Source: an uncultured bacterium (GTDB lineage Bacteria; Patescibacteriota; Minisyncoccia; Minisyncoccales; UBA10102). Taken from it: 64,000 nt of DNA. Position 1 is the first letter of the stretch, and each line of letters opens with the position of its first letter. The translations under genes were made by a program, and so were the position numbers. This document shows, piece after piece, positions 1 through 64,000 of the stretch. A model generated the notes under the pieces. It made no database searches. It had not been told where the DNA came from and saw only the letters and a program-made list of their open reading frames with translations. Location of the stretch: the NCBI GenBank assembly GCA_913054235.1, contig CAJXJI010000001.1, positions 6,868 through 70,867 of the forward strand, in the 5' to 3' direction.

Positions 1-64
1 TCTTACTCTGAATGCCAAGAAGTTTTGTAATCATAATTTACCCTATTCTACCTTAAAAATCATG

Positions 65-86
65 AAAAAACCACCTTAAGAGGTGA
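65..86 (-). terminator. Rho-independent terminator downstream of rnpB
   Basis: Minus strand reads stem CACCU / loop / AGGUG followed by GTTTTTT (plus strand caccttaagaggtg preceded by aaaaaa). It lies immediately 3' of the RNase P RNA end. Confidence 0.5.
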
Positions 87-96
87 TCTTTTCAAT

Positions 97-462
97 GTCC
101 AAGAAGACAGTAAGCCGAATTCTGTTCCCAGTTACACTGGGCGGTAATCATCTATCTGTTCTTTTAATTACTTAAAAGAATCAAGCGAACTACCTTGCCA
201 AAAGTTCCACATGAAACGCAGATCTTCTGGTTTGCTCTTGCACTCAGGCAGGATTTAGCCGTTTCACCCCTCATGTTGCCATGAGGACTCATCCACTGTT
301 GGATGCCGGTTTTCTTTCAAATCCCGGCGTCTCTGCTCGCACCTCTCAGATTACTCTGGCAGGGCATTACCCTGACCCGCAGAACTCAATGAGTGAGTGT
401 TCGGACTTTCCTCCAGGTATTCAACATATTGAATACCCAGCGATTACCTCGTCTTCTTGGAC
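97..462 (-). ncRNA. rnpB: RNase P RNA (bacterial type, rnpB)
   Basis: Minus strand carries GGAGGAAAGUCCG (P4 5' strand) and ACAGAAUUCGGCUUAC (P4 3' strand). GGGUGAAACGG (J11/12-like) and GUGCGAGCAGAGA (GUGCAACAGAGA-like) are also present. The P3 hairpin is ggtattcaa-tatg-ttgaatacc. Terminal helix P1 is GUCCAAGAAGAC pairing with GUCUUCUUGGAC; the ends are approximate. Confidence 0.85.
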
Positions 463-474
463 CCTTATATTATG

Positions 475-1446
475 CTAGTATCCAGCACTTTTGTCAACTA
501 GGTTGGGGAGCTTCTCTCCTTTTATATACGCTTTAAGATTTTCGCAAAAAAGATCAATGGCCCGCTCCATATATCTTTCTGAAATGCCAGAATGATGAGG
601 AGTGATAATAACATTTTCCATTTCCCACAATGGGCTCTCTTTTGGTAGTGGTTCTTCTTCTGTGACATCCAACGCTGCTCCTGCAATACGCTGTTCTTTT
701 AAGGCAGAAATCAGTGCCTGCTCATCTACCACTCCCCCTCTCCCAATATTCACCAATACGCCATGAGACTGCATTGCTTCCAGACGTTCTTTATTCATAA
801 AATGATGAGTATCTTTAGTGTGGGGCAATGTAAGTACTACAAAGTCTGCTCTCCCAAGAAATTCCATTAACTGTTCTTCTGTTCCTAACTCTTTAACAAA
901 GTTTGGCTTTTCTTTCCCTTGAGTATCAAGAGCAATAACATGTGCATTAAAACAAGAAGCAAGACGCGCTGTTTCACTCCCAATCTTCCCAAGTCCAATC
1001 ACCAATACAGTCTTATCCTTAAGTTCTGTTAACTCATTGATTCTTTCCCATGTCTTTTCTTGCTGATTGCGAAAACTTTGATAAAACTGTCTGGTAAAAA
1101 TCAATAAAAACCCAATAATATGCTCTGCAATAGGAGTTGCATGAATACCAGAAGAATTACTTGCAAGGACAGGAGAAGCAACTAGCTCTGGAGTCAAGAC
1201 TCTATCCATGCCAGCAGAAAAAGAATGAACCCATCTGAGCTTTCCCACAAGAGATAAATCAGGAATTGCTCGCGGGATACCAGCTACAATCTCTGCGTCT
1301 TTAAGATGTTCTTCAATGTCCTTACTATTGGAAGCTGAAACAACTTTAAGCTCAATGTCTGAACTTAAACTTAAAATCTGCTCTTTTTGCTCCTTTGTTA
1401 TGCTTCGCAAAGGACGATCTTGTGGTTCAATGAGAAGAATTTTCAT
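475..1446 (-). CDS. D-isomer-specific 2-hydroxyacid dehydrogenase (NAD-binding; PGDH/glyoxylate reductase-like)
   Basis: Rossmann motif GLGKIGSETARLA; catalytic region like NIGRGGVVD...ITPHHSG typical of the D-2-hydroxyacid DH family. Confidence 0.8.
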   Translation of the reverse strand: MKILLIEPQDRPLRSITKEQKEQILSLSSDIELKVVSASNSKDIEEHLKDAEIVAGIPRAIPDLSLVGKLRWVHSFSAGMDRVLTPELVASPVLASNSSGIHATPIAEHIIGFLLIFTRQFYQSFRNQQEKTWERINELTELKDKTVLVIGLGKIGSETARLASCFNAHVIALDTQGKEKPNFVKELGTEEQLMEFLGRADFVVLTLPHTKDTHHFMNKERLEAMQSHGVLVNIGRGGVVDEQALISALKEQRIAGAALDVTEEEPLPKESPLWEMENVIITPHHSGISERYMERAIDLFCENLKAYIKGEKLPNLVDKSAGY

Positions 1447-1454
1447 AAATTCAT

Positions 1455-1745
1455 TTAGCTAGCAAAGGTATGAAAATATTTGGAAGGCACAATACCTTCT
1501 TGTAAGTTAATACCATCTTTTCTTAAAAGCTTTGCTTTGGTTATAAGGCCTCCAGGCGCACTATATCCTGTAAGTTTGCCATCAGACGCCACCACCTTAT
1601 AGCAGGGGTATTCTATGGGATGATCGTTTCCTCCCATAATTCTCCCTATGGCGCGAGGCGAGGTCTTACACACCCTTGCCATCTCTTTATAGGTTGCAAC
1701 CTTGCCCTTGGGTATCTTTTTTAACAAAAGAATTGCTTTGTGCAT
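1455..1745 (-). CDS. MGMT-family (O6-alkylguanine DNA alkyltransferase) DNA-binding domain protein, stand-alone 96 aa
   Basis: YPCYKVV motif matches the PCHRV active-site region with the Cys retained. Helix-turn-helix region KVATYKEMA...SPRAIGRIMGGN. It lacks an N-terminal domain. Confidence 0.65.
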   Translation of the reverse strand: MHKAILLLKKIPKGKVATYKEMARVCKTSPRAIGRIMGGNDHPIEYPCYKVVASDGKLTGYSAPGGLITKAKLLRKDGINLQEGIVPSKYFHTFAS

Positions 1746-1764
1746 TCAAATACTTTAAAAATTT

Positions 1765-2205
1765 CTATATCAATTGCTTTGTATGCCCTTTTGCGTCCAG
1801 AGCCTGATTCACCATTCTATCTGCCTCTTTATTCTTCTCTCTTGGAATTGCGCTAAAGGTTACATTCTTAAAATCAATGGTAAGATTCCAAAGTTCCAGG
1901 AAAAACTTTTGCATACTTTCATTCTCCACCTTATACTCCCTGTTAAATTGCCTTACCACGAGCTGGGAATCTGAAAAAATCTGAACCTCTGTTTTTTTTG
2001 CTTTCTCCTTTCCCCATAAGGCTTTAATTTTCTTTAAAGCAAATATTGGTGCTCGATATTCTGCCTCGTTATTAGTCTTTTCCCCTATATACTCGCCATG
2101 CTCTTTTAGAGTTTCTCCCTTCTCATTTTTAATCACATAGCCCAAAGCCGCTGGACCCGGATTCCCTCTTGCTCCTCCATCTGTAAAAACAATAAATTTA
2201 TCCAT
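1765..2205 (-). CDS. rnhA: Ribonuclease HI
   Basis: FTDGGARGNPGPAALGYV ... TNNEAEYRA ... SDSQLVV: RNase H catalytic D/E/D motifs. Confidence 0.85.
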   Translation of the reverse strand: MDKFIVFTDGGARGNPGPAALGYVIKNEKGETLKEHGEYIGEKTNNEAEYRAPIFALKKIKALWGKEKAKKTEVQIFSDSQLVVRQFNREYKVENESMQKFFLELWNLTIDFKNVTFSAIPREKNKEADRMVNQALDAKGHTKQLI

Positions 2206-3355
2206 TTTGTTCTTTAAAATATTCTATTAAGCAACTCTTAAACTTCTCAAGATTTTTATGCTCTACTCGAAATCCAGAAGCCTGAGGATGTCCTCCATAG
2301 GTTATAGTATACTCCTTGCAATGCTTCATTGCTTCAACAGTATCTTGCCCTGAAGGAGCACGCACTGACCCAATACACTCTTCTTTCATTTTTCTATACA
2401 TAAAAGTAGGTTTCTTTTCTTCCTGGGAAATAATAGACGCAAGGCCACCCAGTAAAATATAGTCAAAATCTTCTCCTCCCTCAAATACAATAGATTCATC
2501 CTTTTTTTCTAAAATATCATTTCTTACCTTTGCTAAAAGCCTATCTCTTTGTTGACGCCTTAGCTCATGCACCTCCAAAAGACGCTCTGTAATCAAAGTT
2601 ACTTCTCGCTCTGAATCAGAGCTTAAAATGCGAAACGAAGCTGGATATCCATCCTCAACATCACGAACATTCAATATGGAAATCATTTTTTGCAACTTTG
2701 ACTCAATATTAGGAAACTTCTTTAACTCTTGTATGCCAAAAAACGCACGTACACCAGGTCTCCATGAGTTTTCCAGAGTTTCCATCCCCTCCTCTATAAT
2801 CTCATTATTATCCTGCTCCCTTACCATCATATCAGCTATCGTTCCAATAGCAGCTAACTCCACTAAGCTCTTTCTCATGGCAGATGACATTTTATTCCCC
2901 AATATTTCCTCAGCTAAGCGAAATGTCAGCCCACAAGCAGCTAATTCTTTAAATGGGTACGTATCTCCGTCTTGCTTTGGATCAACAATAATATCGGCAT
3001 CGGGAAGTTTACCAAGTACCACATGATGATCAACTAATATAACATCAAACCCTAGTTTTTTTGCTTCTTTAATTTCCTTGAAGTTTGAAATACCCAAATC
3101 CATTGCACACAAAAGAGCCGGTGAAAATGTTTTCAATTCCTCTAAGGCTTTTTGCGTAATGCCATAGCCATCATTTTCGCGATCAGGAAAATATACACGA
3201 ACTATATTCCCTCCAAGACTTTTTAGCGTCTCTTGCATGATAATGGCAGAACAAACTCCATCTAAATCAGCATCCCCATAAAGAATAATACGCTCTCCTT
3301 TTTTAACTGCTTCTTTAAGGCGCGCCGCAGCCTTATCTAGGTTCTTAAGTGCCAT
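2198..3355 (-). CDS. DHH/DHHA1 phosphoesterase (NrnA-like nanoRNase / pAp phosphatase)
   Basis: DHH motifs DADLDGVCS and ILVDHH; C-terminal DHHA1 GGHPQASG. Confidence 0.8.
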   Translation of the reverse strand: MALKNLDKAAARLKEAVKKGERIILYGDADLDGVCSAIIMQETLKSLGGNIVRVYFPDRENDGYGITQKALEELKTFSPALLCAMDLGISNFKEIKEAKKLGFDVILVDHHVVLGKLPDADIIVDPKQDGDTYPFKELAACGLTFRLAEEILGNKMSSAMRKSLVELAAIGTIADMMVREQDNNEIIEEGMETLENSWRPGVRAFFGIQELKKFPNIESKLQKMISILNVRDVEDGYPASFRILSSDSEREVTLITERLLEVHELRRQQRDRLLAKVRNDILEKKDESIVFEGGEDFDYILLGGLASIISQEEKKPTFMYRKMKEECIGSVRAPSGQDTVEAMKHCKEYTITYGGHPQASGFRVEHKNLEKFKSCLIEYFKEQNG

Positions 3356-4406
3356 AATAGTTGAGTGCTTCTAATCCAGGAAGTTTTTCTCCTGCCAAAA
3401 AGATAAGCATGGAGCTTCCTCCAGTAGAAACATGATCAAATTTATCTCGTAAATTATATCTCCCCAAAAAATCCAGTAAATTCCCTCCACCAGCTACCGC
3501 GTAGCTCATGTCCTCTACAATGGCTTCTGCTATAATCTTTGAACCCTCAACATATTCTTCTTCCTCATATTTTCCCAAAGGACCTGACCAAAACACGGTT
3601 TTAGCATTTCTTACTTTCTCTTGGTACAACTTCCTTGTCTCAGGCCCTATATCATACTCTTTTCCATTTCCTGGTATTCCATCAAGAGGAAATACTATCT
3701 TTTCTTTTTGCGCAAGAGAAATGTTTTTTTGTGTAATTTCATTTGCCAAAAGATTTCCTAAAAGTACTTCATCGGCAAATTCCGCTATACTGTCAATCAC
3801 AGGAAGCTTGCTCTCAATCTTTCTTCCTCCAATGATAGCTACCATTGGATGCTCTGGATTTTTTTGAAGTTGTTTTAATCCTTCAATCTCTTTTGCAAGT
3901 AAAAATCCACCGGCTGAAGGCAGGAGCTTAGGGACTAAAGCCACAGAAGCATGCTTACGATGCACCACTCCAAATGCATCGCAAACATATATATCTGCAA
4001 GTTTTGCTAATCCTTTTGCAAAATCCTTATCATTCTCCTCTTCCTCTTTGTGGAAACGAAGGTTTTCTAAAAGCAAAATCTCGCCTTCCTTCATATTTTT
4101 TGTTCTCTCCTCAATCTCTTTTCCAATACAGTCTTGCATAACCTCAACAGGAACCAAAAGCAGCTCTGTAAGTCTTTTTGCAACATTCTGCATGCTCAAT
4201 CGCTCATCATACACACCCTCAGGGTCTCCTAAATGACTTGCCACCACAAGCTTTCCTCCTTGCGCAAGAATATGCTGCATGGTAGGCAGAGTTGCTCTGA
4301 TACGAAAATCATCTGCAATATCTCCATTTTCCTTTAAGGGAACATTAAAATCAGCACGCAGAAACACACGCTTTCCTTTAAGAGAAAAATCAGAGAGCCA
4401 TTTCAT
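3345..4406 (-). CDS. pgk: Phosphoglycerate kinase
   Basis: N-terminal VFLRADFNVPL; AHLGDPEG; C-terminal STGGGSMLIFLAGEKLPGLEAL. Confidence 0.93.
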   Translation of the reverse strand: MKWLSDFSLKGKRVFLRADFNVPLKENGDIADDFRIRATLPTMQHILAQGGKLVVASHLGDPEGVYDERLSMQNVAKRLTELLLVPVEVMQDCIGKEIEERTKNMKEGEILLLENLRFHKEEEENDKDFAKGLAKLADIYVCDAFGVVHRKHASVALVPKLLPSAGGFLLAKEIEGLKQLQKNPEHPMVAIIGGRKIESKLPVIDSIAEFADEVLLGNLLANEITQKNISLAQKEKIVFPLDGIPGNGKEYDIGPETRKLYQEKVRNAKTVFWSGPLGKYEEEEYVEGSKIIAEAIVEDMSYAVAGGGNLLDFLGRYNLRDKFDHVSTGGSSMLIFLAGEKLPGLEALNYYGT

Positions 4407-4409
4407 ACA

Positions 4410-6149
4410 TTATGAGAAACGCAGAGTTTCTCCAGGTTTAAGTTCACCTTTTTGGATATTTTTTTCAGATTGCCTCTCTTGCAGGGCCGCTCCCAAAACT
4501 TCTTTTAATCCTTGCTTGTCTACCTCTTTTTTCTTTTGATTTTGTCCTTCTTGCTTCTTTTTTGAAGGATGAAACATTACAGGTTCCTTATCCATTGCTT
4601 CCTTTAAGGAGGATTGCTGTTGTTTCTGCGCTTGAGGTTCTTCTTTTACCTGAGGTTGTTCTTTTTTTGAACCTTGCTCTGCCTGTTCCTTTTGCTGCTG
4701 AAGCTTTTTTCTACATGCCTTACAGTAGACTTTACGCTTTCCGTCTGGGAGAAATACCACTTTAGTGTCCTTACCACAATTATCACACCTGGCGTCATAC
4801 AGTTCTTGCTGAGGAGCTTGCGGCTTTGATTCTGGTACTTTTTTTTGTGGTGCCCCACTATCAGCCTGTGTCCATGTTGTAATCTCCTCTTCCACCTCTC
4901 CACGCGCCGTTGCGTACCGCTCTCTACTCATACGGATAATCTCTGCTTCATTGGATTCTTCAGGAGAAGCAAAAGGCAACACCAAGGGAGGCAGGGTTTG
5001 AGCAGAAAAAGGACGTCCTGCAATACCATCAATCATAAGTTTTGCATAAATACTATACTTCCCTAAATTCACAAAGTCTAAAGCCAAAAACTCTGGGGTA
5101 AATTCCTTTTCTAAAAATTCTGCATCCTCGGCTCCTACACGAAAAGATATAATTGTGCCAACATTTCCAAATACAGCCCCACGAACCCTAGATTCATTCT
5201 CATCTAACTGTGATATGTATTGGTGGCTTAAAATCAAGCAAAGACGATACTTTCTTGCCTCAGATAAAATATTTACAAAAGAATCTGATGCAAAGTTTTG
5301 AAACTCATCAATATACAAAAAGAAATCCTGCCGTTCATTTTCCGGAATATCCACACGTGACATGGCAGCTAACTGAATTTTGGTTATAAGCATTGCACCT
5401 AAAAGACGGGAGTTGTCTTCACCAATACGCCCTTTTGAAAGATTGAGAATCAAGATTTTCTTTTGATCCATAAGCTCTCGCATATTAAAAGAGGATCTCG
5501 TCTGCCCCACAATGTTTCGAATCAAAGGATTGGAAACAAATTGACCCACCTTGTTTTGGATAGCAGCAGTCGCCTCAATCTCGTATCGCTGGGTGTATCT
5601 GGCATATTCTTGCACCCAAAATGCCTTTACCACTGGATCTGAAACCTTATCAATAACTTTTGCCCTGTAATCTGCGTCTACGAGCATTCGGTTAATTCCC
5701 AAAAGCGTAGCTCCCGGATACTCAAGTAGAGCAAGCACTGTATTGTTTAAAATATACTCCATTCTTGCTGACCATACATCGGGCCAAACTTTTTTAAACA
5801 CGGACATTAAACCAGAAGCCATTAAATGACGATGCTCTGGTTCCACATTCTCCATAACATTAAATGCAATGGGATAATCCATATCAGCAGGGTTAAAATA
5901 TACAACATCTTTAATCCGTTCAGTAGGAATATATTGCAATAATTCTTCTGCTGCCTCTCCGTGCGGGTCCACAAACCCTACGCCATTCCCTCCTTGAATA
6001 TCCTGCACCGCCATATTCTTTAACATCTCGGTCTTTCCCATACCAGTCTTTCCCACAACATAAAAATGACGTCTCCGGTCATCTTCTTTTATACCAAAGC
6101 GCCTTTGTGAATCTCGAAAATTAGTAATTCCAAAAAAATTAATATCCAT
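4410..6149 (-). CDS. TraG/VirD4/TraD-like P-loop ATPase (DUF87 / type IV coupling-protein-like) with C-terminal zinc ribbon and K/Q/E-rich tail
   Basis: Walker A VVGKTGMGKTEML; Walker B FLYIDEFQNF; Cys4 ribbon CDNCGK...CKACRKK; low-complexity QQKEQAEQGSKKEQPQVKEE tail. Confidence 0.6.
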   Translation of the reverse strand: MDINFFGITNFRDSQRRFGIKEDDRRRHFYVVGKTGMGKTEMLKNMAVQDIQGGNGVGFVDPHGEAAEELLQYIPTERIKDVVYFNPADMDYPIAFNVMENVEPEHRHLMASGLMSVFKKVWPDVWSARMEYILNNTVLALLEYPGATLLGINRMLVDADYRAKVIDKVSDPVVKAFWVQEYARYTQRYEIEATAAIQNKVGQFVSNPLIRNIVGQTRSSFNMRELMDQKKILILNLSKGRIGEDNSRLLGAMLITKIQLAAMSRVDIPENERQDFFLYIDEFQNFASDSFVNILSEARKYRLCLILSHQYISQLDENESRVRGAVFGNVGTIISFRVGAEDAEFLEKEFTPEFLALDFVNLGKYSIYAKLMIDGIAGRPFSAQTLPPLVLPFASPEESNEAEIIRMSRERYATARGEVEEEITTWTQADSGAPQKKVPESKPQAPQQELYDARCDNCGKDTKVVFLPDGKRKVYCKACRKKLQQQKEQAEQGSKKEQPQVKEEPQAQKQQQSSLKEAMDKEPVMFHPSKKKQEGQNQKKKEVDKQGLKEVLGAALQERQSEKNIQKGELKPGETLRFS

Positions 6150-6152
6150 GTG

Positions 6153-7454
6153 TTACTCCGTGGGAAGCTCAGGGGGAGCTTCTCCTTTCTTTGGACCAAC
6201 TCTCAGAACTGCAGCAGAAGGAGTAGAAATTCTGCCGGGAAAGTGAAAAATAGTAGCCAATTCCTCAACATTCAATACAAATGTGCCTCCTGGGCGCGGG
6301 AAATAAGGAGGGAGACGCAGAATATAGTTTCGAAACAAGCGTCTTTTTTTTACAAACGCTCTTCTCTTGTCCGTAAACCAGGTAAAAATAGTGTACATCT
6401 TAGTTAAGGTTGGTTTCAAAGGACGAAAGTTATTATAGGTTGCAGTTCCAAATTGAGTGAACCAAGTCATGGCAAGAGCCTTTGCTGGGCTAAAATAATT
6501 TTCTCTCTTTGCAATATACATAAATCTACAATGAGCTCCAAAGGAATACTTACTGATTTTCTCTTCAATCGCAGAAACAATATCTCGCTCTCCGGGAGTT
6601 AATCTCATTTCAGGAGGAATAATCTCTTGTGGAGCTTGTTCTTTGTTGCCATTTTGTTTAACTCCCATGGCAACATGTGTCCCCACAGCTTTTATATCCC
6701 CAAGTAATCCTGGATTTTTAAGAGGAGGAGGACGTTTTACAATCTCAGCTACAATCTCTCTTCCCTCTTGGACCATTGTACTCTCATTTGGACTGGTATG
6801 TAAAATTGGAGTTAAAACAAATTGAATCCAAAGGTTTTCCCCTTTTCCAATTCGAGACAAGCCCTCAATCAAAAGAGCCATGGGATTAATTCTCATTTCT
6901 TCTTTATCAGTAACGTTTGGCTCAAAAAACTTGCTATACGTCTTTATGGGATACGGGCTGGGACGTTCTAAAATATAGTTCGTACCCCATAAATCCCACT
7001 CTTTATTAGGAATGTCTTGTGGGATAAGTTTCGTGTAATCCTCCACCACCACAAATTCTGCTGTAGGATAATGAGAATAAACGGCAGATTCCACCAGTTT
7101 TTGCGCTCCTTCTGGAATACGAAAATAGAAATGGATATTTCCTTCTGTAGAAACTATTTCCAAGGAAAAGGAAAGTTGGAATTTTCCATCAAGCCATGCT
7201 TCTCTTTGGTTTGGAGGATCATGCATTTGCCATAGACCAATAAACACGTCCTCCATTGCCTTAAACGGCCGAGGAGCATCCTCTGGCATTTTAATCTCCA
7301 GGAGAATATAACGTTGCTGTGCAGAAAAAATTTCCTTGCGCCACCAAACCCACAAAAACACCACTGGTTTCCATAAAAGAAATGGGAGAAACAGCCACCA
7401 CCATGTAATAGCTACTTGCCAGATGAATCCCAAAAAGAGGAGAAGTTCTTGCAT
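6153..7454 (-). CDS. Hypothetical membrane protein, N-terminal Trp-rich TM segments
   Basis: 433-aa ORF, N-terminus WQVAITWWWLFLPFLLWKPVVFLWVWW; no recognisable catalytic motif; packed with neighbours. Confidence 0.5.
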   Translation of the reverse strand: MQELLLFLGFIWQVAITWWWLFLPFLLWKPVVFLWVWWRKEIFSAQQRYILLEIKMPEDAPRPFKAMEDVFIGLWQMHDPPNQREAWLDGKFQLSFSLEIVSTEGNIHFYFRIPEGAQKLVESAVYSHYPTAEFVVVEDYTKLIPQDIPNKEWDLWGTNYILERPSPYPIKTYSKFFEPNVTDKEEMRINPMALLIEGLSRIGKGENLWIQFVLTPILHTSPNESTMVQEGREIVAEIVKRPPPLKNPGLLGDIKAVGTHVAMGVKQNGNKEQAPQEIIPPEMRLTPGERDIVSAIEEKISKYSFGAHCRFMYIAKRENYFSPAKALAMTWFTQFGTATYNNFRPLKPTLTKMYTIFTWFTDKRRAFVKKRRLFRNYILRLPPYFPRPGGTFVLNVEELATIFHFPGRISTPSAAVLRVGPKKGEAPPELPTE

Positions 7455-7461
7455 GAAAAAA

Positions 7462-8481
7462 CTATAGTTTTAAGGTATAACTGCCGTCTTGGTTTTTCAA
7501 AAAGTATCTTTGGTCTTGAAGATTTAAAACAATGGTACTCTCTTTTACCTGGCGCTTCTCTAAAGTTTGGGCAATAAGTTTTGCTTTATTCATGGTTTTT
7601 CCATTGCTCTTTAAAATTGAGCGCATAACATCTTTTACAGTACCAGGAGCCAGTCCCCAATCAGATAATCCATAGGTCCCTCTTCCAATCAACACGAATC
7701 GTGAGTCTTTAATTAATTCATTATGTACGGTTTGAGGAAGTACAACTTTCTTTTTTTGCAAGGTAAGATTTTCTTGCAGCTTCCCAATCAATTTTGCAAC
7801 ATCCTTAAAATGCAAAGGATTCCCTTGCTGCCTTAAAACAAGGTATGCCTTATCTCTCATGCCTCTTGGATTTACTTCAGGCCATGTTCTTAGTCCCCAT
7901 TTTCCTTCAGGACTTTTCTCAATAATTTTTGAAACTTCAAGGTAGGGCAGCACTTCCTTGCCATACGCTTTTGTGAGCTCCTGCTGTGCTACAGGACTCT
8001 TTTTCTTTTGAAAAAATGTAAGAAGGCGCTGATGTAAAGGCTGAGCTTCTTTGACCATATCTTTTTTTATGGTCCAGAAAGAATAAAAGTCCTGGGTTTC
8101 TCTTTGGTTATAGAACTGATCTCCCAAGGTCAAAAGAAATAGAGCATGGTTTATTGCGCCTTGCGCTTCCAATAGCTTCATTAATAGATCCTCTCGCGCC
8201 AAAGACCCTGCCCTTTTTAATATGGTAGCTGCCTCTGTAAAAGCGGCTGTATACCGTTCTTTACGCTTCTGATGCCCTATATCCTCTTGAAGCTGAGCTA
8301 ATCCTTCTTTTACAATCTGTCTTACTCTTTCCCTGGTTATTTGATGCTGTTTCCCAACAGCTTCTAGGGTTTTGGGAGGCTCCATGCTCAAACCAAAACG
8401 CCCCACAACCACATCTTTTACTCGTGGTTGGAGCTCTTCTATAAGCTCTAGACTTAGTTTTTCAAAAGATATCTTTGCCAT
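7462..8481 (-). CDS. Sigma-70 region-4-like HTH plus HARE-HTH-like domain DNA-binding protein
   Basis: N-terminus VVVGRFGL...TLEAVGKQHQITRERVRQIVKEGLAQL resembles sigma70 r4. C-terminal region DKAYLVLRQQGNPLHFKDVAKLI resembles the HARE-HTH of RpoE-delta. Confidence 0.5.
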   Translation of the reverse strand: MAKISFEKLSLELIEELQPRVKDVVVGRFGLSMEPPKTLEAVGKQHQITRERVRQIVKEGLAQLQEDIGHQKRKERYTAAFTEAATILKRAGSLAREDLLMKLLEAQGAINHALFLLTLGDQFYNQRETQDFYSFWTIKKDMVKEAQPLHQRLLTFFQKKKSPVAQQELTKAYGKEVLPYLEVSKIIEKSPEGKWGLRTWPEVNPRGMRDKAYLVLRQQGNPLHFKDVAKLIGKLQENLTLQKKKVVLPQTVHNELIKDSRFVLIGRGTYGLSDWGLAPGTVKDVMRSILKSNGKTMNKAKLIAQTLEKRQVKESTIVLNLQDQRYFLKNQDGSYTLKL

Positions 8482-8522
8482 ATATTTTAATTAGTCTATC
8501 AAACCATCTATTAATGAATTTG

Positions 8523-9404
8523 TCAAGCTCTTAACATTTCTTTTCTCCACATCAGCAAAAGAGTGGGTGCTAAGAACAAAGAAGAGAACGTTCCAACAAC
8601 AATTCCTATCATCAGCATAAAGGAAAACTCCTTTAAAGTATCCCCACCAAAAAGATAAATAGACAAAAGTACCACCAATGTAGTTAAGGAAGTGCTCAAA
8701 GAACGAAACCAGGTCTGACGCAATGCCTGCTTTATTGTATCCTGAAAATCAAATCCAACACGCTTAAAAATGTTTTCTCTGATACGATCAAACACCACCA
8801 CCGTATCATTAATGGAATACCCCACAACTGTAAGAAGTGCAACCACAACAGGAATAGTTATCTCAACCCCAGCATATTCTCCCAATAGTGCAAACACTCC
8901 AATGGACAGGAGAATATCATGCGCGGAAGCTACCAGAGCCGCTCCTGACCAGTGCCAGGGACGAACACGCTCTGCGGTTCTCCTAAAAGAAAAAGCAATG
9001 TATAAAATTACTACAAGCATGGCCAAACCTGCCAAGAGCAAGGTTTTTTCACGAAGCTCTTTTCCAATAACAGGACCGATAGATTCAAATCTCAATTCCA
9101 AAGCTTCGCTTCCCAGCGAAGAGAGAACCTGTTGATGCGTTACTTCTTTAATATCTTTCATGCGAATCAACGCTCCTTGTTCTCCTGTATGCTGCACAGA
9201 AAAAGAACCCAAATCAATATCCCCTAAAGCTTTTTGAATGTCCTGCACGCTAGGACGCGCCTGTATATATTCTACTTCCAGCAAACTTCCTCCAGTAAAA
9301 TCGATCCCCAAATTCAAGCCAAAAAACGAAAGTGCAAAAGCACTCGCCCCCATAGCTACAAAGGAAAGAATAAATAATATACGTTGTATTTTTTGAAACG
9401 TCAT
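8523..9404 (-). CDS. secF: Protein translocase subunit SecF
   Basis: 293-aa multi-TM protein directly downstream of secD; LGIDFTGGSLLEV motif typical of SecF. Confidence 0.85.
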   Translation of the reverse strand: MTFQKIQRILFILSFVAMGASAFALSFFGLNLGIDFTGGSLLEVEYIQARPSVQDIQKALGDIDLGSFSVQHTGEQGALIRMKDIKEVTHQQVLSSLGSEALELRFESIGPVIGKELREKTLLLAGLAMLVVILYIAFSFRRTAERVRPWHWSGAALVASAHDILLSIGVFALLGEYAGVEITIPVVVALLTVVGYSINDTVVVFDRIRENIFKRVGFDFQDTIKQALRQTWFRSLSTSLTTLVVLLSIYLFGGDTLKEFSFMLMIGIVVGTFSSLFLAPTLLLMWRKEMLRA

Positions 9405-9405
9405 A

Positions 9406-10731
9406 TTAGCGAAAGAGCCATAAAACTTTTGAAATCTTTGTTTCTACAAATAGTCGTAACATGCTCTTGGTAATAAAAATGGCAGAAAACAAGCTCACTA
9501 AAATTCCCAAAGACAAGGTTAGGGCAAATCCCTTTACAAAAGAGCTCCCAAACCAAAAGAGGATTAATGCCACAGCCAAGGTGGTGATGTTGCCATCTCG
9601 AATAGCAGGCCATGCTCGAGAAAATCCTTCCTCCAAGGCCGAGCCAAAACTCTTTCCTTCACGAAGCTCCTCTCGTATGCGAGCAAAGATAAGAATGTTT
9701 GCATCCACCGCAATACCCAAAGAAAGAATACCTCCTGCTATTCCAGCTAAGGTTAACGTAATAGGAATAAGTTTGAATAAAGAGAGAAGAAACAGAGCAT
9801 ACAAAATCAAAGCAATACCAGCAATAATACCTGGAATGCGATACACCAAAACCATAAACAAAAGAACTAAGGCTAAGCCTGCTAAGGCTGCAACTAGACT
9901 TTTTTGCAAGGATTCCTGACCCAGGGTTGCTCCTATGCTCTGCTGACTCAATAGAGTTATAGGGACTGGCAGTGCTCCAGCATTTAACTCCCGGGAAATA
10001 CGCTGCGCTTCCTTAACGCTAAAGCCTCCGGTAATTTGAGCTCTTCCCCCAGAAATAACGCTTTGTACTGTGGGAGCCTGTAATAAAGTTCCATCCAAAA
10101 AGATAGCTAGAGGCAACCCAATATTCTCTTTGGTAAGTTCTTCAAACAATAAAGAGCCTTCTTTATCAAACTGCAGGATGATAAGAGGTTCTTGGGTTAC
10201 ATTATCAAGCCCAATCTCTGCTCGCGCAAGATATCTTCCAGTTAATAGGGTTGGTTCAAACGGACTTTCAAATTCTCCTTCTCCTCTTTCCTCTACTACC
10301 TGATTATTTGTAAAAATATCAAGATAATTGTCCTTGTATTCTCTAAACTCCAAATACGGTGTCTGTCCTATTAATGCAATAGCTTGACTTGGGTTTTGAA
10401 TGCCAGCCAGCTCCACAATAAGGCGCCTTGACTCTTCTTCCCCTTGTAATTGAATAATAGGCTCTGCTACTCCAAAAAAGTTCACTCTACGCTCAATTAC
10501 GTCCCGCAGTCCTTGCATGGCACTATCCCGATCGTATTTAGGAATAGTTTCCAAGTCAGCTTCATATACCAAATGGAGCCCTCCTTGCAAATCAAGTCCC
10601 AACTTAAAAGGCGTGTTCCCTATACCAGGAATCTTAACATACTGAGGAAATACAAAAGAAGCAGCTAGTGCTCCCCCCAAAAATACAAAGAAAAGTATCA
10701 ATAATGCCTTCTTCTTTGGTGTCATAACCAT
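9406..10731 (-). CDS. secD: Protein translocase subunit SecD
   Basis: LGLDLQGGLHLVYEAD periplasmic motif; C-terminal 6-TM SecD/SecF fold LGIAVDANILIFARIREE. Confidence 0.88.
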   Translation of the reverse strand: MVMTPKKKALLILFFVFLGGALAASFVFPQYVKIPGIGNTPFKLGLDLQGGLHLVYEADLETIPKYDRDSAMQGLRDVIERRVNFFGVAEPIIQLQGEEESRRLIVELAGIQNPSQAIALIGQTPYLEFREYKDNYLDIFTNNQVVEERGEGEFESPFEPTLLTGRYLARAEIGLDNVTQEPLIILQFDKEGSLLFEELTKENIGLPLAIFLDGTLLQAPTVQSVISGGRAQITGGFSVKEAQRISRELNAGALPVPITLLSQQSIGATLGQESLQKSLVAALAGLALVLLFMVLVYRIPGIIAGIALILYALFLLSLFKLIPITLTLAGIAGGILSLGIAVDANILIFARIREELREGKSFGSALEEGFSRAWPAIRDGNITTLAVALILFWFGSSFVKGFALTLSLGILVSLFSAIFITKSMLRLFVETKISKVLWLFR

Positions 10732-10786
10732 CTCATACTAGCACCCAAGGTCCTCTGGGTAAACCCCTTTCTTCTTTTCTCTCAAC

Positions 10787-11434
10787 CTATCCTAAGCCAG
10801 CTAACAGTGCAGCTACTATTCCCACAAGGAATATACCGTCAAACACTCCGGCTCCTCCAATAGACATTAATCCTACCGTACCTTTCATTACTTGGGGCAA
10901 GCGCAAAAGATCAGCTCCAATTAAAACTCCCAAAGTTCCTGCAATAAAGGCAACCAAAGCCGCATCTTGTGGCGCTAAAAGAAAAGCAAAGAGCGCAGCA
11001 AACAAAGGCGGAATAAGAACAGGCACAACGATTCCTTTGCCAGGAACCACGCGTGAAAGCTTCCAGGTAATCAATGTCATAAGGAAAACCGCAATAAAAG
11101 TTTCCTCTAAAGGCACGCGAAACAACAAGAATCCCACGATAAGTAAAGGAATAAGCGCACCTCCAACATTAAGCGAAAGACCTTGCGCTAAAAGTCGCTG
11201 TCTCTTAAATAATCCAAAAAAATGCGATTGTGTAACTTCAATTAATTTTCTCCTTCCCAGAGGAATATTCACAAAAGAACCCACAAACATTGAAAATAAT
11301 GTTAGGAGCACCAGTTCTGGCGGAAATCCAAGATTTTCAAATCCAGCTTGTATTATCTGGAAGAACCCAAAAACAAGCAGCACTGGAATCGCAAGAATGA
11401 TAAGGATAATAAAAAGAATTGGAGCAAATATCAT
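10787..11434 (-). CDS. Hypothetical polytopic membrane protein
   Basis: 215 aa, almost entirely hydrophobic helices; no motif recognised. Confidence 0.5.
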   Translation of the reverse strand: MIFAPILFIILIILAIPVLLVFGFFQIIQAGFENLGFPPELVLLTLFSMFVGSFVNIPLGRRKLIEVTQSHFFGLFKRQRLLAQGLSLNVGGALIPLLIVGFLLFRVPLEETFIAVFLMTLITWKLSRVVPGKGIVVPVLIPPLFAALFAFLLAPQDAALVAFIAGTLGVLIGADLLRLPQVMKGTVGLMSIGGAGVFDGIFLVGIVAALLAGLG

Positions 11435-11453
11435 TTTTTCATTTTATCTCTCT

Positions 11454-11772
11454 TTATAAAATTAAGGAATCAACTTCTTTGAGTGTATGGTCAAGGAGAG
11501 TATCTTGGTCTTGAAAGAAAAATCGCCCATGCAAGGTTTTTCCTTCAAGAAACAATGGAAGCCAATACCTATCATCTGGCCACATGTGATCAAAAGGAAG
11601 TTCTTTTTGAGAAAACCACTGTGGTTTCATTTCTTCTGTTTCTTGTATCTTACCTTCAAAAGAAGAGATATAGAATACATGGACTTCAAGATATTCAAAA
11701 TTATCTTTAAAATGAAACTCGAAAAGTGCTTTCTTTTCAAAATAAACTAACTCTTATGAGATGATGAACCAA
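11454..11772 (-). pseudogene. 5'-truncated Nudix/MutT-like hydrolase remnant
   Basis: Open frame LVHHLIRELVYFEKKALFEFHFKDNFEYLEVHVFYISSFEGKIQETEEMKPQWFSQKELPFDHMWPDDRYWLPLFLEGKTLHGRFFFQDQDTLLDHTLKEVDSLIL. It aligns with the MutT region C-terminal to the Nudix box (xRELxEE then FSLFEKLEYEF...W...). The GX5EX7REUXEEXGU box would fall inside the secA 3' end, which is impossible, and the only in-frame Met leaves 58 aa. Coordinates approximate. Confidence 0.35.
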
Positions 11773-14200
11773 TTAACCCGCATCGTTTCCATTTGAGGCC
11801 ACTACCACAAGGACAAGGATCATTTCTTCCAACTTCTTTGTGTTGTGAGTTCTGTTGAACTTGCCTTGGCACGTGTTTGTGTTTATGCTCATGAACCTCA
11901 GAAACATTCAGCAAAGCATTTGCAATCGTACCTTCTAGATTATCCATAAAAGACTGAAACATTTTTCTCCCCTCATTCTTATATTCAATTAAAGGGTCTT
12001 GCTGGCCATATGCTCTCAAGCGTACAGAATCTCTTAAAGATTCCATATTTTCCAAATGCTCAACCCACAAAGAATCCAACACACGCAAAACAACAATCTT
12101 TTCTGCTTGGCGCATATTCTCCTCTCCCAATTCCTTTTCTTTTTCCACATATTGTTCCCTGCTTTTCCCCATCTTCTCCACAACTTTCTCAACATACTCT
12201 TTTAAAGTTCCTTTTTGCCCCATCTCTAAAAATTCCTCTCTTTTTCGATATACAGCCTCTCGATGCTTATTTAATACATCGTCATACTCAAGTAAGTGTT
12301 TTCTTGCATCAAAGTTAAACCCCTCAATCTTGCTTTGAGCTGATTCTATGGTTCCCGATATCATCTTGGATTCAATAGCTTCCTCTTTTGGCAAACGAAG
12401 CTTCTCCATCATTTTTTGAATACGCTCTCCTCCAAAAATACGAATAAGATCATCTTCCAAGGAAACAAAAAATTGGGTAGATCCTGGGTCTCCTTGGCGA
12501 CCCGAGCGTCCTCTCAACTGATTATCAATTCTTCGCGCTTCATGACGCTCACTGCCAATAACATGGAGCCCTCCCACGTTTTTAACTTCTTTTGCTTCCT
12601 TTGCGTCCAATGGATTCCCTCCCAAAACAATATCTACTCCGCGGCCCGCCATGTTTGTTGCAATGGTCACAGCTCCTTTTCTTCCGGCTTGTGCAATAAT
12701 AGCAGCTTCTCTCTCATGATTTTTTGCATTGAGCATTTCATGCGTAACTCCTTGTCGCTCCAAAAGTTTACCTAAGTATTCATTCTTTTGAATGGAGCCT
12801 GTACCAACAAGCACGGGCTGTCCTTTTTCTTGTCGCTCTTTTATCTCCTCTATAATTGCATTGAACTTTGCTTCTTGTGATTGATATACTTTATCCGGCA
12901 TATCTTCTCGCATCATTGGCTTGTTGGTAGGAACAGGGATCACTTCAATACCATATACTCGAGAAAACTCTTCTGCTGAGGTCAGCGCAGTTCCTGTCAT
13001 TCCAGCTAGCTTTTTATACATGCGAAAATAGTTCTGAAAAGTAATGGAGGCTAGCGTGACAGATTCTGGCTGCACCTGAACATTTTCCTTTGCTTCCAAG
13101 GCTTGATGTAATCCACCAGAATACCTTCTTCCAGGAAGTAGTCTTCCGGTGAATTCATCTACAATAACAACATTTCCATCCCGAACCACATAATCTTTAT
13201 CCCGCTCAAATATAATTTCTGCTTTTAAAGCTTGCTCCAGGTGGTGCAGAAACTTAATTCCTCGCTCCTGATAAATATCCTTAACTCCCATTAACCGCTC
13301 TATTTTGTTAATGCCGTCTTCCGTTAGGGTTACTGCTTTTAATTTTTCGTCTAACTCATAATCCTCTTCTTTTTTAAGCTGTGGAATGAGCCCTGCAAAC
13401 TCTTTGTACCAAGAAGAGCTTTCCTGGTCTGGCGCAGAAATAATCAATGGAGTTCTTGCTTCGTCAACTAAAACTGAGTCTACTTCATCAATAATGGCAT
13501 AGTTATGGCCTCGCTGAACTCTTCCCTCCAGTACTTGAGCCATATTATCTCGTAAATAATCAAAGCCAAACTCATTATTGGTGCCATAGGTAATATCCGC
13601 AAGATACGCCTCCTTGCGCGTAACAGGGCGAAGATAGGCTTCCTCTACCTGAAAGGAGCCCAGGGTATCTCGCTCCTCGTCCTTGTCCTCCTCTTTTGCA
13701 AAAGAAGGGTCATATATATAGGAAGCGTCGTGGATAATACAAGAAACAGACAAGCCTAAAGCATAATAAATCTGACCCATCCACACAGCATCTCTCTTTG
13801 CCAAATAGTCGTTTACCGTAATAACATGCACGCCTTTTCCTTCAAGAGCATTAAGATACACAGGAAGCGTTGCACAAAGCGTCTTTCCTTCTCCAGTCTT
13901 CATCTCAGCAATCTTCCCTTCATGTAAAACCATGCCCCCTAAAAGCTGTACATCAAAATGACGCTGTTCAAGGGTGCGCCTGGCTACCTCTCTTACATAC
14001 GCAAAAGCCTCAGGAAGAATATCCTCCAAGCTATCTCCCTTTGCGAGACGTTCTTTAAACTCCTTGGTCTCTTTTGTAAAATCCTCATCTGTAAGCTCTT
14101 TTGCCTCTTTTTCAAGCTCATTGATTTCTTTTGTCTGAGGACCAAGTTTCGCTATATATTTTTCACTATCTCCTTTAAAAAATTTATCAAGAATCTTCAT
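11747..14200 (-). CDS. secA: Preprotein translocase ATPase SecA
   Basis: 817 aa; DEAD-like motor motifs including EMKTGEGKT and DEVDSVLVDEARTPLIIS; C-terminal zinc finger CPCGSGLKWKRC. Confidence 0.95.
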   Translation of the reverse strand: MKILDKFFKGDSEKYIAKLGPQTKEINELEKEAKELTDEDFTKETKEFKERLAKGDSLEDILPEAFAYVREVARRTLEQRHFDVQLLGGMVLHEGKIAEMKTGEGKTLCATLPVYLNALEGKGVHVITVNDYLAKRDAVWMGQIYYALGLSVSCIIHDASYIYDPSFAKEEDKDEERDTLGSFQVEEAYLRPVTRKEAYLADITYGTNNEFGFDYLRDNMAQVLEGRVQRGHNYAIIDEVDSVLVDEARTPLIISAPDQESSSWYKEFAGLIPQLKKEEDYELDEKLKAVTLTEDGINKIERLMGVKDIYQERGIKFLHHLEQALKAEIIFERDKDYVVRDGNVVIVDEFTGRLLPGRRYSGGLHQALEAKENVQVQPESVTLASITFQNYFRMYKKLAGMTGTALTSAEEFSRVYGIEVIPVPTNKPMMREDMPDKVYQSQEAKFNAIIEEIKERQEKGQPVLVGTGSIQKNEYLGKLLERQGVTHEMLNAKNHEREAAIIAQAGRKGAVTIATNMAGRGVDIVLGGNPLDAKEAKEVKNVGGLHVIGSERHEARRIDNQLRGRSGRQGDPGSTQFFVSLEDDLIRIFGGERIQKMMEKLRLPKEEAIESKMISGTIESAQSKIEGFNFDARKHLLEYDDVLNKHREAVYRKREEFLEMGQKGTLKEYVEKVVEKMGKSREQYVEKEKELGEENMRQAEKIVVLRVLDSLWVEHLENMESLRDSVRLRAYGQQDPLIEYKNEGRKMFQSFMDNLEGTIANALLNVSEVHEHKHKHVPRQVQQNSQHKEVGRNDPCPCGSGLKWKRCGLIGSSSHKS

Positions 14201-14251
14201 ACTAGCTATTATTGCTTAAAATAGAGCGTTTGTAAAAAAAGGAGTCGTTAG

Positions 14252-15121
14252 CTATTTTGCCAAGAAATCTTTTATATACCTTGGTAAAACAGCTGAAGCG
14301 GCAGCAATGTCTGGGAACCAATATTTCAAATTCATTTTTTTTGCCTTCTTAAATTTACTTTTTAAAGCACTATAAGATACATTTAAAAAATCAGAATCTG
14401 AAGCCATAGTAAAGGTAAACAATCCCTCTTGATACGATGGAACTACTGCAGCGCGAACACTCACAAAGCGAAAGATACTTTCCAATCGCTTTTTAATAAG
14501 TGCTACAAGCTTTGGTTGGCAACTTAAGGAACCTGACTGCACGGAAATAATCCCCCCCTTCTTAAGAATCTTTTTTACATCGTAATAAAACTTCTTTGAG
14601 ATAAGGTCTTGTGCTGGTCCTCCAGGATCTGAAAGATCCATGATAATAATATCAAACAATCCCTTATATTCTTGAACAAATTTCTTCCCATCTTCAATAA
14701 CAAGATGGGTTCTTTTATCATAAAACGCATTCTTTGATATAGAAGGAAGGTATTTTCTTGCAATATCAATCGCTTTTTTATCTATCTCAACCATCCAAAC
14801 TTCCCTTACTGATGTATGCTTTAATACTTCCTCTAGTGCGCCTCCATCAGCTCCACCAATAATCAAAACACTCTTGGGAGAAGAATGCAGGAATAAAGGT
14901 GCCTGGCAAAGCATTTCATGGTAAATAAACTCATCCTTTGGTGTTGTTTGTAAAATGCCATCTAAAAATAATGCTCTTCCATAAAACTCCAAGTCAAGCA
15001 CATCAATTTCCTGATATGCAGATTTCCCGGAATACAGTTTCTTTTTTACCTCATACCCAATCACCACCTTTGTTTCATCAAAAGGAACTTCGTCTACAAA
15101 TACAATATTGCGTTTCTTCAT
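14252..15121 (-). CDS. Aminopropyltransferase (spermidine synthase family), paralog 2
   Basis: SAYQEIDVL...LFLDGILQTTPKDEFIYHEML...VLIIGGADGGALEEVLKH...VEID...DLSDP: full SpeE signature. Confidence 0.85.
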   Translation of the reverse strand: MKKRNIVFVDEVPFDETKVVIGYEVKKKLYSGKSAYQEIDVLDLEFYGRALFLDGILQTTPKDEFIYHEMLCQAPLFLHSSPKSVLIIGGADGGALEEVLKHTSVREVWMVEIDKKAIDIARKYLPSISKNAFYDKRTHLVIEDGKKFVQEYKGLFDIIIMDLSDPGGPAQDLISKKFYYDVKKILKKGGIISVQSGSLSCQPKLVALIKKRLESIFRFVSVRAAVVPSYQEGLFTFTMASDSDFLNVSYSALKSKFKKAKKMNLKYWFPDIAAASAVLPRYIKDFLAK

Positions 15122-15122
15122 A

Positions 15123-15971
15123 CTATTTTTTAACCAAGCTTAGTATCTCAAACAAAGCTCTTGTAGTTAAAAACTCTGTTATCTGGTTTCCCTTTATGGG
15201 TTTTAAGCAACAAACATCAAAACCTACAATATTGCCTGCTATAGCATGCATTAAATTCTTAAATTGAGAAAAGTATATTCCGTCTGGCTCTGGCTGATGT
15301 ACTGCTGGCGCAATACTTGGATCAAAAACATCTACATCAAGAGTAATGTACACATCTTCGTTTTGCGTAAATTCTTCAATAACCTTACTTACTGCTTCCT
15401 TATTTTCCTGGATATCCTGTGCGCTAACATATGTAATGCCACTCTCTTCAATAAACTTCAATTCTTTTGCATCACATGATCTCACTCCTACTAAAAGAAT
15501 GTTCTTTGGATCTATGATTTCGCTTAATCTTCTAAGCCATGTTGCTCCATTTACCCTTGCATCAAACTCGCCATTCCATGAAGTACTTAGGTCCACAATA
15601 TTATCGTCTTCATACTCATCTTTTAAATCACAGTGGGCATCAAAACTTATCACTTTAATATCCTTTTTAAAAGCTGGGATAGTAAAGAGCGATGGATGGT
15701 CCCCCGCAATCGCAACCGGTATTTTATTATTCTCTACAATGAGGCGAGTATACTTTGTGATATCTTCATTGTTTTTAGGCTTTAAATCCCCGGCATCTAC
15801 AACTCGCACGCCTTCAAGTAATTCCTTTTTACTTTCAATATCAAAATCCTCCATGTACACAGGAGTTTGACGCAGTGCCTTTGCGCCATCAGAAAATCGC
15901 TTTCCGATAGGCACGCCAAAGAAAACAACATTTGCTTCTTTAAAACTATACGGTGAATTCAAAAACTTCAT
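15123..15971 (-). CDS. speB: Agmatinase-family ureohydrolase (SpeB-like; possibly N1-aminopropylagmatine ureohydrolase)
   Basis: Arginase-family Mn ligand motifs AGDHPS, DAHCDL and ITLDVDVFDPSIAP. Confidence 0.8.
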   Translation of the reverse strand: MKFLNSPYSFKEANVVFFGVPIGKRFSDGAKALRQTPVYMEDFDIESKKELLEGVRVVDAGDLKPKNNEDITKYTRLIVENNKIPVAIAGDHPSLFTIPAFKKDIKVISFDAHCDLKDEYEDDNIVDLSTSWNGEFDARVNGATWLRRLSEIIDPKNILLVGVRSCDAKELKFIEESGITYVSAQDIQENKEAVSKVIEEFTQNEDVYITLDVDVFDPSIAPAVHQPEPDGIYFSQFKNLMHAIAGNIVGFDVCCLKPIKGNQITEFLTTRALFEILSLVKK

Positions 15972-15989
15972 AGAAAATTAAAAGGAACT

Positions 15990-16853
15990 TTACTTAAAGG
16001 AAGGAGGGAAAACACTTGAGGCAAGATGCATTGCTGGAGAATAGTATAAGGTAGAAATCTTTCTTTGCTTATATCTTTTTTCAAGAACAGTTTTTGTTAT
16101 ATTTTTAAGATTCACTTTTAAAGATGCAACAGGAAAAGAATGCTCATCTCGAGGAAAGCTCCCAACAAAAGCGCGGTGTAATTCATAGAAAGGAAATACT
16201 TTTTTCATAACAATTCGTGCTTTCATTCCAAAGGTATCAGAAATATATCCGGTCTGCGCAGAAAAAATGCCGTCTTTGGTAAGAGCATTTTTGACAGCAC
16301 GCAAAAACTTCTCTTCAAAAAGTTTTGCTGCCATGATTCCATCTGGATCGTTGGAATCAAGAATTATACAATCAAAATAGTTTTTATACTTCAAAATAAA
16401 CTCGATTCCATCAGTTACCACAATCTTACTTCTCTTATCTTGAAAAGCTGAACGACATAATGTGGGAAGATATTTTTTTGCAACCTGAATCACTTTCTCA
16501 TCAATCTCAACTAAAAACGCTTCTTTTACAGGGTGCTTTAGTACTTCACGTAACGCTCCTCCATCTCCACCACCAATAATGAGGACTCGCTTAGGAGAAG
16601 GATGGTTCATTAATGCAGGGTGCACCAGCATTTCATGGTACACAGCTTCGTCTTTTGTGGAAAGCTGCACTAATCCATCAAGAAAAAACATTCTGCCATA
16701 CCCCTGCGTGTCAAAAATATCTATACTTTGATACTTACTCTTTCCCGTATATATCTTTTTTTTTATTGCAAAACCTGCAAGAAATACTTCTTTTTCTCCA
16801 GGAAGACATCCTTCAATCGCCCAGGTCTTTTTTAGAATTGAAATCTTTCTCAT
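15990..16853 (-). CDS. speE: Aminopropyltransferase (spermidine synthase), paralog 1
   Basis: SKYQSIDIF...FFLDGLVQLSTKDEAVYHEML...VLIIGGGDGGALREVLKH...VEIDEKV...DSNDP. Confidence 0.88.
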   Translation of the reverse strand: MRKISILKKTWAIEGCLPGEKEVFLAGFAIKKKIYTGKSKYQSIDIFDTQGYGRMFFLDGLVQLSTKDEAVYHEMLVHPALMNHPSPKRVLIIGGGDGGALREVLKHPVKEAFLVEIDEKVIQVAKKYLPTLCRSAFQDKRSKIVVTDGIEFILKYKNYFDCIILDSNDPDGIMAAKLFEEKFLRAVKNALTKDGIFSAQTGYISDTFGMKARIVMKKVFPFYELHRAFVGSFPRDEHSFPVASLKVNLKNITKTVLEKRYKQRKISTLYYSPAMHLASSVFPPSFK

Positions 16854-17266
16854 GTTGTATTGTCTTCTACCACACCTCTTTTTATTTCCTTTACATCCAT
16901 TTTCTTTGGCTCCAAGTAATCCTCAAAAAACTTCAATGCTTTTTGGGGTCGAGCTTTTTTTCCACACGTAAAGATATCTATTGCAATGTATCCTATTTCA
17001 GGCCATGTATGCACAGCAATATGGGACTCTGCAAGCAAAATAACCCCAGTAATACCACGAGGTTTAAACTTATAAATAGAAAGTTGTAATGGATTGCTAT
17101 TTGCAGCCTTTGCGGCGCCTCGCAAAAGTGTCTCTAGTTCTTTTTTGTTTTTAATAACTTTACCATTCCAAAAGTCGGCTACCATGTGGGTGCCTGCATA
17201 CGCAAACTTGGGAACTATTGTATTGATAGAATTGGTCCATTGCGGAACCCTCTTTGTGTGCTGCAT
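16850..17266 (-). CDS. speH: S-adenosylmethionine decarboxylase proenzyme (pyruvoyl-dependent, SpeH/SpeD type)
   Basis: LLAESHIAVHTWPE self-cleavage/active-site motif (E-S processing site); 138 aa. Confidence 0.85.
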   Translation of the reverse strand: MQHTKRVPQWTNSINTIVPKFAYAGTHMVADFWNGKVIKNKKELETLLRGAAKAANSNPLQLSIYKFKPRGITGVILLAESHIAVHTWPEIGYIAIDIFTCGKKARPQKALKFFEDYLEPKKMDVKEIKRGVVEDNTT

Positions 17267-17460
17267 AGAGCATATGTATTCAATCGCTTACCCGGCACAA
17301 TTACCAGGCCCCAACACAAGACATGTCCTGCGTGAGTGCCCTCTGACGAGGGCAATCTTTCCTGTCTTAAACAGAAAAGAAAAAAGAGGAAAAAAGCGAT
17401 TAAAGATTAATTATTACTTCAAAAGTATCTTAGCACATATTGTCAACATGCGCAAGGGTT

Positions 17461-17488
17461 AAAAAGCCCGCCCCAGAGTTGGGGCGGG
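17461..17488 (-). terminator. Rho-independent terminator after the lysine-rich small ORF
   Basis: Minus strand: CCCGCCCC-aactct-GGGGCGGG followed by TTTTT (plus aaaaagcccgccccagagttggggcggg). Confidence 0.6.
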
Positions 17489-17501
17489 AAGAAATTGGAG
17501 A

Positions 17502-17615
17502 CTACCTCTTTTTCTTTCTTTTTGCTGCTTTCTTCTTCTTTGGAGCAGCTTTCTTTTTCTTTGGGGCTGCTTTCTTTTTAGGAGCAGCTTTCTTTCTTTT
17601 TTTCTTTGCTGGCAT
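17502..17615 (-). CDS. 37-aa lysine-rich basic protein with KKAAPKKK repeats (histone H1/Hc-like tail)
   Basis: Minus-strand ORF MPAKKKRKKAAPKKKAAPKKKKAAPKKKKAAKRKKKR, stop TAG, then the strong terminator. The predicted plus-strand ORF here (17440..17880) is an implausible poly-Phe/Ala antisense product. Confidence 0.4.
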   Translation of the reverse strand: MPAKKKRKKAAPKKKAAPKKKKAAPKKKKAAKRKKKR

Positions 17616-17756
17616 AGTATGTATCAAATATTTTAAAGTCTACTTAGGATGGCTCGACTTTTTAATTGTACCATCACAACGCTATTACTTTATTTTTCCA
17701 TTCCAAACGCATACTGTCAACCCTTTTTTACATATTTTTCCACACGAACAAAAAAA

Positions 17757-18695
17757 TCATTCAACAAATTGTATTTCTTGTTCCAAATTAATAGAAAATT
17801 TCTTTTTAATAATATTTTTTACCTTTTTTGCAATATGTAATACATCTTTTGCTGTTGCTCCTCCCTTGTTTACTATATAGTTTGGATGTTTCTTTGATAC
17901 TTGTGCTTTCCCCACACGTAATCCTTTTAATTTTGCTTGTGAAATTAAATATGCGGTTGGTACAACAGGAAAAGGATCTACTTTTATTACATCTTGAAGT
18001 TCCTCCTGGAGTTTTTTTGAAAACTTTTTGACATCACAATTCTTAAACACACTTCCGGCGTTAGGATACTCTAGAGGATGGCGCTCCTTTCTATATTCTC
18101 TATGATCTTTTGCTGTGGCTTGAATAATTCTCTTGTTTCCCTTTTCTAATTTAAAAATACAAGAAAGTACAATTAAATTATTTTTCTTAATTAAAGAATC
18201 TCGATAAGAAAACTTACATTGCTTTTGAATAAGCGTTACTATATTCCCTTTTGCATTTAACACTCTAATTGAAACAATACTGTCTTTAATTTCTCCACCA
18301 AAGGCTCCTGCATTTCCTCGCACAGCTCCTCCAACAGAACCTGGTAAACCACCTGCCCACTGAAGCCCGCTTAATCCTTTTGAACCTGTTTTTTTAACCA
18401 ACGTTTCCATAGATACTCCAGCATCAGCATGCACGTTAGTCTTTGATATTGTATATGCAGTATTTTGCACTTTAATAACTAATCCATTAAATCCTTTGTC
18501 TGAAACAAGTACATTGCTTCCTCCTGCCAAAACAAAAAACGGTAGCTTTAAACTCTTAGCTTGAGCTACCGCGTCAACAATATCTTTTGTGGATCGGGCG
18601 ATATAAAAGTACTTTGCTGTCCCGCCGATCTTAAAGGTGGTATATGGAGCAAGAGAAACATTTCTTCTTGTTCCTAAAGGAAGTGCTATATCCAT
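17757..18695 (-). CDS. murB: UDP-N-acetylenolpyruvoylglucosamine reductase MurB
   Basis: NVSLAPYTTFKIGGTAKYFY...LAGGSNVLVSD (FAD-binding PCMH domain); C-terminal MurB domain. Start set at an internal Met (MDIALP...); the track start is 18725. Confidence 0.85.
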   Translation of the reverse strand: MDIALPLGTRRNVSLAPYTTFKIGGTAKYFYIARSTKDIVDAVAQAKSLKLPFFVLAGGSNVLVSDKGFNGLVIKVQNTAYTISKTNVHADAGVSMETLVKKTGSKGLSGLQWAGGLPGSVGGAVRGNAGAFGGEIKDSIVSIRVLNAKGNIVTLIQKQCKFSYRDSLIKKNNLIVLSCIFKLEKGNKRIIQATAKDHREYRKERHPLEYPNAGSVFKNCDVKKFSKKLQEELQDVIKVDPFPVVPTAYLISQAKLKGLRVGKAQVSKKHPNYIVNKGGATAKDVLHIAKKVKNIIKKKFSINLEQEIQFVE

Positions 18696-18893
18696 ATATA
18701 TATACCCCATGTACATGAGGTGCATATATATGGATCAGAAGCGCTTGACTCCACTTGTAAGACTTCGTGAGCGCTACTCCTGATCCAATTGTTATAGTAT
18801 CAAAAAACCCTTTAGAAAGCAAAAAACCTCGATTGAACAAGGTTTTCTGCCGTCTTACGTAGAGCACCCCGAAGGGTAACACTCACACTCCCT

Positions 18894-18921
18894 TTATACC
18901 TTATACATCTAATTTTGTCAA
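18894..18921 (-). promoter_or_regulatory. Near-consensus sigma70-type promoter (TTGACA-17-TATAAA) facing murB
   Basis: Minus strand reads TTGACAaaattagatgtataaggTATAAA. It sits in a 475-bp noncoding gap, about 170 nt upstream of the murB start. Confidence 0.4.
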
Positions 18922-19201
18922 TCCCCTCCCTCCGAATGGTTTTACCTCCCAAATAATCCTTGAATAAAACTTGTAAGGCCAGCAGCGCCAGATATGGTTT
19001 GTGCAAGAAAGTTGTAGTAGCGAACAGACATCTGACAGGACAATATAGATAAGGATAATCTCTCTTGAACGAAGACTATATTATTTCCCTTGAACTACTT
19101 GATAAGGAAATACTATAATTATAATTGGTAATAGAGAGGCCTACGTAGAATAAGAATTTTGATTTTTACTTAAATCTAAAGTTATCCACAGCTTGACCGA
19201 G

Positions 19202-20926
19202 TCAAGGCAGAAATGAATTGATTTTCGCTCGAGTAAAGAATCCAACATACCCATTTCCCTTTGCAAGATTTACAGGAGTTAAAATATCATCGGCATACTT
19301 TTCCTGAAACCGAATTACCGCATTGAGAGTTAGGGGACCAAAGTTTCCCGTTACTAAACCTTCAGGATAAATCTCCTCTCCTTGTGCTTTCAAAAACTCC
19401 TGTAAACAACTAACTTTTCCTCCTTTCATACCAAAAAACAGGTTGCCAGAAATACTGTTGCAAGCTACCTTCACTCCTCCAAGTTTAAGAGCAAGCTCTG
19501 TCTGGAGTCTTGCTATCTCTTTGCGTAAAAACTCAATCTGGCTTAATAGCTGTGAAATAAGGGCATCTTCTTCTTGCGGCGTTCTGCTTGAAGCCGTCGC
19601 AACAAAAGAAAAAGGATGCGACAAGTAAGGCTCCTCTAGCTTAGTGCTCTTGGTCTTTGAAAAAGGAAGAAAGATAATTGAGCGAACCTCACTATTAAAC
19701 TTTGGCAGCACCACGCTCCCTCCTCCCTCAAGATTTAATTCTAAGGTATGCACAGAAAATGTGCGATCAACATTCTCTATAATATATGGGACATCAAACA
19801 GGGCAGATGAATTTCCTTGAAACTTCACTTCCAGAACTTCCTGCCCTCCCAATATCTTTACCCAATTTCCAGCCCAATCTTTCGTAGAGTTGTTTAGCGT
19901 TAAGGTGCTGTTTCCAACTCCCGGAAGAAAATTGGTCTGAGGAATAATTCTAAAGTTTACCAAATGCGGGTTGTGGTAGCAATAGCGTTCCCCGTAGGAA
20001 CAATCATTTAAAAACAATGCTATGAGCCAATCAGAAAACACCTGAGTAAAGGTCTTCTCAAATTTGCCTTTCGCTAATGCGTCGTTTAAGGAAACAATCC
20101 CCACTTCGTGGGAATTTAAAGAATCTGCTAAGACCTGCACCCCATATTGATCAACTAAATACTGAGAAAACAAATGCACTGCTCCATAGTCTACAGTTAT
20201 ATTAAACCACTCTGTGAGTGAATTGGTGGAGTCGGAAAGAAAGTTTTCAACCCTTTGTTTTACCACACTGGTTTCATATGAGAGATCGTATCCCAAAAGT
20301 GTTGAGGCATATTCAGCCCGCACTTCATTGAGCCACACTTCTTCCGTAACATCTTTTAGGCGATTCTTTTGGTTAAAGGTAATAACATGCACAAACTCAT
20401 GGGCTAAAAAACTCTTGAGCAAAGGGCTTTGCAAGTTCTTTGCATTAAGATAAATCATCTCCCGTTCATTAGACTTTGGATTCTGCAAACGCAAAAATTC
20501 GTCTCCGTAATTTGTGTATCCTCCGGCATGCTCTCTCATTTCATGAAACAGCACGGTAATAATAGGGTCATTATCAATACCGGGCTTCCATTCTGAGCCA
20601 AAGGTCTGCGTTAATCTAGGATATGCATTTTGCTCAAATTCGTCAGCTAAAGCAATAAGTGATTGTTCGCCTTGTTCTCGTGCGTTTTCAGAAAGACTAG
20701 CCCACCAAGTCTTCTCAATATAGAAATATATCGTTGAGTTGGCGACTTGAAGCACGGCGTCAAGCTCTTCTCTTTGTTTTATGTCGTATTCTGAGTCAAC
20801 AGAAAAACGCTGTTGATCACCTAAAACATCAGCTATGACCCCTAAAGGCAAAAACAAGGCGCTTAAAAGAACGCCTGCAAAAAACAGTTTACTGAGATTT
20901 TGAACTTGCATTGAGAAGATTTGCAT
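19202..20926 (-). CDS. Secreted HExxH zinc metallopeptidase with C-terminal coiled-coil plus peptidoglycan-binding-like (PG_binding_1) module
   Basis: Signal peptide LSKLFFAGVLLSALFLPLGVIA; HEFVHV zinc motif; coiled coil IEFLRKEIARLQTELALKL. C-terminal domain VSCLQEFLKAQG...GNFGPLTLNAVIRFQEKYADDILTP...GYVGFFTRAKIN. The start is uncertain (track 21013; internal Met about 20926). Confidence 0.7.
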   Translation of the reverse strand: MQIFSMQVQNLSKLFFAGVLLSALFLPLGVIADVLGDQQRFSVDSEYDIKQREELDAVLQVANSTIYFYIEKTWWASLSENAREQGEQSLIALADEFEQNAYPRLTQTFGSEWKPGIDNDPIITVLFHEMREHAGGYTNYGDEFLRLQNPKSNEREMIYLNAKNLQSPLLKSFLAHEFVHVITFNQKNRLKDVTEEVWLNEVRAEYASTLLGYDLSYETSVVKQRVENFLSDSTNSLTEWFNITVDYGAVHLFSQYLVDQYGVQVLADSLNSHEVGIVSLNDALAKGKFEKTFTQVFSDWLIALFLNDCSYGERYCYHNPHLVNFRIIPQTNFLPGVGNSTLTLNNSTKDWAGNWVKILGGQEVLEVKFQGNSSALFDVPYIIENVDRTFSVHTLELNLEGGGSVVLPKFNSEVRSIIFLPFSKTKSTKLEEPYLSHPFSFVATASSRTPQEEDALISQLLSQIEFLRKEIARLQTELALKLGGVKVACNSISGNLFFGMKGGKVSCLQEFLKAQGEEIYPEGLVTGNFGPLTLNAVIRFQEKYADDILTPVNLAKGNGYVGFFTRAKINSFLP

Positions 20927-21554
20927 ATTCAACAAACTTTTCGTTATTCCCTGTTTCCAAAAAGTATGAAATAAGCCAGTTAAACAGATCAAAGTGATTA
21001 TTCGTTGCCTCAAGTCCTTTTAGAAATAAAGCTTCTATTTCCTCTGGCGATTTTAAAAGTCTAAATTGATATAGATAGCCAAGACTTCGGTATGCAGGCA
21101 CTCTATTAGGATAGGCCTCAAGGAGAGTGAGCCATGCAGTTTCTGATTCCTCGTATCTTGCCAAGTCGCTATAGATATTTGCAATGTTATTTAAGGCAGT
21201 AATGTTAGTTAAATCAAGCAAAAGCGCTTTTCCATACCACTCTAAAGCCTCCTCCTTTTCTTCCAATAGATTGAGGTTCGCTCCCATTGCCAAGAGCGCG
21301 TTTAAATCGTTTATACTATCTTCATCTTCCAAATCATCAAGCGCATTCAGTATTCCTTGAACAAATTCATCTCCCCGAGGATGCCTATCTTTTAAAGATT
21401 CATATGGCACACGGTCAATGACTACTGGGGCTAAAATATCATCACGTGTTTCTTGTTTCTTTTCTGATTGTTTTAGATTTTTTGAAGAGCTTAAAACAAA
21501 ACCAACTCCGACTAACAAAAGCACAACAATAATAACAACAATAATTTTTTGCAT
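20889..21554 (-). CDS. TPR-repeat protein with N-terminal transmembrane anchor
   Basis: N-terminal MQKIIVVIIVVLLLVGVGFVL; repeated AxxxYxxLGxxY-type TPR units (ALEWYGKALLLD, NIANIYSDLARYEE, AWLTLLEAYPNRVPAYRSLGYLY). Confidence 0.7.
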   Translation of the reverse strand: MQKIIVVIIVVLLLVGVGFVLSSSKNLKQSEKKQETRDDILAPVVIDRVPYESLKDRHPRGDEFVQGILNALDDLEDEDSINDLNALLAMGANLNLLEEKEEALEWYGKALLLDLTNITALNNIANIYSDLARYEESETAWLTLLEAYPNRVPAYRSLGYLYQFRLLKSPEEIEALFLKGLEATNNHFDLFNWLISYFLETGNNEKFVEYANLLNASSKSQ

Positions 21555-21586
21555 ATGTTCAATATATCATAAAGAAATCCAAACCA

Positions 21587-21607
21587 AAAGCCCCCTTAGG
21601 GGGCTTT
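21587..21607 (-). terminator. Hairpin terminator (AAAGCCCCC-uaag-GGGGCUUU then UGGUUU) closing the GC-rich block
   Basis: Perfect 9-bp GC-rich stem seen directly; followed on the minus strand by TTGGTTTGG. Confidence 0.45.
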
Positions 21608-21609
21608 GG

Positions 21610-21970
21610 CATCCTCACCAGGAATGGATTACTGTTGAAGTAATAAGTTCAATTGCGCTCTTGTTTTGGGGCAGAAACTCAACTGCTTGAGTTTCTGCGA
21701 GTTTGCCTGCCCCGAGTCCCCGAGAAACAGAACTATGTAAACCCAGGGCCCTGCTTTGAAAAACTGTCGAAGGCAAATCGTTTTACAAGGCAGGTACATT
21801 TACCTACTGTCCCAATAGGGAATTCAGTTGGGCGCGAGTCTTCGGGTTGCGAGTGGGATAGCCAAGGCTGCACCATTGGGTGCGTAACTGCTTCTGCTCA
21901 AGACCCTTCAGTGGAATGTGCAAATGCTGGAGGCGCATGGGATGGATTCACCTGTCTTTTTGAGCCTAAA
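21610..21970 (-). ncRNA. Candidate structured ncRNA of unknown class (GC-rich, hairpin-dense intergenic block)
   Basis: Local GC is about 50% against about 38% around it. Perfect 12-bp hairpin GCAGAAACUCAA/UUGAGUUUCUGC at 21671-21698; further stems GCACC-auug-GGUGC and CAGGUA/UACCUG. Bounded by hairpin terminators at 21587-21607 and 21968-22003. Strand inferred from terminator orientation. Confidence 0.35.
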
Positions 21971-22003
21971 AACCAAACCCCACCCCCCTTTTGAGGGGTG
22001 GGG
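21968..22003 (-). terminator. Rho-independent terminator after the giant surface-protein gene
   Basis: Minus strand: GCCCCACCCCUC-aaaa-GGGGGGUGGGG followed by TTTGGTTTTT, about 50 nt past the stop at 22053. Confidence 0.6.
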
Positions 22004-22052
22004 CTGGAATCCTCATCTTGCTTTAGCTGAGGCAAGATGCACAAGAGTAGGA

Positions 22053-25000
22053 TTAGTAACTGTAGGTAGGTCCTGTTGCGGCAGAACCGTAGCTATCGGT
22101 TTCTGTCTTATAGGTAGCAGCACCGGAAGTGTTTAGTGGGGTGTAATCCCAGCTAAATCCTTCAACCTGTGCTGTTGTAACCTGGTTTGGTCCTTTGGCT
22201 CCAGGAATTCTGATTCCAAAGCTTGCCGATACTGAAGTTACGAGACCTGAACTATCTTCTGCTCGCTTCACGTTTGACGTGTCAGCTTTCACTACCAATG
22301 TCATTGTTTGGCCTGCAGTTACTGTCTGCTCGGCCAAAGCCGTTACAGCAGAACGTGCATCAAATACAACAGTACCAGAACCTCTAGTAAGGTTGTAGAT
22401 GTCAGCCGGCTCAGTGCCAGCCACAGCAGCTGCGTTGGTGGAAATTCCAGATATTGCTACCTGGGTTACAGTAACTGTGTTTGCTCCAATAGAAGCAACT
22501 GTTGCTGTACCACTATCTGCAGCAGTACCCGCTATAACGTAGAGCTGATCACCAACCTGATACTTTGAAGCATCTGCAACGTCATAAGTCAAACCACTAT
22601 TTGCAGTGGCGCCATCAACGTCAGATACCGTGTACACAATGTAGGTGTCATCAGTTGCTATGGTGCCATCTACAACATCGGCTGCCATAACCATAACTGT
22701 AGAACTCGTAATACTGGCCACTGTGGTTGTTCCAGAGTTCGCTTCTGTACTTAAATCAATATAAAGGACAGAGTCACCAACTAGGAATCCAGCTGTACCA
22801 GCAACAGTAGCAGTAGCTGTACTACCTGAAGTAGCTGTAGTTCTGGTGTTTGTTGCAAGACCTGATACTTCAGCGATTATAGTATCGCCATTAAACAACT
22901 TAAAGTCTTTTACATTCCAGTCTGCGCTACTACCAAGCTTCTCTACTACCAAGCTTCTAAACGTCATGTCTCGGCTTCCAGAAGCTTTAATGCTAATGGT
23001 TCCAACAACCTGATCAAGGGCAGGTGATGCAACTCCTCCTGTTGGAAGAGAGTCACTTCCTGTGACAGTAAGCACTGGTTGCACCTCTTCATACCTCATG
23101 GTGTTACCCGTAAGGCTATTGGTGTTCGTGATCTTAGTAACATGGTCTCCAGCTGCTGCGATTGCAATTGAACCAGCAGGGCTAAAGGCAAGGCCTGAAA
23201 TTGCACTACCTGAAGCCACAGCCGTGGTCACGATTGCAAATCCTGCCTCGTTATCATCAGAGTCATATACATACACCAGATCACCTACGGCGTAAGCTAC
23301 CCCAGCGTTTGCATTTCCAAGAATGGCCTCTACCTTAGAAAGCTTGGTGATAATATCACCTGCTGCCCAAGAAGTGTCAGTTGCTTCTCCTTCAAGATCC
23401 AGGTCAGCTGATGCCAAGTTCACTGAATCATCATCCGTAGTTACCAATGCAAATCCTGGAGCTGTGGTTGTTCCAGCATCAGCTGTTACAGTCCAGTATA
23501 CAACGTCACCCACGTCTCCAGAGTAAGCATCCGTACCTGCGGTATACGCAGTTCCAGATGAAAGGGACTCTTGCGTGGTCAAACCAGAGCCTGATCCAAT
23601 TACATCAGCAGCGCTAAATCCGAGAACTCCAAGGTTTGATGCGGTCAACGTTCCAACTACCGTAGTATCCACAACTGCGGTTATTACTCGGGAACCATAT
23701 GAAGGAACAATGATCTCATTTCCTGAGCCAAAGGTAAACGTTGCAGTTCCTGCTGTGAGAGCTGTTGAAGGGTCGCTTGAAAGACCCGTGCCAAGCAACT
23801 TCACATTTGCAATGTTTCCTGCTCCATTCAATGTTCGCAGTACAAGCCTTTCTACCTTCATGTCTTCTACTGTTGCAGACAACTTAATTCTTGCCATTTC
23901 AATTCCGGTTAAACCAGGGGTCAAGAATCGGCTGGAAGCAGCTCCGGTAGAATCCATAGCAACTGTTACAGTTCCTGATTCAACAATAGTCAAAGTTCTT
24001 GCTGTCACAGTCGCTGAAGGACCCGTAATGGATGATCCAGATGTTGCACCAACTCCCGTAACATCAGCTGCATTCAGAGAAGCAATGTATGTGTCATTGG
24101 TACCTCCATCAGAAGCTGCGGTGTTTGCGCTTGCATACACATCAACCTGCACTGTCGTGGAAGCTAGAATATTCAGCTCTCCTGAGACAGTAAAGGTGTT
24201 GTTGGTAGCAGTAGGGGAGGCAATAGTGCTTCCCATCTGTGCTCCAGTGCTTGTCAGCTTTACCTTCATGTTGGTCAAACCAGTTGCAACCGCAACATCA
24301 CCTGCAGTAAGATCTACTACGATAGTAGAGATGTTTACTCCTTCAGAAGAGTTAGTTTGCATCAAGAAAGAACCAATAAGAAGCTCTGACTGACCCTCAA
24401 TCACAGTAGCAGCACCTATAGAAGCATTGTTCACAACCGTCAAGGTTGCGGTAGATGCTGTTAAGGTGTTAGTTGAGATATGAGCGTTTGCGTCAGACGC
24501 AGTTCCATAGGTGTTGGATGTCATTCTCTTATAGTACACTCGTCCTAGTCCACCAATGATGGTTTCTGCATCATCGATGCCGGTTCCAGCGTCAACCACA
24601 ACTTTTACCTTAAGTACGGTTCCAGCTGGAATAGTGTAGTACGTAGAAAATGTTACTTGGTCACCACTGTCATTTGCAGCGTTATCATCATCAAACAAAT
24701 CATCTGCTCCAGCTGACTGACTGTGAAGAGTTTGTCCTGCGTCAGTCATGAACTTAATTGTTCCAGAAAAGTCTCCATCGTCAGAGCTTCCACCAAGCTC
24801 ATAGTCAGCTCGCTGAATCTGAATATCTTCACCCTGAGCCTGAAGTTCCCAGACACCAACAACAATGTTGGCCTGTCCGATACCAAAGGTTCCTGAAGGT
24901 GAGCTACCTGACTTGTTCACGGTCAAAGTTCCCTGACTCACAGTCAAGAGGTTGTATCCTGAATTTCCAGTGGTGATGTCACCAATAGGAATTGCGGAGT

Positions 25001-26402
25001 CAACTGTTCCTGCGGCTGTTGGCAAAATACCAAGGCCAGTAGATACTCCGACTACCTGAAGATCGTAATCGTTTTGAATGATAACCTGTCCAGTTCTGTT
25101 AGAACCAGAGATTACATCAACTCGAACGGTTAAATCTTTTGTTGTTCCTTTCAAAATCGTGTAAGGCTCGGAGAGAATAAACTCAACCGACTTGCTGGTT
25201 GCTCCAGCAACCGTTGCCAACACAACTCCGTTAGGATCAACCAAATCAAAGTTTACGAGATCAGCATCAGCTGCAGTTCCATTCTGGAACAATGTCAATC
25301 TGTTAATCTTCGCGTCTTCGTTTCCAGTTGTCTCAACAAAGCGGAACTTGCTCAAAACATAATCAGTTCGTCCAATATCCACACTTACTGAGGTTGAGGT
25401 CTGTGAGACCACATCTATAGTTACTGCTCCCAAAATGCTTGAGGTGGCAGTAAGAGTCTGAAGGTTTCCATTTATAGGAAGACCTGTTGGGTCACCGTTT
25501 ATGCCAGTTACGTTAAATCCAATAGTTCCTGCAGTTGCTGCAGAGTTTACGTGCACTTGCACATTAAACGTGGTAGAGCCTCCTGCTGAGGCCACAATAG
25601 GATCTCCAGTAAATGGAATAGTTACTTTGCCATCAGCTAAAGTAACAACACTTCCGTGTCGATTACCGTTTGCGTCAACGATTAATACTCCGTCAACATT
25701 CGTGTCAATGGAAAGACCAAATCTCTCCACAGTAACAGATGTGACAGAAGCTCCACTTGCTCCTCCATTTACTTGCACCTGAACTACGGTGTTGTAAGCA
25801 GAAGATGCTCCCAATGTTCCAGCTGCTGGGTTGTTAAATCCAACTTGTACGCTGGAAGGACCGGTTGTTGGAGCTGGGGTTGGAGTACCAGGCGTTGGGC
25901 TTGGCGTTGGTGATGCTACAAACAATGCATTGATCTTTGCTCTTGAGGAAGAACCAAAGAATCCGGTTCCAGCACTCAATCCCAAAGGCTCCAATACATT
26001 TGCAGCATACTTGTCCTGAAATTTAATAACTCCGCTTCGGGTAATTGGCCCAAAGAAAGTTGTTTCATTTCCAGGAGAGCCAGCTCCAGAGTCTGCCAAT
26101 TTCGTGGCAGGGTCGGAGTTCAAGAACATCTGGAGGTACATTACGTCCTGTCCCTTAGATCCTACCGTAAGACTTGTGTCCCAGGTAAAACCAGCAGGAA
26201 TGCCAGAAACGCTTACCGTTCCAGTGTCTCCTCCGTCTATGTCTGTTAATTGCGCTTGCAATGTTGCCAATTGCGCCATAAGAGCGTCAATCTGTACCTG
26301 CAATTCAGCTGCGGTTAACGCAGAAGCTGGTGCAGGAACAGCTACGATCCCAAGCATAGCAACAACAGTTACAACGGCAAATATTTTCTTAAATCTACTC
26401 AT
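22053..26402 (-). CDS. Giant (1449 aa) secreted Thr/Ser/Gly/Ala/Val-rich surface protein: N-terminal coiled-coil plus PG-binding-like anchor, then tandem beta-rich domains (putative S-layer/adhesin)
   Basis: Signal peptide MSRFKKIFAVVTVVAMLGIVAVPAPASA. Coiled coil LQVQIDALMAQLATLQAQL. PG_binding_1-like domain GQDVMYLQMFLNSD...FFGPITRSGVIKFQDKYAANVLEP...GFFGSSSRAKIN. Recurring modules of the form ...R(F/L)..V.K..R..F..(L/V)...G......V.F.L.D.NG.V.A.V.G. The coding GC is much higher than the genome background. Confidence 0.75.
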   Translation of the reverse strand: MSRFKKIFAVVTVVAMLGIVAVPAPASALTAAELQVQIDALMAQLATLQAQLTDIDGGDTGTVSVSGIPAGFTWDTSLTVGSKGQDVMYLQMFLNSDPATKLADSGAGSPGNETTFFGPITRSGVIKFQDKYAANVLEPLGLSAGTGFFGSSSRAKINALFVASPTPSPTPGTPTPAPTTGPSSVQVGFNNPAAGTLGASSAYNTVVQVQVNGGASGASVTSVTVERFGLSIDTNVDGVLIVDANGNRHGSVVTLADGKVTIPFTGDPIVASAGGSTTFNVQVHVNSAATAGTIGFNVTGINGDPTGLPINGNLQTLTATSSILGAVTIDVVSQTSTSVSVDIGRTDYVLSKFRFVETTGNEDAKINRLTLFQNGTAADADLVNFDLVDPNGVVLATVAGATSKSVEFILSEPYTILKGTTKDLTVRVDVISGSNRTGQVIIQNDYDLQVVGVSTGLGILPTAAGTVDSAIPIGDITTGNSGYNLLTVSQGTLTVNKSGSSPSGTFGIGQANIVVGVWELQAQGEDIQIQRADYELGGSSDDGDFSGTIKFMTDAGQTLHSQSAGADDLFDDDNAANDSGDQVTFSTYYTIPAGTVLKVKVVVDAGTGIDDAETIIGGLGRVYYKRMTSNTYGTASDANAHISTNTLTASTATLTVVNNASIGAATVIEGQSELLIGSFLMQTNSSEGVNISTIVVDLTAGDVAVATGLTNMKVKLTSTGAQMGSTIASPTATNNTFTVSGELNILASTTVQVDVYASANTAASDGGTNDTYIASLNAADVTGVGATSGSSITGPSATVTARTLTIVESGTVTVAMDSTGAASSRFLTPGLTGIEMARIKLSATVEDMKVERLVLRTLNGAGNIANVKLLGTGLSSDPSTALTAGTATFTFGSGNEIIVPSYGSRVITAVVDTTVVGTLTASNLGVLGFSAADVIGSGSGLTTQESLSSGTAYTAGTDAYSGDVGDVVYWTVTADAGTTTAPGFALVTTDDDSVNLASADLDLEGEATDTSWAAGDIITKLSKVEAILGNANAGVAYAVGDLVYVYDSDDNEAGFAIVTTAVASGSAISGLAFSPAGSIAIAAAGDHVTKITNTNSLTGNTMRYEEVQPVLTVTGSDSLPTGGVASPALDQVVGTISIKASGSRDMTFRSLVVEKLGSSADWNVKDFKLFNGDTIIAEVSGLATNTRTTATSGSTATATVAGTAGFLVGDSVLYIDLSTEANSGTTTVASITSSTVMVMAADVVDGTIATDDTYIVYTVSDVDGATANSGLTYDVADASKYQVGDQLYVIAGTAADSGTATVASIGANTVTVTQVAISGISTNAAAVAGTEPADIYNLTRGSGTVVFDARSAVTALAEQTVTAGQTMTLVVKADTSNVKRAEDSSGLVTSVSASFGIRIPGAKGPNQVTTAQVEGFSWDYTPLNTSGAATYKTETDSYGSAATGPTYSY

Positions 26403-26510
26403 TTTTGTAATGTTTTTTTGTTTTAATTTTTATGCGACTTATCTTTGAGTTTCGACCTTTAAAAAATTATCAATCCCACAGATTGTTAAGTGGGTTCGTC
26501 CTCAAATAAA

Positions 26511-27254
26511 TTAATTGGAAATCATCCAAATATTCTCTAATGCTTTCTGGTAGTTTGCCGCCTGATATGCACCAATAGCTTCTTTGAGCAATACTTCCTG
26601 CTCACTGGTCAATGATCTTTTAAGCAAATCATTTAACTCAGATTCAACTAGAATCTTGGTTGCGCTTTTCAATCCTGATGTTTCTTCTTCTCCGATAGTA
26701 GCACCCAAAATCTGCTCTATTTGAGCTTTACCCTTTTGCAATTGTACTAGTTCTCGAGAAGCCTGTAAAGCCTTTTCAGGTTCGTTTTCCACAAGGGCTA
26801 AAAGACCTCGTGAAACCTCTGCTACGCTTAGGTTAAATTCCTCTGTTGCAGAAGCAAGATTCTTTACCTTGTTCCCCTCAACTACCCTTCTTAAGTCTGC
26901 CAAGCGTCTTTCAGCTACCTTAAAGGTAGCTGAAGAGTCACTTCCTGTGGTTGCCTTTTCAATAATAGAGCGAACCGAGTATAGGGGGTCTCCAGGAAGA
27001 CTGTTTTGTGAAACCTTATACCCAATCCCTCCAAATACCACAAATGCCAAGACTGCAAAGATATAGGCTGGTCTTTCAAGGTATCGGACATAGGATACAA
27101 GATGTCCTATCTTGTAAATAAGGCTAGGATTTTGTCCTATCTCCTTATTAGCCTCATTTGGAATACTGGTCTTAGCAAAAAGCACCCAACTGTTTCTAGG
27201 TTCAATTTCCTTTAAGCGAGATAATTTTGTTATGAGATCCTTTTCGTAGGCCAT
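26511..27254 (-). CDS. Single-pass membrane anti-sigma-factor-like protein (DUF5667-like LPGDPLY motif)
   Basis: Cytoplasmic N-terminus, one TM helix (AYIFAVLAFVVFGGIGYKV), then SLPGDPLYSVRSIIEK and a helical extracytoplasmic domain. Sits immediately downstream of the ECF sigma gene. Confidence 0.6.
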   Translation of the reverse strand: MAYEKDLITKLSRLKEIEPRNSWVLFAKTSIPNEANKEIGQNPSLIYKIGHLVSYVRYLERPAYIFAVLAFVVFGGIGYKVSQNSLPGDPLYSVRSIIEKATTGSDSSATFKVAERRLADLRRVVEGNKVKNLASATEEFNLSVAEVSRGLLALVENEPEKALQASRELVQLQKGKAQIEQILGATIGEEETSGLKSATKILVESELNDLLKRSLTSEQEVLLKEAIGAYQAANYQKALENIWMISN

Positions 27255-27311
27255 TATAGTTATGACGTAAAATAAGGGAAAGTATTACACTATCGGCTAT
27301 CCTAATTTGCT

Positions 27312-27815
27312 CTAAACATCCACCTTGCCCTTTAGGGCTTGAATGGCTCTATGAACCCCTACTCTCACGTTCTCCTCAGTCTTGCCGGTAATTTGAGCTA
27401 TTTCAGGCACAGTGAGCTCATCTACATATCGCCAGATAATAAGGTCCTGATAGTCTCCTTGGAGCTTTGCTATAGCCTCTTTTATCCTATCCATTTCCAA
27501 GCTTACTTCGCCCTGTTCTCTTGTTCTTTCCTGAATATCTTCAATTTCAATAGTGGTTTTCTCAATAGATACCACGGTAATCTTTTTGCTCCTATAATGG
27601 TCTGCTATGACATTCCTTGCTATTTGGTAGACAAAGGCCTGAGGATTCTCAATTACAGGATTGTTCTTTTGAATATGCCTGTATAAGCGCAAAAACACCT
27701 CAGACGACAAATCCTCTGCCGTCTCAACTAAACTAACCTTCAGGTATATAAACCGATAGATCTTGTTGACATATTGATCGTATACCTGATTAAAATATTG
27801 ATCTATTTCTTCCAT
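27312..27815 (-). CDS. ECF-type RNA polymerase sigma factor (sigma-70 regions 2 and 4)
   Basis: Region 2 FIYLKVSLVETAEDLSSEVFLRLYRH...QAFVYQIARNVIADHYR; region 4 HTH LTVPEIAQITGKTEENVRVGVHRAIQALK; 167 aa. Confidence 0.85.
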   Translation of the reverse strand: MEEIDQYFNQVYDQYVNKIYRFIYLKVSLVETAEDLSSEVFLRLYRHIQKNNPVIENPQAFVYQIARNVIADHYRSKKITVVSIEKTTIEIEDIQERTREQGEVSLEMDRIKEAIAKLQGDYQDLIIWRYVDELTVPEIAQITGKTEENVRVGVHRAIQALKGKVDV

Positions 27816-27901
27816 ATCTATATGAATGTCCTACCGCATATGATAGGACAAATAGCCTACAAAGTCAATGTCCTAGTTTTATGCACAGTTATTCCCCAGT
27901 T

Positions 27902-28528
27902 TTAACGAATCTGATAAAAAATCTCATTCCACTCTCCTTGTCTGATAATAAAGCTACGCTGGAGTAAGTCATCTAAATCTCTTCGCAAAGTTCTTTTCGT
28001 AACTTCAGGAAGTACCTTTTGTAATTCCCAAACCTGTACTTTTGGCTTGTTTCGCATAAGCTCTAAAATCCTAGATTGTCTAAAGGAAAGCTTCCCTTTA
28101 GATACTGACGTATTTTCCTTGCTCTTTATAACAGGAACTGTCTGTCTTGTGCTTATATCTTGCTTCAGAACAACTCGCTCTTGATTTACTACTATTGATT
28201 TTTCGTGAATCTTACGTAAAAACTCTCCCACCCTGTTATACTCCCGCTCCAGCATTATAAAGTTTTCTGGGTTTATTTCAGCTGTGCGTTTTGCATAGTT
28301 TAAATAAGCTACAAGTTTACCAGTCTCCCGAATTGCTCTTGCGGTCACCGTAGGCCTTTGCCCTGACATAGCGGGGTTTTCTTGCACAAGCAAAATAAGG
28401 CTTACCAAAAGCTTATTTGAAGAATCTTGCACCTGAGCTCTTAAAGGATCCTCTCGGGGCAAGATATTAACTACTTTATGAGTAGCTACTATGAGACGAA
28501 CAAAAAAGTCAGCATTCATTATACGCAT
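27902..28528 (-). CDS. Putative transcriptional regulator with C-terminal DeoR-like winged-helix HTH
   Basis: C-terminal RQSRILELMRNKPKVQVWELQKVLPEVTKRTLRRDLDDLLQRSFIIRQ matches the HTH_DeoR pattern; the N-terminal 120 aa are unassigned. Confidence 0.5.
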   Translation of the reverse strand: MRIMNADFFVRLIVATHKVVNILPREDPLRAQVQDSSNKLLVSLILLVQENPAMSGQRPTVTARAIRETGKLVAYLNYAKRTAEINPENFIMLEREYNRVGEFLRKIHEKSIVVNQERVVLKQDISTRQTVPVIKSKENTSVSKGKLSFRQSRILELMRNKPKVQVWELQKVLPEVTKRTLRRDLDDLLQRSFIIRQGEWNEIFYQIR

Positions 28529-28570
28529 TTTACTATACCAAAGACCTATCCCTCGGTCAAAGACCGTTCA

Positions 28571-28598
28571 TTGACAAAACATAAATATAATATATACT
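28571..28598 (+). promoter_or_regulatory. Sigma70-like promoter TTGACA-16-TATACT for the first islet gene
   Basis: Seen directly; followed by RBS GGGAGG and the ATG at 28690. Confidence 0.4.
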
Positions 28599-28689
28599 AT
28601 AACAAGGACATCGCTTGGATAAACCAAGCAAATTACCACGGTCTCTATGGGTAGTGTGGGGAAGAGGCTGATGTAGGGAGGCTCACATA

Positions 28690-28914
28690 ATGATAAGAAT
28701 GACAAAATTGATGCAGCGTGTAGCAAAGGAACAACAGCAACCATTGGAGCGGTTGCTACCAGAAATGATCAATGACATCGGGTTTTCAGCTACTGCAAAG
28801 GAACTGGACATCAATAAGGCAACCCTAGGGTACTGGCTCTTAAAGCTCGGCATACGTGTACAGCGAGTAGCTCTTGCTCCAGGGGAAACCCTGGAAATAA
28901 AGAGGCTATCTTAG
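28690..28914 (+). CDS. Small (74 aa) helix-turn-helix protein
   Basis: IGFSATAKELDINKATLGYWLLKLGI is HTH-like; it has its own promoter, RBS and downstream hairpin plus T-run. Confidence 0.5.
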   Translation: MIRMTKLMQRVAKEQQQPLERLLPEMINDIGFSATAKELDINKATLGYWLLKLGIRVQRVALAPGETLEIKRLS

Positions 28915-28945
28915 GTCTTTAATCTAGGGGTTTTTCCCCAAAATA

Positions 28946-28979
28946 GGCGCTAGTATCCCCTGCTGGCGCCCTTTTTATT
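28946..28979 (+). terminator. Hairpin plus CTTTTTATT terminator after the HTH gene
   Basis: GGCGC...GCGCC stem with a 15-nt loop, then CTTTTTATT. Confidence 0.35.
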
Positions 28980-29046
28980 ACCAACAAAACCTTATTTACC
29001 TTGACATACCATATATCTTGGAGTATACCCTTAAGGATACTATACT

Positions 29047-29265
29047 GTGGAGAAGATAGTGGTAAAACAGAGAGATAAGCGGAGTAAAAATCCCAAAAAG
29101 AAGAGCCCATTTCGCAAAAACAGAAAAGTACGTATTAATGGAGGCCGCTTTGATGGTGCTATAGCAACAATCATGTTTGCTGGTAATAGCGAAGCTACAG
29201 TCAGAATACCAGGACGCGAAAAACCTGAGTCATTTTCCCTCGATCAACTACGCTTGGCCTCCTAA
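29047..29265 (+). CDS. Small (72 aa) basic protein with KOW-like motif
   Basis: N-terminus KQRDKRSKNPKKKSPFRKNRK is highly basic; KVRINGGRFDGAIATIMFAGNSEATVRIPG resembles a KOW/L24-like beta barrel; followed by a strong terminator. Confidence 0.45.
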   Translation: MEKIVVKQRDKRSKNPKKKSPFRKNRKVRINGGRFDGAIATIMFAGNSEATVRIPGREKPESFSLDQLRLAS

Positions 29266-29294
29266 GGAGAAGCAAATCTCCAGAAAAAGCAAAA

Positions 29295-29328
29295 GCCCTT
29301 GGCATATTGCCAAGAGCTTTTTTATTTT
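29295..29328 (+). terminator. Rho-independent terminator
   Basis: GCCCUUGGCA-uau-UGCCAAGAGC (one mismatch), followed by TTTTTTATTTT. Confidence 0.6.
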
Positions 29329-29426
29329 CTATCCTTGGTTCGGCCAAGTTATTAACACCTGCCTGCGCAGGCAGGCCTTAGCAAGATTAAGTTTCCTTTC
29401 CATTCAAAACCAATATTACAACACCA

Positions 29427-29454
29427 TTGACAAATCCAAAATAAGGTGTATAAT
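29427..29454 (+). promoter_or_regulatory. Near-consensus sigma70 promoter TTGACA-16-TATAAT
   Basis: ttgacaaatccaaaataaggtgTATAAT seen directly; drives the downstream 49-aa ORF or sRNA unit. Confidence 0.5.
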
Positions 29455-29495
29455 ATCACTTAAGTACCAAGAGAGGGGTATCTTATGGAGGCACA

Positions 29496-29645
29496 ATGAG
29501 CCACAATATACGCGCAACATGTATCTTTCATTATGGGGATTCAAGCCCCACCACAAAAGAACTAGCAGTACTTGCATCCAATGGATGGGATATACTTCTA
29601 GACGGCGATGCACAGACGTGCACACTCGTCAAAAATGATTTCTAG
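29496..29645 (+). CDS. 49-aa peptide MSHNIRATCIFHYGDSSPTTKELAVLASNGWDILLDGDAQTCTLVKNDF (alternatively a ~280-nt sRNA)
   Basis: Consensus promoter upstream, RBS GAGAGGGG, a 4-codon uORF (MEAQ) whose stop overlaps the main ATG (AATGA), and a strong terminator downstream. No homology recognised. Confidence 0.35.
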   Translation: MSHNIRATCIFHYGDSSPTTKELAVLASNGWDILLDGDAQTCTLVKNDF

Positions 29646-29707
29646 CTAGCAAAATCCAGCAAGCAATATTCTTTGTTTTAAAAATCTTCTCTCTTGGGCA
29701 AACAAAA

Positions 29708-29742
29708 GCCCCCCGGCACAAAACACCGGGGGCTCTTTTTTA
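29708..29742 (+). terminator. Strong rho-independent terminator
   Basis: GCCCCCCGG-cacaaaaca-CCGGGGGCU followed by CTTTTTTAT. Confidence 0.7.
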
Positions 29743-29828
29743 TCTAATGCTCCCTTAACTAAGTTGAGCATTTTTAGTCTAGCCAAGTTATCTATACAGA
29801 TTACTATGCGTATCAATATCAATAAAAA

Positions 29829-30548
29829 TCAAAGTCCAAGAAAAGTCCTCAGCACCGAAGAAGGAATAACAAAGATGTTTCTTTGAAGGTCAGCATCTGC
29901 TAAACCCGCAACTCTTCCTTCCACGTCAAACAAAGGAGCACCATCAACATTTTCATTCTCCACGATTGAAGTGGATAAAGAATCTTCTTCTACTTTCTTT
30001 ACAATCCCCATATTCACAATTAGAGTTCCTTCACCCTCCTCAATAATTTTTGCTAGTAATACCACTCGCTCTCCAAGCTTAACTCCCCCATTACCAACAA
30101 AACCAGCTGTTTTAAGTCCCATATCTTCTATTTTTAAAAGCACAAGATTATTTTTTACATCACGTTTTAAAACTTGGGCCTCCAATGGATCTTGTCCTTC
30201 AGGATATATCATAATCTTAAAGCCAGTTGGAACCAGGGAAGATAAAGTAACAATTAATCCGTCTGAAGTATATACAAGGCCAGAACCTGCTCGCGTGCCA
30301 GAACTCTTTAGCGCAACCACAGTATTTTTTACTTCTTGAATTGTCCTCTCTATTGCCTCATTCTCACGAACAAAAATCTGCTCTACGGGAGCTATTATTT
30401 GAGTTCTTGCATTCCAATCTTTTAAAAATTGCCAATCTGCAAAAGCAGGGTTTGCTGCCAAAGAAGGTAGCAAAAAAGCTTGGGACCAGAGGCCCCCAGC
30501 AGCTCCTGCTAAAAACAGAAGTAAAAACAAAAGAATTCGTCTTGTCAT
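29829..30548 (-). CDS. Catalytically inactive trypsin-fold HtrA/DegP-like pseudoprotease with signal/TM anchor
   Basis: Collinear with the neighbouring HtrA. GSGLVYTSDGLIVTLSSLV aligns with GSGFIVSPDGLIITNKHVV (His to Ser). NNLVLLKIED aligns with QDLAVLKIDQ (Asp to Asn). NVDGAPLFD aligns with GNSGGPLLN (the nucleophile Ser falls on Asp). No PDZ domain. Confidence 0.6.
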   Translation of the reverse strand: MTRRILLFLLLFLAGAAGGLWSQAFLLPSLAANPAFADWQFLKDWNARTQIIAPVEQIFVRENEAIERTIQEVKNTVVALKSSGTRAGSGLVYTSDGLIVTLSSLVPTGFKIMIYPEGQDPLEAQVLKRDVKNNLVLLKIEDMGLKTAGFVGNGGVKLGERVVLLAKIIEEGEGTLIVNMGIVKKVEEDSLSTSIVENENVDGAPLFDVEGRVAGLADADLQRNIFVIPSSVLRTFLGL

Positions 30549-33257
30549 CTAGCGTGCTGTTTTTTGGAGTTTTCGCTTTGGCATGGTTTTTAAAGAATCC
30601 ATGGAACCCAAAACTACAATCTCCTTATTCTCTGCATCTACCCGCACCTTTCCTCCAGACTGAACTTCTCCTGTAACAATTTTAAGTGACAGCGGATCTA
30701 ATACTTTGCGCAAAATAACACGGCGCAAGGGACGGGCTCCCAGTGCAGGATCAAATCCTTGTTCTGCCAGAAGCTCTTTTGCTTTTTCTGTAACATCCAT
30801 TGTAATTCCCTTAACAGAGATACGCGAAGCAACTTTGGCTAATTCCAACTCCACAATCTTTTTTATTTCCAGCTTTGCTAAGTAGTCAAAGATAATGATT
30901 TCATCAATACGATTTAAAAATTCAGGGCGAAACTCCTCTTTTAAGACTGCCATAACCTTATCTCGAACAGAATTCTTTTTCTCTTCCATGTTGTCTCCCA
31001 TAAAGCCGAGGGGAGACATTTCAGCTATATGCTGCGAACCAACGTTTGAAGTCATAATAATAATGGCGTTTTTAAAGGAAGCAACTCTCCCTTTTGCATC
31101 GGTAAGACGACCATCTTCCATTATCTGCAAAAGCACATTAAATACCTCAGGATGAGCTTTTTCAATCTCATCAAACAAAATAACTGAATAGGGACGTCTC
31201 CTTATTTTCTCAGTTAGCTGACCTCCTTCTTCATGTCCCACATATCCTGGAGGAGAGCCAATCATGCGTGAAGTGGTATGACGTTCCATATACTCTGACA
31301 TATCCAAACGAATCAAAGCATTTTCATCATTAAAGAGAAACTCAGCTAATGCTTTTGCAGTTTCGGTCTTGCCTACTCCAGTCGGACCCAAAAACAAGAA
31401 CGAACCCAAAGGTCTATTTTCTTCAGATAACCCCGCCCTGTTTCTTCGAATAGCACTTGAAATAGCAACCACTGCTTCTTCTTGCCCAATGATCCTTTTC
31501 TTTAATGCATGTTCCATCTTTTCTAATTTCTTTGCCTCCTCTTCCATTAATCGCATAACAGGAATACCGGTCCATTTTGAAACTACACGAGCAACATCTT
31601 CTTCCGTAACCTCTTCTTTGAGTAGAGGATTAGTCTTTTGAAATCTTGCCAATTTTTTTTCTTCTCCCCGAAGTTTCTTCATAAAGTCCGGGATTGTTGC
31701 ATATTTTATCTCAGCTGCCTTTTGCGAATCCCCTGATGCCTGCTCTCGCTCCACCTGAAACCTTGCATCTTCCAAATCCTTCTTAATATCTTTTATGGTA
31801 TCAATAACATCTTTTTCTGATCTCCACTTTGACTCAATTGCTTTTGCTTTTTCCCGCAAATCAGCCAAAGCTCTGGAATTTGCTTTTACCTTTTTTTCTT
31901 CAACTCCCTCTGCTTTAAACGCAGCTTGTTCAATCTCAAGTTTTTGAATCTGCCGCTTTAAAGAATCAAGTTCGGCGGGTTCAGATTCCATTTCCAAGCG
32001 CAAAGAAGACATTGCCTCGTCCATTAAATCGACAGCCTTGTCTGGCAAGAATCTATCTGAAATATATCTTGCTGCCAAGTTTGCTGCAGACACAAGTGCA
32101 GAATCTTTAATCTTTACTCCATGATGCAGTTCATATTTTTCTTTAATTCCCCGCAAGATTGAAATAGCATCTTCAATGCTGGGTTCTACTACCAAGATAG
32201 GTTGGAACCTGCGCTCTAAAGCAGGGTCTTTCTCAATATATTTTTGATATTCCTTGAGCGTTGTAGCTCCAATTGCTCTTAGTTCTCCGCGCGCCAAAGC
32301 TGGCTTTAAGAGATTGGAGGCATCAATGGCTCCTTCAGCCGCCCCAGCTCCCACCAGCGTATGCAGCTCGTCAATAAACAAGAGGTATTTTCCTGCTGCT
32401 CTTTCAATCTCTTTTAAAAGCGCCTTAATACGATCTTCAAATTCACCTCGGTATTTGGTACCTGCTACCAAAGCTCCAATATCCAAAGCAATAATTTCTT
32501 TTTCTTTTAAAGATTCTGGGACATCTCCTTTTATAATTTTTTGTGCCAATCCTTCCACTACCGCAGTTTTTCCAACACCAGCCTCTCCAATAAGGACAGG
32601 GTTGTTCTTTGTTCTCCGAGACAACACTTGCATTAATCTTCGAATCTCATCTTCCCTTCCAATAACAGGATCAAGCTTCCCTTGCTCAGCTAAACGGGTA
32701 AGATTTCGTGCATACTTTTCTATAACCTGATACTTGCTCTCTGGCGCAGGGTCTGTAATGCGAACACCCCCTCTTATCTGAGCTAAGATTTTTAAAGCCA
32801 TTTCGTAATTTAAACTACCAAACTCCACCGCCTCTGGTCCTCCAGCACTGGGTTTAAGAAAACTCGTACGTTCCAAGATTTCTTTTGCTTTAGAGTTTGT
32901 ATCCAGCAATCCTAAAAATAAATGTTCTACTGAAACATACTCGTCTCCCATTTTAGAAGCCTCCTGGCGAGCACGTTCCATTACCTTTGCTAGGTCTTGA
33001 GTAAGATAAAACTGACCAAGAGGATTCGCTCCAGATACCACAGGAAGACGTCCTAAAGCTGTCTCTGTCTTACGCTTTAGGCCATCAATATCTGCTCCAA
33101 TCTTTTGCAATAATGTTAATACCACGCTCTCTTCTTGTCCAAGTAATGCAAAAAGCAAGTGCAACGCATCCACCTGTTGCTGTCCTCGCTCCTGAGCAAG
33201 ATTTTGTGCTTGAAACAAGGCTTCTTGTGCCTTATGGGTAAAGTTTCCTGAATTCAT
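30549..33257 (-). CDS. clpB: ATP-dependent chaperone ClpB
   Basis: Clp N-domain; two AAA+ modules (GEAGVGKTA and GPTGVGKTE Walker A); long coiled-coil middle domain; 902 aa. Confidence 0.93.
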   Translation of the reverse strand: MNSGNFTHKAQEALFQAQNLAQERGQQQVDALHLLFALLGQEESVVLTLLQKIGADIDGLKRKTETALGRLPVVSGANPLGQFYLTQDLAKVMERARQEASKMGDEYVSVEHLFLGLLDTNSKAKEILERTSFLKPSAGGPEAVEFGSLNYEMALKILAQIRGGVRITDPAPESKYQVIEKYARNLTRLAEQGKLDPVIGREDEIRRLMQVLSRRTKNNPVLIGEAGVGKTAVVEGLAQKIIKGDVPESLKEKEIIALDIGALVAGTKYRGEFEDRIKALLKEIERAAGKYLLFIDELHTLVGAGAAEGAIDASNLLKPALARGELRAIGATTLKEYQKYIEKDPALERRFQPILVVEPSIEDAISILRGIKEKYELHHGVKIKDSALVSAANLAARYISDRFLPDKAVDLMDEAMSSLRLEMESEPAELDSLKRQIQKLEIEQAAFKAEGVEEKKVKANSRALADLREKAKAIESKWRSEKDVIDTIKDIKKDLEDARFQVEREQASGDSQKAAEIKYATIPDFMKKLRGEEKKLARFQKTNPLLKEEVTEEDVARVVSKWTGIPVMRLMEEEAKKLEKMEHALKKRIIGQEEAVVAISSAIRRNRAGLSEENRPLGSFLFLGPTGVGKTETAKALAEFLFNDENALIRLDMSEYMERHTTSRMIGSPPGYVGHEEGGQLTEKIRRRPYSVILFDEIEKAHPEVFNVLLQIMEDGRLTDAKGRVASFKNAIIIMTSNVGSQHIAEMSPLGFMGDNMEEKKNSVRDKVMAVLKEEFRPEFLNRIDEIIIFDYLAKLEIKKIVELELAKVASRISVKGITMDVTEKAKELLAEQGFDPALGARPLRRVILRKVLDPLSLKIVTGEVQSGGKVRVDAENKEIVVLGSMDSLKTMPKRKLQKTAR

Positions 33258-33298
33258 AGAATATACTTAAAATACCACAAAAAAGAACATAAAGCAAC

Positions 33299-34654
33299 CT
33301 ATTCTGAGCGCTCGTCCAACTTCACACTAAAGATGTGTTCCTCACTATCACGAAGCACTTTGAGCACAACCTCCTCGTCAGGATTATACTGTTGGAGAAT
33401 ATTTGCCAAAGAGTTCTCTTTGTCAATACGCTCCCCATTTATTTCCAAGATAATGTCTCCTGCAACAATTCCTGCTGCCTCTGCAGCTGACCCTGGGACA
33501 ACAGCAGCCTTCCCATCGGGGCCGGATTTAATCCATACTCCGTGCGTGACCGATAAGTTTTCTTCTTGCGCCACTGCCTCTATTATTTCAACATAGCGCA
33601 CACCCAAGAAAGGATACACTATCTTGCCCAATTCCATTACCTGTTTAATATCACGCGCTGCTCTGTTCACAGGAATTGCAAAACCAATATTTTGGGCATC
33701 CAGCACAGTTGCAGTATTAATACCAATAACTTCCCCAGCCAGATTCAACAAAGGGCCCCCTGAATTACCTTTATTAATAGCAGCATCAGTTTGGATCACA
33801 TTTTCTATGGTTTCAACAAAATTTCCAGAGCCCGAAGCAGTGATAGTACGCCCCAACCCAGAAATAACTCCTACGGAAACCGTATTACGAAACTCAGCTA
33901 ATGCATTTCCAATGGTAATTACAGTCTGCCCAATTTTAAGAATATCAGAGTCACCTAAGACCACTGATACAAAAGGCACTCTCGTAAGATTCCCATCAGC
34001 ATCAATAATACTTTCCTGATCAATCTTTAAGACCGCCAAATCCTGCAAAGGATCTTTTGCCAGCACGCGAGCAGTAAAGGAATTACCATCTGTGGTAAAA
34101 ACCGTATACTCTGCTTCATCATCCAACACCACATGCTTATTGGTAATAATGAGTCCGTCTGGAGAAACAATGAATCCCGACCCACCTCCTACCTCACGTC
34201 TCTCTATCCCCTGCTGGCGAAATTGTGGAATCTGAAATCGAGAACGTCCACCAAAGAAACCTTCAAAAGGGTCAACAAAAAATTGCTCTATAATTGGAAC
34301 ATCCTTGGTAATGATAATACTTACCACGGCAGGAGAAACACTTTCTACAACATTAATAATCTTTTGCTCCTGCGTGGTCTGGGGAATATATTCTTTTTCT
34401 ATCACTCTTTCTTGTATAGTCCTTTCTGGCAATTCAAACCCAACCTGCGTTAGCAGTGTTGAGACTTGTTGGTATAGAACTCCTCCAACCACTGCTCCTG
34501 CGGTGAAACCAGAGAACGAAGAAATCGCAACCACCAAAACCAAGAGAGAAATCAACTCACTTTGCCCAAGTTTTTTTGCAAGTTTTTGCAAGGGATTTTT
34601 ATCTTGCTTAAAAATCCTTTTTGGTTCTGTTGGAGGTAGTTCATTAAGTGCCAT
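33299..34654 (-). CDS. htrA: HtrA/DegP-family serine endoprotease with PDZ domain
   Basis: N-terminal TM; catalytic TNKHVV, DLAVLKID and GNSGGPL; C-terminal PDZ GVWIKSGPDGKAAVVPGSAAEAAGIVAGDIILEING. Confidence 0.9.
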   Translation of the reverse strand: MALNELPPTEPKRIFKQDKNPLQKLAKKLGQSELISLLVLVVAISSFSGFTAGAVVGGVLYQQVSTLLTQVGFELPERTIQERVIEKEYIPQTTQEQKIINVVESVSPAVVSIIITKDVPIIEQFFVDPFEGFFGGRSRFQIPQFRQQGIERREVGGGSGFIVSPDGLIITNKHVVLDDEAEYTVFTTDGNSFTARVLAKDPLQDLAVLKIDQESIIDADGNLTRVPFVSVVLGDSDILKIGQTVITIGNALAEFRNTVSVGVISGLGRTITASGSGNFVETIENVIQTDAAINKGNSGGPLLNLAGEVIGINTATVLDAQNIGFAIPVNRAARDIKQVMELGKIVYPFLGVRYVEIIEAVAQEENLSVTHGVWIKSGPDGKAAVVPGSAAEAAGIVAGDIILEINGERIDKENSLANILQQYNPDEEVVLKVLRDSEEHIFSVKLDERSE

Positions 34655-34669
34655 ATTACACTTTCTATT

Positions 34670-35869
34670 TTACTTCTTTATCCTGAGCTGTTCAATCACC
34701 TTTTCAAGAACCTTCACGGTCTTTTCTACTTCCTCTTTTTTTGTATGCTTTCCTAAAGTTATACGCACAGCACAAGAAGCTTCTGTTTTTGTGTATCCCA
34801 TGCTCAAAAGCACATGGGAGGGTTCCTGAGATCTTTCAGAACATGCTGAACCAGCAGAAATCGCAATCCCTTTTTGGTCAAGCAATAAAACAACATCCTT
34901 TCCCTCAACTCCTTTAAAGCGAATATGTACATTATTTGGCAATCGCTTTAGCAATGAACCTGTTACTTCTGCGGTAGAAATTCTCTGCTGGATAATCTTT
35001 ATAAACATGTCTCGCAACTGCCGTATCCTGATGTTTTGCACTTTAGTCTTTGGATTTTGAATCTCTCCTATTGCCTCTCCCATGCCAACAATGCCAGCTA
35101 CATTTTCTGTGCCAGGCCTCATATCTTGTTCTTGCCCTCCTCCAAGAAACAGAGGCTCAATTGCGCTTCCCTTCCTTATATACAACACTCCAGCTCCTTT
35201 TGGGCCATATATTTTATGTGAACTTAAGGTCAAAAGATCCACCCCAAGTTTTTCTACATTACAATCAAGATATAATGCAGCCTGCACAGCATCGCTGTGA
35301 AATACTACCTGACGCTTTGCATCTTCCTTCTTGTACTTCCTGAGCATTTTCCCTATTTCTGCTATTGGCTGAATGGTGCCTATCTCGCTATTTGCATATT
35401 GGATAGATACAAGAATAGTATTTTTTTGAAGTGATTTTTCTATGTCTTTTAGATTTACAACTCCCTCTTTTCCAACCTTAATATAGGTAGCTTCAATTAC
35501 TCCTTTCTTTTCTAATGCTTCAATGGGAGCTAGGAGCGACTCATGCTCTATTACGCACGTAATAACATGAGGCTTTGTAAAAGAGCTCTGTTTGATAACT
35601 CCTTGAATCGCAATATTATTTGCCTCGGTAGCTCCCGCCGTAAATACTACCTCGTTTGCGAAGCAAGAAAGGAACTTTGCAACTTGCTCGCGAGCTCCTT
35701 CCACTGCGGCTTTTGCACGCTGTCCTACTTGATGGACCGAAGAAGGATTCCCAAACTCACGTGCAAAAAACGGCAGCATTACTTTTTGTACCTTTGCGTC
35801 TTGTGGAGTAGAAGCTGCGTAATCTAAATAAATAAATCTCTTTCTCATGATTTCTTTTTTGCTTTCCAT
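34670..35869 (-). CDS. Cysteine desulfurase (class V aminotransferase, IscS/NifS-like)
   Basis: PLP-lysine motif SSHKIYGPKGAGVLY; active-site loop SAGSACS. Confidence 0.88.
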   Translation of the reverse strand: MESKKEIMRKRFIYLDYAASTPQDAKVQKVMLPFFAREFGNPSSVHQVGQRAKAAVEGAREQVAKFLSCFANEVVFTAGATEANNIAIQGVIKQSSFTKPHVITCVIEHESLLAPIEALEKKGVIEATYIKVGKEGVVNLKDIEKSLQKNTILVSIQYANSEIGTIQPIAEIGKMLRKYKKEDAKRQVVFHSDAVQAALYLDCNVEKLGVDLLTLSSHKIYGPKGAGVLYIRKGSAIEPLFLGGGQEQDMRPGTENVAGIVGMGEAIGEIQNPKTKVQNIRIRQLRDMFIKIIQQRISTAEVTGSLLKRLPNNVHIRFKGVEGKDVVLLLDQKGIAISAGSACSERSQEPSHVLLSMGYTKTEASCAVRITLGKHTKKEEVEKTVKVLEKVIEQLRIKK

Positions 35870-36564
35870 CCTTTGGGAATATGATTAAAGCGATACTTAA
35901 ACATATCCGTTCGAATGGGACCAATAAAAGTCATATATGCCTCAGCCAAAAAGTATTGGGTAATAATTTTTGCCATATCTTGTTCCGCTCTTCTTGGAGA
36001 AATATGGAACCATACATTTGTTAAAAACCCAAACTTCCCTTTCTTTGATGCTTCCTGAATATATTTAAAATCTTCGCCAAGCTTGATTGTTTCGTCAAAG
36101 CCTTTTATCTCTTCATGGAGCCATTTCTTTACCACAATACAATTGGTGGCATGAGGATAGAATTTTTCCGTGCTCTTAAAATATAGCTTATACAATCTTT
36201 CAAACACACGATAGATACGTTTTTTGTTCGGAATTTTCATTAAGCAGCCTGCTACATCTAAGCGACGTCGTTCAAACTCTTTAAGAAAACCTTTCAAAAA
36301 ATTACGGGGAAGATTAGCATCAGCATCCAAAAATACAAGAATGTCTCCCTTTGCAATCTTTGCGCCCTCATTTCGTCCGCGCCCTGGCATACCTCCTTTC
36401 ACAACCTTGCACCCAAAAGATTTTGCAATCTGTACTGTTCCATCTTTTGAACCAGCATCTGCCACAATAATTTCAATATCTTTTATCCCCTGTTTTTTAA
36501 CGGCGCGCAATGCAACAGGAAGATACTCTTCTTCGTTAAGTGTTGGGATAATAACGCTAATCAT
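35845..36564 (-). CDS. Family 2 glycosyltransferase (GT-A)
   Basis: ISVIIPTLNEEEYL...ADAGSKDGT...FLDADANLP DxD motifs. Start taken at the internal Met so the overlap with the upstream gene is 4 nt. Confidence 0.75.
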   Translation of the reverse strand: MISVIIPTLNEEEYLPVALRAVKKQGIKDIEIIVADAGSKDGTVQIAKSFGCKVVKGGMPGRGRNEGAKIAKGDILVFLDADANLPRNFLKGFLKEFERRRLDVAGCLMKIPNKKRIYRVFERLYKLYFKSTEKFYPHATNCIVVKKWLHEEIKGFDETIKLGEDFKYIQEASKKGKFGFLTNVWFHISPRRAEQDMAKIITQYFLAEAYMTFIGPIRTDMFKYRFNHIPKGWKAKKKS

Positions 36565-37151
36565 TTTTCCAATACAAAGAGAACATGTTTTGTCATAAAG
36601 TGCGTTGTTTCTCTCTTTGATACAACGCGCAGCCCAAGATCTTGAAATACTCTTTCCCAATCTGCAACCCTGCGATAATTATACGGCATATTCATTTTTA
36701 AAGGATTAGTAAGAAAAAAAGGAGAGTTTGAGATAAAATCGTTAATGCTTACAAGTATCCGGCCAAAAGGAGAACTATATGTATCTTCGTGAATAATAAC
36801 ACGCTTTTTCGTCACTCGAATTGCTTCTTTTAATACCCGAAGAGGTTCTTTGCAATGATGAAGTACAAAAAGTAGTAAGGAATTATCAAAAGAGTTATCT
36901 TCAAACGGAATCTTCTCCCCATTATACAGCATCAGGGGAAGTTTGGTTCGGTTAAAATCCTCCACATCCAAAAGCTGTATTTTGACTCCCTTTTTTTCTG
37001 AGATAAGCTCCCCTGACCATCCACCTCCTGCGCCAATATCCAAAACACGTTCTCCTGTTTTAAGAAACGGGCCAATGTCGTTTAACACTATGGGAGCCCA
37101 CCATGTTCTCCCATAATAATGCACGAGGGAATCAAAAATTGGGATTTTCAT
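36561..37151 (-). CDS. Class I SAM-dependent methyltransferase
   Basis: Motif I VLDIGAGGGW; Rossmann-fold methyltransferase topology. Confidence 0.7.
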   Translation of the reverse strand: MKIPIFDSLVHYYGRTWWAPIVLNDIGPFLKTGERVLDIGAGGGWSGELISEKKGVKIQLLDVEDFNRTKLPLMLYNGEKIPFEDNSFDNSLLLFVLHHCKEPLRVLKEAIRVTKKRVIIHEDTYSSPFGRILVSINDFISNSPFFLTNPLKMNMPYNYRRVADWERVFQDLGLRVVSKRETTHFMTKHVLFVLEK

Positions 37152-38148
37152 TTGCAGTTTTAAAAAGTTTCTTTGCTTCTTGCCAAAACTCTTCTCTTCC
37201 ATGAATCTTCTTCATTTGATACCACCATTCAGCGCCCCACAAATAAAAAGTATCTAAGCCAGTATTTTTTGCAAAGGCAATATTCTTTTGTAACTGCGTG
37301 AGACTCATAGTCTTTTCCTGTTCTTTAAATGTAGAATTTTCCAACTCTTCTTTAACCCAAGGTTCTGCCTGCAGCTCTCCTACTATCACCTCTTTACCAA
37401 AAAGCTTTTCTATGAGCCATGCCTTTCTTTGATATGAAATCGGGGGGAAAGGAGTAGTAAGAAAGGTATGCAACTCTTTTGACCATATCCTTTTATACAA
37501 AGTAACTGCCACCTTATCTCCGAGGCGCGCTGCATTCATCCACAGTGATAATTCTCCTGAATCTGAGACAAAGACCTCGTGCTCTGAATCCAACGATTGT
37601 ACCAAATTAACCTCATTTTGCAAGAATGAAAAGTCGCGCCAAGGACATTTGCCAAAGGGGAACAAGGGCTCATTTTCAACCTGCCAAGCAAAGAGAGCTT
37701 CATGATCCTTATACCTTAAAACCACTGTTTCAAGCATTTCTAATATCTCCTCTCGTAACTCCTCTTTTGTGAAAGTGTTTGCCCACTCTGGAATATGGCA
37801 CTCAGGCCACCTTGGAGTTTTCATACCTATTGCCAAGAGTATCTTAGCTCCCACGCGCTCTGCCTCATTTAATTGCCAATCTAGGTCTTTAAAGAAAAAC
37901 TCCTGGTTCTTTGGCTCCAAAATATCCCAATGAGCAGCAATCTTTAGATTTTTAACATTCAAGTCTTCAAGCAATGCTCCATACGTTTCCTTCCAGTCTG
38001 GATTTAAGTATGTTGCCTGTTTTTGAGAGAAATTAACTCCCCAAGTAATGTTCTCTGCCTCTTTTGCTTCTCCTATAAATAAAAACGCAAATACAGCAGA
38101 AAAAAGCACACTTAAGATAATAAAAAACAATCTTCTGCGTCTGAACAT
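37132..38148 (-). CDS. Secreted clan GH-A (GH5-like TIM-barrel) glycoside hydrolase
   Basis: Signal peptide MFRRRRLFFIILSVLFSAVFA; WQVENEP acid/base motif; downstream GELQAEPW nucleophile-like region. Confidence 0.55.
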   Translation of the reverse strand: MFRRRRLFFIILSVLFSAVFAFLFIGEAKEAENITWGVNFSQKQATYLNPDWKETYGALLEDLNVKNLKIAAHWDILEPKNQEFFFKDLDWQLNEAERVGAKILLAIGMKTPRWPECHIPEWANTFTKEELREEILEMLETVVLRYKDHEALFAWQVENEPLFPFGKCPWRDFSFLQNEVNLVQSLDSEHEVFVSDSGELSLWMNAARLGDKVAVTLYKRIWSKELHTFLTTPFPPISYQRKAWLIEKLFGKEVIVGELQAEPWVKEELENSTFKEQEKTMSLTQLQKNIAFAKNTGLDTFYLWGAEWWYQMKKIHGREEFWQEAKKLFKTANENPNF

Positions 38149-38216
38149 ATCATCACTCTACCAAAAAACCGCCTTTTTGGCGATTCTTATAAAACATACA
38201 TCATCTTTAATTTCAT

Positions 38217-39503
38217 TTAATCGCCATTTGATTCTATAACATTTGCAATGTTCGCTGCTCCATTGCGCTCCATTTCCACAAACCCTTGCATGGCAGCCTC
38301 TGCAAACAATCCTTGGTTTAAAAAGTCTACAATCCATTCTCCGGCATACTCCACTTTAAGTTGTGGTATAGCAGATCCCAAACGAGTCAGCCATTTTTGA
38401 TTCTGCACCTCTTGGGACCCTATAGGAGGACTTAAAAGTAAAGGGATGCCGAGAGCAGCATAGAAGCAAAGTTCAGAAGGCTTGGTCCATAAAATATCTG
38501 TCTTTCGCAAAACTTCAGTAAATCTTTTAAAATATTCATCCTTGGTTTTACAAAAGACCACCTCAACCTCTTTTTCAGACAACCCATTCTCTATTGCTGT
38601 TTTACTAAATCCTATAGCAGCATCCTTATGAGTAGCTGCCACCATGCACAATTTAACTTTCCCTTCTTTTATGAGTGGAGCTAAATATTGAATTATTTGT
38701 TTACCTAAGGCTTGCTGCGCCCCCGCTCCACCCACAGCAAATGTAATAACAACAGCTCCATCATGATACCTTGGCACCGAACCAAGATATGCTCTCACAA
38801 CATCGGCATATTTTGTGCGATATTTACTCTTTTGATCCAAGCGCACCAACCTTCTCCTCAAGTCTTCTTTGGTCTGTGAAAATCCTTCCTTGTTTGTAAA
38901 CTCCTCTGGTAACGGGAATCCAGTTAAAGTAATCTTTTCTTTTGTAATTCCATATTGCAAAAGACGTTCTGCAACCAGTTCACTGGGAGCTAGGTATTGA
39001 ATCTTGCTCTCTTTGGGAAAGAAGGGGACCCAAGCGCGAGCAGCATCACTATCGGTTACCAAAAGATAAATATCTCCTCTGTATTTCCAGTGCTCTGCCA
39101 TAAACCCTGGAACCGGAAATGTACAAATCATGGGAATTGGATCTTCATCCAATCTTTCCATTAAATGTCTTCCCCATTGTTTTTTCTCTATTAACCCATA
39201 AATGGTTCTGAGTTGAAGTCCTGGAGGTTCCAAGGGACGCTCCTTTGGATAAAACGGCTTTATCTCTTGCACCTTATCCATTAAGGAGAACGCCAAGTCT
39301 CCTAAAACCGGTACTTTCTTAAACTTTGAAATAAACTCATACACTCTTCGGGTTTCCCGCCACAGCGTTTGATCAAGCTCTGGAATACCAGGATAGTCAT
39401 TTGCGCTGATTACCTTTCCTCGAAATGCAATATGCCTCAATGCAAAAGCGGGACGCTGATGTCCGTATCCCATGTCCACCGCAACAACCCATGCTTTTTT
39501 CAT
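38217..39503 (-). CDS. GT-B glycosyltransferase, MGDG-synthase/UgtP-like (diacylglycerol glycosyltransferase family)
   Basis: N-terminal VVAVDMGYGHQRPAFAL (G-x-G-H motif of the MGDG_synth N-domain); C-terminal GT-B half with E-rich sugar-nucleotide binding region. Confidence 0.6.
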   Translation of the reverse strand: MKKAWVVAVDMGYGHQRPAFALRHIAFRGKVISANDYPGIPELDQTLWRETRRVYEFISKFKKVPVLGDLAFSLMDKVQEIKPFYPKERPLEPPGLQLRTIYGLIEKKQWGRHLMERLDEDPIPMICTFPVPGFMAEHWKYRGDIYLLVTDSDAARAWVPFFPKESKIQYLAPSELVAERLLQYGITKEKITLTGFPLPEEFTNKEGFSQTKEDLRRRLVRLDQKSKYRTKYADVVRAYLGSVPRYHDGAVVITFAVGGAGAQQALGKQIIQYLAPLIKEGKVKLCMVAATHKDAAIGFSKTAIENGLSEKEVEVVFCKTKDEYFKRFTEVLRKTDILWTKPSELCFYAALGIPLLLSPPIGSQEVQNQKWLTRLGSAIPQLKVEYAGEWIVDFLNQGLFAEAAMQGFVEMERNGAANIANVIESNGD

Positions 39504-39814
39504 ACATCTATAGTATCATTGTTTCTTCACGAAATAAAAATCGCTTTTTCTTTTGGAACCTCCATGCAAAAAAAGAAGCTGGCACCAATAAGGGAAGCAG
39601 TATCCATGCAGAAAATCCCTCAACATTGCTTGCTGCAAAAGGAAAATTAGAAAACATTGTGATAATAAAAGAGAGATATGAAAAAAGAAGTCCCACGGGG
39701 AAGACAAAAACAAAAGAAAGGAAATTAGAAAATATGAGGATGAAAAAAATGAGGCAAAAAAAATTCCGGCTCCAAAGGCCAGAATGCTGCCAAATACGAC
39801 TTGAGAAAACAGCA

Positions 39815-40762
39815 TCAAGAAAACATTCCTTTTTTAAAGCCTGTGGCAATAAGGGTAATCTTTACCTCTCCTGCTTTAAGCCCTTTATCGTACACAGCGC
39901 CAAAAATTATGGAGGCATCTTGCGCAACCTTTTCTTTAATCTTTTGCGCTGCCTCATTTACCTCAGAGAGCGAAAGATCATCTCCTCCCGCCACGTTAAA
40001 AAGCACTCCCTGAGCTCCCTGAATAGACATATTGAGCAAAGGTGAGTGAAGCGCTGTCTCCAGGGCCTGTTCAATACGCTGCTCTCCTTTTGCCTTTCCT
40101 ACTCCAAATACTGCCTGCCCAGCTGAACTCATAATACTTCTTACATCCGCAAAGTCCACGTTGATAATTCCAGGAACCATAATAAGGTCAGAAATACCTT
40201 GTACCGCCTGACGCAAGATTTCATCTGCCTGCCAAAAAGCAGAGAGTACGGTAGTGTCTTTGGATGCTAATTCCAAAATCTGGTCATTTTCAATAACCAA
40301 AAGAGTATCTACCTTGCCTTGAAGCTCTTGTAAAGCCTTGTCTGCTAATCTATTTCTCCAGTTTCCTTCAAACGAGAAAGGTTTGGTTACTACCGCAACA
40401 GTCAAAATCTTTTGTGCTCGTGCCATTTCAGCTATGGGGATAATGGCTCCTCCTCCTGTTCCTCCTCCCAAACCTGCTGCCAAAAACACCATATCAGCTC
40501 CACTAAGTGCCTCCACCAACTCTTCTTTACTTTCCAAAGCAGCCTTCTTTCCTAACTCCGGGTTCATGCCAGCTCCTAGTCCCTTAGTACTTTCTTTGCC
40601 AATACGAATCTTATGATGTGCCCTGATTTTTTTTAAGTCTTGTGCATCTGTATTAATCGCAACAAGATCAACACCTTTAATCTTGGCCTGTACCATGCGA
40701 TCCACCGCATTACTCCCACCTCCTCCTATTCCAAACACTTTAATTACTGTTTTTGGATTCAT
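39815..40762 (-). CDS. ftsZ: Cell division GTPase FtsZ (short form, essentially no C-terminal linker/tail)
   Basis: GIGGGGSNAV and tubulin signature GLGGGTGGGA; ends ...IATGFKKGMFS just after the core. Confidence 0.92.
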   Translation of the reverse strand: MNPKTVIKVFGIGGGGSNAVDRMVQAKIKGVDLVAINTDAQDLKKIRAHHKIRIGKESTKGLGAGMNPELGKKAALESKEELVEALSGADMVFLAAGLGGGTGGGAIIPIAEMARAQKILTVAVVTKPFSFEGNWRNRLADKALQELQGKVDTLLVIENDQILELASKDTTVLSAFWQADEILRQAVQGISDLIMVPGIINVDFADVRSIMSSAGQAVFGVGKAKGEQRIEQALETALHSPLLNMSIQGAQGVLFNVAGGDDLSLSEVNEAAQKIKEKVAQDASIIFGAVYDKGLKAGEVKITLIATGFKKGMFS

Positions 40763-40768
40763 CTAATC

Positions 40769-41971
40769 TTAAGGAATAAAAGACTTTAATAATTTCTTTA
40801 AAAATCCTGCTGTGCGAGAAGATTTTTGCGTTACACTTGTTGATTCTTCATCTTGCAAATTACCTACCAGAAGACCAAGAACCCCCAGAAATGCAGGGTC
40901 CTCTTGGAGTGTAATCAAACCTTTTGCGCTCCCTATTTTTACAGGAAGCTTTAGCTCTTTTTTGGCAAATTCCGCTATTTTTGGCAATTTTGCTCCTCCA
41001 CCACATATTACCACACCTCCTGGCAATTGACCTTGCTTGCCTAATTTCTTTAGTTCTTTATTTAAAAGTTGAAAGATTTCTTTTACTCGCTCCTCAATAA
41101 TGTGGCCTACAAACTTTGAAGAAAAAGTAAAGGTTTCTCCATTGGCAAGCTCAATCTTTTCCATGCGCTTTCCTTTGGAGCCAAGACATGTTCCAAATTC
41201 GGTTTTAATACGCTCTGCTAAGTCATGCTCAATCCGCAAACCAATAGCAATATCGTGAGTAATGTTTTCTGCTCCCACGGGAAGAATAGCAATATGCTTT
41301 AAATCTTCCTCTTCAAACACCGCAAGCGATGTGGTTCCAGCTCCCAACTCTACTACAGCTACACCCATTTCTTTTTCTTGAGCACTAAGCATTCCATAAG
41401 CCGCTGCCAGAGGACTTGGCACCACTCCTGCAATCTCAAGATTTGCTTCTAGTACAGCGGCAGTCAGGTTTTTTAAATCAGGAGAAAACAAACACACTGC
41501 AATAACATCTGTTTCCAAGCGCACTGCTTTCATGCCAATAGGCTCTCGAATACCTTCCTCTCCATCTACTACATACTGAGTAGGGTAAGCCTCCAATATT
41601 TCCTGATTTTGAGATAAAGAAAAAGTCTGCGCAGCTTGCAGAACTCTATCCACATCCTCTTTTGAAATATCGCCATCGGCCCGAGATACCGCAACCAATC
41701 CATGGGAAGAAACCGCAAAAAGCCTGCTTCCTCCCAAAGAAACTATCACCTCTTTAATGTGGACAGATGTCATCTGCTCTGCTTTGCGCACCAAAGATGC
41801 AATGCGTTTTGCTGTTTCCTCTGGACGTACCACCACGCTCTTTCGAACTCCGGAACTAGGTTCTTCAACCACACCCAAAATCTCCAAACCTCCGTCTTCT
41901 TTAATCTTAGCTATTGCCATCTTTAAAGAGTTTGTTCCAATGTCTAATGCAACAAGGATACGTTGTTTCAT
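40769..41971 (-). CDS. ftsA: Cell division protein FtsA
   Basis: Actin-fold motifs LDIGTNSLKMAI and VVELGAGTTSLAVF; immediately upstream of ftsZ. Confidence 0.9.
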   Translation of the reverse strand: MKQRILVALDIGTNSLKMAIAKIKEDGGLEILGVVEEPSSGVRKSVVVRPEETAKRIASLVRKAEQMTSVHIKEVIVSLGGSRLFAVSSHGLVAVSRADGDISKEDVDRVLQAAQTFSLSQNQEILEAYPTQYVVDGEEGIREPIGMKAVRLETDVIAVCLFSPDLKNLTAAVLEANLEIAGVVPSPLAAAYGMLSAQEKEMGVAVVELGAGTTSLAVFEEEDLKHIAILPVGAENITHDIAIGLRIEHDLAERIKTEFGTCLGSKGKRMEKIELANGETFTFSSKFVGHIIEERVKEIFQLLNKELKKLGKQGQLPGGVVICGGGAKLPKIAEFAKKELKLPVKIGSAKGLITLQEDPAFLGVLGLLVGNLQDEESTSVTQKSSRTAGFLKKLLKSFIP

Positions 41972-42420
41972 ATAAGATATTTCTTTTCTTTTTGAGTCAT
42001 TATCTTTTCATTTTTTGAAGTTTCATGGTCATATCCTAAAAGATGCAAAAGACCATGTACAAACATCCAAGAAATAGCCCTCTTAAAGGATATCTTATAT
42101 TCTAGCGCATCTTTGGCAATCACAGAAGGGCACAGAACAATCTCTCCTAAAGCTTCTTTGGCACCAGGAAAGGCAAGCACGTTAGTTGCCTTATCCTTAT
42201 CTCTATATGCTTTATTAAGCTTACGCATTTTTTGAGGACTTACTATAACTACTGAGACATCCATGCTCCTTGGTTTTTCCTTTTTAAGAACACGTTCTGC
42301 CAAAAGCTTGAGTGCGCTAACAGGTACCTTCTTTTTTGTGAGATTTTGTATTTCAATCATTATATTCATCTTATTGTAATACCTTTTTGACAAGAAAGGA
42401 ATTAATCTAAGTATTGACAA
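41968..42420 (-). CDS. ybeY: rRNA maturation endoribonuclease YbeY
   Basis: Zinc-binding HGLLHLLGYDHE motif. Confidence 0.88.
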   Translation of the reverse strand: MSILRLIPFLSKRYYNKMNIMIEIQNLTKKKVPVSALKLLAERVLKKEKPRSMDVSVVIVSPQKMRKLNKAYRDKDKATNVLAFPGAKEALGEIVLCPSVIAKDALEYKISFKRAISWMFVHGLLHLLGYDHETSKNEKIMTQKEKKYLI

Positions 42421-42442
42421 AATTATTAAATTATGTTATATT
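42414..42442 (+). promoter_or_regulatory. Sigma70-like promoter TTGACA-17-TATATT
   Basis: Seen directly upstream of the TTG-initiated secreted-protein gene (RBS GGAG 7 nt before TTG at 42493). Confidence 0.4.
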
Positions 42443-42492
42443 AATAATATTCCCAATTCTCATAGGGAAAAAATATAGCTTGGAGACATACC

Positions 42493-42843
42493 TTGAATAA
42501 AATTACTAAAGTACTAGCTGGTTTACTTTTGGTGGCTGCGCTGCTAATGAGCGCAATTCCCTTATTCTCCCCCAATATTACAGACCAACGCCTCAATCTC
42601 CTTCTTGAGAAGGGCTTCCCAGTCTGGTTATACGAGGACGACGGAATCAATCAAGGAGGGAGAATCCCGGTCCCCGCAAGAATCAAATTCCTATTCGTGA
42701 ACGATCAAAGCGGGACTTCCGCAGAAGACAATCGTCTCACGTTCGTAATTTCAAGAGAAGAAGAGTCTAAGGGTCTATTCAGAGATGGAACACGCATCAT
42801 CGTGCATGTCTCTGACGAGAACATCCGGCCCCCAAGACAATGA
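42493..42843 (+). CDS. Small secreted hypothetical protein (116 aa, signal peptide, TTG start)
   Basis: Signal peptide KVLAGLLLVAALLMSAIPLF; the body is GC-rich (about 50%) compared with neighbours; it has its own promoter and terminator. Confidence 0.55.
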   Translation: MNKITKVLAGLLLVAALLMSAIPLFSPNITDQRLNLLLEKGFPVWLYEDDGINQGGRIPVPARIKFLFVNDQSGTSAEDNRLTFVISREEESKGLFRDGTRIIVHVSDENIRPPRQ

Positions 42844-42871
42844 TCTCAATCAATCTCGCTACAACCAAAAA

Positions 42872-42903
42872 CCCCGACAGACTCCAATCTGTTGGGGTTT
42901 GTC
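42872..42903 (+). terminator. Rho-independent terminator
   Basis: CCCCGACAG-acuccaau-CUGUUGGGG then TTTGTCATTT. Confidence 0.55.
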
Positions 42904-42918
42904 ATTTCTATACTACAA

Positions 42919-43380
42919 TTAGCCTGCGATCTTTATAGAATCAATATAGTAAGTATCAAGTATTTTAAGAATACGCATCAATCGAACCTGCGGAAGCAAG
43001 TCTTCATTCTCAATCTCTACCTGTGCTCGAAACTCACTTACACCTACCTGATCTAACTGTATAATTCTATGTCCCAAGATACGCTCTGTTAGAGAAAATG
43101 CGCCTTCTTCCTCTTGTACCACTGCATTTTCTGTAAGAAAACGAAGAGCAAGTTTTGAATTTCCTTGTTCCAAAGCATCAAGAAAAGAAACAATAGTTTC
43201 TTTTGCAGACTTCCTTTCTATCTCTTCTCTTTGCTCAAGTAACTGCTTCTCAATTAAAGGTAAACGTTTTTCCTCTAAGCGATAATACTGCCATGCAAGT
43301 ACAAGCTGCCCTATAACAACTGCAATAATTGCTATGGCAACGCCTTTCCATGCCTCTTTATTTAAAAATCTAGGCTCCAT
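42919..43380 (-). CDS. Hypothetical membrane-anchored protein
   Basis: N-terminal TM VAIAIIAVVIGQLVLAW followed by a charged helical segment; 153 aa. Confidence 0.45.
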   Translation of the reverse strand: MEPRFLNKEAWKGVAIAIIAVVIGQLVLAWQYYRLEEKRLPLIEKQLLEQREEIERKSAKETIVSFLDALEQGNSKLALRFLTENAVVQEEEGAFSLTERILGHRIIQLDQVGVSEFRAQVEIENEDLLPQVRLMRILKILDTYYIDSIKIAG

Positions 43381-43393
43381 TATATTATACCAA

Positions 43394-43837
43394 TTAAGCT
43401 GCCAAGAGCTCTTGCACGGTTTTTGCTACTAAAGCTCCGTCTGCCTTTCCTTTCACCTGTGGGGCTAGCTCTCCCATGACCTTACCCATATCTTTTTGAT
43501 CTGTAGCACCAGTCTTTTCAATGGCTTTTACGGCCAAGTCTTTAATCTCCTCCTCTGTTAATTGTGAAGGAAGATAAGGAAGCAAAACTTCAAGCTCTGC
43601 TTGTTCTTTTTGTGCAAGCTCTGGCCTTTCTCCTTTTATAAAAGCTTCTTTTGCCTCCCTGCGCTTTTTTGCCTCAAATAAAACCACATCTAAAAACTGC
43701 TCTTCTGTAACCTCTTTGCCTTCTTTCTCTTTGTTCATTATGGCAGCAAGTAACATCCGTAATGTTAAAGAGCGAACCTCATCTCTTGCTTTAAGCGATA
43801 CTTTAAGGTCCTCTTGTACTTTGTCTTTTAGAGACAT
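43394..43837 (-). CDS. GatB/YqeY domain protein
   Basis: Typical YqeY layout, with ...MKARD...LRMLLAAI...KEAFIKGERPELAQKEQAELEVLLPYLP motifs. Confidence 0.75.
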   Translation of the reverse strand: MSLKDKVQEDLKVSLKARDEVRSLTLRMLLAAIMNKEKEGKEVTEEQFLDVVLFEAKKRREAKEAFIKGERPELAQKEQAELEVLLPYLPSQLTEEEIKDLAVKAIEKTGATDQKDMGKVMGELAPQVKGKADGALVAKTVQELLAA

Positions 43838-43858
43838 TTTAATAAATCAAATAATGTA

Positions 43859-44083
43859 TTATATTTGTCCGAGCTTTTGTTTTTTCTCATATATTGCTCG
43901 CGTTTCTATTTTGCGCAGTACCGCCTTCTTTCTCATCTGAACTGATTTTGGGCGTTTTTTAAATTGAGATTTCTTTGCGTTAATCAAAATACCACTATCC
44001 CGTAAGCGCTTGGTAAAACGACGAATAAGGGCTTGATTAGTTTCCCTTTCTTTTCTTACAATTTCAAACTTAGGTTTTTTCAT
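43859..44083 (-). CDS. rpsU: 30S ribosomal protein S21
   Basis: 74-aa basic protein; ETNQALIRRFTKRLRDSGIL matches the S21 ALRRFKR...G pattern. Confidence 0.75.
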   Translation of the reverse strand: MKKPKFEIVRKERETNQALIRRFTKRLRDSGILINAKKSQFKKRPKSVQMRKKAVLRKIETRAIYEKKQKLGQI

Positions 44084-44403
44084 GATTTCTTGTCTGCCAA
44101 TAAGTGAAGGTGGATGTGGTCTACAACCTGTCCCCCTTCCTTGCCAACATTAAAGTGAAGCTTATATCCAGCAAGATTATGCTGACGTGCGACCTTTTGC
44201 GCAGTTAGTATTAAACTACCCATTAATTCTTTGTCTTCCTTTTCAACATGGTCAATGGAATGAATATGTTTTCTTGGAATAATTAAAAGATGTAGCGGAG
44301 CTTGAGGATTAATATCGTTAAACACAACAAATGTGTCATCTTCATATACAATATCAGAGGATACCTCTTTTTTTGCTATCTTACAAAACAAGCAATCTTC
44401 CAT
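44080..44403 (-). CDS. HIT-family (histidine triad) nucleotide hydrolase
   Basis: HIHLHLL histidine triad; N-terminal CLFCKI zinc-binding motif. Confidence 0.85.
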   Translation of the reverse strand: MEDCLFCKIAKKEVSSDIVYEDDTFVVFNDINPQAPLHLLIIPRKHIHSIDHVEKEDKELMGSLILTAQKVARQHNLAGYKLHFNVGKEGGQVVDHIHLHLLADKKS

Positions 44404-44407
44404 GTGA

Positions 44408-45712
44408 CTACTTCTTCAAACGCTTCCTTAACTCCTCTACAACCTTATCCATTTTTACTATTGCCTGCTCCCCTGTATCCATTTTACGAATAACAATGGT
44501 TTCATCCAACATTTCTCGCTGCCCTAGAATTAATGTATATTCTACTTCCAGTTTATCTGCTCTGGCTAATTGCGTTCGCAATGAATCCCGTCCCAAAGAT
44601 TCTGTAATGGAAATCTTTGCCCTGCGTAATTCCTCCAAAAGCTTTAAGCTCTTTTTCTTTGGCAAATCTCCAAGTTGAGCCAAAAATACCTTGGGGACAG
44701 GAATCTCTGCTCCAAGAAATCCTTTTTCTTTCATTAAAGCAACAATGCGCTCAACACCCGCTGCTCCCCCCATAGCAGGAACATCTTTTCCTCCCAATAG
44801 CCTTACTAAATTATCATACCTTCCTCCTCCTACCAAAGCGCTTCTGGTGACTGTTTCTTCTCCTTCTTTTTGCTCTACCGTGCTTTCAGAAAAAATCTCA
44901 AACACAGTCTTTGTATAATAGTCCAATCCACGAACCAAATAAGGGTCCAGGTGATAAGGAAGATCAATTTCATCCAAAAATTCCAACAGAGACTTAAAGT
45001 GCGTCTTGCAACTATCACACAAGTGATCTAAGAATTGCGGAGCTTGAGCTTTCACTCTTTGACACTTCTCTTCCTTACAATCCAATACACGAAGAGGGTT
45101 TTCTCGTATTCTTCTCCTACAATCAGCACAAAGAGAATTCTGACGAGGACGTAAGTAGTTTACCAGCACCTTTTTATAATAAGGGCGACACTGAGCATCT
45201 CCAATAGAGTTTACCTCAATAATGAGATGGCTAAATTTCAAGTCCCTTAAAAACGCATAGAAGATCTGAATAATCTGGGCATCAATAGCAGCACTCTCCT
45301 CCCCAAATACTTCAAAGTCCACCTGGTTAAATTGTCTAAACCTTCCTGCTTGAGGATGTTCATAGCGAAACAAAGGTCCATACGTATAGAGCTTTACTGG
45401 TTGAGGGAGATTAAGCATACCATTTTCATTAAACGCCCGAACAATTCCTGGAGTAAACTCAGGACGCATTGCCAAGACATCTCCTCCTTTAGTTTTTATG
45501 GTATACATTTGTTTTTCCACAATATCGGTGGACTGTCCGGTACCTCTTTCGTACAATTCTGAATCCTCCACCATAGGAGTATCTATTTTCCCAAAACCAT
45601 AAAACCTTGCTATGTCGTCTACCGTGCGGTAGATTTTCTCAAAGTATGGTTGCTCCTCTGGCAGGATATCTTTCATACCAGTTGGACGCTGAAATTTTGG
45701 TCTTTTTGCCAT
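44408..45712 (-). CDS. hisS: Histidine--tRNA ligase
   Basis: Class II aaRS motifs; N-terminus MAKRPKFQRPTGMKDILPEE (track start 45763; the internal Met avoids overlap with lepB); C-terminal anticodon-binding domain. Confidence 0.9.
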   Translation of the reverse strand: MAKRPKFQRPTGMKDILPEEQPYFEKIYRTVDDIARFYGFGKIDTPMVEDSELYERGTGQSTDIVEKQMYTIKTKGGDVLAMRPEFTPGIVRAFNENGMLNLPQPVKLYTYGPLFRYEHPQAGRFRQFNQVDFEVFGEESAAIDAQIIQIFYAFLRDLKFSHLIIEVNSIGDAQCRPYYKKVLVNYLRPRQNSLCADCRRRIRENPLRVLDCKEEKCQRVKAQAPQFLDHLCDSCKTHFKSLLEFLDEIDLPYHLDPYLVRGLDYYTKTVFEIFSESTVEQKEGEETVTRSALVGGGRYDNLVRLLGGKDVPAMGGAAGVERIVALMKEKGFLGAEIPVPKVFLAQLGDLPKKKSLKLLEELRRAKISITESLGRDSLRTQLARADKLEVEYTLILGQREMLDETIVIRKMDTGEQAIVKMDKVVEELRKRLKK

Positions 45713-45713
45713 A

Positions 45714-46349
45714 TTATTTAGTTGGAATAATTTCTTTTGCAAAAGCTTCAAGAGAAAAGACACTTAAAAATACTCTCCCTACAATCAAATCTTCTTCCAA
45801 GATTCCCCATTTGCGCGAATCTGAAGAAAAAGACCTATTATCTCCCAAAACAAAATATTCTTCTTCTTTTAAATCAATGCGAACATCGCCTGGAGTTTGA
45901 AGACTAAGAGGAAGATATATTGATTCATCCAACACAATGGCATCTCTTCCATTCTCTTCTTTCTCTCCATACACTACCACTTTACCATCTTTCACTTCTA
46001 CGGTTTCCCCTGGCAATCCTACGATTCTTTTAATAAAGCGTTGAGAGGAATCAAGCGGAAACTTCAATACAATGACTTCACCTCGCTCGGGAGAACGAAA
46101 ACGATAGGAAAGCTGATCTACAATAAGGTAGTCCCCTGTATGGTAATTTGGTTCCATAGAATCTCCTCTAACCAAAAAAGGCTGGAACACAAAAACCCGA
46201 AGAGGTACTACTATAACTAAAGCAATGACAACTACCTTGCCTACCTCAAGAATAAATTGGAGGAGTCCTTTCATAATTGTCTCATTATACTCCATTATTA
46301 TCACAAATTCAAGTGCTCTTTTTCTCCATAAAGCAGTCCCTAAGCACAT
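45714..46349 (-). CDS. lepB: Signal peptidase I
   Basis: S26 catalytic GDSMEPN (Ser) and the RIVGLPGE region; N-terminal TM. The true start is probably an internal Met. Confidence 0.85.
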   Translation of the reverse strand: MCLGTALWRKRALEFVIIMEYNETIMKGLLQFILEVGKVVVIALVIVVPLRVFVFQPFLVRGDSMEPNYHTGDYLIVDQLSYRFRSPERGEVIVLKFPLDSSQRFIKRIVGLPGETVEVKDGKVVVYGEKEENGRDAIVLDESIYLPLSLQTPGDVRIDLKEEEYFVLGDNRSFSSDSRKWGILEEDLIVGRVFLSVFSLEAFAKEIIPTK

Positions 46350-46376
46350 CTTTAAAATGATGCTATATTATATGTA

Positions 46377-46898
46377 ATGTATCTTATTGTAGGACTTGGA
46401 AACCCAGGAAAGAGTTATATAAAAACCAGACATAATGTTGGTTTTTTAATGATAGATGAATTACAAAAGAGATATAGTTTCCCGGAATTTACTTTATCTA
46501 AAAAACATACTTCTCTTGTTTCAGAGGGCATTGTGAATGAAACCAAGGTACTCTTGGCAAAGCCCCAAACCTTTATGAATAATTCTGGCAAAGCAGTAAA
46601 GTCTTTTGCCAAAGCAAAACCCACGCTCATCGTCGTACACGACGATATTGATATTCCCTTGGGGAGCATAAAAGTTTCTGAGAATAGAGGATCAGCAGGA
46701 CACAAAGGAATTGATTCCATTATCCAGTCTCTGGGAACAAAGAATTTCACCAGGATAAGGATAGGTATTCGGCCAACAAAAGGAAAGCCAGATAATATAG
46801 AAAAATTTGTCTTAAAGTCTTTTTCATCAACAGAAACAAAACTTCTCACACCTAGCATTGCTGATGCAATGCAAAATCTTCTTTTATTGGTGAAATAA
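46377..46898 (+). CDS. pth: Peptidyl-tRNA hydrolase
   Basis: MYLIVGLGNPG...RHNVGF...VVHDDIDIPLG motifs. Confidence 0.9.
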   Translation: MYLIVGLGNPGKSYIKTRHNVGFLMIDELQKRYSFPEFTLSKKHTSLVSEGIVNETKVLLAKPQTFMNNSGKAVKSFAKAKPTLIVVHDDIDIPLGSIKVSENRGSAGHKGIDSIIQSLGTKNFTRIRIGIRPTKGKPDNIEKFVLKSFSSTETKLLTPSIADAMQNLLLLVK

Positions 46899-46900
46899 TA

Positions 46901-46928
46901 AAACCGGGATCATTTGATCCCGGTTTTT
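46901..46928. terminator. Bidirectional hairpin terminator between convergent genes
   Basis: CCGGGAUC-auuu-GAUCCCGG flanked by A-run and T-run (aaaccgggatcatttgatcccggttttt). Confidence 0.65.
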
Positions 46929-46946
46929 AGGTTTCAGGCTAAGTGC

Positions 46947-47531
46947 CTAAACCTTCTTTTTGACTCTGAATGTTCCCCTTTTTTTTGGAGAAAGATTCCT
47001 CAGAACATCACCTGCCCCTTCTACTGCCCCCACCCAAACATTTACAATTGTTGAGGGCTGCCTCCCATATTTTTTAGCAGTCTCATCTACCCCCAATTCT
47101 TGAAGTGAGCTTAAAAATTCAGCATCAGGAGGTCTACCAGTTTGCCTTGTTTTTCTTGAATCTCCCCTCTTGGAAGGTCCATATCTATCAGAAGCAAAAA
47201 GCTTTTCCCTTTTTTCTCGCTCTTCCCTTAACTCTTCCTCCTGTTCTCTAGTCGCAATTTTCTCTTCGTACTCTCTAAGGGACAACCAAGAAAGCTCTTG
47301 TGCTGCCCCAGAATCTCCCTTTTCTTTTGTATTTCCTGTTGCCTTTATTTCCACCAACTGAAATGCGCGACTAAAATACCCTATCCTCTCCATATTGCTT
47401 TCTTCTGGCCAAACATAGAAATATTCTTCCTGTACTCCCCATGCCGCCCTCGCAATTAAGGAAATATGGAAGAATGCCCGACTCAAACGAAAAGGACTAG
47501 AGCCGCTAAGAACAATTACTTGATTGTCCAT
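46947..47531 (-). CDS. Hypothetical protein with Glu/Arg-rich segment
   Basis: 194-aa ORF; REQEEELREEREKREKLF charged helix; no recognisable domain. Confidence 0.4.
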   Translation of the reverse strand: MDNQVIVLSGSSPFRLSRAFFHISLIARAAWGVQEEYFYVWPEESNMERIGYFSRAFQLVEIKATGNTKEKGDSGAAQELSWLSLREYEEKIATREQEEELREEREKREKLFASDRYGPSKRGDSRKTRQTGRPPDAEFLSSLQELGVDETAKKYGRQPSTIVNVWVGAVEGAGDVLRNLSPKKRGTFRVKKKV

Positions 47532-47606
47532 GTCATTCCTCCTTCTTCTCTTAATTTTTCAAGGATTTCATTGACTTTACTAATTTTACCATTAAACTAG
47601 GTTTGG

Positions 47607-49562
47607 ATGGGATTGTCAACTCAGATGGATAGAATATTGATTGTGGGAATCACCCCCTACTTTTTGGAAAAGGGGTGGCTTTGGTTTGAAGAAAACTTCA
47701 CAAAGATTCTTCAAGCAAGGAAAGGTCAGCTTTTTTTCCAAGAACACACACTTTTTTTAGAGCAAGGACAATCCTTCTCTTTAACAGAGCTTCTGCGTAA
47801 GCTAGACGAGCTTGGATATGAAAAAGTATTTGAGATAAGAGATCCGGGAGAATTCTCGCACCAAGGGGGAATGATTGAGGTTTTTCCTTTAAACAAAAAA
47901 AATGCTCTTAGAATTGAGTTTATAGGAAATAAGATTGAAAGCCTTGAAGAACTTAATATTACCACACAGGAAGAATCTTCTCGCACAGTTTTAAAAAAGC
48001 GACTTTCCTCTCAAAAAGTATTTTCTGATATCACAGGACTTAAGCAAGATGAGTATGTGGTGCACCTGGACCATGGGATAGCAAAGTTTACAGGCATGAG
48101 CGAAATGCATGGGCAATCCTACTATGTTTTGGAATATTTAGCAGGAGACAAACTCTTTTTGCCCAAGGGATTGGAAAAAAAACTCTCGCACTATGTTGGC
48201 TTTATGCAACCTAAGGTTTCTCGCTTAGGTTCTCCTTTTTGGGTAAAAACCAAGCGAAGAATCAAGAATGAGGTAGAGAAGCTCGCAAAAGAACTTCTTG
48301 CCTTATATGCCCAAAGAGAAGTTTCTTTGCGTCCTCCCTACAACCCTCCAGAAGAACTTTCCTTTAGCGTTCAAGAAAGCTTTCCCTTTGAGGAAACACC
48401 GGACCAACTTCAAGCATTAAAAGACATTGAAAACGACTTCTTAAAAGAAGAGCCCATGGACAGAATCGTAGTGGGCGATGTAGGATTTGGAAAAACAGAA
48501 ATTGCTTTGCGGTCCATGGTACGCGCAACAGAACAAGGATATCAAGCTGCTCTCCTTGCTCCCACTACAATTTTGGCTTACCAGCATTTTTCAAACTTCA
48601 GAAAGCGCCTTAAGGGACTCCCTATTAATATAGTCCTCTTATCTCGTTTACAAACAAAAAAAGAACAAGACAAGATCCTGAAATATATCAAAGAAGGAAA
48701 AACAGATATTATTATTGGAACCCATCGTCTCTTGTCTAACGATATTGAGTTTCACAAGCTCGGATTCCTGGTAATTGATGATGAGCAAAGATTTGGCGTA
48801 AAACAAAAAGAAAAACTCAGGCAACTAAGAACTTCCTTGGATATGCTTTCCCTTTCTGCAACTCCAATTCCCCGCACCCTATACATGTCCCTTTCTTCTT
48901 TAAAGGGTATGAGCATGGTGCAAACTCCCCCCGAAGGAAGATTCCCGGTCTCTTTGGTTGTTTGTAAAAGAAATGACAAGGTTATTAAAGAAGCAATAGA
49001 ACAGGAATTAAAAAGAAAAGGGCAGGTGTATTATCTGCACAATAGAATTGGAACCATTGCCATGGTAAAAAATAGGTTGGAAAAGCTCATACCCAAAGCA
49101 AAGATAGTAATTATTCATGGACGCCTTGGCGAAAAAGAACTTATACGCGTTATGGACGAATTTGAAAAAAAGCATTACGATATCTTGGTTGCAACTACTA
49201 TTATTGAAAACGGGCTAGACCTTCCCAATGTAAATACTTTAATTGTAGAAGATGCAACAAAGTTGGGACTTGCGCAGGCTTACCAAATTAGGGGACGCAT
49301 TGGAAGATCGCATATCAAATCCTTTGCCTGGTTCCTTCATGGTTCCAATGTTCAAACTAAAGCACAACTTAGATTACAAGCCCTGCAAGAATCCAGCGAA
49401 CTTGGTTCTGGATACAAGATTGCCTTGCGAGACATGGAAATTCGAGGAGCAGGAAACATTTTGGGCAAAGAACAATCTGGTAACGTGAATATTGTTGGAT
49501 TAAACCTCTATTGCCAAATGCTTGCTGAAGCGGTTGAAAAGATGAAGAATAGAGATACATGA
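47607..49562 (+). CDS. mfd: Mfd-like transcription-repair coupling helicase, N-terminally truncated form (651 aa)
   Basis: RecG/Mfd helicase motifs GDVGFGKTEIALR, LAPTTILAYQHF, DEQRFGV, SATPIPRT and QIRGRIGR; TRG-like region. It lacks most of the UvrB-homology N-terminal domains of canonical Mfd. Confidence 0.8.
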   Translation: MGLSTQMDRILIVGITPYFLEKGWLWFEENFTKILQARKGQLFFQEHTLFLEQGQSFSLTELLRKLDELGYEKVFEIRDPGEFSHQGGMIEVFPLNKKNALRIEFIGNKIESLEELNITTQEESSRTVLKKRLSSQKVFSDITGLKQDEYVVHLDHGIAKFTGMSEMHGQSYYVLEYLAGDKLFLPKGLEKKLSHYVGFMQPKVSRLGSPFWVKTKRRIKNEVEKLAKELLALYAQREVSLRPPYNPPEELSFSVQESFPFEETPDQLQALKDIENDFLKEEPMDRIVVGDVGFGKTEIALRSMVRATEQGYQAALLAPTTILAYQHFSNFRKRLKGLPINIVLLSRLQTKKEQDKILKYIKEGKTDIIIGTHRLLSNDIEFHKLGFLVIDDEQRFGVKQKEKLRQLRTSLDMLSLSATPIPRTLYMSLSSLKGMSMVQTPPEGRFPVSLVVCKRNDKVIKEAIEQELKRKGQVYYLHNRIGTIAMVKNRLEKLIPKAKIVIIHGRLGEKELIRVMDEFEKKHYDILVATTIIENGLDLPNVNTLIVEDATKLGLAQAYQIRGRIGRSHIKSFAWFLHGSNVQTKAQLRLQALQESSELGSGYKIALRDMEIRGAGNILGKEQSGNVNIVGLNLYCQMLAEAVEKMKNRDT

Positions 49563-51601
49563 AATTAATTGTAGTAGAAAGCCCTGCAAAGGGCAGAACA
49601 ATTGAATCGTTTCTTGGGAAAGAGTACAAGGTGCTTTCTTCTTACGGACACATACGAGACCTTCCTAAGGGGAAGCTTGGTATTGACGTGGAAAAAGATT
49701 TTGAACCAACATATGTTATCCCTACCAAAGCAAGAAAAACTGCTACCTCTTTAAAAAACGCTGCTAAGAAAGCAACCGAAGTTATTTTAGCTACTGATGA
49801 GGACCGAGAAGGTGAAGCAATTGCGTGGCATTTAGCTGAGCTGTTGGATTTAAAAAATCCAGAGCGTATTGTATTTCATGAAATCACAAAAACAGCAATT
49901 GAGGAGGCACTCAAAAATCCAAGGAGCATTGATCATAATAAAGTAGAAGCTCAGCAGGCAAGAAGAATTCTGGATCGCTTAGTTGGATACAACCTCTCTC
50001 CTTTTTTATGGAAAAAGGTTTCCCGAGGCTTAAGTGCAGGAAGAGTGCAGTCTGTTGTGGTGCGTCTCATAGCTGACCGAGAGGAAGAGATTAACAAATT
50101 TATTGCACAAGAATATTGGAGTATTGAAGCTGATTTTATAAAAGATAAAAAAGTCTTTCGAGGGTTCTTACAAAAAGAGAATGGCAAGGCCATAGAGAAA
50201 TTAAGCATTAAAGATAAAAAAGAGGCAGATGAAATTATAAAGAACCTCAAAGAAGCAGACTACAAGGTGACGCAAATTGAGCAAAAGGAAGTAAAACGAA
50301 ATCCCCTTCCCCCTTTTACCACCTCTACTCTGCAACAAGCCTCAGGACAAAGACTGCACTTTCCGGCAAAACTCACCATGCAAATGGCCCAACAATTGTA
50401 TGAACAGGGCCTTATTACCTATCATCGAACAGACTCTGTAAGTCTTTCCCAGGTCTCTTTGAGCGGCGCAAAGACATTTCTTCAAAAAACATATGGCGCA
50501 CAGTACTGGCCGGGATTTCAAAGAACCTTCAAAACCAAGTCTAAAGGAGCTCAAGAAGCTCACGAGGCAATTCGTCCCACAGATGTTCAAAAGACTCCAG
50601 AGGCTCTTTTGCTTACGGGTCCTAAAGCAAAACTATACACATTAATATGGCAAAGATTTCTTGCTTCGCAAATGGCGCCTGCCCTGGTGGACGCAACCAG
50701 TATAGATATTAGCGCTGTAAATTATACTTTTCGCGTAACAGGCCAAATGTTAAAGTTTGATGGTTTTTTAAAAGTCTATCCTATACAGTTTGAAGAAGCA
50801 GAGCTCCCCTTACTTAAAAAAGGAGAAGTACTTTCGCTGCAAGAACTTCTTTCCTTGCAACACTTTACCCAACCTCCAGCAAGATATACTGAAGCCTCAC
50901 TTATTAAAACTTTAGAGGAAAACGGTATTGGAAGGCCCTCCACCTATGCTCCAACCCTTTCCACTGTCCAGGACAGAGGATATATTGTAAAAGATGAAAA
51001 GCGCCGTCTTGCTCCAACTGAACTTGGTCAGGTTGTAAATACTATAATGACAGAACACTTTCCAAATATTGTAGATGTTGGATTTACCGCAAGCATGGAG
51101 GAAGGCTTGGACGAAATCGCACAAGGAAAAAAGGAATGGGTTCCTATGCTGCAAGAATTCTATGGTCCTTTTAGCTTAAACCTTCAAAAAAAATACGAAG
51201 AAGTTCAAAAAAAAGACTTAATAGAAGTTGTTGAAGATAAAAAGTGTCCTGAATGCCAAGCCTCCATGGTCATACGCTTTGGAAGATATGGTAAGTTCTA
51301 TGCTTGTAGCAAATTTCCTGAGTGTCGCCACACAGAACCACTGGAAAAGAATAAACCAAAATCACTTGGTATCACTTGCCCTAAATGTAAGGAAGGAGAT
51401 ATCGTGGCAAAGCCAACCAAACGAGGCAAAATCTTCTATGGATGCAGCAAGTACCCTGATTGCGACTTTGCCCTGTGGGATAAGCCAACAGGAGAAGTCT
51501 GCAAGGAATGTGGCACCCTATTAATAGAGACCAAGAAGGGTAAAGTTAAATGCTCCAACAAAGAGTGTAGGAGTTTACAAAAGAAAGAAAAATCAGTATA
51601 G
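49559..51601 (+). CDS. topA: DNA topoisomerase I
   Basis: Toprim MKLIVVESPAKGRTI; catalytic-Tyr region GLITYHRTDS; C-terminal zinc ribbons CPECQ...CSKFPEC and CPKC...CSKYPDC. Confidence 0.93.
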   Translation: MKLIVVESPAKGRTIESFLGKEYKVLSSYGHIRDLPKGKLGIDVEKDFEPTYVIPTKARKTATSLKNAAKKATEVILATDEDREGEAIAWHLAELLDLKNPERIVFHEITKTAIEEALKNPRSIDHNKVEAQQARRILDRLVGYNLSPFLWKKVSRGLSAGRVQSVVVRLIADREEEINKFIAQEYWSIEADFIKDKKVFRGFLQKENGKAIEKLSIKDKKEADEIIKNLKEADYKVTQIEQKEVKRNPLPPFTTSTLQQASGQRLHFPAKLTMQMAQQLYEQGLITYHRTDSVSLSQVSLSGAKTFLQKTYGAQYWPGFQRTFKTKSKGAQEAHEAIRPTDVQKTPEALLLTGPKAKLYTLIWQRFLASQMAPALVDATSIDISAVNYTFRVTGQMLKFDGFLKVYPIQFEEAELPLLKKGEVLSLQELLSLQHFTQPPARYTEASLIKTLEENGIGRPSTYAPTLSTVQDRGYIVKDEKRRLAPTELGQVVNTIMTEHFPNIVDVGFTASMEEGLDEIAQGKKEWVPMLQEFYGPFSLNLQKKYEEVQKKDLIEVVEDKKCPECQASMVIRFGRYGKFYACSKFPECRHTEPLEKNKPKSLGITCPKCKEGDIVAKPTKRGKIFYGCSKYPDCDFALWDKPTGEVCKECGTLLIETKKGKVKCSNKECRSLQKKEKSV

Positions 51602-51615
51602 TATACCAGAAACTT

Positions 51616-51699
51616 GCCTGGGTGGCGGAACTGGCAGACGCACAGGACTCAAAATCCTGCGAGGGCAACCTCATGAGAGTTCAAGTCTCTCCCCAGGCA
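51616..51699 (+). tRNA. tRNA-Leu (anticodon CAA), class II with long variable arm
   Basis: Acceptor GCCTGGG/CCCAGGC; D-arm GCGGAACTGGCAGACGC; anticodon stem-loop CAGGA-CUCAAAA-UCCUG; long variable arm; T-arm GAGAG-TTCAAGT-CTCTC; discriminator A. Confidence 0.85.
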
Positions 51700-52155
51700 C
51701 TATTTAAAGAATCTTTTAGATAGTTTCACTACAAGAAATGCAGAAGCAATCCCTATAGCAGCTCCTGCAAAAATATCTGAAGGCCAGTGAAGAAAAGCAA
51801 GGACTCGCGCGCCAGAAAGAATTGTAGCTCCCAGCAAGAATAGAATTCCTGCCTTTTTGTTATAAAAATACAAAATTGCTCCTAATGCAAAAAAGAACGT
51901 TGCGTGTCCCGAAGGAAAAGAAGAAGAAGCTGTATGTTCAATTAAAGGCGCCATATTGTTTTCAATGAATGGACGGGGCCTGTCCCAAAAAAGTCGCACT
52001 GCCTCTGTAATAATCCCTCGAGAAAGAATAGCAGCCACAATTACTTGCCATAAAAACTTTGGGTGCTTTTTTTTGTTTTGCCACCAAAACACCAAAAATC
52101 CTGCAATGAGGATATAGGCAAGGTATTCTCCTAAAAAAATAATGATACTATTCAT
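51700..52155 (-). CDS. PAP2-family phosphatase (undecaprenyl-diphosphatase-like)
   Basis: PAP2 motifs KxxxxxxRP (FWDRPRP), PSGH (SFPSGHAT) and SRxxxxxHxxxD-like (HWPSDIFAG); multi-TM. Confidence 0.8.
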   Translation of the reverse strand: MNSIIIFLGEYLAYILIAGFLVFWWQNKKKHPKFLWQVIVAAILSRGIITEAVRLFWDRPRPFIENNMAPLIEHTASSSFPSGHATFFFALGAILYFYNKKAGILFLLGATILSGARVLAFLHWPSDIFAGAAIGIASAFLVVKLSKRFFK

Positions 52156-52963
52156 TTATCAAAAAGAGGTTTTGAAATAAACAGGCAACAGTTAAGGGGC
52201 CCACTCCTCCAGGAACTGGAGTAATAAAGCTTGCTCTCTTTGCAACACTCTCAAAATCCACATCTCCCTTGCTGCTTCCCCCTTCAACTGAAGTTCCAGC
52301 ATCAATTACCACAGCCCCTTTCTTTACCATCTTTCCTGTTATGAGGCCTGGCTTCCCAACTCCTGAAATAATAATATCAGCTTTTGCAATTATCTGTGAA
52401 GCATTCCTCGTTTCCTTTTGCACCAGAGAAATAATGGCTCCCTGATGCGCCAGCCACAAGGCTGTTGGTAATCCCACTAAACGTCCTACTCCAACAACTA
52501 CAACCTTCCTTCCTTCAAGCTTCTTTTTAGTCTCGCGGAGCAGCAATGCAATGGCACCTACCGTAGGAGGCATGATAGGTAATACACCCAAGGCAAAGGC
52601 AGAAAAAGATACGGAAGATAGCACATCTACATCCTTTTCTTTTAGAATTGAGTCTAAGATATTTTGAGTATTAAAACGCTTTGGCAAAGGAAGCTGCACA
52701 ATCATGCCACTAACCTTTTTATCTCTACCTATTTTCTCTATACGTTTTTTAAGATCTGCCTGGGAAATACTTGAAGGAAGTAGAACTAAACGAAACACAA
52801 CACCAAGCTCTTTTGCAATTTTTCCTTTTTCCTCAATGTATTTTTTAGATACTAAATTATCTCCAACCTGAATTACGCAAAGACAAAGATTCTTCTTTCG
52901 CTTTTTCTTTAAGTTAGCAAGGATGCGCTTTGCAATAGGCGCGCCAGATAGAATATGGGCCAT
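52148..52963 (-). CDS. folD: Bifunctional methylenetetrahydrofolate dehydrogenase / cyclohydrolase FolD
   Basis: QVGDN...SKKYI region; GRSxLVGxP-like VVVGVGRLVGLP; C-terminal PVPGGVGPLT. Start taken at the internal Met. Confidence 0.88.
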   Translation of the reverse strand: MAHILSGAPIAKRILANLKKKRKKNLCLCVIQVGDNLVSKKYIEEKGKIAKELGVVFRLVLLPSSISQADLKKRIEKIGRDKKVSGMIVQLPLPKRFNTQNILDSILKEKDVDVLSSVSFSAFALGVLPIMPPTVGAIALLLRETKKKLEGRKVVVVGVGRLVGLPTALWLAHQGAIISLVQKETRNASQIIAKADIIISGVGKPGLITGKMVKKGAVVIDAGTSVEGGSSKGDVDFESVAKRASFITPVPGGVGPLTVACLFQNLFLINE

Positions 52964-52983
52964 ATTTTTTAGCTTCCTTAAAA

Positions 52984-54318
52984 TTAGTAAGGAAGAGGAA
53001 ACTTCCTGCAAAACTCCTTAATTTCTTTTTGTATATCCTTGAGAACCTGGTTGTTTAAAATATCCTTTTTAAATTGTTTTATCTGCAACACGCGTTCTTT
53101 TTTATCTTCTAGAAGACGATAATCTTTTACTTCTTGCAACGCCCTTACAATCCATTCTGCAATTTTTTTCATATCCTTTTCCTTCATTCCTCTTGTGGTA
53201 ATAGCTGGGGTACCAAGACGAACTCCGCTTGGGTAAAAAGGAGAAGAAGGATCTTGTGGGACGGTATTCTTGTTTGCCGTAATACCAGCTCTCTCTAAAG
53301 CTTCTTCTAAAAATACTCCATGCCCCTTCCCATAGGCAGTAAGATCAAGAAGCATAAGGTGATTTTCTGTACCTCCAGAAACAATCTTTACCCCTTTTTC
53401 AGTTAATGCCTCTGCAAGAACCTTTGCGTTTTTCACAACCTGGTGCCCATATTCTTTAAACTCCGGGGTCATGGCCTCCTTTAGCGCCACAGCAATAGCT
53501 GCTGTTTGATGGTTATGGGGACCAGCTTGAACACCAGCAGGAAATACTGCTTTATCTATCTTTTTTGCTAAATCTGGATCTTTATCCAGGCCCTTTTGAG
53601 TTACCATAACAATTGCTCCTCTTGGACCCCGCAGGGTCTTGTGCGTTGTAGTAGTAATAATATGAACATATGGCGCAGGATTTGGATGAGCTCCAGCTAT
53701 CACTAATCCTGCAACATGAGCAATATCAGCTACCAAATACGCCCCTACCTCATCTGCGATCTCTGCCATTTCTTTGAAAGGAAAGAGCTTTGGATAGGCA
53801 GATGCTCCTACCCAAATAAGTTTTGGCTTATTCTCTTTTGCTATCTTCATTACTTTTTTAAAATCAATTGAACCATCCTGCTCAACATAGTACGGAACAC
53901 TCTTGTAGAATTTAGAGGAGAAAGTTCCCTTTGCTCCATGAGTTAAATGCCCGCCATCAGCTAAGTTCTGACCCATAATGACTTCTCCTAGCTCACACAC
54001 CGCAAGATACACTGCTGTATTCGCTGGACTCCCAGACAAAGGCTGTACATTAGCATGGGGTACCAAAAAAGCCTGCTTTACTCGTTCAATTGCAAGATTC
54101 TCTACCTTGTCTATAATATCGTTTCCTGCGTAGTATCTCTTGCCAGGATATCCTTCAGAATATTTATCGGTAAGTATGGAGCCCAAAGCCTCCAGCACTG
54201 CCAAAGACGTGTGGTTTTCAGAAGGAATCATTTCCAGGCCATCTTTTCTTCGTTGCAACTCTTCTTTAATGAATCCTGCAATTTCTGGATCTTGCTTTTG
54301 TAAATTGTCTTTTTTCAT
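52984..54318 (-). CDS. glyA: Serine hydroxymethyltransferase
   Basis: PLP-lysine motif TTTTHKTLRGPRGA and other conserved SHMT blocks. Confidence 0.93.
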   Translation of the reverse strand: MKKDNLQKQDPEIAGFIKEELQRRKDGLEMIPSENHTSLAVLEALGSILTDKYSEGYPGKRYYAGNDIIDKVENLAIERVKQAFLVPHANVQPLSGSPANTAVYLAVCELGEVIMGQNLADGGHLTHGAKGTFSSKFYKSVPYYVEQDGSIDFKKVMKIAKENKPKLIWVGASAYPKLFPFKEMAEIADEVGAYLVADIAHVAGLVIAGAHPNPAPYVHIITTTTHKTLRGPRGAIVMVTQKGLDKDPDLAKKIDKAVFPAGVQAGPHNHQTAAIAVALKEAMTPEFKEYGHQVVKNAKVLAEALTEKGVKIVSGGTENHLMLLDLTAYGKGHGVFLEEALERAGITANKNTVPQDPSSPFYPSGVRLGTPAITTRGMKEKDMKKIAEWIVRALQEVKDYRLLEDKKERVLQIKQFKKDILNNQVLKDIQKEIKEFCRKFPLPY

Positions 54319-54320
54319 TA

Positions 54321-55514
54321 TTACAGTGAAAACTTTGGTATTTTACCTGCAAACATAAATCCTAAAGATAATACTGCTGCACCAAAGAAAATACCATTAA
54401 TTGGCAGTAAAGGAAAGACCCAAAACACTAAGGCTGCCAACCCTAAAAATATAAAACGCGTAACATTTATAATGATCTCTCTGTTTACAATGAACTCATC
54501 GGCTTCCTCTCCCTTTTCCGCTGCCTTTTCATAGAAAAAGGTTTGAAAAGGAACTGCAGCAGCAGATCTTGAAAGACGATACAGCGTATGGGCAAGAAAG
54601 GCATCAAAGGTGGTAGCAATGAAATATTTAATAATCCAAGAAATACTCGTCCACAAGGCCCCTACATTTAAAAGCCAAGGGCGCTCTGTTGTATCTGAAA
54701 CTTTACCGATATACAGCATAAACAAAGAAGAAATAACCAAGGAAAAAGACGCAATGGCCCCCATAGATTCAAATGTAACCGCAAGAGAAAACAAAAATAA
54801 CGGCCAAAATATAGAAACAACTATTACCTCAAGGCCATTTGAAATAAAAGCAATACTTGTTTTAATGTTTTCTTTTTTCCATGCTCGTTTCCACGCCCCT
54901 TTATATGAATCGATATATACCTCATGAGTTTCTTTAGCGTACAGTAATGGAATAATAGAAGTGAGCAATACCACAAGTACCACTGCAAACAGCACAGGAT
55001 ATCCAAACAGCACGAGTATCCATCCTCCAAGAATAGGGCTTACAATCATGGGTAAAAGGCGCATCACATTAAGTTTCCCTACATCTTTTCCTCTGCTTTC
55101 TTTTGAAGAAAAACGGGCAAAGTCAGTATGAAATGCAGGCCAGAACAAAAGTAATCCAAAAATAATAAGCAGAACAGAAAGAGGAACAAACCAAAAAGAA
55201 ACGGGGAACAAAAACAAAGAAAGAAAATATCCAAAGTAGAAAAACAAGCTTACAAGAATGGATTTAGTAGGTCCTATCCTTGCCATTATCCTGCCTCCAA
55301 AAGGAGCGAGTACTCCATACGCTCCATATATGATGGCAAAGAATACAAGGGTAAGGGGTAAAGATTTATCAAAATACAAATAAAGATATATTGGCTCAAA
55401 CAATACCACCATACCTAAAGCCAGATTGCGAATGGACATTGCAATATAAAACTTGCTCACGTCTCTCTTTAAAAGATAGTCAAAATAGTGATGTGGGTTT
55501 AAAGAAAGAATCAT
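54321..55514 (-). CDS. MFS-family transporter
   Basis: About 12 predicted TM helices; GRIMARIGP-like MFS loop motif. Confidence 0.7.
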   Translation of the reverse strand: MILSLNPHHYFDYLLKRDVSKFYIAMSIRNLALGMVVLFEPIYLYLYFDKSLPLTLVFFAIIYGAYGVLAPFGGRIMARIGPTKSILVSLFFYFGYFLSLFLFPVSFWFVPLSVLLIIFGLLLFWPAFHTDFARFSSKESRGKDVGKLNVMRLLPMIVSPILGGWILVLFGYPVLFAVVLVVLLTSIIPLLYAKETHEVYIDSYKGAWKRAWKKENIKTSIAFISNGLEVIVVSIFWPLFLFSLAVTFESMGAIASFSLVISSLFMLYIGKVSDTTERPWLLNVGALWTSISWIIKYFIATTFDAFLAHTLYRLSRSAAAVPFQTFFYEKAAEKGEEADEFIVNREIIINVTRFIFLGLAALVFWVFPLLPINGIFFGAAVLSLGFMFAGKIPKFSL

Positions 55515-55520
55515 AGAAAA

Positions 55521-56111
55521 TTATTTGCGTAAAACTTTTGGTTTTGTTTTTGTAATATCAATTACTTTTGAGGGACGAGGATAAGGGAGTTTTCCTGCAT
55601 CAATGACTATATCTGGCTTATGCTTTCTTCTGTCAAATACCTCTATTATATCTTTACTATCAGCCAGAGAAGGTTTCCTTGCAAGATTAGCTGAAGTTCC
55701 TGTTAAGGGAATATCTATTTCTTTTAAGATTGCCTGAATAAACTTGTGCTTTGGAATACGAATACCAATAAATTCTTTTGTTCCGGTTTCTTTTGGCAAC
55801 ACTCCTTTGCTTTTTAAAATCAAGGTTGTCTTTCCTGGCCAAACCTTCTTCATATACTTTCCTTGCAAAAGAGAAACCTTTGCAAGGATTTTTGCCATAA
55901 CAATGTCTTTTACAAAAATTGGCAGAGGCTTCCCCTTTTCTCTTCCTTTTATTAAAAACACTTTTTGCACGGCTTTTCTGTTCGTAGCATTTGCCAACAA
56001 TCCATAGACCGTATCTGTGGGGCAAACAATAACTCCTCCATTTTGTAAAACATCCAAGGCAATCTTAACTTCTTTTTTAAAACTCTTTTTTGAGAGTACG
56101 ATAACTTTCAT
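55521..56111 (-). CDS. tsaC: L-threonylcarbamoyladenylate synthase (YrdC/Sua5 domain, TsaC-type)
   Basis: GGVIVCPTDTVYGL and the YrdC fold; 196-230 aa depending on the start. Confidence 0.8.
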   Translation of the reverse strand: MKVIVLSKKSFKKEVKIALDVLQNGGVIVCPTDTVYGLLANATNRKAVQKVFLIKGREKGKPLPIFVKDIVMAKILAKVSLLQGKYMKKVWPGKTTLILKSKGVLPKETGTKEFIGIRIPKHKFIQAILKEIDIPLTGTSANLARKPSLADSKDIIEVFDRRKHKPDIVIDAGKLPYPRPSKVIDITKTKPKVLRK

Positions 56112-56213
56112 TCCATAGTATATCAGTTTTTCAACTAAAAGAAAAAAGCTCATGAGGAGCCCTTCGAATGTGCTGTATGAGGTGTCACCCTCCCTGTTTG
56201 GGCAGAGTAACAC

Positions 56214-56517
56214 CTTAAGAAGGATATCCCTGGAGAGCGCTAAGGCAAAACACGCTCCAGAAAAAATGCTAAAAAGTGCTTTGCTTCACCCTCCCTTTCC
56301 CACTAAGGAGAGTGAAGCAGGAAGAGAACCTCCCGGAAGGAAAGATCCTCAAAAATGCGGAGGGGGGAGAGCATTGCCTCATCGTGCTACCGTAGCAAAA
56401 ATAAGACAAACCTCTACCTGGGAATGTGGAAATGAGCACCCTCCTGACTAACATAAAAAACTACTCAATTATTATCCTATCTTACGCTCTTTATGCTTCT
56501 TGTCAAACAGAAGAACT
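56214..56517 (+). ncRNA. Candidate structured ncRNA of unknown class (GC-rich block; contains the SRP-RNA-like 10-mer CCGGAAGGAA)
   Basis: A roughly 300-nt gap between two minus-strand genes with visibly higher GC. Direct repeat UCACCCUCCCU at 56185 and 56276. Hairpin GCUUCAC-CCUCC...GGAG-A-GUGAAGC at 56271-56308. CCGGAAGGAA at 56323-56332 matches the apical helix-8 motif of bacterial 4.5S/SRP RNA. Strand and class are unresolved. Confidence 0.3.
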
Positions 56518-57405
56518 TTAAGTAGAAAGCTGTTGTTTGTACCATTCAAAAGTTTCTTCTAGTCCATGCGCTAGGGTATAGGATGGCTCCCACTTCAACT
56601 CCTTTTTTGCTTTTCCAATTGAAAGAGAACTTCTCTGCTGGCCTCCAGATTTCTCTCGTTCATAATATACCTTCGCCTTGCGTTGCGTAATGTCTTCAAT
56701 AATCTTTAATAGTTCGTTCAGAGAAGTTTCCTTTTCGGTTCCAATGTTATATGCCCCAATCGCGCTACTCTGCGCAGCAAGAATACTTACTCTTACAACA
56801 TCGCCGACAAAGACAAAATCGCGGGTCTGTTCTCCATTCCCATGAATAGAAATCTCCTTTTCAGATAAAATGCTTTCAAAGAATGAACCAATTACCGCAG
56901 TAGAGTGTTGCCTTGGACCATATACATTCGCAAAACGCAGAGCAACAAATGGAAGATTTAAGCTTTGAGAGTAATAAGCAAGATATTTCTCAGTAGTAGC
57001 TTTTGCTATGCCATATGGAGAGGGGCGATCAGGAGCTGCATCTTCTGGGGTCGGAAATGTGGATGCTTCTCCGTACACCGCAGCACTCGATGCGAATACG
57101 ATTTTCTTTACGCCAACTTTGCGAGCTGCATCAAGAACATTTAAGCTCCCCATAATATTTACGCTAGCATCTTGTGCGGGTTGTTCATTTGATACTCGCA
57201 CATTTGTTTGGGCTGCAAAGTGAAATATAACTTCTGGCTGTATATCTTCAAACACATCGAAGAGTCTGTGATCACAGATGTCTAAACCAGTTTTATTTTT
57301 ATTGTCAACGACAGTTACCTTATTGCCGTTTTCAACGAGTTTGTCTCTTAAATGACTTCCTATAAAGCCCTCACCTCCCGTAATGAGAATCTTCTTATTG
57401 CTCAT
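56518..57405 (-). CDS. NAD-dependent sugar-nucleotide epimerase/dehydratase (SDR family)
   Basis: ILITGGEGFIGSHL Rossmann motif; YxxxK catalytic pair in PYGIAKATTEK. Confidence 0.85.
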   Translation of the reverse strand: MSNKKILITGGEGFIGSHLRDKLVENGNKVTVVDNKNKTGLDICDHRLFDVFEDIQPEVIFHFAAQTNVRVSNEQPAQDASVNIMGSLNVLDAARKVGVKKIVFASSAAVYGEASTFPTPEDAAPDRPSPYGIAKATTEKYLAYYSQSLNLPFVALRFANVYGPRQHSTAVIGSFFESILSEKEISIHGNGEQTRDFVFVGDVVRVSILAAQSSAIGAYNIGTEKETSLNELLKIIEDITQRKAKVYYEREKSGGQQRSSLSIGKAKKELKWEPSYTLAHGLEETFEWYKQQLST

Positions 57406-57452
57406 AAAATCAATATTACCTTATTCTCAGCATAAAAAAAGGGGGCTGGTTT

Positions 57453-58226
57453 TTACCAGACCCCTTTGAGTTCTGCAAAAGACGCGGCAACGAGATTGTG
57501 AAATAAATTGGTAAGATAGATTCTACCATCAATTTCCACGATCCCCTTACACAGAACATCCTTGAACCCGTCCTTGGTGAGAAAAACTCTTCCCAAGATA
57601 CCCTCATGGTCTTCACGAGGTTCTCCTAAATTAGGAGTCACATGAACCAGCCAAATCTCAGACATCTCTGAAGTAATACCAGGGAGCATCGGACAGCCAG
57701 GCGAATCACGGGAATCCAGTCTTTGTGGTTCTCCGATAAGAGATAGATTGCCTTCAGCAACAACCTCTTCCTCAATAGACTCCAGAATAGTCTTGCCTAT
57801 ACGCTGTCCAAAAGAAGGGACTTCAAGCTCCCATCCTTCCCCAAAATGCTGATGGAGTGTGGGACGCTGATGCTTAACCATAACCACGCGCTTTACACCA
57901 TCGTTGTCAATCCACAATGGGAACAGTACAATCCCTTTTCCATTGTATATCTCCGAGCGCGCCACCTGGTGATAAACCCCATAGCTCCCATCTGCCCTTT
58001 TAACAGGGTGAAGGAATATAACTATAGGAGAGGTGGGGGTAGATAAGACAAATACGCGAGCCTTGTCTCCCGTTGCCTTTTCCCAAGCTTCTATCTCTGC
58101 TGGTTCTGTGAGAATACGAAGCGAAGAAAAATTATTTCTTGGAATCACACGAGCAAACTGCTCAAGTGCTTTAAGGTATGGGATTTCCTGAATAAGCTTC
58201 TTTGCAGTCATCGTGTTTTCCTCCAA
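57453..58226 (-). CDS. Hypothetical protein, possible divergent Nudix-fold
   Basis: 257-aa ORF; the segment SFGQRIGKTILESIEEEVVAEG is only loosely Nudix-box-like; no confident motif. Confidence 0.35.
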   Translation of the reverse strand: MEENTMTAKKLIQEIPYLKALEQFARVIPRNNFSSLRILTEPAEIEAWEKATGDKARVFVLSTPTSPIVIFLHPVKRADGSYGVYHQVARSEIYNGKGIVLFPLWIDNDGVKRVVMVKHQRPTLHQHFGEGWELEVPSFGQRIGKTILESIEEEVVAEGNLSLIGEPQRLDSRDSPGCPMLPGITSEMSEIWLVHVTPNLGEPREDHEGILGRVFLTKDGFKDVLCKGIVEIDGRIYLTNLFHNLVAASFAELKGVW

Positions 58227-58313
58227 AAGAGTGAGCTACGCCCACTAAGAAGCACGCAAACAAAGATGTCAAGCCCCTGTTCTTTTTTAGAAAAAGGTGT
58301 ATAAACAAGAGAT

Positions 58314-58991
58314 ATGCAAGCAGTTATTCTCGCAGCGGGCAAGGGTACGCGCATGCGGCCCTTAACCTCAAAACTTCCCAAGCCACTTTTGCAAATTGGG
58401 GGGCAAAGAATTTTAGAACACACCATCGAACAACTACACGGAATCGTGGACGAAGTGATTCTGGTAGTAGGATACAGAGGAAAGCTCATTCAAAAATCTT
58501 TTCGGGATAATTACAAGGGAATAAAAATCACCTATGCGTGGCAAAAAGAGCAATCGGGTACGGGGGACGCAGCAAAACAAGCACTCCCATTTCTAAAAGG
58601 ACCCTGTCTTTTCATAAATGGGGATGATCTGTATGATAAGCGCGATATCAAAAAGATTCTAGGAAAGTATCCTTCAATCTTGGTCGCCACAACAGAACAC
58701 CCTGAACGCTATGCAGTAATAGAAACAAAAGGAAATAGAGTTATAAGCTTGTTGGAAAAACCAAAACACCCTACTGGAAACCTCGTAAGCGTAGGAATGT
58801 ATTTTTTGGATCCCTTAATTTTTCAATGGAATATCAAAAAATCTTCAAGGGGAGAGTATGAGTTTACTGACTATATTCGAAAATGGCTCAAAAAAAAGAC
58901 TTTGCATTATGTTATTTCGAGTCGCTGGATTCCTATTACTACTCCAGAAAATCTTCTTGAAGCAAAACGCATTCTTAAGCTGGGTAACTGA
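58314..58991 (+). CDS. Sugar-phosphate nucleotidyltransferase (NTP_transferase family)
   Basis: MQAVILAAGKGTRMRPLT (the G-x-G-T-R motif of glucose-1-P thymidylyl/uridylyltransferases). Confidence 0.8.
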   Translation: MQAVILAAGKGTRMRPLTSKLPKPLLQIGGQRILEHTIEQLHGIVDEVILVVGYRGKLIQKSFRDNYKGIKITYAWQKEQSGTGDAAKQALPFLKGPCLFINGDDLYDKRDIKKILGKYPSILVATTEHPERYAVIETKGNRVISLLEKPKHPTGNLVSVGMYFLDPLIFQWNIKKSSRGEYEFTDYIRKWLKKKTLHYVISSRWIPITTPENLLEAKRILKLGN

Positions 58992-59027
58992 CCCTCTAAA
59001 TTGATATCAGGCTACCTCCAGGAGAAA

Positions 59028-60863
59028 TTACTCTACCGTTACTGATTTTGCAAGATTCCTTGGTTTGTCTACGTCGTATCCTTTCAATATTCCCATATAA
59101 TAGGCAAAGAGTTGGAGCGGAATAACAGAAAGGATGGGGGTAAGCATCTCTAAGGTTTTGGGAATATATATCACATCGTCTGCGATAGTTTTAATATCCT
59201 CATTGCCTTGTGTTGCAATAGCAATCACTGGTCCCTTTCTTGCTTTTATTTCTTGAATATTAGAAATCATCTTTTCGTACACAGAATCTGAAGGGCATAA
59301 GGCAATGGTTGGAAAATTCTCATCAATCATTGCAAGGGGACCATGTTTCATCTCTCCAGCCCCGTATCCTTCAGCATGAATATATGAAATCTCCTTTAAT
59401 TTTAGTGCTCCTTCCAAGGCAACAGGGTAGTTATACTTTCTTGCAATAAAGAGAAAATCCCTTGCGCCTTGATACTTTATTGCAATCTTCTCCATAATGG
59501 CATTTGTCGTTTCCAGAGTTTCTTTTACAAGCACCGGAAGGTTTGCTATCTCCTTTGCGATTCTTTGACCCATAGTAAAAGACATGCCTCGTTGCCTTCC
59601 CAAGAACAGGGTGAGTAAAGCCAATACTGTGAGTTGTGAAGTAAAAGCCTTGGTGGATGCTACTCCAATCTCAGGGCCCGCATGATTATACACTCCTGCC
59701 TCAGTTTCTCTAGCAATGGAAGAGCCAACTGTATTCACAATACCCAGAGCAAGCCCGCCTTTCTTTTTTACCTCTTTTAGAGCAGCGAGAGTATCTGCAG
59801 TCTCTCCTGATTGAGAAATAAACAAGTATGCAGTCTTTTTATCTATAATAGGCTTTTTGTAACGAAATTCAGAGGCAATATCTGCCTTCGTTGGCATGCC
59901 AGTATACTCTTGGAGCATATATGTTCCTACCGATCCCGAGAGGTAGGCCGTACCACAAGCCAAAATCTCCACCTGCTCAATGTTCTTGAGTTTTTCTTGA
60001 ACCTGTTCCAATCCTCCCAACCTTACGTCTCCTGTATCCAGAAGCAATCTTCCTCGCAGGGAATTGATGATGCTCTCTGGTTGTTCCATAATTTCCTTCT
60101 GCATAAAGTGAGGATATCCCCCCTTCTTTGCGTCTTCCAGACTCCATTCAATTTCCTCAGCGTCTCTTTCAACCAATTCTTGTTGGTAGTTTTGGATAGA
60201 AAAAGTCTTTGGTGTAAGAATCGCAAGCTCACCATCTTCCAGATATATTACCTTGTTGGTATGGGTAATAACTGCAGAGGGATCAGAGGCCGCAAGATAC
60301 TCCCCGTCTCCCAAACCAATAAGCAAGGGGGCAGAATATTTTGCCAAGACCAGTTTTTCTGAATCATCTCTTGCAATAATGGCTAAGGCATATGCACCAT
60401 GAACCAAAGATAATGCTTTTCTTGTTGCATCCTCTAAATTTCCTGTAAAGAACTTTTCAATTAAGTGAGGGAGAACCTCGGTATCTGTTTCTGAAAGAAA
60501 AACATGACCTTCTCCTAAAAGCTCTTGTTTTAGCTGTTGATAGTTTTCAATAATCCCATTGTGAGCCACCCATATATTTCCTGTGCAATCTGCATGAGGG
60601 TGACAATTTTCTTCTGTTACTTGCCCATGTGTCGCCCATCTTGTATAGAACAAAAATGGGCTCCCTTCAAAATTTGTGCTTCTCAATTTTTCTTCAAGAG
60701 AAGCAACCTTACCCACGGCTTTTATCGAATCGATTTCCTTTCTCTCTTTGTTATACACTGCCATACCAGCTGAATCATACCCTCGATATTCCAAGCGCTT
60801 TAACGCCTCCATTCCAATGCGAATATCTTTTTGCTTTCCAATATAACCTACAATGCCACACAT
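59028..60863 (-). CDS. glmS: Glutamine--fructose-6-phosphate aminotransferase
   Basis: N-terminal MCGIVGYIG (Ntn glutaminase Cys); two SIS domains; C-terminal ...KSVTVE. Confidence 0.93.
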   Translation of the reverse strand: MCGIVGYIGKQKDIRIGMEALKRLEYRGYDSAGMAVYNKERKEIDSIKAVGKVASLEEKLRSTNFEGSPFLFYTRWATHGQVTEENCHPHADCTGNIWVAHNGIIENYQQLKQELLGEGHVFLSETDTEVLPHLIEKFFTGNLEDATRKALSLVHGAYALAIIARDDSEKLVLAKYSAPLLIGLGDGEYLAASDPSAVITHTNKVIYLEDGELAILTPKTFSIQNYQQELVERDAEEIEWSLEDAKKGGYPHFMQKEIMEQPESIINSLRGRLLLDTGDVRLGGLEQVQEKLKNIEQVEILACGTAYLSGSVGTYMLQEYTGMPTKADIASEFRYKKPIIDKKTAYLFISQSGETADTLAALKEVKKKGGLALGIVNTVGSSIARETEAGVYNHAGPEIGVASTKAFTSQLTVLALLTLFLGRQRGMSFTMGQRIAKEIANLPVLVKETLETTNAIMEKIAIKYQGARDFLFIARKYNYPVALEGALKLKEISYIHAEGYGAGEMKHGPLAMIDENFPTIALCPSDSVYEKMISNIQEIKARKGPVIAIATQGNEDIKTIADDVIYIPKTLEMLTPILSVIPLQLFAYYMGILKGYDVDKPRNLAKSVTVE

Positions 60864-60935
60864 ACAAATATCTTTTTAACAAGATTAAAACTCCTTACTC
60901 TTGTTAAGGAGCAAGCCTACTATCTTGTCAAGAGG

Positions 60936-63341
60936 TTAGTATGATACGAGATTTAGTAATTTTCCTTTCACAAATACTATGTTCTTTGGCTTTCCTGTGG
61001 GGAACCATTTCTTTATCTTCTCTTGCTTTAAAGCTAAGGCGACGGCTTCTTTCTCTTTGATGCCAGGAGAAACTTCCAGAATGTCTCTTACTCTTCCATT
61101 TACCTGTACCACAAGTCGAACAATTTTTTCCTCCAATGCTTTTGCATCATATGTTGGCCAAGGTTGTTCATGCACACTTCCCTTATTACCAAGCTTTCCC
61201 CATAATTCTTCTGTTAAATGAGGAGCAAAAGGTGAAAGGAGAATCAAGAGCGTATTGAATTGCTCTTTTGTTGGAGGATTCTTTAAAAACCCATTTGAAT
61301 ATTCCATTAAAGCTGCAATGGCAGTGTTATAGCGAAGACCTTCCAAGTCCTCAGTCACCTTCTTTATGGTTTGATTCCGTGCAACTTCAAGCTCATTACT
61401 CTCTTGTTTTGGGGCTTTAAAGTTTTCTTGAAAATTCCACAAACGATTAAAGAATCTTGAAATCCCAACAATGCCTTTGTCTGACCAATCTCCACCTTCA
61501 GCAAGAGGACCAATAAACATTAAGTATGTTCGGATTGTATCTGCTCCATGCGTTTTAAAGTATTCATCTGGGTTTACTACGTTCCCCTTGGACTTGGACA
61601 TCTTTGTTCCTTCTTTGGTAATTAATCCATGAGCACGAAACTTTAAAAAAGGTTCTTCAAACTCAATATGTCCCATATCTTTTAGTGCCATGGTAACGAA
61701 TCTGGTATACAAAAGATGAAGCACCGCATGCTCGTGCCCTCCAATATACATATCAACAGGGAGCCACTTTTTAGTTCTTATCTTATCAAAAGGTTCATCT
61801 TCAAATTCAACTGAAGGATAGCGAAAAAAGTACCAAGCTGAATCCAAAAATGTATCTGACACATCTGTTTCTCTTTTTGCTGGTCCTTTGCATTCAGGAC
61901 ATGTGGTTTCAACAAAGCTTGTAACTGAAGCTAAGGGAGACTTTCCAGTCCCAGTAGGTCTAAAATCTTCTACGTCTGGTAATAATACTGGGAGATCTTT
62001 TTCTGGAACTGGAATCGTGCCACACTTCACGCAATAGATAATAGGAATAGGAGGACCCCAATATCGCTGGCGAGAAATGAGCCAGTCTCGGAGATGATAC
62101 GTTACCTTCCCACCACCCCGTCCTTTCTTGATAAGCCATTCCCTCACTTTTATTATTGCTTCCTTTGAGCTTAAACCTGTAAACGAACCAGAATTCACTA
62201 AGGTGCCATAACCTATAAAGCATTCTTTAAGCTTTAAAATCTTTTCATCTTTCTCTTTATCTCCTGTGATTATAGTGGGCTTGAGTGGAATACTATACTT
62301 TCTTGCAAATTCAACATCACGCTCATCATGAGCATCTCCAAACAAAGCACCTGTTCCATAACCTATTAGGGCATAATCAGCAATCCAGACAGGAATCTTT
62401 TCCTCACTAAGAGGGTTTATCGCATAAAGGCCTGAAAAAATTCCTGTTTTTTCTTTTCCTTCAGCTTTTCTTTCCAATTCAGTTTTCTGTTTTGCTCTCT
62501 CTACATATTCTTGAACCTCTTTTACGTTCTTAAGAGAATCTACTATAGGATGTTCTGGCGCTAAAACAATAAACGTTGCGCCATAAAGCGTATCAACACG
62601 CGTCGTGAAAACCTCAACTTCATACTTAGAATCAACAACTTTAAATTTTATAGTTGTTCCTTCTGATCTCCCAATCCAGTTTCTTTGCGCAATCTTAGTT
62701 TTCTCAGACCAATCAATCCACTCTAAATTTTTAAGTAATCTATCTGCATACTTGGTAATCTTAAAAAACCATTGCTCAAGTTCTTTTTGAATTACTTCAG
62801 TGCTGCATCGTTCGCACTTTCCTTCAATTACCTGCTCATTTGCTAATACGGTCTTGCAAGAAGGACACCATTCAACTGGTGCTTCTTTTTTATGTGCAAG
62901 CCCTGCTTTATACAATTGTAAAAACAGCCATTGAGTCCATTTATAGTATTCTGGCTCTGAGGTAGTAACAGAGTGTTCCCAATCAAAAAGACTTCCTAGT
63001 TGCTTTAACTGCTTAGTAAAATGTGTAATATTCTTTGTAGTCTGCTCTTTTGGATGAGTTCCCTGCTTTATGGCAAAGTTTTCTGAATGAATACCAAAAG
63101 AATCAAATCCCATGGGCTCAAACACATCATTGCCTTGCATTCTCGCAAACCGTCCATGAATATCAGATCCGACAAAAGCATACACATTCCCTACGTGTAA
63201 TCCTTCAGCAGAAGGATAGGGAAACATCATTAGGTTGTAGTAGGGCTTTTTTGCCTTGGCAAGATCCACTTTCCACGTCTTATTTTTCTCCCAGATTTTA
63301 GCCCACTTTGCCTCTATTTTTTGATGATCGTAACGCTCCAT
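60936..63341 (-). CDS. leuS: Leucine--tRNA ligase
   Basis: Class I HIGH-region variant HVGNVYAFV; KMSKS motif; CP1 editing domain; 801 aa. Confidence 0.93.
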   Translation of the reverse strand: MERYDHQKIEAKWAKIWEKNKTWKVDLAKAKKPYYNLMMFPYPSAEGLHVGNVYAFVGSDIHGRFARMQGNDVFEPMGFDSFGIHSENFAIKQGTHPKEQTTKNITHFTKQLKQLGSLFDWEHSVTTSEPEYYKWTQWLFLQLYKAGLAHKKEAPVEWCPSCKTVLANEQVIEGKCERCSTEVIQKELEQWFFKITKYADRLLKNLEWIDWSEKTKIAQRNWIGRSEGTTIKFKVVDSKYEVEVFTTRVDTLYGATFIVLAPEHPIVDSLKNVKEVQEYVERAKQKTELERKAEGKEKTGIFSGLYAINPLSEEKIPVWIADYALIGYGTGALFGDAHDERDVEFARKYSIPLKPTIITGDKEKDEKILKLKECFIGYGTLVNSGSFTGLSSKEAIIKVREWLIKKGRGGGKVTYHLRDWLISRQRYWGPPIPIIYCVKCGTIPVPEKDLPVLLPDVEDFRPTGTGKSPLASVTSFVETTCPECKGPAKRETDVSDTFLDSAWYFFRYPSVEFEDEPFDKIRTKKWLPVDMYIGGHEHAVLHLLYTRFVTMALKDMGHIEFEEPFLKFRAHGLITKEGTKMSKSKGNVVNPDEYFKTHGADTIRTYLMFIGPLAEGGDWSDKGIVGISRFFNRLWNFQENFKAPKQESNELEVARNQTIKKVTEDLEGLRYNTAIAALMEYSNGFLKNPPTKEQFNTLLILLSPFAPHLTEELWGKLGNKGSVHEQPWPTYDAKALEEKIVRLVVQVNGRVRDILEVSPGIKEKEAVALALKQEKIKKWFPTGKPKNIVFVKGKLLNLVSY

Positions 63342-63431
63342 AATACACAGATTGTAACCAATTTACCCCTATTTGTCCATTCTCTCCTTCGTAAGCTTAA
63401 TTTCATGGAAGAATAGAGATATAATAGAAAT

Positions 63432-64000
63432 ATGACCATACCAAAATTCCAAAAGCTTATCTTAACTTGGCATAAAGAGAACCGAAGGGATATGCCATGG
63501 AGAAAAACAAAGGATCCCTATAAAATACTGGTGTCTGAAATTATGCTTCAACAAACTCAAGTTGTAAGAGTCTTGCCCAAATACAAAGAGTTTTTAAAAG
63601 AATTTCCAACTCTTAACTCTCTGGCAAAAGCATCCGATAAAAAGCTCCTTCACATATGGGCAGGTCTAGGATATTGGAAACGAGCCCTTTCTTTAAAAAA
63701 GACTGCACAAATAATATCTAAAGAATACCAAGGGAAATTCCCTAAAGAACCTGAACTCTTAAAAAAACTCCCTGGCATTGGTCCATATACTGCTGGAGCT
63801 GTTGCCTGCTTTGCTTTTCAAAGCAAAGATGCTTTTTTAGATACTAATATTAGGAGAGTATATCTTTATTTCTTTTTCTCAGGGAAAAATAATATATCAG
63901 ATAGAAAGATTCTTACTATTGCAAAAAAAGCAGTATGGAAGAAAAATCCAAGAGAATGGCATTATGCCTTGCTTGATTATGGCGCTGTGATTCTTAAAGA
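63432..64000 (+). CDS. mutY: A/G-specific adenine glycosylase MutY (HhH-GPD family), 5' partial at the window edge
   Basis: WHKENRRDMPWRKTKDPYKILVSEIMLQQTQV...LPGIGPYTAGAVACFAF (HhH-GPD); the ORF runs off the end of the window. Confidence 0.8.
   Translation, partial: MTIPKFQKLILTWHKENRRDMPWRKTKDPYKILVSEIMLQQTQVVRVLPKYKEFLKEFPTLNSLAKASDKKLLHIWAGLGYWKRALSLKKTAQIISKEYQGKFPKEPELLKKLPGIGPYTAGAVACFAFQSKDAFLDTNIRRVYLYFFFSGKNNISDRKILTIAKKAVWKKNPREWHYALLDYGAVILK

Follow-up and report, generated by a model that had tools for sequence, protein, structure and literature searches.

A polyamine operon of four intact genes, of the spermidine type and ordinary in outline, was found in the small genome of a member of the Patescibacteria, within a 64-kb window comprising the whole stretch of DNA analyzed. 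Its ureohydrolase is, judged by sequence, a non-canonical, archaeal-type variant from a divergent small clade whose members come mostly from DPANN archaea. An agmatine-based pathway is likely, with the order of aminopropylation and ureohydrolysis not fixed by sequence. We give about an even chance to a dcAdoMet-dependent, agmatine-first pathway in which aminopropylation would precede urea removal, the product would be extended to a tetraamine, and the operon, with its DPANN-derived ureohydrolase, would be controlled by a leader.

The gene order, entirely on the minus strand, was structured leader RNA, speH, speE-A, ureohydrolase gene, and speE-B, with murB on one side and secA on the other. 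All four reading frames were intact, and the profile matches agreed with the speH-speE-ureohydrolase-speE arrangement proposed in an earlier note on this DNA. The genes speH and speE-A overlap by a few bases, the ureohydrolase gene and speE-B adjoin within a few bases, and the gap between speE-A and the ureohydrolase gene is 18 bp. In the direction of transcription, the operon lies upstream of secA (positions 11747 to 14200, minus strand; an 817-aa open reading frame [ORF]), separated by 51 bp from speE-B, rather than directly behind it as had been stated. A weak promoter-like site was present at positions 14236 to 14208, between speE-B and secA, no terminator-like site was found in the same interval, and secA is possibly cotranscribed with the operon by read-through. 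The murB-to-secA synteny was also observed in L084, L089, L090, L097, L098, and L219, and speD-speE modules, which had thousands of homologues, occupied this site in several related Patescibacteria. Such genes are common at the same locus in these relatives, and finding them in a reduced genome is therefore nothing unusual, contrary to the earlier note. The GC content of the operon (0.36 to 0.39) was indistinguishable from that of murB (0.35), and composition therefore gives recent transfer no support.

The pyruvoyl AdoMet decarboxylase and the arginase-fold ureohydrolase recognized previously were both confirmed by profile searches. The gene speH (also speD; positions 16850 to 17266, minus strand) encodes a 138-aa class 1b pyruvoyl S-adenosylmethionine decarboxylase (AdoMetDC) proenzyme, which matched PF02675 at 119 bits and the TIGR03330 equivalog at 128.4 bits, above the curated cutoff of 75.65; the ureohydrolase matched PF00491 at 159 bits. 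SpeH has an N-terminal extension of about 23 residues, and its best solved relatives were the AdoMetDCs of Aquifex (2III) and T. maritima (1TLU). In alignments to these two structures, the cleavage Ser, the catalytic His, the Cys, and the Pro of HTWPE were all kept (LLAESHIAVHTWPE...DIFTCG; reference residues for catalysis, T. maritima S63, H68, and C83), and the Q/T/F/Y signature of ornithine decarboxylases (ODCs) was absent. The Pro is conserved in genuine AdoMetDCs and not in SpeD-derived arginine decarboxylases (ADCs) (PMC10407285). By all of its sequence hallmarks, SpeH is a genuine AdoMetDC and should therefore be able to supply the aminopropyl donor.

Two polyamine aminopropyltransferases (APTs) are encoded on either side of the ureohydrolase gene: the A-type SpeE-A (287 aa; positions 15990 to 16853, minus strand) and the B-type SpeE-B (289 aa; positions 14252 to 15121, minus strand), both with a Spermine_synth catalytic domain and an N-terminal tetramerization domain (PF01564 and PF17284). 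The paralogs were 44% identical over 271 residues (E = 8e-70), close to the earlier estimate of about 45%. The catalytic D-x-x-D-P signature attributed to both was present in both (DSNDPDG in SpeE-A and DLSDPGGP in SpeE-B), whereas the full GGGDGG motif, which binds dcAdoMet, was found in SpeE-A only; SpeE-B has GGADGG, a Gly-to-Ala change also found in L089. SpeE-A has a divergent C-terminal loop, GSFPRDEHSF, and SpeE-B carries PSYQEGLFTF. The PF01564 matches covered profile positions 1 to 135 of 186 in SpeE-A and 1 to 179 of 186 in SpeE-B. Both proteins exceeded the NF002010 cutoff of 260 (277 and 295 bits, respectively), and against the TIGR00417 spermidine synthase equivalog (cutoff, 249.55), SpeE-B scored 272.2 bits and SpeE-A fell just under, at 242.6. 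The best PDB matches were 3O4F (E. coli) and 1IY9 (B. subtilis) for SpeE-B and 1INL (T. maritima) and 1MJF (P. furiosus) for SpeE-A. SpeE-B is, by these matches, the more canonical, spermidine-synthase-like paralog of the two.

A thermospermine type, which the earlier note had entertained for one paralog, was not supported for either, as judged by motif and PDB scores. Thermospermine synthases usually, though not without exceptions, have Glu in motif 2 (GGGEG) and belong to a clade that includes T. thermophilus SpeE; both GGxDG motifs here have Asp rather than Glu, and the scores of SpeE-A and SpeE-B against thermospermine synthase 6BQ2 (127 and 150 bits, respectively) and T. thermophilus 1UIR (156 and 143 bits) were lower than those against the best spermidine synthases (191 and 194 bits). 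The spermine synthase pattern defined by Li et al. in 2024 (PMC11107197), namely, Asp in motif 2, Gly at +2, and Glu in motif 3, fits SpeE-A, SpeE-B, the lone SpeE of L090, and T. maritima SpeE, for which that study recorded no tetraamine product; because it is common to all of these enzymes, it assigns no roles. In the same study, 17 of 18 bacterial spermidine synthases aminopropylated agmatine, no motif distinguished spermidine synthases from N1-aminopropylagmatine synthases, and every bacterial APT pair tested comprised one member producing spermidine or N1-aminopropylagmatine and another producing spermine or thermospermine. The present pair resembles those pairs in its identity, which lies inside the 33 to 60% range of the characterized pairs (Table S1 of PMC11107197), and shares Asp in GGxDG with their spermine synthase group. 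It differs in its host, a Patescibacteria lineage outside that study's sampling, and in being a pair known from sequence, with no role-assigning motif, whose genes lie in one operon around a ureohydrolase gene.

The ureohydrolase (282 aa; positions 15123 to 15971, minus strand) shares with the canonical agmatinase SpeB of E. coli the arginase fold and all six binuclear-metal (Mn) ligands: H92, D111, H113, D115, D212, and D214, equivalent to H126, D149, H151, D153, D230, and D232 of SpeB and, like many other positions, invariant across the clade. It differs from SpeB at two second-shell catalytic residues, the guanidinium-orienting Glu274, replaced by Cys255, and the proton-shuttle His163, replaced by Gly142, and in an insertion of about 20 residues after the DAHCD motif, in the loop ending at the His163 equivalent. 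That loop, named loop A, has been tied to agmatine affinity, and the E. coli mutants E274A and H163F keep 1 to 2% and 3 to 5% of activity, respectively (PMC8125230). The enlargement of loop A hints that the tail of the substrate differs. In a survey of 255 homologues, the insertion and both substitutions occurred together in about 75, and 154 others had the His and the Glu and no insertion. The enzyme was 26% identical to E. coli SpeB and at most 34% identical to bacterial agmatinases; its AlphaFold model (pLDDT, 95.9) matched PDB entry 3PZL best (TM, 0.82; 24% identity), with TM values of about 0.8 to 3PZL, 1WOG, and 7LOL. The earlier note had raised the prospect that the enzyme would group with canonical agmatinases; it does not, because it scored below the TIGR01230 agmatinase equivalog cutoff (129.2 bits; cutoff, 174.3) and lacks equivalents of Glu274 and His163.

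The best genome match of the ureohydrolase was to an Aenigmatarchaeota MAG (60% identity), and in a neighbor-joining tree, built without bootstraps and with most clade members carrying no taxonomic label, the Patescibacteria group was sister to the Aenigmatarchaeota sequence. The archaeal locus contains, in order, the ureohydrolase gene, a gene for deoxyhypusine synthase (DHS; NF002294, 458 bits; cutoff, 350), and a SpeD-like gene. With this neighboring genuine DHS gene, the archaeal homologue resembles the archaeal agmatinase-like genes that cluster with DHS and aIF5A, for which trimming of the guanidino group of a modified protein has been proposed (PMC5178350). The window gene differs from them in lying in a bacterial speE operon, and no DHS homologue was found in the 64-kb window. 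In at least four Patescibacteria loci, the gene is kept, tightly coupled, between two speE genes.

Two sister loci, L219 (proteins 79 to 84% identical to those of the window) and L089, have the order speD, speE-A, ureohydrolase gene, a gene for a 124-aa SpeD-like protein, and speE-B, with an additional APT gene behind speD in L089, which brings the APT genes of that operon to three. The 124-aa protein keeps the Ser, His, and Cys, is missing both the AdoMetDC Pro and the Q/T/F/Y ODC signature, and scored 55.8 against TIGR03330, below the cutoff of 75.65. It is SpeD derived and ADC-like, and comparison with the two sister genomes indicates that its gene is cleanly deleted from the window operon. 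L090 and L091 encode a SpeD-derived 124-aa homologue with the ODC signature next to a lone SpeE, and the pair formed by the ureohydrolase gene and the SpeD-like gene in L089 and L219 holds the slot of the L090 homologue, directly upstream of speE-B. These 124-aa proteins resemble the SpeD-derived ADCs (SpeDA) and ODCs (SpeDC) (PMC10407285) in being SpeD homologues with the SpeDC signature in L090 and L091 and without the AdoMetDC Pro in L089 and L219; SpeDA and SpeDC occur in CPR and DPANN lineages, and their authors inferred horizontal transfer. The window differs from those systems in having lost the SpeDA-like gene, its sole SpeD homologue being the AdoMetDC, and tblastn of the whole 64-kb window detected no second SpeD-like gene. 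The operon was correctly described as having no ornithine or arginine decarboxylase: a scan of the large ORFs as far as about 58 kb into the window turned up no ADC or ODC of any fold and no recognizable polyamine transporter, three large ORFs at 58 to 63 kb lying outside the scan.

Arginine and agmatine would be the entry point of the pathway, because L219 and L089 carry the ADC-like gene inside the operon. The earlier note's Thermus-type reading is supported in part. In the agmatine-first pathway, agmatine, here imported or produced by a gene outside the window, would be converted by one APT, most likely SpeE-A, to N1-aminopropylagmatine, the remodeled ureohydrolase would strip urea from this intermediate to give spermidine, and the other APT would convert spermidine to a tetraamine, likelier of the spermine type than of the thermospermine type. 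The ureohydrolase gene would have been acquired by horizontal transfer from DPANN archaea, and the lost decarboxylase probably likewise. As in the N1-aminopropylagmatine route of T. thermophilus and T. kodakarensis (SpeA or PdaD, SpeE, and a SpeB-like enzyme), which is of wider bacterial occurrence (PMC11107197), the genes for an AdoMetDC, an APT, and an arginase-fold ureohydrolase stand together, an ADC-type gene is present (here in the sister operons), and no ODC was found in the window. The Thermus route differs in having a single APT in T. thermophilus (Table S1 of PMC11107197), compared with two here and three in L089. Differences from the Thermus and Thermococcus route also include the decarboxylase, which is a SpeD-derived pyruvoyl enzyme in the relatives and is absent from the window genome, and the ureohydrolase, which lacks the canonical-agmatinase Glu and His and belongs to a clade set apart from canonical agmatinases. 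N1-aminopropylagmatine ureohydrolase activity has no defining sequence signature, and what the window gene shares with that Thermus, Thermococcus, and Bacillus type is being encoded with speE, here beside two speE genes. A preference of this kind has a precedent in B. subtilis SpeB, which favors a long guanidino-polyamine over agmatine by about 330-fold in efficiency (PMC13625781).

Several observations count against the agmatine-first pathway. The slot swap at speE-B in L089 and L219 is naturally read as an ADC plus an agmatinase replacing an ODC as the putrescine source; in the metagenome variant L085, speE-A is disrupted and the ureohydrolase gene and speE-B are intact; and a B-type SpeE, 58 to 62% identical to SpeE-B, is the sole SpeE beside the ODC-like gene in L090 and L091. 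The lack of an ADC, an ODC, or a transporter among the scanned ORFs, the murB-like GC content, and the restriction of the tree to neighbor joining were also weighed against it. The first three observations favor instead a classical order, in which the ureohydrolase would be an agmatinase producing putrescine, SpeE-B would produce spermidine, and SpeE-A would produce spermine or another longer polyamine. Because B-type enzymes partner the ODC-like gene in L090 and L091, putrescine was probably their ancestral substrate, and the classical order also fits the score of SpeE-B above the spermidine synthase cutoff, its nearness to the E. coli and B. subtilis enzymes, and the spermine or thermospermine synthase in every APT pair tested (PMC11107197). 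We consider this order possible but on balance doubtful, because the two residues that give E. coli agmatinase 95 to 99% of its activity are replaced clade-wide, the ureohydrolase falls below the agmatinase cutoff, and the loop A expansion points to another substrate tail. In addition, no APT other than a SpeE-A orthologue (54 to 59% identity) was found between murB and secA in L097 and L098, and the A-type enzyme is therefore not merely an add-on tetraamine synthase.

It is quite unlikely that the two APTs act in parallel on different diamines or guanidino-amines (putrescine versus agmatine, cadaverine, or 1,3-diaminopropane), giving two triamines and no tetraamine. A-type and B-type enzymes each occur alone at the site in related genomes, and the Pyrococcus APTs 1MJF and 2E5W, which have a broad substrate range, are among the solved structures closest to SpeE-A. 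Some APTs yield norspermidine and other products, according to Li et al. (PMC11107197), but one member made a tetraamine in all of the experimentally tested pairs, and the three APTs of L089 fit serial extension more easily. Very improbable is a ureohydrolase that is impaired or retains an archaeal function on something other than a free polyamine precursor, such as guanidino trimming of a modified protein: the loss of both second-shell residues, the DHS genes beside its archaeal relatives, and the still-standing puzzle of the archaeal agmatinase-like/DHS clusters (PMC5178350) speak for it, but the clade-wide invariance of the metal ligands and many other positions, the retention of the gene between two speE genes, and the window's lack of a DHS homologue speak against it.

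A structured 5' leader RNA of about 130 nt lies immediately upstream of speH (positions 17277 to 17406, minus strand). A closing helix, P1 (UUUAAUCGCUU/AAGCGAUUGAA), surrounds an invariant unpaired CUUUUUUCCUCUUU tract and four hairpins, and there is a long pyrimidine-rich joining strand. The minimum free energy was -61 kcal/mol (z = -6.7 versus shuffles). A covariance model, R1, recovered the leader ahead of speD at six separate loci, and the L219 leader, left out of model building, was found at 124.7 bits. In the alignment, 92.4% of cells were paired, compared with 39 to 52% in slid controls, and there were 12 pairs with compensatory changes, compared with 5.5 ± 1.6 in shuffles, a count reached in 0 of 500 shuffles. 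No Rfam family, including SAM-I, spermidine riboswitch, speF, and potC, matched the leader at E ≤ 1 (positions 14100 to 17900 searched), and at gathering thresholds Rfam matches in the whole window were limited to RNase P and one tRNA. The leader RNA thus appears to be a previously undescribed, conserved candidate cis-regulatory element, and it probably controls speH translation initiation, since about 11 nt separate the end of the P1 3' strand from the start codon. Like the spermidine riboswitch, a SAM-I variant (PMC10853860), it is a structured leader before polyamine biosynthesis genes including speD; it differs in having no Rfam match, SAM-I included, and in its architecture. Upstream of the leader there is a conserved, lysine-rich ORF of 37 residues.

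We advance a broader proposal tentatively, as unlikely to hold: that the Glu/His-less, loop-expanded ureohydrolases of the DPANN and Patescibacteria lineage are a distinct class for long guanidino-polyamines, such as N1-aminopropylagmatine, with rebuilt substrate binding and proton transfer, transferred from archaea into the speD-speE locus with a SpeD-derived ADC, and that the leader represents an undescribed riboswitch class sensing a polyamine or an AdoMet-derived metabolite.

Should the enzyme assignments prove right, episymbiotic bacteria with small genomes would be shown to invest in a multistep polyamine pathway, and that pathway has been rebuilt by module swapping at one fixed genomic site. 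The swapped modules would be an ODC-like gene, an ADC-like gene plus the ureohydrolase gene, and one to three APT genes, and at least one module looks derived from DPANN archaea sharing the same habitats. In the ureohydrolase clade, nature has in effect tried out arginase-fold catalysis in the absence of the canonical Glu and His, and the clade may bear on the role of the archaeal agmatinase-like genes beside DHS. Only one small class of spermidine riboswitches has been convincingly evidenced so far (PMC10853860), and the conserved leader is a candidate new regulatory RNA for the control of polyamine synthesis.

Four tightly packed minus-strand ORFs occupy positions 14252-17266 of the window: speH (17266..16850; 138 aa), encoding a pyruvoyl AdoMet decarboxylase (AdoMetDC) that scored 119 bits on PF02675 and 128 bits on the AdoMetDC equivalog TIGR03330 (cutoff, 75.65); the aminopropyltransferase (APT) gene speE-A (16853..15990; 287 aa); an arginase-family ureohydrolase gene (15971..15123; 282 aa); and a second APT gene, speE-B (15121..14252; 289 aa). 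Both APTs have the spermine/spermidine synthase catalytic and tetramerisation domains, passed the "polyamine aminopropyltransferase" profile NF002010, and are 44% identical to each other. These ORFs, profile matches, and identity bear out the four-gene polyamine operon with two SpeE paralogs described in the earlier note; the GGGDGG motif that it ascribed to both paralogs stands for speE-A, but speE-B has GGADGG. The operon had also been placed directly behind secA, whereas in the direction of transcription it is upstream of secA, across a 51-bp gap that contains no terminator. The host is bacterial, as indicated by the class A RNase P RNA, secA, secDF, murB, and ftsZ/ftsA in the window and by the three enzyme types, each of which has its closest named homologues in Patescibacteria (Wildermuthbacteria, Nealsonbacteria, and Pacebacteria among them). 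Elsewhere in the window, a 1449-aa ORF in a higher-GC patch (0.46) at 22053-26402 (minus strand) and a 433-aa ORF at 6153-7454 (minus) had no Pfam match at E ≤ 0.001, and a gene (4410-6149, minus) for a type IV coupling protein that is TrwB/VirD4-like and contains a treble-clef zinc finger adjoins the secDF genes. Of the related loci compared with the window, L089 has such a coupling protein gene at the equivalent position, and L084 and L089 both have a long ORF (~1,275 aa) with no Pfam match on the far side of murB.

The SpeH core aligns over its full length with two AdoMetDC structures, 2III from Aquifex and 1TLU from T. maritima, and keeps the cleavage Ser, the His, the Cys, and the Pro of HTWPE. 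That Pro is wholly conserved in genuine AdoMetDCs and not in SpeD-derived arginine decarboxylases, and a Gln/Thr/Phe/Tyr signature marks the SpeD-derived ornithine decarboxylases (Li et al. 2023, PMC10407285). Since SpeH has the Pro and lacks this ornithine decarboxylase (ODC) signature, its sequence is filed as that of a genuine AdoMetDC.

speE-B encodes an APT of canonical type: its product covers the full Pfam domain, passes TIGR00417, has E. coli and B. subtilis SpeE as its nearest relatives, and shares 58-62% identity with the lone SpeE paired with an ODC-like gene in the related loci L090 and L091. The speE-A product matches only Pfam positions 1-135 of 186, falls narrowly below the TIGR00417 cutoff, most resembles the T. 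maritima and Pyrococcus enzymes, and has a distinct substrate-side sequence (DSNDPDG, GSFPRDEHSF); relatives of this A type are the only APTs found at the murB-secA site of loci L097 and L098. An "SFP" loop common to speE-A and the Pyrococcus enzymes was suggested by HMMER, but MAFFT L-INS-i aligned the region otherwise, and it was not relied on. The proposal that one paralog might be of the thermospermine type fared poorly: the Glu typical of thermospermine synthases is absent from both, and both scored lower on thermospermine synthase 6BQ2 and T. thermophilus SpeE 1UIR than on spermidine synthases, with PDB bit scores serving as the proxy for phylogeny against characterised APTs and Thermus/Thermococcus ureohydrolases. 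According to Li et al. (2024, PMC11107197), agmatine is used by 17 of 18 spermidine synthases, and motifs do not separate the activities. Applied to speE-A and speE-B, the motifs of that study were uninformative about their roles, because the Asp/Gly/Glu pattern is common to both paralogs, the lone SpeE of the relatives, and T. maritima SpeE.

The ureohydrolase fell below the cutoff of the agmatinase equivalog (129 bits versus 174), and its best solved relative, 3PZL, scored only 84 bits. Of the 10,614 arginase-family proteins that HMMER recovered from 1.84 billion representatives, only 178 reached E ≤ 1e-30, and the homology search delimited a discrete clade (≥35% identity, 160-590 bits) separated by a gap from ordinary agmatinases (≤118 bits). 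In an alignment with E. coli SpeB from the K-12 genome, all six metal ligands are retained, Gly142 stands in place of His163 and Cys255 in place of Glu274, and there is an insertion of ~20 residues after DAHCD, in the loop ending at the His163 position. In E. coli SpeB, this loop contributes to agmatine affinity, and the H163F and E274A mutants keep 3-5% and 1-2% of activity, respectively (PMC8125230). The insertion, a non-His residue, and a non-Glu residue occur together in ~75 of 255 homologues, in which the His position is mostly Asp or Gly and the Glu position mostly Cys, sometimes Leu, Ala, Gly, or Val; 154 of the 255 have the His, the Glu, and no insertion. That the former Glu is replaced so variably speaks against a role for the Cys as a new nucleophile. 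The high-confidence AlphaFold model (pLDDT 95.9) is agmatinase-like, matching 3PZL with a TM score of 0.82 at 24% identity. The fold search did not discriminate among substrates, since similar TM scores of ~0.8 were obtained for agmatinase, guanidinobutyrase, guanidinopropionase, proclavaminate amidinohydrolase, and metformin hydrolase.

In related genomes, the murB-secA site is a conserved home of polyamine genes with variable content: speD and an A-type speE in L097 (Wildermuthbacteria) and L098; speD, a gene for a 124-aa SpeD homologue bearing the ODC signature, and a B-type speE in L090; speD, speE-A, the ureohydrolase gene, a 124-aa SpeD-like gene, and speE-B in L219 (GCA_027624865.1); the L219 set plus a third APT gene in L089; and speD, speE-A, the ureohydrolase gene, and speE-B in the window and L084, whose ureohydrolases are 92% identical. 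L091 has an ODC-like gene like that of L090 and a B-type speE at another site. The third APT gene of L089 (6916-7785), in the same operon, has 52% identity to speE-A and suggests longer or additional polyamines. The 124-aa SpeD-like gene between the ureohydrolase gene and speE-B (L219, 4403-4777; L089, 9620-9994) encodes a protein that keeps the Ser, His, and Cys, lacks both the AdoMetDC Pro and the ODC signature, and scored 55.8 bits on the AdoMetDC profile, under the cutoff; these traits are those of a SpeD-derived arginine decarboxylase, and the protein is treated here as ADC-like. At the corresponding junction in the window (15121-15123) and in L084, this gene is cleanly gone, the ureohydrolase stop codon abutting the speE-B start codon, and both operons have lost it.

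No second SpeD homologue or deoxyhypusine synthase (DHS) gene was detected by tblastn in the whole window, and no PLP-dependent decarboxylase was detected by a Pfam scan of the large ORFs up to ~58 kb, with three large ORFs at 58-63 kb outside that scan; within this scope the window search found neither an arginine nor an ornithine decarboxylase. Because the sister operons carry the ADC-like gene and the window showed no PLP-dependent decarboxylase or other SpeD homologue, arginine and agmatine appear to be the basis of the pathway. With the ADC-like gene absent from the window and L084, this lineage has no operon-encoded agmatine source, and the host must get agmatine from elsewhere. An MFS transporter (54321-55514, minus) is the sole transporter-like protein among the ORFs scanned, and nothing ties it to polyamines or agmatine. 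At five other loci (L010, L040, L054, L068, and L074), a short SpeD-like ORF lies directly before the agmatinase match (~130-510 bp upstream); these canonical agmatinase genes, of Dehalococcoidia and deltaproteobacteria, probably form pairs with a SpeD-derived arginine decarboxylase of the kind described in PMC10407285.

In the model that we prefer, with about even confidence, agmatine would be aminopropylated first to N1-aminopropylagmatine, most likely by speE-A; the ureohydrolase would then remove urea to yield spermidine, and the other APT would extend spermidine to a tetraamine. The assignment of paralogs to steps is one that we infer. Favoring this order are an active site unlike that of agmatinases, the enlarged loop, and the affinity that related systems show for long guanidino-polyamines. 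Against these features stand the observations favoring the main rival, the classical order with ureohydrolysis ahead of aminopropylation, which is possible but distinctly less probable: the ureohydrolase and ADC-like genes occupy the exact place of the ODC-like gene upstream of speE-B in L090; putrescine is the probable ancestral substrate of B-type enzymes; and in the metagenome variant L085 (JGI 3300003702, 577-1684), 99-100% identical to L084 over aligned blocks, a 109-nt deletion at the 5' end of speH and the replacement of 241 nt of speE-A by 162 nt of unrelated sequence leave the ureohydrolase gene and speE-B intact, through either natural pseudogenisation or an assembly artefact. A tetraamine product is likely by analogy, because each tested bacterial APT pair comprises one spermidine/N1-aminopropylagmatine synthase and one spermine/thermospermine synthase (Li et al. 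2024, PMC11107197); use of the two APTs in parallel, not sequentially, is unlikely. Least probable is that the ureohydrolase, encoded between the two APT genes, does not serve the pathway.

Beyond the tight Patescibacteria group, the labelled members of the ureohydrolase clade are archaeal (Aenigmatarchaeota, Nanoarchaeia, and Ca. Terraquivivens), and further members stand in archaeal gene contexts. The best genome match is an Aenigmatarchaeota MAG (60% identity), and a neighbour-joining tree without bootstraps placed the Patescibacteria ureohydrolases as sister to the Aenigmatarchaeota sequence, nested among archaeal sequences. The simplest reading would be horizontal transfer from DPANN archaea to the host's bacterial lineage. 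Base composition was uninformative as transfer evidence, the operon GC (0.36-0.39) lying within the range of its neighbours, including murB (0.35), and gives no support for recent transfer. At the Aenigmatarchaeota locus, the ureohydrolase gene is followed by a genuine DHS gene (NF002294, 458 bits; cutoff, 350) and then, on the opposite strand, by a SpeD-like gene that lacks the AdoMetDC Pro and gives the Patescibacteria ADC-like gene its best cross-match (39% identity by tblastn). A clade member in L096 lies between speE and genes for an alanine-racemase-fold decarboxylase and a DHS-like protein. Ureohydrolases lacking the Glu and His adjoin DHS in archaea (L081/L001, 6001-8210; L096, 835-4573), recalling the reported clustering of archaeal agmatinase-like genes with DHS and aIF5A, a link described as unresolved (PMC5178350). 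The archaeal context also recalls the SpeY-associated ureohydrolases, which act on a guanidino-polyamine, not agmatine (PMC13625781).

The 490-bp murB-speH spacer holds a 37-codon ORF and a leader RNA. The ORF (17615..17502, minus), between murB and the leader, encodes MPAKKKRKKAAPKKKAAPKKKKAAPKKKKAAKRKKKR, an extremely basic Lys/Ala/Pro repeat (61% K+R), comes with a promoter-like site of its own and, at 17488-17467 (minus), a strong intrinsic terminator, and is conserved in L084, L089, L090, L098, and L219. The leader (17406..17277, minus; ~130 nt), immediately upstream of speH, is predicted to form a closing helix, P1, and four hairpins with an invariant, pyrimidine-rich joining strand (MFE, -61 kcal/mol; z = -6.7). 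A covariance model from five loci picked up one further, independent copy, the sixth, ahead of speD in L219 (124.7 bits) and none in L097 or L091. Among the six sequences, 92.4% of cells pair, versus 39-52% in slid controls, and 12 pairs have compensatory changes, versus 5.5 ± 1.6 in shuffles, none of 500 of which reached 12; as six related sequences are few, this covariation is suggestive. A metagenome scan with the pattern ATCGNTTTTTTCCTC gave at least 120 matches, mostly random, and among those listed none fit the covariance model. No Rfam family, SAM-I included, matched the leader at E ≤ 1; the only well-supported spermidine riboswitch is a SAM-I variant (PMC10853860). The 3' strand of P1 stops ~11 nt before the speH start codon, which is compatible with translational control of speH, and the leader is a candidate for a new cis-acting RNA regulator of polyamine synthesis.

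Taken as a whole, the operon belongs to known kinds, with an AdoMetDC, paired APTs, and an agmatine-based route. Three features reach further: the ureohydrolase with its rebuilt active site and apparent archaeal origin, the swapping of modules at one site among related genomes, and the undescribed leader RNA.

What the first reader, a model, noticed from the sequence alone, without database searches (positions are those of the whole stretch)
19202..26402. Shared coiled-coil + PG_binding_1-like module on two otherwise unrelated secreted proteins (C-terminal on the peptidase, N-terminal on the giant protein)
Peptidase C-terminus: coiled coil IEFLRKEIARLQTELALKLGG, then VSCLQEFLKAQG...GNFGPLTLNAVIRFQEKYADDILTP...GYVGFFTRAKINSFL. 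Giant protein N-terminus: LQVQIDALMAQLATLQAQL, then GQDVMYLQMFLNSD...FFGPITRSGVIKFQDKYAANVLEP...GFFGSSSRAKINALF. The (F)GP.T..AV..FQ..Y motif and the GFF...RAKIN ending are shared almost verbatim. This points to a common cell-wall docking cassette that tethers both a protease and a giant adhesin to the same envelope layer, which would be a lineage-specific anchoring system.
Basis: seen in the sequence. Interest (0 to 1): 0.6.

Follow-up and report, generated by a model that had tools for sequence, protein, structure and literature searches.

The report
Shared cell-wall anchor on two proteins
Two unrelated secreted proteins of an ultra-small (Patescibacteria) bacterium, a giant probable surface-layer protein and a zinc protease, carry the same short coiled coil plus peptidoglycan-binding domain, most likely a portable wall anchor that is a lineage-typical variant of a well-known domain.

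Summary
The C-terminus of the 574-aa peptidase and the N-terminus of the 1449-aa protein share a ~125-aa module (34% identity, E=9e-19, z=28 against shuffles). The rest of the two proteins is unrelated.

The module is a ~25-32-residue heptad helix followed by a PG_binding_1 (PF01471) domain. Two loop insertions keep the window copies just under Pfam's cut-off. Profile and fold searches hit only known PG_binding_1 domains (1lbu, SleB, SleC, CtpB, endolysins).

The cassette is very common in Patescibacteria, at N- or C-termini of many surface proteins. Relatives of the giant protein keep its body but replace the cassette with three SLH domains or another module. This marks the cassette as an exchangeable wall anchor and the giant as an S-layer-type protein rather than a proven adhesin.

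The peptidase is an M30-like (lugdulysin-like) HExxH enzyme. It forms a conserved family of at least 1730 clusters that always carries the cassette.

Many species share the gene order HTH, ECF sigma, DUF5667, surface protein, (TPR), peptidase.

Peptidoglycan binding, oligomeric state and lattice formation are inferred, not shown. This is a lineage-typical variant of a known anchoring principle and is moderately interesting.

The parts
22053..26402 (-). Gene for the 1449-aa secreted giant protein, a putative S-layer-type surface protein
   Evidence: ORF and translation. No Pfam or NCBIfam hit. The body is rich in T, A, G, V and S, has no Cys and is acidic. Patescibacterial homologues of 915-1640 aa exist, some with N-terminal SLH domains.
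26319..26402 (-). Signal peptide of the giant protein (residues 1-28, ...APASA|L)
   Evidence: Read from the sequence. No predictor was run.
26244..26318 (-). Coiled-coil segment of the giant protein (residues 29-53, LTAAELQVQIDALMAQLATLQAQLT)
   Evidence: Conserved a/d heptad pattern in alignment A1. The AlphaFold2 model has a helix at module residues 7-31. The profile hits GCN4 and other coiled-coil chains.
25914..26186 (-). PG_binding_1-type domain of the giant protein (residues 73-163), with two loop insertions
   Evidence: Profile hit to 1lbu_A at E=2.4e-7, with an 8-residue insertion relative to it. pLDDT is 91-98. Foldseek matches are SleB, SleC, 1lbu, CtpB and an endolysin. The Pfam HMM itself does not hit this copy.
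25857..25913 (-). Pro/Thr-rich linker (SPTPSPTPGTPTPAPTTGP) between the anchor and the body
   Evidence: Sequence. Body homology to relatives with other anchors starts just after it.
21976..22005 (-). Strong terminator-like hairpin (13-bp stem, 9 GC pairs, T tail) 48 nt after the giant gene's stop codon
   Evidence: This is a consensus match only.
26452..26459 (-). AAGGTCGA motif about 50 nt upstream of the giant gene's start codon, a candidate promoter or operator element
   Evidence: It is the only occurrence in the window. GGTCG is present in 48 of 74 orthologous upstream regions, against 5.0 +/- 2.0 of 73 control windows.
20889..21554 (-). Gene for a 221-aa membrane-anchored TPR protein that overlaps the peptidase start
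   Evidence: Pfam TPR_12 at 33.5 bits. An N-terminal hydrophobic helix is visible in the sequence. The order TPR, peptidase, MurB is conserved in L004 and L006.
19202..20926 (-). Gene for the 574-aa secreted HExxH metallopeptidase carrying the C-terminal cassette
   Evidence: Identical to database protein P0058. At least 1730 homologous clusters exist, almost all about 565-590 aa.
19997..20824 (-). M30-like (lugdulysin-like) catalytic domain. HEFVH lies at 20387-20401 and the invariant Glu of WLNE at 20324-20335.
   Evidence: A3 profile against 7bb8_A gives E=6.5e-11. Foldseek against 7bb8 gives E=2.9e-15 and TM-score 0.65. H176, E177, H180 and E201 are invariant.
19589..19939 (-). Beta-sandwich domain of the peptidase (residues 330-446), similar to PPC and collagen-binding domains
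   Evidence: AlphaFold2 strands 330-446. Foldseek matches the C. perfringens enterotoxin C-domain, the collagenase PPC domain and the ColG collagen-binding domain at E about 1e-4.
19484..19579 (-). Coiled-coil segment of the peptidase (residues 450-481, PQEEDALISQLLSQIEFLRKEIARLQTELALK)
   Evidence: AlphaFold2 helix 450-481. Heptad pattern in A1.
19205..19459 (-). PG_binding_1-type domain of the peptidase (residues 490-574)
   Evidence: Pfam PF01471 at 22.2 bits (cut-off 23) and PG_binding_3 at 19.7 bits. Aligned to the giant's copy. Helices 503-514, 531-548 and 563-572.
26511..28528 (-). Conserved upstream block: HTH_DeoR-like gene (27902-28528), ECF-type sigma factor (27312-27815) and DUF5667 protein (26511-27254)
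   Evidence: Pfam. The same three genes precede the cassette-bearing surface-protein gene in 36 to 44 of 80 loci from other species and in L001, L003 and L005.

Best explanation
The window comes from a Patescibacteria genome of the Parcubacteria group. The closest named relatives are Candidatus Wildermuthbacteria.

Both proteins are exported. Each carries the same portable anchoring cassette: a short parallel coiled coil of about 3.5 to 4.5 heptads, a short linker, and a three-helix PG_binding_1 domain. This domain variant has lineage-typical insertions: one in the helix 1 to helix 2 loop, and the 8-residue stretch 'AxEILxPx' before the last helix.

The cassette sits directly after the signal peptide of a 1449-aa, Cys-free, Thr/Ala/Gly/Val/Ser-rich protein. 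There it most likely pins an S-layer-type lattice or surface protein to the cell's own peptidoglycan, through a Pro/Thr linker.

The cassette also sits at the C-terminus of an M30-like zinc metallopeptidase, after a PPC-like beta-sandwich. There it holds the enzyme in the same wall compartment.

The coiled coil probably oligomerises the single PG-binding domain to raise avidity and acts as a short stalk.

Shown here:
- The two copies are homologous.
- The fold family is PG_binding_1.
- The cassette is modular and occurs at either terminus.
- The cassette is swapped for SLH domains in relatives.
- The gene neighbourhood is conserved across species.

Inferred:
- Actual peptidoglycan binding.
- The oligomeric state of the coiled coil.
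- Lattice formation by the giant protein.
- Any substrate relationship between the protease and the surface protein.
For: Homology of the two copies:
- E=9e-19 and z=28.5.
- Each copy is closer to its orthologues in other species (48-62% for the N-terminal type) than to its partner in the window (34%). The duplication is therefore ancient, not a recent copy.

PG_binding_1 identity:
- Pfam gives a near-threshold hit to the peptidase copy.
- About half of the module homologues carry a precomputed PF01471 hit.
- Other cassette proteins score 30-60 bits against PF01471.
- The module profile hits 1lbu at E=2.4e-7, then 5tv7, phage phiKZ gp144, CtpB and SleB.
- The AlphaFold2 model has pLDDT 87.9, and its top 14 Foldseek matches (probability 0.97-1.00) are PG_binding_1 domains.

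Coiled coil:
- Hydrophobic residues are conserved at L10, I14, L17, I21, L24 and L28 of alignment A1, a 4-3-4-3-4 spacing.
- Long helices are predicted in both models.

Anchor role:
- Homologues of the giant's body carry, in place of the cassette, three SLH domains (P0369, P0371, P0373, P0374), a canonical PG-binding domain with or without the coiled coil, or an unrelated N-terminal module.
- Body homology begins right after the anchor in each case.

Distribution:
- 43,163 cluster representatives match at E<=1e-3 and 1,591 at E<=1e-30.
- The matches are N-terminal, C-terminal or tandem, and 18 of the top 150 carry the full coiled coil plus domain.
- 538 of 599 pattern matches in species-representative genomes are confirmed relatives.
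- The 80 best loci are almost all Patescibacteria, mostly with the cassette at the N-terminus of a 1090-1490-aa protein.

Peptidase:
- The family always carries the cassette in the homologues sampled.
- It is M30-like by profile and fold.

Gene linkage:
- The peptidase lies directly downstream of the surface-protein gene in 9 of 40 loci where the downstream region is visible. This count does not include the Nealsonbacteria locus L005 or the window itself, which show the same arrangement.
- In L004 and L006 the upstream giants of about 2850 aa carry the cassette at their C-terminus.

Other support:
- MurB lies next to the peptidase gene, so the organism makes peptidoglycan.
- A preprint predicts S-layer proteins of 643-1274 aa in Patescibacteria and lists PG-binding among bacterial S-layer anchors.
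- Cryo-EM of a Nealsonbacteria strain shows an apparent S-layer.
Against: - No binding, localisation or expression data exist.
- The Pfam HMM misses the giant's copy, and the peptidase's copy is 0.8 bits under the cut-off.
- No structure was predicted for the giant's body, and it has no Pfam match. Its S-layer status therefore rests on the SLH-bearing homologues, its composition and the literature.
- The coiled-coil similarity between the two copies is weak on its own (z=4.9), and the oligomeric state was not modelled.
- Peptidase adjacency to the surface-protein gene is recurrent but not universal. It was seen in 9 of 40 loci and is absent in L001 and L003.
- PG_binding_1 domains also serve as protein-interaction or regulatory modules elsewhere, for example the MMP pro-domains (own knowledge).
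Confidence: 0.65

Rival explanations
1. The cassette still anchors to the wall, but the giant protein is not a lattice-forming S-layer protein. It is a fibrous adhesin or another large surface protein used for host attachment.
For: - No lattice prediction or structural model of the body was made.
- The body has no Pfam match.
- Patescibacteria are largely episymbionts and encode other giant surface proteins nearby. Examples are the 2592-2869-aa proteins with LTD and Big_5 domains, some carrying the same PG-binding domain.
Against: - Homologues carry triple SLH domains at the N-terminus, a hallmark of S-layer and S-layer-associated proteins.
- The body is Cys-free, acidic and rich in Thr, Ala and Gly.
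- In the loci examined there is one conserved gene of this kind, at a fixed position after sigma and DUF5667, followed here by a strong terminator-like hairpin.
- Its size range matches the S-layer proteins predicted in Patescibacteria.
Confidence: 0.2
2. The PG-binding domain recognises the wall of the host cell rather than the bacterium's own wall. Both proteins would then be attack or attachment factors of an episymbiont: an adhesin plus a host-directed protease.
For: - Patescibacteria are commonly epibionts (abstracts listed).
- PG_binding_1 domains occur in phage endolysins and secreted effectors that act on foreign walls (hits 3bkh, 5nm7 and 4nso).
Against: - The cassette sits at the membrane-proximal N-terminus of the giant, exactly where relatives carry SLH domains that bind the cell's own wall polymers.
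- Some relatives of this lineage live on archaea that lack peptidoglycan (L051) yet keep the domain.
- The organism makes its own peptidoglycan, as shown by MurB.
Confidence: 0.1
3. The cassette is mainly a regulatory or oligomerisation module rather than a wall anchor. It could be an autoinhibitory or substrate-gating domain, as in the MMP pro-domains or CtpB.
For: - CtpB protease and zymogenic SleC are among the structural matches.
- The MMP pro-domains share this fold (own knowledge).
Against: - The same cassette occurs on non-enzymatic giant proteins and on dozens of unrelated architectures, often in tandem arrays.
- It is interchangeable with SLH domains.
- In the peptidase it follows a long helix and a beta-sandwich, far from the active site in the model.
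Confidence: 0.05

Closest known systems
PG_binding_1 (PF01471) domains. The archetype is the N-terminal domain of the Streptomyces albus Zn D-Ala-D-Ala carboxypeptidase (PDB 1lbu). Other examples are SleB, SleC, CtpB and phage phiKZ gp144.
   Same: - The same three-helix fold.
- The same core motif (G..G..V..LQ..L ... FG..T..AV..FQ ... G..G..T...L).
- The domain is attached as an accessory module to wall-active or wall-associated proteins.
   Different: - The window-type copies have an 8-residue insertion (AxEILxPx) before the last helix.
- The N-terminal type also has a longer helix 1 to helix 2 loop (SGAGSPGNETT).
- The domain is preceded by a conserved heptad helix.
- Pfam matches reach only profile positions 1-41 of 57, and the window copies fall below the cut-off.
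SLH-domain anchoring of S-layer proteins and S-layer-associated enzymes in Bacillota and Deinococcota
   Same: - An N-terminal wall-binding module shared between the main surface-layer protein and surface enzymes.
- Here SLH and the cassette are literally interchangeable on homologous bodies.
- The combination of a coiled coil with a wall-binding domain recalls SlpA and OmpM, which have SLH followed by a coiled coil (PMC9388160 abstract; details from own knowledge).
   Different: - The fold is different.
- The presumed ligand is peptidoglycan itself rather than a pyruvylated secondary wall polymer.
- There is a single domain plus a coiled coil instead of three tandem SLH repeats.
The Clostridioides difficile CWB2 family: SlpA and the Cwp proteins, including the SlpA-processing protease Cwp84
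   Same: - One anchoring module is shared by the S-layer protein and by otherwise unrelated surface proteins. Homology is restricted to the anchor (PMC8881574).
- A protease with the same anchor is encoded near the S-layer gene. The role of Cwp84 is from own knowledge.
   Different: - The fold is unrelated and the ligand is different (the PSII polymer).
- Cwp84 is a cysteine protease, whereas this enzyme is an M30-like zinc protease.
- No processing of the giant protein has been shown here.
Lugdulysin and hyicolysin, MEROPS family M30 (PDB 7bb8)
   Same: - The catalytic fold.
- The HExxH motif plus a downstream Glu (WLNE).
   Different: - Only 18% identity.
- No Pfam family reached its cut-off on the catalytic region, and no M30 model was among the weak hits listed.
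- This enzyme has an added beta-sandwich, coiled coil and PG-binding tail.
- The family is confined to Patescibacteria in the hits seen.
S-layer proteins predicted for Patescibacteria (bioRxiv 10.1101/2024.05.28.596244)
   Same: - The same phylum and the same size class.
- That study notes modular anchors and PG-binding among bacterial S-layer anchors.
   Different: - I could not retrieve those sequences, so whether they belong to the same family is untested.
- In the parts of that study I read, neither the coiled coil plus PG-binding cassette, nor its sharing with a conserved protease, nor the gene cluster is described.

Membership tests
PG_binding_1 (PF01471) | Score at or above the Pfam gathering cut-off (23 bits) | tested here: inconclusive
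   The peptidase copy scores 22.2 bits and the giant's copy has no hit. Aligned homologues of both types do pass: PF01471 is precomputed for about half of the hits, and other cassette proteins score 30-60 bits.
PG_binding_1 (PF01471) | Sequence-profile relationship to solved PG_binding_1 domains | tested here: met
   The A1 profile hits 1lbu_A at E=2.4e-7 and 5tv7 at 3.2e-5. It also hits 3bkh, CtpB, 5nm7 and SleB.
PG_binding_1 (PF01471) | Three-helix bundle fold | tested here: met
   AlphaFold2 pLDDT is 91-98 over the domain. Foldseek top matches are 6tci (target TM-score 0.72), 9h68, 1lbu, 4c2e, 5nm7 and 5tv7, with probability 0.97-1.00.
PG_binding_1 (PF01471) | Binds peptidoglycan | not testable with these tools
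   Needs a pull-down with sacculi.
Parallel coiled coil | Conserved a/d heptad periodicity in a long helix | tested here: met
   A1 consensus positions L10, I14, L17, I21, L24 and L28. Helices at module residues 7-31 and peptidase residues 450-481 in the models.
Parallel coiled coil | Self-association and defined oligomeric state | not testable with these tools
   No multimer prediction was available. The pattern of Ile at a and Leu at d favours dimers in GCN4 variants (own knowledge). This is a lead only.
Bacterial S-layer protein | Secreted, with a dedicated cell-envelope anchoring domain | tested here: met
   A signal-peptide-like N-terminus is visible in the sequence. The PG_binding_1 cassette is present, and homologues carry SLH domains instead.
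Bacterial S-layer protein | Self-assembles into a two-dimensional lattice and is the outermost abundant protein | not testable with these tools
   No multimer or lattice modelling, proteomics or imaging was available. The only indirect clues are the composition and the terminator-like hairpin.
Peptidase family M30 (hyicolysin, lugdulysin) | HExxH motif plus a downstream Glu as zinc ligand, and the M30 catalytic fold | tested here: met
   H176, E177, H180 and E201 are invariant. The profile hits 7bb8_A at E=6.5e-11, with WLNE aligned. Foldseek gives E=2.9e-15.
Peptidase family M30 (hyicolysin, lugdulysin) | Match to a curated family model | tested here: not met
   No M30 model was listed at E<=1. 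Only weak hits appeared: Peptidase_M78, SprT-like and DUF2268 in Pfam, and flagellinolysin and MXAN_6640 HExxH in NCBIfam. It is best called M30-like.

The most novel reading that the evidence does not exclude
The coiled coil plus PG_binding_1 cassette is the S-layer anchoring system of Parcubacteria. The gene block HTH, ECF sigma, DUF5667, surface protein, (TPR), M30-like protease is a dedicated envelope-assembly island. In it, the co-anchored protease matures or remodels the surface lattice, and the neighbouring sigma factor or HTH regulator drives the surface-protein gene through the conserved AAGGTCGA element.
Probability: 0.25. Interest if true: 0.6.

Novelty: new variant of a known kind. 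Interest (0 to 1): 0.4.

Why it matters
The cell envelopes of Patescibacteria (the candidate phyla radiation) are almost uncharacterised, although these organisms are abundant and depend on surface contact with hosts.

A recognisable, portable anchor gives a simple sequence handle for listing the wall-associated surface proteome of these uncultured bacteria. The cassette marks the probable S-layer protein, a universally conserved protease and many other surface proteins.

It also explains why standard domain searches miss part of that proteome. Loop insertions push these copies under the Pfam cut-off.

The conserved gene cluster and the upstream motif give testable hypotheses on how the surface layer is regulated and processed.

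The anchoring principle itself is already well known from SLH and CWB2 systems.

Tried and rejected
- **Chance or low-complexity similarity:** rejected by the shuffle test and by orthologue conservation.
- **Recent intragenomic copy:** rejected. Each copy is closer to its orthologues in other species than to its partner in the window.
- **More copies in the window:** none found by tblastn or HMM.
- **Pfam and NCBIfam on the giant protein:** no hit.
- **Genome scan with the 40-sequence alignment A1:** It was repeated with the 7-sequence alignment A2.
- **Fold search of the module against afdb50**, for an independent taxonomic view: the library was not available.
- **PDB 7o92 lead** (a coiled coil from a Giovannonibacteria protein, residues 18-54): it was weakly hit by the A1 and A3 profiles. 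A single-sequence query did not reproduce the hit, and no paper was found. It may reflect only the GCN4 fusion parts, so I dropped it.
- **Universal peptidase adjacency to the surface-protein gene:** not supported. It was seen in 9 of 40 informative loci and is absent from L001 and L003.
- **AAGGTCGA motif upstream of the TPR-peptidase genes**, which would suggest a shared regulon: not found.
- **Matching L051 (Ca. Microsyncoccus archaeolyticus) to the 1185-aa S-layer protein listed in the preprint:** the lengths differ (1296 aa), so there is no link.
- **Literature searches** for a described cassette of this kind in Patescibacteria: nothing specific found.

Full report
**What is there.** The region holds three minus-strand genes:
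- a 1449-aa protein at 22053-26402;
- a 221-aa TPR protein at 20889-21554;
- an HExxH peptidase in the ORF 19202-21013.

The peptidase ORF is over-extended. An identical database protein (P0058) starts at ATG 20926 and is 574 aa long. Other members of its cluster start at 20911. Both large proteins begin with signal-peptide-like segments, read from the sequence.

**Checking the observation.** All quoted motifs are present.
- BLASTP of the peptidase C-terminus against the giant's N-terminus gives 34% identity over 140 columns, E=9e-19.
- In a shuffle test the local alignment score is 156, against 27.0 +/- 4.5 for shuffles (z=28.5).
- The PG-binding part alone gives z=24.7.
- The helical part alone gives only z=4.9, as expected for generic heptads.
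- The remaining 444 and 1284 residues share nothing.
- Only these two copies exist in the 64-kb window.

**What the module is.** Pfam places PG_binding_1 on the peptidase copy at 22.2 bits, just under the 23-bit cut-off. It finds nothing on the giant.

A search with the giant's module found 57 short Patescibacteria proteins or fragments, about half with PF01471 precomputed. I built a 40-sequence alignment (A1) of N-terminal-type and C-terminal-type modules. It shows the canonical PG_binding_1 core plus an 8-residue insertion (AxEILxPx) before the last helix. A minority of members lack this insertion and then look fully canonical.

The A1 profile hits the archetypal PG-binding domain of 1lbu at E=2.4e-7, with exactly that insertion as a gap. 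It then hits 5tv7, phage phiKZ gp144, CtpB and SleB. The AlphaFold2 model (pLDDT 87.9) has a 25-residue helix followed by a three-helix domain. The top 14 Foldseek PDB matches (probability 0.97-1.00) are PG_binding_1 domains: SleB, SleC, 1lbu, CtpB, an AP3 phage endolysin and 5tv7. The next matches are weak and include L,D-transpeptidases. Other cassette-bearing proteins pass the Pfam cut-off at 30-60 bits but match only profile positions 1-41 of 57. This is consistent with the insertion splitting the match.

The helix has conserved hydrophobic residues at a 4-3-4-3-4 spacing (L10, I14, L17, I21, L24, L28 in A1). It attracts coiled-coil chains in the PDB search.

**What the two carriers are.**

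*The peptidase.*
- It belongs to a tight family of at least 1730 clusters, almost all 565-590 aa. The named members are all Patescibacteria (Wildermuth-, Nealson- and Parcubacteria).
- Every homologue sampled keeps the C-terminal cassette.
- A family profile hits lugdulysin, the Staphylococcus lugdunensis M30 zinc peptidase, at E=6.5e-11. HExxH and the WLNE glutamate are aligned.
- The AlphaFold2 model (pLDDT 85) matches lugdulysin at Foldseek E=2.9e-15.
- The model also has a PPC- or collagen-binding-like beta-sandwich, a 32-residue helix and the PG-binding domain.

*The giant protein.*
- Its body has no Pfam or NCBIfam match.
- It is Cys-free, acidic, and 58% Thr, Ala, Gly, Val and Ser.
- Its 36 detectable relatives are Patescibacteria proteins of 915-1640 aa.

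**The key evidence on function.** These relatives keep the body but vary the N-terminus. Body homology starts at giant residue 153-201 in those that carry a different N-terminal module, directly after the anchor and linker. The N-terminal alternatives are:
- the same cassette;
- a coiled coil plus a canonical PG-binding domain without the insertion;
- a PG-binding domain without the coiled coil;
- three SLH domains (PF00395, up to 117 bits);
- a further module with no Pfam match.

Interchange with SLH, the classic S-layer anchor, indicates two things. The cassette is a wall anchor, and the protein belongs to the S-layer or S-layer-associated class.

A preprint predicts S-layer proteins of 643-1274 aa in several Patescibacteria. 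It lists PG-binding domains among modular bacterial S-layer anchors. Cryo-EM of a Nealsonbacteria strain shows an apparent S-layer, and that genome has three PG-binding proteins. I could not test whether the preprint's proteins are the same family.

**Distribution and architecture.** An exhaustive profile search found 43,163 cluster representatives at E<=1e-3, 19,969 at E<=1e-10 and 1,591 at E<=1e-30.
- Among the best 150, the domain occurs at N-termini, at C-termini and in tandem arrays of up to about ten.
- The host proteins range from 187 to 2484 aa.
- 18 of the 150 have the full coiled coil plus domain, at either end.

In species-representative genomes, 538 of 599 pattern matches were confirmed relatives.
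- The 80 best loci are almost all labelled Patescibacteria: Nealson-, Giovannoni-, Vogel-, Lloyd-, Kaiser-, Komeili- and Wildermuthbacteria, and Paceibacter.
- Four are labelled otherwise (L061, L064, L081, L085). Two of these, L064 and L081, show the same upstream genes, so mis-binning seems likely for them.
- In most loci the cassette opens a 1090-1490-aa protein.

**Gene neighbourhood.** Upstream of the giant gene lie an HTH_DeoR-like gene, an ECF-type sigma factor and a DUF5667 gene. Among the 80 loci, the sigma factor precedes the cassette-bearing gene in 44, and the HTH and DUF5667 genes each in 36. The same block appears in L001, L003 and L005.

Downstream, the peptidase follows within 1.5 kb in 9 of the 40 loci where enough sequence is visible.
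- In a complete-chromosome-sized Nealsonbacteria contig, the order is HTH, sigma, DUF5667, a 1076-aa cassette protein whose body is 27% identical to the giant, then the peptidase.
- In the closest relatives the order is a giant protein (with a PaaX-like gene after it in L006), TPR, peptidase, MurB, AdoMet decarboxylase, SecA. The upstream giants of about 2850 aa carry the cassette at their C-terminus.
- Elsewhere (L001, L003) the peptidase is not adjacent.

A strong terminator-like hairpin follows the giant gene. The TPR and peptidase genes overlap, which suggests two transcription units. MurB next door shows the organism makes peptidoglycan.

**Mechanism proposed.** After export, the coiled coil oligomerises and presents several PG-binding domains to the cell's own peptidoglycan. 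The Pro/Thr linker then lets the large body extend outward as a surface layer. The protease is held in the same compartment by the same cassette.

Homology, fold, modularity, the SLH swap and synteny are shown here. Binding, stoichiometry, lattice formation and any protease-substrate link are inferred.

The closest functional analogues are the SLH systems of Bacillota and the CWB2 family of C. difficile. In the latter, SlpA and otherwise unrelated wall proteins share only the anchor (PMC8881574). The co-anchored protease Cwp84 matures SlpA (own knowledge).

**Rivals.**
- *The giant is an adhesin rather than a lattice protein.* This remains possible.
- *The domain binds the host's wall.* This is disfavoured by the membrane-proximal position, the equivalence with SLH and the archaeal hosts of some relatives.
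- *The cassette is a regulatory domain.* This is disfavoured by its presence on many non-enzymes.
- *The similarity is due to chance.* This is excluded.

**Verdict.** It is a lineage-typical variant of a known anchoring principle, not a new kind of system. Its value lies in annotating the surface proteome of Patescibacteria and in the conserved cluster it reveals.

Noticed in passing
window 26452-26459 (-); upstream regions of the cassette genes in L007-L086: A conserved motif, roughly AAAGGTCGA(C/T)(A/G)(C/A)G, lies mostly 42-65 nt before the start codon of the cassette-bearing surface-protein genes. GGTCG is present in 48 of 74 upstream regions, against 5.0 +/- 2.0 of 73 control windows. It occurs once in the window. 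Some loci have a second AAGGTC about 20 nt downstream. It may be a promoter or operator for the adjacent ECF sigma factor or HTH regulator.
   Followed up: partly
window 26511-28528 (-): The block HTH_DeoR-like gene, ECF sigma factor, DUF5667 gene lies directly upstream of the surface-protein gene. It is conserved across many Parcubacteria species (sigma in 44, HTH and DUF5667 each in 36 of 80 loci). This suggests a dedicated regulatory module for the surface protein.
   Followed up: partly
window 22053-22112 (-); C-termini of P0351-P0375: The giant-protein family ends in a conserved motif, ...(D/E)SYPVxGxTLxY, with a C-terminal aromatic residue. A second body type that carries the same N-terminal cassette ends in ...WSDxS...H...DWTNxY.V.GLP....SK. 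The function of both motifs is unknown.
   Followed up: no
P0366, P0367, P0375, P0377-P0380, P0382 (homologues of the giant protein): A further alternative N-terminal module (AGDLIKMxGxxAVYY...GKRYVFPNExTYxSWY..., about 200-290 aa) replaces the cassette on homologous bodies. It has no Pfam match and may be an undescribed wall-binding domain.
   Followed up: partly
window 20889-21554 (-): A small TPR protein with an N-terminal transmembrane helix overlaps the peptidase start by 23-38 nt. TPR-peptidase pairing is conserved in the close relatives L004 and L006, and a TPR gene lies downstream of the surface-protein gene in L018, L039 and L057. It may be a partner or chaperone of the protease.
   Followed up: partly
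alignment A1; peptidase residues about 489 and 507 (window about 19406-19462): A conserved cysteine pair (C...F..NL......V.CLQ) flanks the first strand and helix of the PG-binding domain. It occurs in most cassettes of both types and in the window's peptidase. The window's giant lacks both cysteines. It may be an optional disulfide.
   Followed up: no
L004 515-9124; L006 6-8516; L001 17771-24083: Other giant proteins of 2592-2869 aa in related genomes also end in the coiled coil plus PG-binding cassette or contain PG_binding_1. Some have LTD, Big_5 or CarboxypepD_reg domains. One locus can hold three or more such proteins.
   Followed up: partly
PDB 7o92 (hit): A solved coiled-coil fragment from a Candidatus Giovannonibacteria protein (UY81_C0065G0003, residues 18-54, GCN4 fusion) is weakly matched by the cassette profiles. 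Its position right after a signal peptide suggests it might be the same helix. A single-sequence query did not confirm this.
   Followed up: partly
window 14252-16853 (-) and 29829-34654 (-): The neighbouring genes are ordinary housekeeping genes: two spermidine-synthase-like genes, an arginase-family gene, ClpB, and two trypsin-like (HtrA-type) proteases, one of which has a PDZ domain. The order HtrA, ClpB ... HTH, sigma is syntenic with L001.
   Followed up: no

Follow-up and report, generated by a model that had tools for sequence, protein, structure and literature searches.

A probable small-gene turnover site in marine Patescibacteria that carries a helix-turn-helix protein of a Chloroflexota family

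Introduction

Helix-turn-helix (HTH) modules of small size are known from Fis and NtrC (the C-terminal HTH_8 type), from region 4 of sigma-70, and from lambda Cro and CII. KOW-type domains are known from NusG, Spt5, and ribosomal proteins. NusG is defined by the NGN domain, which binds RNA polymerase. These proteins, together with the UpxY antiterminators, are the closest described counterparts of the locus analyzed here.

The locus is an islet of ~1.3 kb in a stretch of 64,000 nucleotides (the window) from an uncultured member of the Patescibacteria (CPR). It comprises three plus-strand mini-units, each with its own sigma-70-like predicted promoter and its own hairpin/T-run terminator. The corresponding open reading frames (ORFs), all on the plus strand, are P1 (28690-28914; 74 aa), P2 (29047-29265; GTG start, 72 aa), and P3 (29496-29645; 49 aa), and each was found at the position and with the length given in the original prediction. 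That prediction had proposed a degraded phage or mobile-element regulatory module or a toxin-antitoxin-like locus. Our analysis indicates that the islet probably consists of three independent monocistronic units at a small-gene turnover site rather than of one module.

Results

The AF2 model of P1 (pLDDT 95.6) bore out the assignment of this protein to the HTH class, with helices at residues 6-15, 19-30, 32-38, and 43-52, helices 3 and 4 forming the HTH, and an extended C-terminal tail. Like HTH_8 and sigma-70 region 4, P1 is a small all-helical module in which the HTH is C-terminal in the helical part, and its ATLxYWLLKLGI pattern is reminiscent of the end of HTH_8. The best Foldseek matches were Fis, the DNA-binding domain of NtrC4, and sigma region 4, none of them significant (all E > 1; for Fis, E of about 2 to 5 and TM of about 0.43). 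The HTH_8 profile (PF02954) matched 8 of 49 P1 relatives weakly (best E = 1.3e-4), and P1 itself failed the profile threshold. Unlike P1, Fis and NtrC lack a conserved, extended tail of 20 residues (RVALAPGETLEIKR), whereas the N-terminal beta-hairpin arm of Fis is not predicted in P1. P1 also resembles lambda Cro and CII in its size and in the presence, after the HTH, of a C-terminal segment with a possible role in dimerization. Its best PDB profile match, confined to the HTH, was Cro (2a63; E = 0.024, below significance), but Cro has an alpha+beta fold, whereas four helices are predicted for P1, which has no phage context. Overall, sequence, profile, and Foldseek comparisons of P1 with the PDB returned generic, nonsignificant HTH similarity only. 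P1 would bind DNA via helices 3 and 4, with KATLGYWLLK as the recognition helix, probably as a dimer, and would act as a transcription regulator or a nucleoid-associated protein.

P2, described in the original prediction as a basic KOW-like protein, has a basic disordered N-terminal tail followed by a predicted five-stranded KOW-type beta-barrel (residues ~25-70), and both the Foldseek results and weak profile matches agreed with that description. Nearly all of the best 50 Foldseek matches were KOW-type domains of Spt5, NusG, or ribosomal proteins (probability 1.0; E, 0.03-0.1), and superposition of the single-sequence model (pLDDT 61) on the Spt5 KOW and NusG C-terminal domains gave an rmsd of ~2 Å. 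The matches to the NusG/UpxY profiles involved the C-terminal part of these profiles only (positions 97-150 of 164 and 102-141 of 172) and were far below the cutoffs of 100 and 135.7 bits. The Pfam KOW motif was matched solely by the P2 orthologue of the relative L056 (E = 0.0017, under the gathering score). Members of the P2 cluster carry the JGI label "NusG," but P2 falls outside the NusG/Spt5 family, since it has 72 residues and no N-terminal NGN domain. P2 further differs from NusG and UpxY by its basic disordered tail, its low identity between sister species, and its confinement to one CPR lineage; among 5.8 billion proteins, its only homologues were near-identical. The positional orthologue in the sister species L052 is also 72 residues long and displays 29% identity with P2 (alignment z = 7.3). 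Conservation of the frame and length at this level of identity makes the coding reading of P2 secure. P2 is, according to its structural model, a lineage-specific, fast-evolving stand-alone KOW-fold protein, which would bind nucleic acid or a partner of the NusG C-terminal domain, such as ribosomal protein S10 or Rho.

The islet is embedded in a long minus-strand run, as originally described: all ORFs of at least 120 codons located between 475 and about 46,349, other than those nested within a longer ORF of the opposite strand, are on the minus strand. Another small plus-strand unit is present in the window (42,414-42,905). The flanks of the islet are identical in 16 or more independent assemblies from a single marine Patescibacteria species (>98% DNA identity), indicating that the islet is not an assembly chimera. 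The 16 conspecific contigs are too close to each other for tests of coding capacity or structure and were used only to establish a table of single nucleotide polymorphisms (SNPs). The GC content of the islet, thought to be visibly elevated, is in fact ordinary (0.415 versus 0.403 for the window), since 24% of the 1.3-kb windows equal or exceed this value. GC content was rejected as a sign of foreign origin, the difference being nonsignificant over the whole islet; the GC3 of P1 (0.48) is the sole compositional outlier. Neither an integrase nor direct or inverted repeats flanking the islet were detected, in agreement with the original prediction.

Promoters, transcription starts, and terminators of the islet were predicted from consensus sequences only. 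The P1 promoter (28571..28598, plus strand; TTGACA-16-TATACT) matches the consensus at 11 of 12 positions and is 93.5% identical to that of the P1 orthologue of L052. The P2 promoter (29001..29029, plus strand; 10 of 12 positions) combines TTGACA (29001-29006), a 17-bp spacer, and TATACC (29024-29029). It is located 17 nt upstream from the start codon, implying a leader of ~10 nt, and the same geometry is found in L052 (TTGACA-17-TATATC-17-ATG). The P3 promoter (29427..29454, plus strand; TTGACA-16-TATAAT) is a perfect consensus (12 of 12). Thus, of the motif TTGACA-16/17-TATAxT that had been attributed to all three units, the -35 element and spacing stand, but the -10 hexamer of P2 ends in C and is not strictly TATAxT; at this site, a SNP (position 29028) results in TATATC in 11 of 15 conspecific contigs. 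Matches at 11 or more of the 12 positions occur only four times on both strands of the 64 kb. Two of them are in the islet, and one of the four drives the gene for the RNase P RNA with the same type of consensus. Between 27500 and 31000, promoter-like sites numbered 14, versus 7.8 ± 2.8 expected, and terminator-like sites numbered 11, versus 3.1 ± 2.0 expected.

A hairpin followed by a T-run was confirmed downstream from each of the three ORFs. The P1 terminator (28946..28978, plus strand) consists of a hairpin (28946-28970) with a 10-bp stem including 6 GC pairs, followed by CTTTTTATT. The P2 terminator (29291..29328, plus strand), with a hairpin at 29291-29321 / 29298-29314 followed by a T-run, is 90% conserved in L052. 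The third terminator (29710..29742) is bidirectional and would serve both P3 on the plus strand and the convergent trypsin-like/ClpB operon on the minus strand. Its hairpin, CCCCCGG..CCGGGGG (29710-29732), contains 7 GC pairs and is bordered by T-runs on both strands, the plus-strand tail being CTCTTTTTTA. The position of the P1 -10 element suggests a 5' leader of ~85 nt (28605..28689, plus strand), in which the segment GGTCTCT..GGGTAGTGTGGGGA.GAG is common to L052 (87% conserved); its predicted stability is not unusual (z = -1.2). An 18-bp perfect palindrome, CCTGCCTGCGCAGGCAGG (29358..29375), lies between the P2 and P3 units; it is present in the conspecific contigs and occurs once in the window (chance expectation, 0.03). 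This palindrome might act as an operator or form a hairpin; as a second copy is lacking, no operator set can be defined.

The divergent neighbor of the islet (27902..28528, minus strand) is the first gene of an ECF-sigma operon, preceded by a promoter-like site (TTGACC-17-TATAGT; 28560-28532). It encodes a protein of 208 residues with a C-terminal DeoR/WYL-type winged HTH (Pfam HTH_DeoR, E = 1.4e-5; PADLOC WYL, E = 2.2e-5). The actual length is probably 205 residues, since the first ATG is lost (M1I) in L008 and L011, indicating that M4 is the likely start. On the convergent side, the ClpB 90% cluster and a trypsin homologue with 82% identity carried the name Patescibacteria. Related loci were gathered through homologues of the trypsin protein; a Y1 (IS200-like) transposase gene directly follows the trypsin gene in one of them (L054).

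In these relatives, the islet stays beside the gene for the 208-residue regulator, whose orthologues adjoin it in L052 (59% identity) and in L056 (44% over the N terminus), but the units are swapped, which identifies the site as a spot of small-gene turnover. P1 and P2 are syntenic in L052, with conserved predicted promoters. L056 has P2 and, in the ~12-kb locus viewed, no P1, which could lie elsewhere in that genome, as in those of L050/51 and L054/55, viewed over the same length. P3 has no counterpart in L052 or L056. A common family of P3 with ORFs of L052 (65 aa) and L056 (77 aa) was considered and rejected, as no significant similarity was found.

P3 is species-specific and is either a small RNA or the mRNA of a 49-residue peptide, an ambiguity already expressed in the original prediction. 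The transcription unit (29461..29745, plus strand; ~285 nt) contains the P3 ORF and a 4-codon upstream ORF (29485-29499, plus strand) that overlaps the start of the P3 ORF via ATGA. It appears quite possible, if slightly short of probable, that the islet includes a noncoding unit, P3 in particular being a structured small RNA of ~285 nt in which the ORF is fortuitous. The predicted fold is more stable than expected (z = -3.5 when the terminator is left out and -4.2 when it is included); the P2 mRNA served as a control (z = -1.2). The 5' and 3' ends are joined by a 12-bp closing helix between 29467-29478 and 29686-29697, and this helix and an inner helix sequester both Shine-Dalgarno-like sequences in the predicted fold. 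The ORF was called as a gene in none of 16 assemblies, L052 and L056 have no homologue of the protein, and the promoter fits the consensus perfectly, as in the case of the RNase P RNA gene. Against a structured RNA, no Rfam family matches P3, GGAGG is present 4 nt ahead of the ATG, and the sequences in which covariation could be seen come from one species. The secure coding readings of P1 and P2 argue against extending the noncoding interpretation to these units. The Rfam search over the islet returned nothing at the gathering score and, at E ≤ 5, no match on the P3 unit or the P1 leader; the sole plus-strand match at that threshold was a weak suhB (E = 0.59) at the P1 terminator.

The family to which P1 belongs exceeds 1,264 clusters, nearly all of which are 74 residues long and show 73 to 78% identity. 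All names within the family are "hypothetical" and all are from Chloroflexota, Dehalococcoidia, or SAR202, the majority of the homologues bearing no taxon label. Alignments of P1 with more than 100 listed members were gap-free over residues 1-74 (E of about 1e-28; 73-78% identity). P1 retains 23 invariant columns of the family, including M8, V11, L19, E20, P24, E25, G31, A36, A44, T45, Y48, and W49, of which G31, A36, Y48, and W49 are kept even in comparison to members with 30 to 60% identity. About 270 clusters at 50% identity matched the family at E ≤ 0.001, the best 150 listed being nearly all small proteins, and the divergent named members (49-59% identity) are also from Chloroflexota. Conservation of the protein in loci with GC contents of between 36% and 57% makes the coding reading of P1 secure. 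In Chloroflexota, the gene is monocistronic, located between the PALP and FmdA genes or beside SAR202-type catabolic genes, and is preceded by phased A/T tracts or A/T-rich repeats, a TTGACA promoter, and a 50- to 85-nt leader. P1 shares with this family (e.g., FI711_01045, OXI91_12600, and VX895_07435) the stand-alone gene, the consensus predicted TTGACA promoter, and a long leader (≥50 nt). It differs by its Patescibacteria host, its genomic neighbors, the absence of the upstream A/T-tract repeats, and alteration or polymorphism at positions that are near-invariant in Chloroflexota (F32, N42, and K43N). No Pfam family matched P1 at E ≤ 1, nor did any NCBIfam or PHROG family, and a literature search found nothing on the P1 family. 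Despite its very high conservation in Chloroflexota, the family is covered by neither a Pfam nor an NCBIfam model, and its function is undescribed.

Sequence comparisons indicate that the CPR copy of P1 was very probably acquired horizontally from a donor of the Chloroflexota (SAR202/Dehalococcoidia) type. In a neighbor-joining tree of 241 members, based on only 74 columns, the CPR sequences are found inside the family, at a depth of 17 nodes. The P1 protein of L052 is 84% identical to P0059, which has a SAR202-type context, versus 72% to P1 of the window. This nesting and the closer relationship of the L052 copy to a SAR202-type protein indicate that P1 was acquired horizontally and then maintained by purifying selection (dN/dS of ~0.10 between the two CPR species, with dS saturated). 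Since the host of the window belongs to the Patescibacteria, outside Chloroflexota, membership in this family itself implies transfer and is no argument against the homology of P1. Within the species, 6 of 7 polymorphisms in P1 and 4 of 5 in P2 are nonsynonymous, which would also fit relaxed constraint.

Alternatively, P1 would be a relic of an ancestor common to Patescibacteria and Chloroflexota, retained in few CPR lineages. The two phyla are reportedly sister groups in one rooted phylogeny, and strong constraint could hold identity high over long periods. Such a descent nevertheless appears quite unlikely, as CPR copies are closer to SAR202-type copies (78-84% identity) than those of the two congeneric CPR species, whose ClpB proteins are 89% identical, are to each other (72%). 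Furthermore, named Chloroflexota members diverge to 49 to 59%, so that the CPR copies fall inside the family, and P1 is missing from the ~12-kb L056 locus. Finally, the 21 GTDB loci with a member of the family were all from Dehalococcoidia, Chloroflexota, or SAR202 and none from Patescibacteria, in a scan based on exact 8-mers from the query that divergent CPR copies would escape. The horizontal acquisition very probably predates the split of at least two CPR species, and P1 now has a native-style ATTGACAAAAC predicted promoter and remains under purifying selection.

The foreign origin of P1, the turnover of unit content between related species, the small opposite-strand genes with strong predicted promoters, the weak likeness of the P1 family profile to lambda Cro/CII HTHs (E, 0.02-0.1), and the transposase gene of L054 could all be taken as traces of a decayed prophage or mobile element that left an HTH repressor and small effectors. 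We regard this as highly unlikely. None of the three proteins had a match in 50,697 phage genomes, IMG/VR, or PHROGs, and P1, the only one compared with PLSDB, had none among its plasmids. The single P3 hit in IMG/VR, a 14-residue patch (TT.EL.VLASNGWD) with an exact 8-mer seed inside an unrelated larger ORF, was rejected as a chance match, and an IMG/VR profile scan with alignment A1 returned no match. The absence of an integrase and of flanking direct or inverted repeats, the predicted separate transcription of the units, the synteny of P1 and P2 with conserved predicted promoters in the sister species, and the fixed chromosomal positions of the Chloroflexota homologues among metabolic genes also argue against this origin. 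Of the original interpretation, a partly foreign origin, through the very probable horizontal acquisition of P1, stands, as does a turnover of unit content between related species; the mobile module does not. Least plausible of all is a toxin-antitoxin-like or defense locus (toxin, P2 or P3; antitoxin or regulator, P1), which the succession of an HTH protein and small proteins and the occurrence of the neighboring WYL/DeoR-type HTH in models of defense-associated signaling might evoke, since toxin-antitoxin pairs are cotranscribed while each gene here has its own predicted promoter and terminator, Pfam and PADLOC (like PHROGs and NCBIfam) returned no toxin, antitoxin, or other match above threshold for P1 to P3, P1 homologues are solitary in more than 20 Chloroflexota loci, and L056 has P2 without P1.

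Discussion

The islet neither represents a new type of system nor overturns current understanding. It illustrates the birth and replacement of small genes in a reduced genome, the set being reshuffled between sister species. P1, present in marine Patescibacteria under purifying selection, is a clean example of a gene passed from Chloroflexota to CPR.

Donors of transferred genes have served as clues to the hosts of CPR bacteria, and we know of no host for marine CPR lineages. P1 might be a host-derived regulator, the highly conserved and, on this reading, highly expressed DNA-binding protein of SAR202/Dehalococcoidia, captured by presumably episymbiotic marine Patescibacteria and long kept, an idea that we consider unlikely. 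If it were true, SAR202-type bacteria would be the host or a close partner of this CPR lineage and, in the boldest version, the CPR cell would mimic or interfere with the own regulator of its host.

The analysis also exposed the P1 family itself, with more than 1,200 clusters, 73 to 84% identity across Chloroflexota, and stand-alone, promoter-rich genes. Global regulators and nucleoid proteins typically show conservation of this degree. Independently of any relation to a host, Chloroflexota might possess in the P1 family a global regulator or nucleoid protein that has so far escaped description.

Architecture and lineage of the islet

Scans for ORFs, promoters, and hairpins bore out the original prediction of three plus-strand mini-units, each with its own promoter and terminator, within a minus-strand run. 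Between positions 475 and 46,349, all ORFs of at least 120 aa are located on the minus strand, excluding those nested in longer opposite-strand ORFs. On the plus strand, the islet contains ORFs for the helix-turn-helix (HTH) protein P1 (28690-28914; 74 aa), for the KOW-like protein P2 (29047-29265; 72 aa, GTG start codon), and, in a third unit, P3, for a 49-aa peptide (29496-29645). The predicted TTGACA-TATAxT arrangement holds for the promoter-like sites of P1 (28571-28598, TTGACA-16-TATACT) and P3 (29427-29454, TTGACA-16-TATAAT), whereas that of P2 (29001-29029, TTGACA-17-TATACC) is weaker, its −10 hexamer being TATATC in most conspecific contigs. A hairpin and a T-run are found 3′ of each unit; the terminator hairpin of P3 (29710-29732) is bidirectional and common to this unit and the convergent trypsin-like/ClpB operon. 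The higher GC content claimed for the islet is marginal (0.415 versus 0.403 for the window), since 24% of 1.3-kb windows equal or exceed this value.

Only four sites in the whole 64 kb match the σ70 consensus at 11 or more of 12 positions, and two of them are within the islet. Another of the four (469-497, minus strand, near-consensus TTGACA-17-CATAAT) directly precedes the RNase P RNA gene (96-459, minus strand; Rfam RF00010, 129 bits), which suggests that, in this CPR (Patescibacteria) genome, genes with strong expression are marked, and plausibly driven, by consensus σ70 promoters. A second stand-alone plus-strand unit is present within the minus-strand run (42414-42905). It comprises a promoter matching the consensus at 11 of 12 positions (TTGACA-17-TATATT), a 116-aa ORF (42493-42843; TTG start codon) with an N-terminal signal- or transmembrane-like segment and no Pfam match, and a hairpin terminator near 42869-42905, all on the plus strand. 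An 18-bp perfect GC-rich palindrome, CCTGCCTGCGCAGGCAGG (29358-29375), is located past the P2 terminator and ahead of the P3 promoter; it is unique in the window and is broken in two contigs by a G>A polymorphism at 29371.

Proteins of the window belong to 90% clusters labeled "Patescibacteria group bacterium," and a trypsin homologue displaying 82% identity is likewise so labeled. At least 16 contigs, drawn from independent assemblies and all sharing >98% DNA identity, contain the islet between the same flanks, indicating that it is not an assembly chimera. Judging from record names alone (e.g., TARA_... and ICM...MP...), the samples would be marine and in part from the deep ocean.

P1 belongs to a large HTH family of Chloroflexota

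P1 had no match in Pfam, NCBIfam, or PHROG, and other members of its family produced only weak generic HTH matches. The AlphaFold2 model obtained from a 49-sequence alignment (pLDDT of 95.6) comprises four helices (residues 6 to 15, 19 to 30, 32 to 38, and 43 to 52), of which the third and fourth constitute the HTH, followed by a confidently placed, conserved extended tail, RVALAPGETLEIKR. A PDB profile search returned lambda Cro/CII with E values of 0.02 to 0.1, and the nearest shapes identified by Foldseek were Fis, the DNA-binding domain of NtrC4, and sigma region 4, none with an E value better than 1.5. From the fold and the manner of gene expression, we infer that P1 may act by binding DNA, as a regulator or as a nucleoid protein.

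Homology searches retrieved >1,264 clusters, nearly all of exactly 74 aa, 73 to 78% identical to P1, and devoid of any Pfam domain; the named members are all "hypothetical protein" entries of Chloroflexota, Chloroflexi, or SAR202. With an E value of ≤0.001 as the limit, an exhaustive search yielded ~270 clusters (50% identity), of which the 150 best ones listed were nearly all small proteins, and the divergent clusters bearing names (49 to 59% identity) were again from Chloroflexota. Scanning GTDB (one genome per species) with exact 8-mers of the query as seeds, a procedure that divergent copies would escape, revealed 21 loci, all in Dehalococcoidia, Chloroflexota, or SAR202 and none in Patescibacteria. 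The P1 gene of Chloroflexota is monocistronic and is located between divergent PALP and convergent FmdA genes or beside genes for TPP enzymes, CoA-transferases, or short-chain dehydrogenases. It is preceded by a TTGACA promoter and a 50- to 85-nt leader, with A/T-rich, partly 10-bp-phased repeats upstream of the promoter. Tandem A-tract repeats phased at ~10 bp occur just upstream of the −35 hexamer in loci L039 and L041 (~30 to 90 nt upstream of the P1 homologue) and also in L012 to L023 and L032 to L034; examples are three copies of GTTAGAAAAA followed by GTTTGAAAAT and AGTTGAAAAG, and also TTTCTTAAAAAAGTTTAAAA. These phased A-tracts are reminiscent of the UP elements or curved DNA of very strong promoters; alternatively, they resemble binding sites. 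The P1 protein is conserved among loci ranging from 36% to 57% GC, indicating strong selection on the protein itself. P1 represents a large, strongly conserved, and entirely uncharacterized HTH family of Chloroflexota and is the most interesting element of the islet.

Origin of P1 and variation within the species

The trypsin-like protein and ClpB of the sister CPR species (L052 and L053) are 78% and 89% identical, respectively, to those of the window. L052 harbors an orthologue of P1 at the corresponding site, with a promoter displaying 93.5% identity and a partly conserved leader. The P1 proteins of the window and of L052 are 72% identical (dN/dS of ~0.10, with saturated dS), versus 84% identity between L052 P1 and P0059, a family member found in a SAR202-type metabolic gene context. 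The CPR sequences are located 17 nodes deep in a neighbor-joining tree comprising 241 members of the family, within a tight Chloroflexota core group. In a more distant CPR relative (L056, from Tara; 63% identity for trypsin), the islet adjoins the orthologue of the divergent 208-aa gene but contains a different 77-aa ORF in place of P1. Based on the shared site, the identities, the nesting in the tree, and the replacement in L056, we favor a single horizontal transfer of P1 from a Dehalococcoidia/SAR202-type donor to the ancestor of the two species, after which the gene would have been retained in the CPR lineage. Vertical inheritance from an ancestor common to CPR and Chloroflexota is disfavored, since the CPR copies nest inside the family tree and the pattern of identities speaks against it.

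Six conspecific contigs carry five linked nonsynonymous changes (F32L, E38K, D40G, N42S, and K43N) in a 36-nt segment of the P1 HTH (28783-28818, codons 32 to 43), the DNA being otherwise >98% identical. Three of the five match the Chloroflexota consensus. This cluster suggests either allelic recombination or, in the new host, altered constraint or selection on the region of the protein that reads DNA.

P2, a probable free-standing KOW-like protein

Among 5.8 billion proteins, only near-identical homologues of P2 were detected. At the position of P2, L052 contains a 72-aa ORF whose promoter has an identical geometry (TTGACA-17-TATA[C/T]C-17-start) and which shows a low but significant similarity to P2 (29% identity; local score z = 7.3), and L056 contains a 64-aa ORF with a subthreshold Pfam KOW motif. 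These two ORFs argue that P2 is a real gene, and its dN of 0.74 is that of a fast-evolving one. The AlphaFold2 model, obtained from a single sequence (pLDDT of 61), consists of a disordered basic tail (residues 1 to 24) and a five-stranded barrel. Nearly all of the 50 best Foldseek matches of this model were Spt5, NusG, or ribosomal KOW-type domains (probability of 1.0, E values of 0.03 to 0.1, and rmsd of about 2 Å), and NCBIfam returned weak matches to the C-terminal portions of UpxY and NusG. Identification of P2 as a NusG was ruled out because it lacks the NGN domain present in that protein. The model thus points to a free-standing KOW-like protein, which might bind RNA or one of the partners of the C-terminal domain of NusG. 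The folds originally proposed for P1 and P2 were good guesses.

The P3 unit

The P3 promoter is the best in the window. The predicted RNA of ~285 nt has a fold more stable than that of shuffled controls (z = −4.2, or −3.5 when the terminator is left out; z = −1.2 for the P2 mRNA used as a control), in which a 12-bp helix (29467-29478 with 29686-29697) and an inner helix sequester both Shine-Dalgarno-like sequences. The 49-aa ORF was called by no gene caller in any assembly, and the unit had no Rfam match and no counterpart in L052 or L056. The P3 unit may be either an sRNA or the mRNA of the 49-aa ORF. The stop codon of a four-codon upstream ORF (29485-29499, ATG GAG GCA CAA TGA), which is equipped with a good Shine-Dalgarno sequence, AGAGAGGGG, overlaps the start codon of P3 (ATGA), an arrangement that resembles translational coupling. 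In L052, a short, very basic ORF (…MAKTRQGKKIVDVREHKRTLTKGKRIVVKEHRRSTPN) is present at the position of P3, just past the stop codon of the trypsin-like gene (~6731-6841, plus strand).

Probable turnover of small genes at the locus

The order of the units is P1-P2-P3 in the window, 65-aa ORF-P1-P2 in L052, and 77-aa ORF-P2-like in L056. In the three loci, the units are all divergent from the 208-aa DeoR/WYL-HTH gene heading the ECF-sigma operon, and each combines an (A)TTGACA(AAA) promoter with a terminator of its own. The trypsin side is unstable, with two genes (210 and 1,354 aa) separating the islet from the trypsin gene in L056. In two related CPR species, the trypsin-like gene is followed by unrelated ORFs (L050/L051, 6983-10035; 141, 337/377, 261/210, and 59 aa) or by a Y1 (IS200-type) transposase gene (L054/L055, 6794-7468, minus strand), with no islet there; this DNA is a rearrangement breakpoint. 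One relative with broken trypsin-side synteny is represented by a complete 671-kb contig, JADFNM010000001.1 (GCA_022563395.1). Together, the differences in unit content among species and the instability of the trypsin side suggest that the islet is best viewed as a site of turnover of small genes that are transcribed independently, of which P2 would be the oldest recognizable member and P1 an acquired one.

The first ATG annotated for the 208-aa gene (28517-28528, minus strand) is polymorphic (M1I in conspecific contigs L008 and L011) and is separated by just 3 nt from the end of the −10 element upstream. The true start is probably M4 (205 aa), in a nearly leaderless mRNA. The promoters of this gene and of P1 are back to back (28532-28598), with 10 bp between their −35 hexamers. 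The 208-aa gene is followed downstream by genes (22053-26402 and 26511-27815, minus strand) for an ECF sigma factor, for a DUF5667-like protein that may be an anti-sigma factor, and for a 1,449-aa protein without any Pfam domain; the opposite flank of the islet carries the genes for ClpB and for two proteases, one trypsin-like and one HtrA/Do. This gene content places the islet between two envelope or protein-quality-control gene sets.

A phage or mobile-element remnant or a toxin-antitoxin locus, as the original prediction proposed at the system level, is unsupported and disfavored, since searches of PHROG, phage genomes, IMG/VR, and PADLOC with P1 to P3 and of plasmids with P1 were negative, each unit has separate transcription signals, the P1 genes of Chloroflexota are solitary and chromosomal, and, as initially noted, no repeats flank the islet. 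With a single transfer followed by retention as the favored origin, P1 would show that an uncharacterized HTH family of Chloroflexota has reached a marine CPR genome by horizontal transfer.
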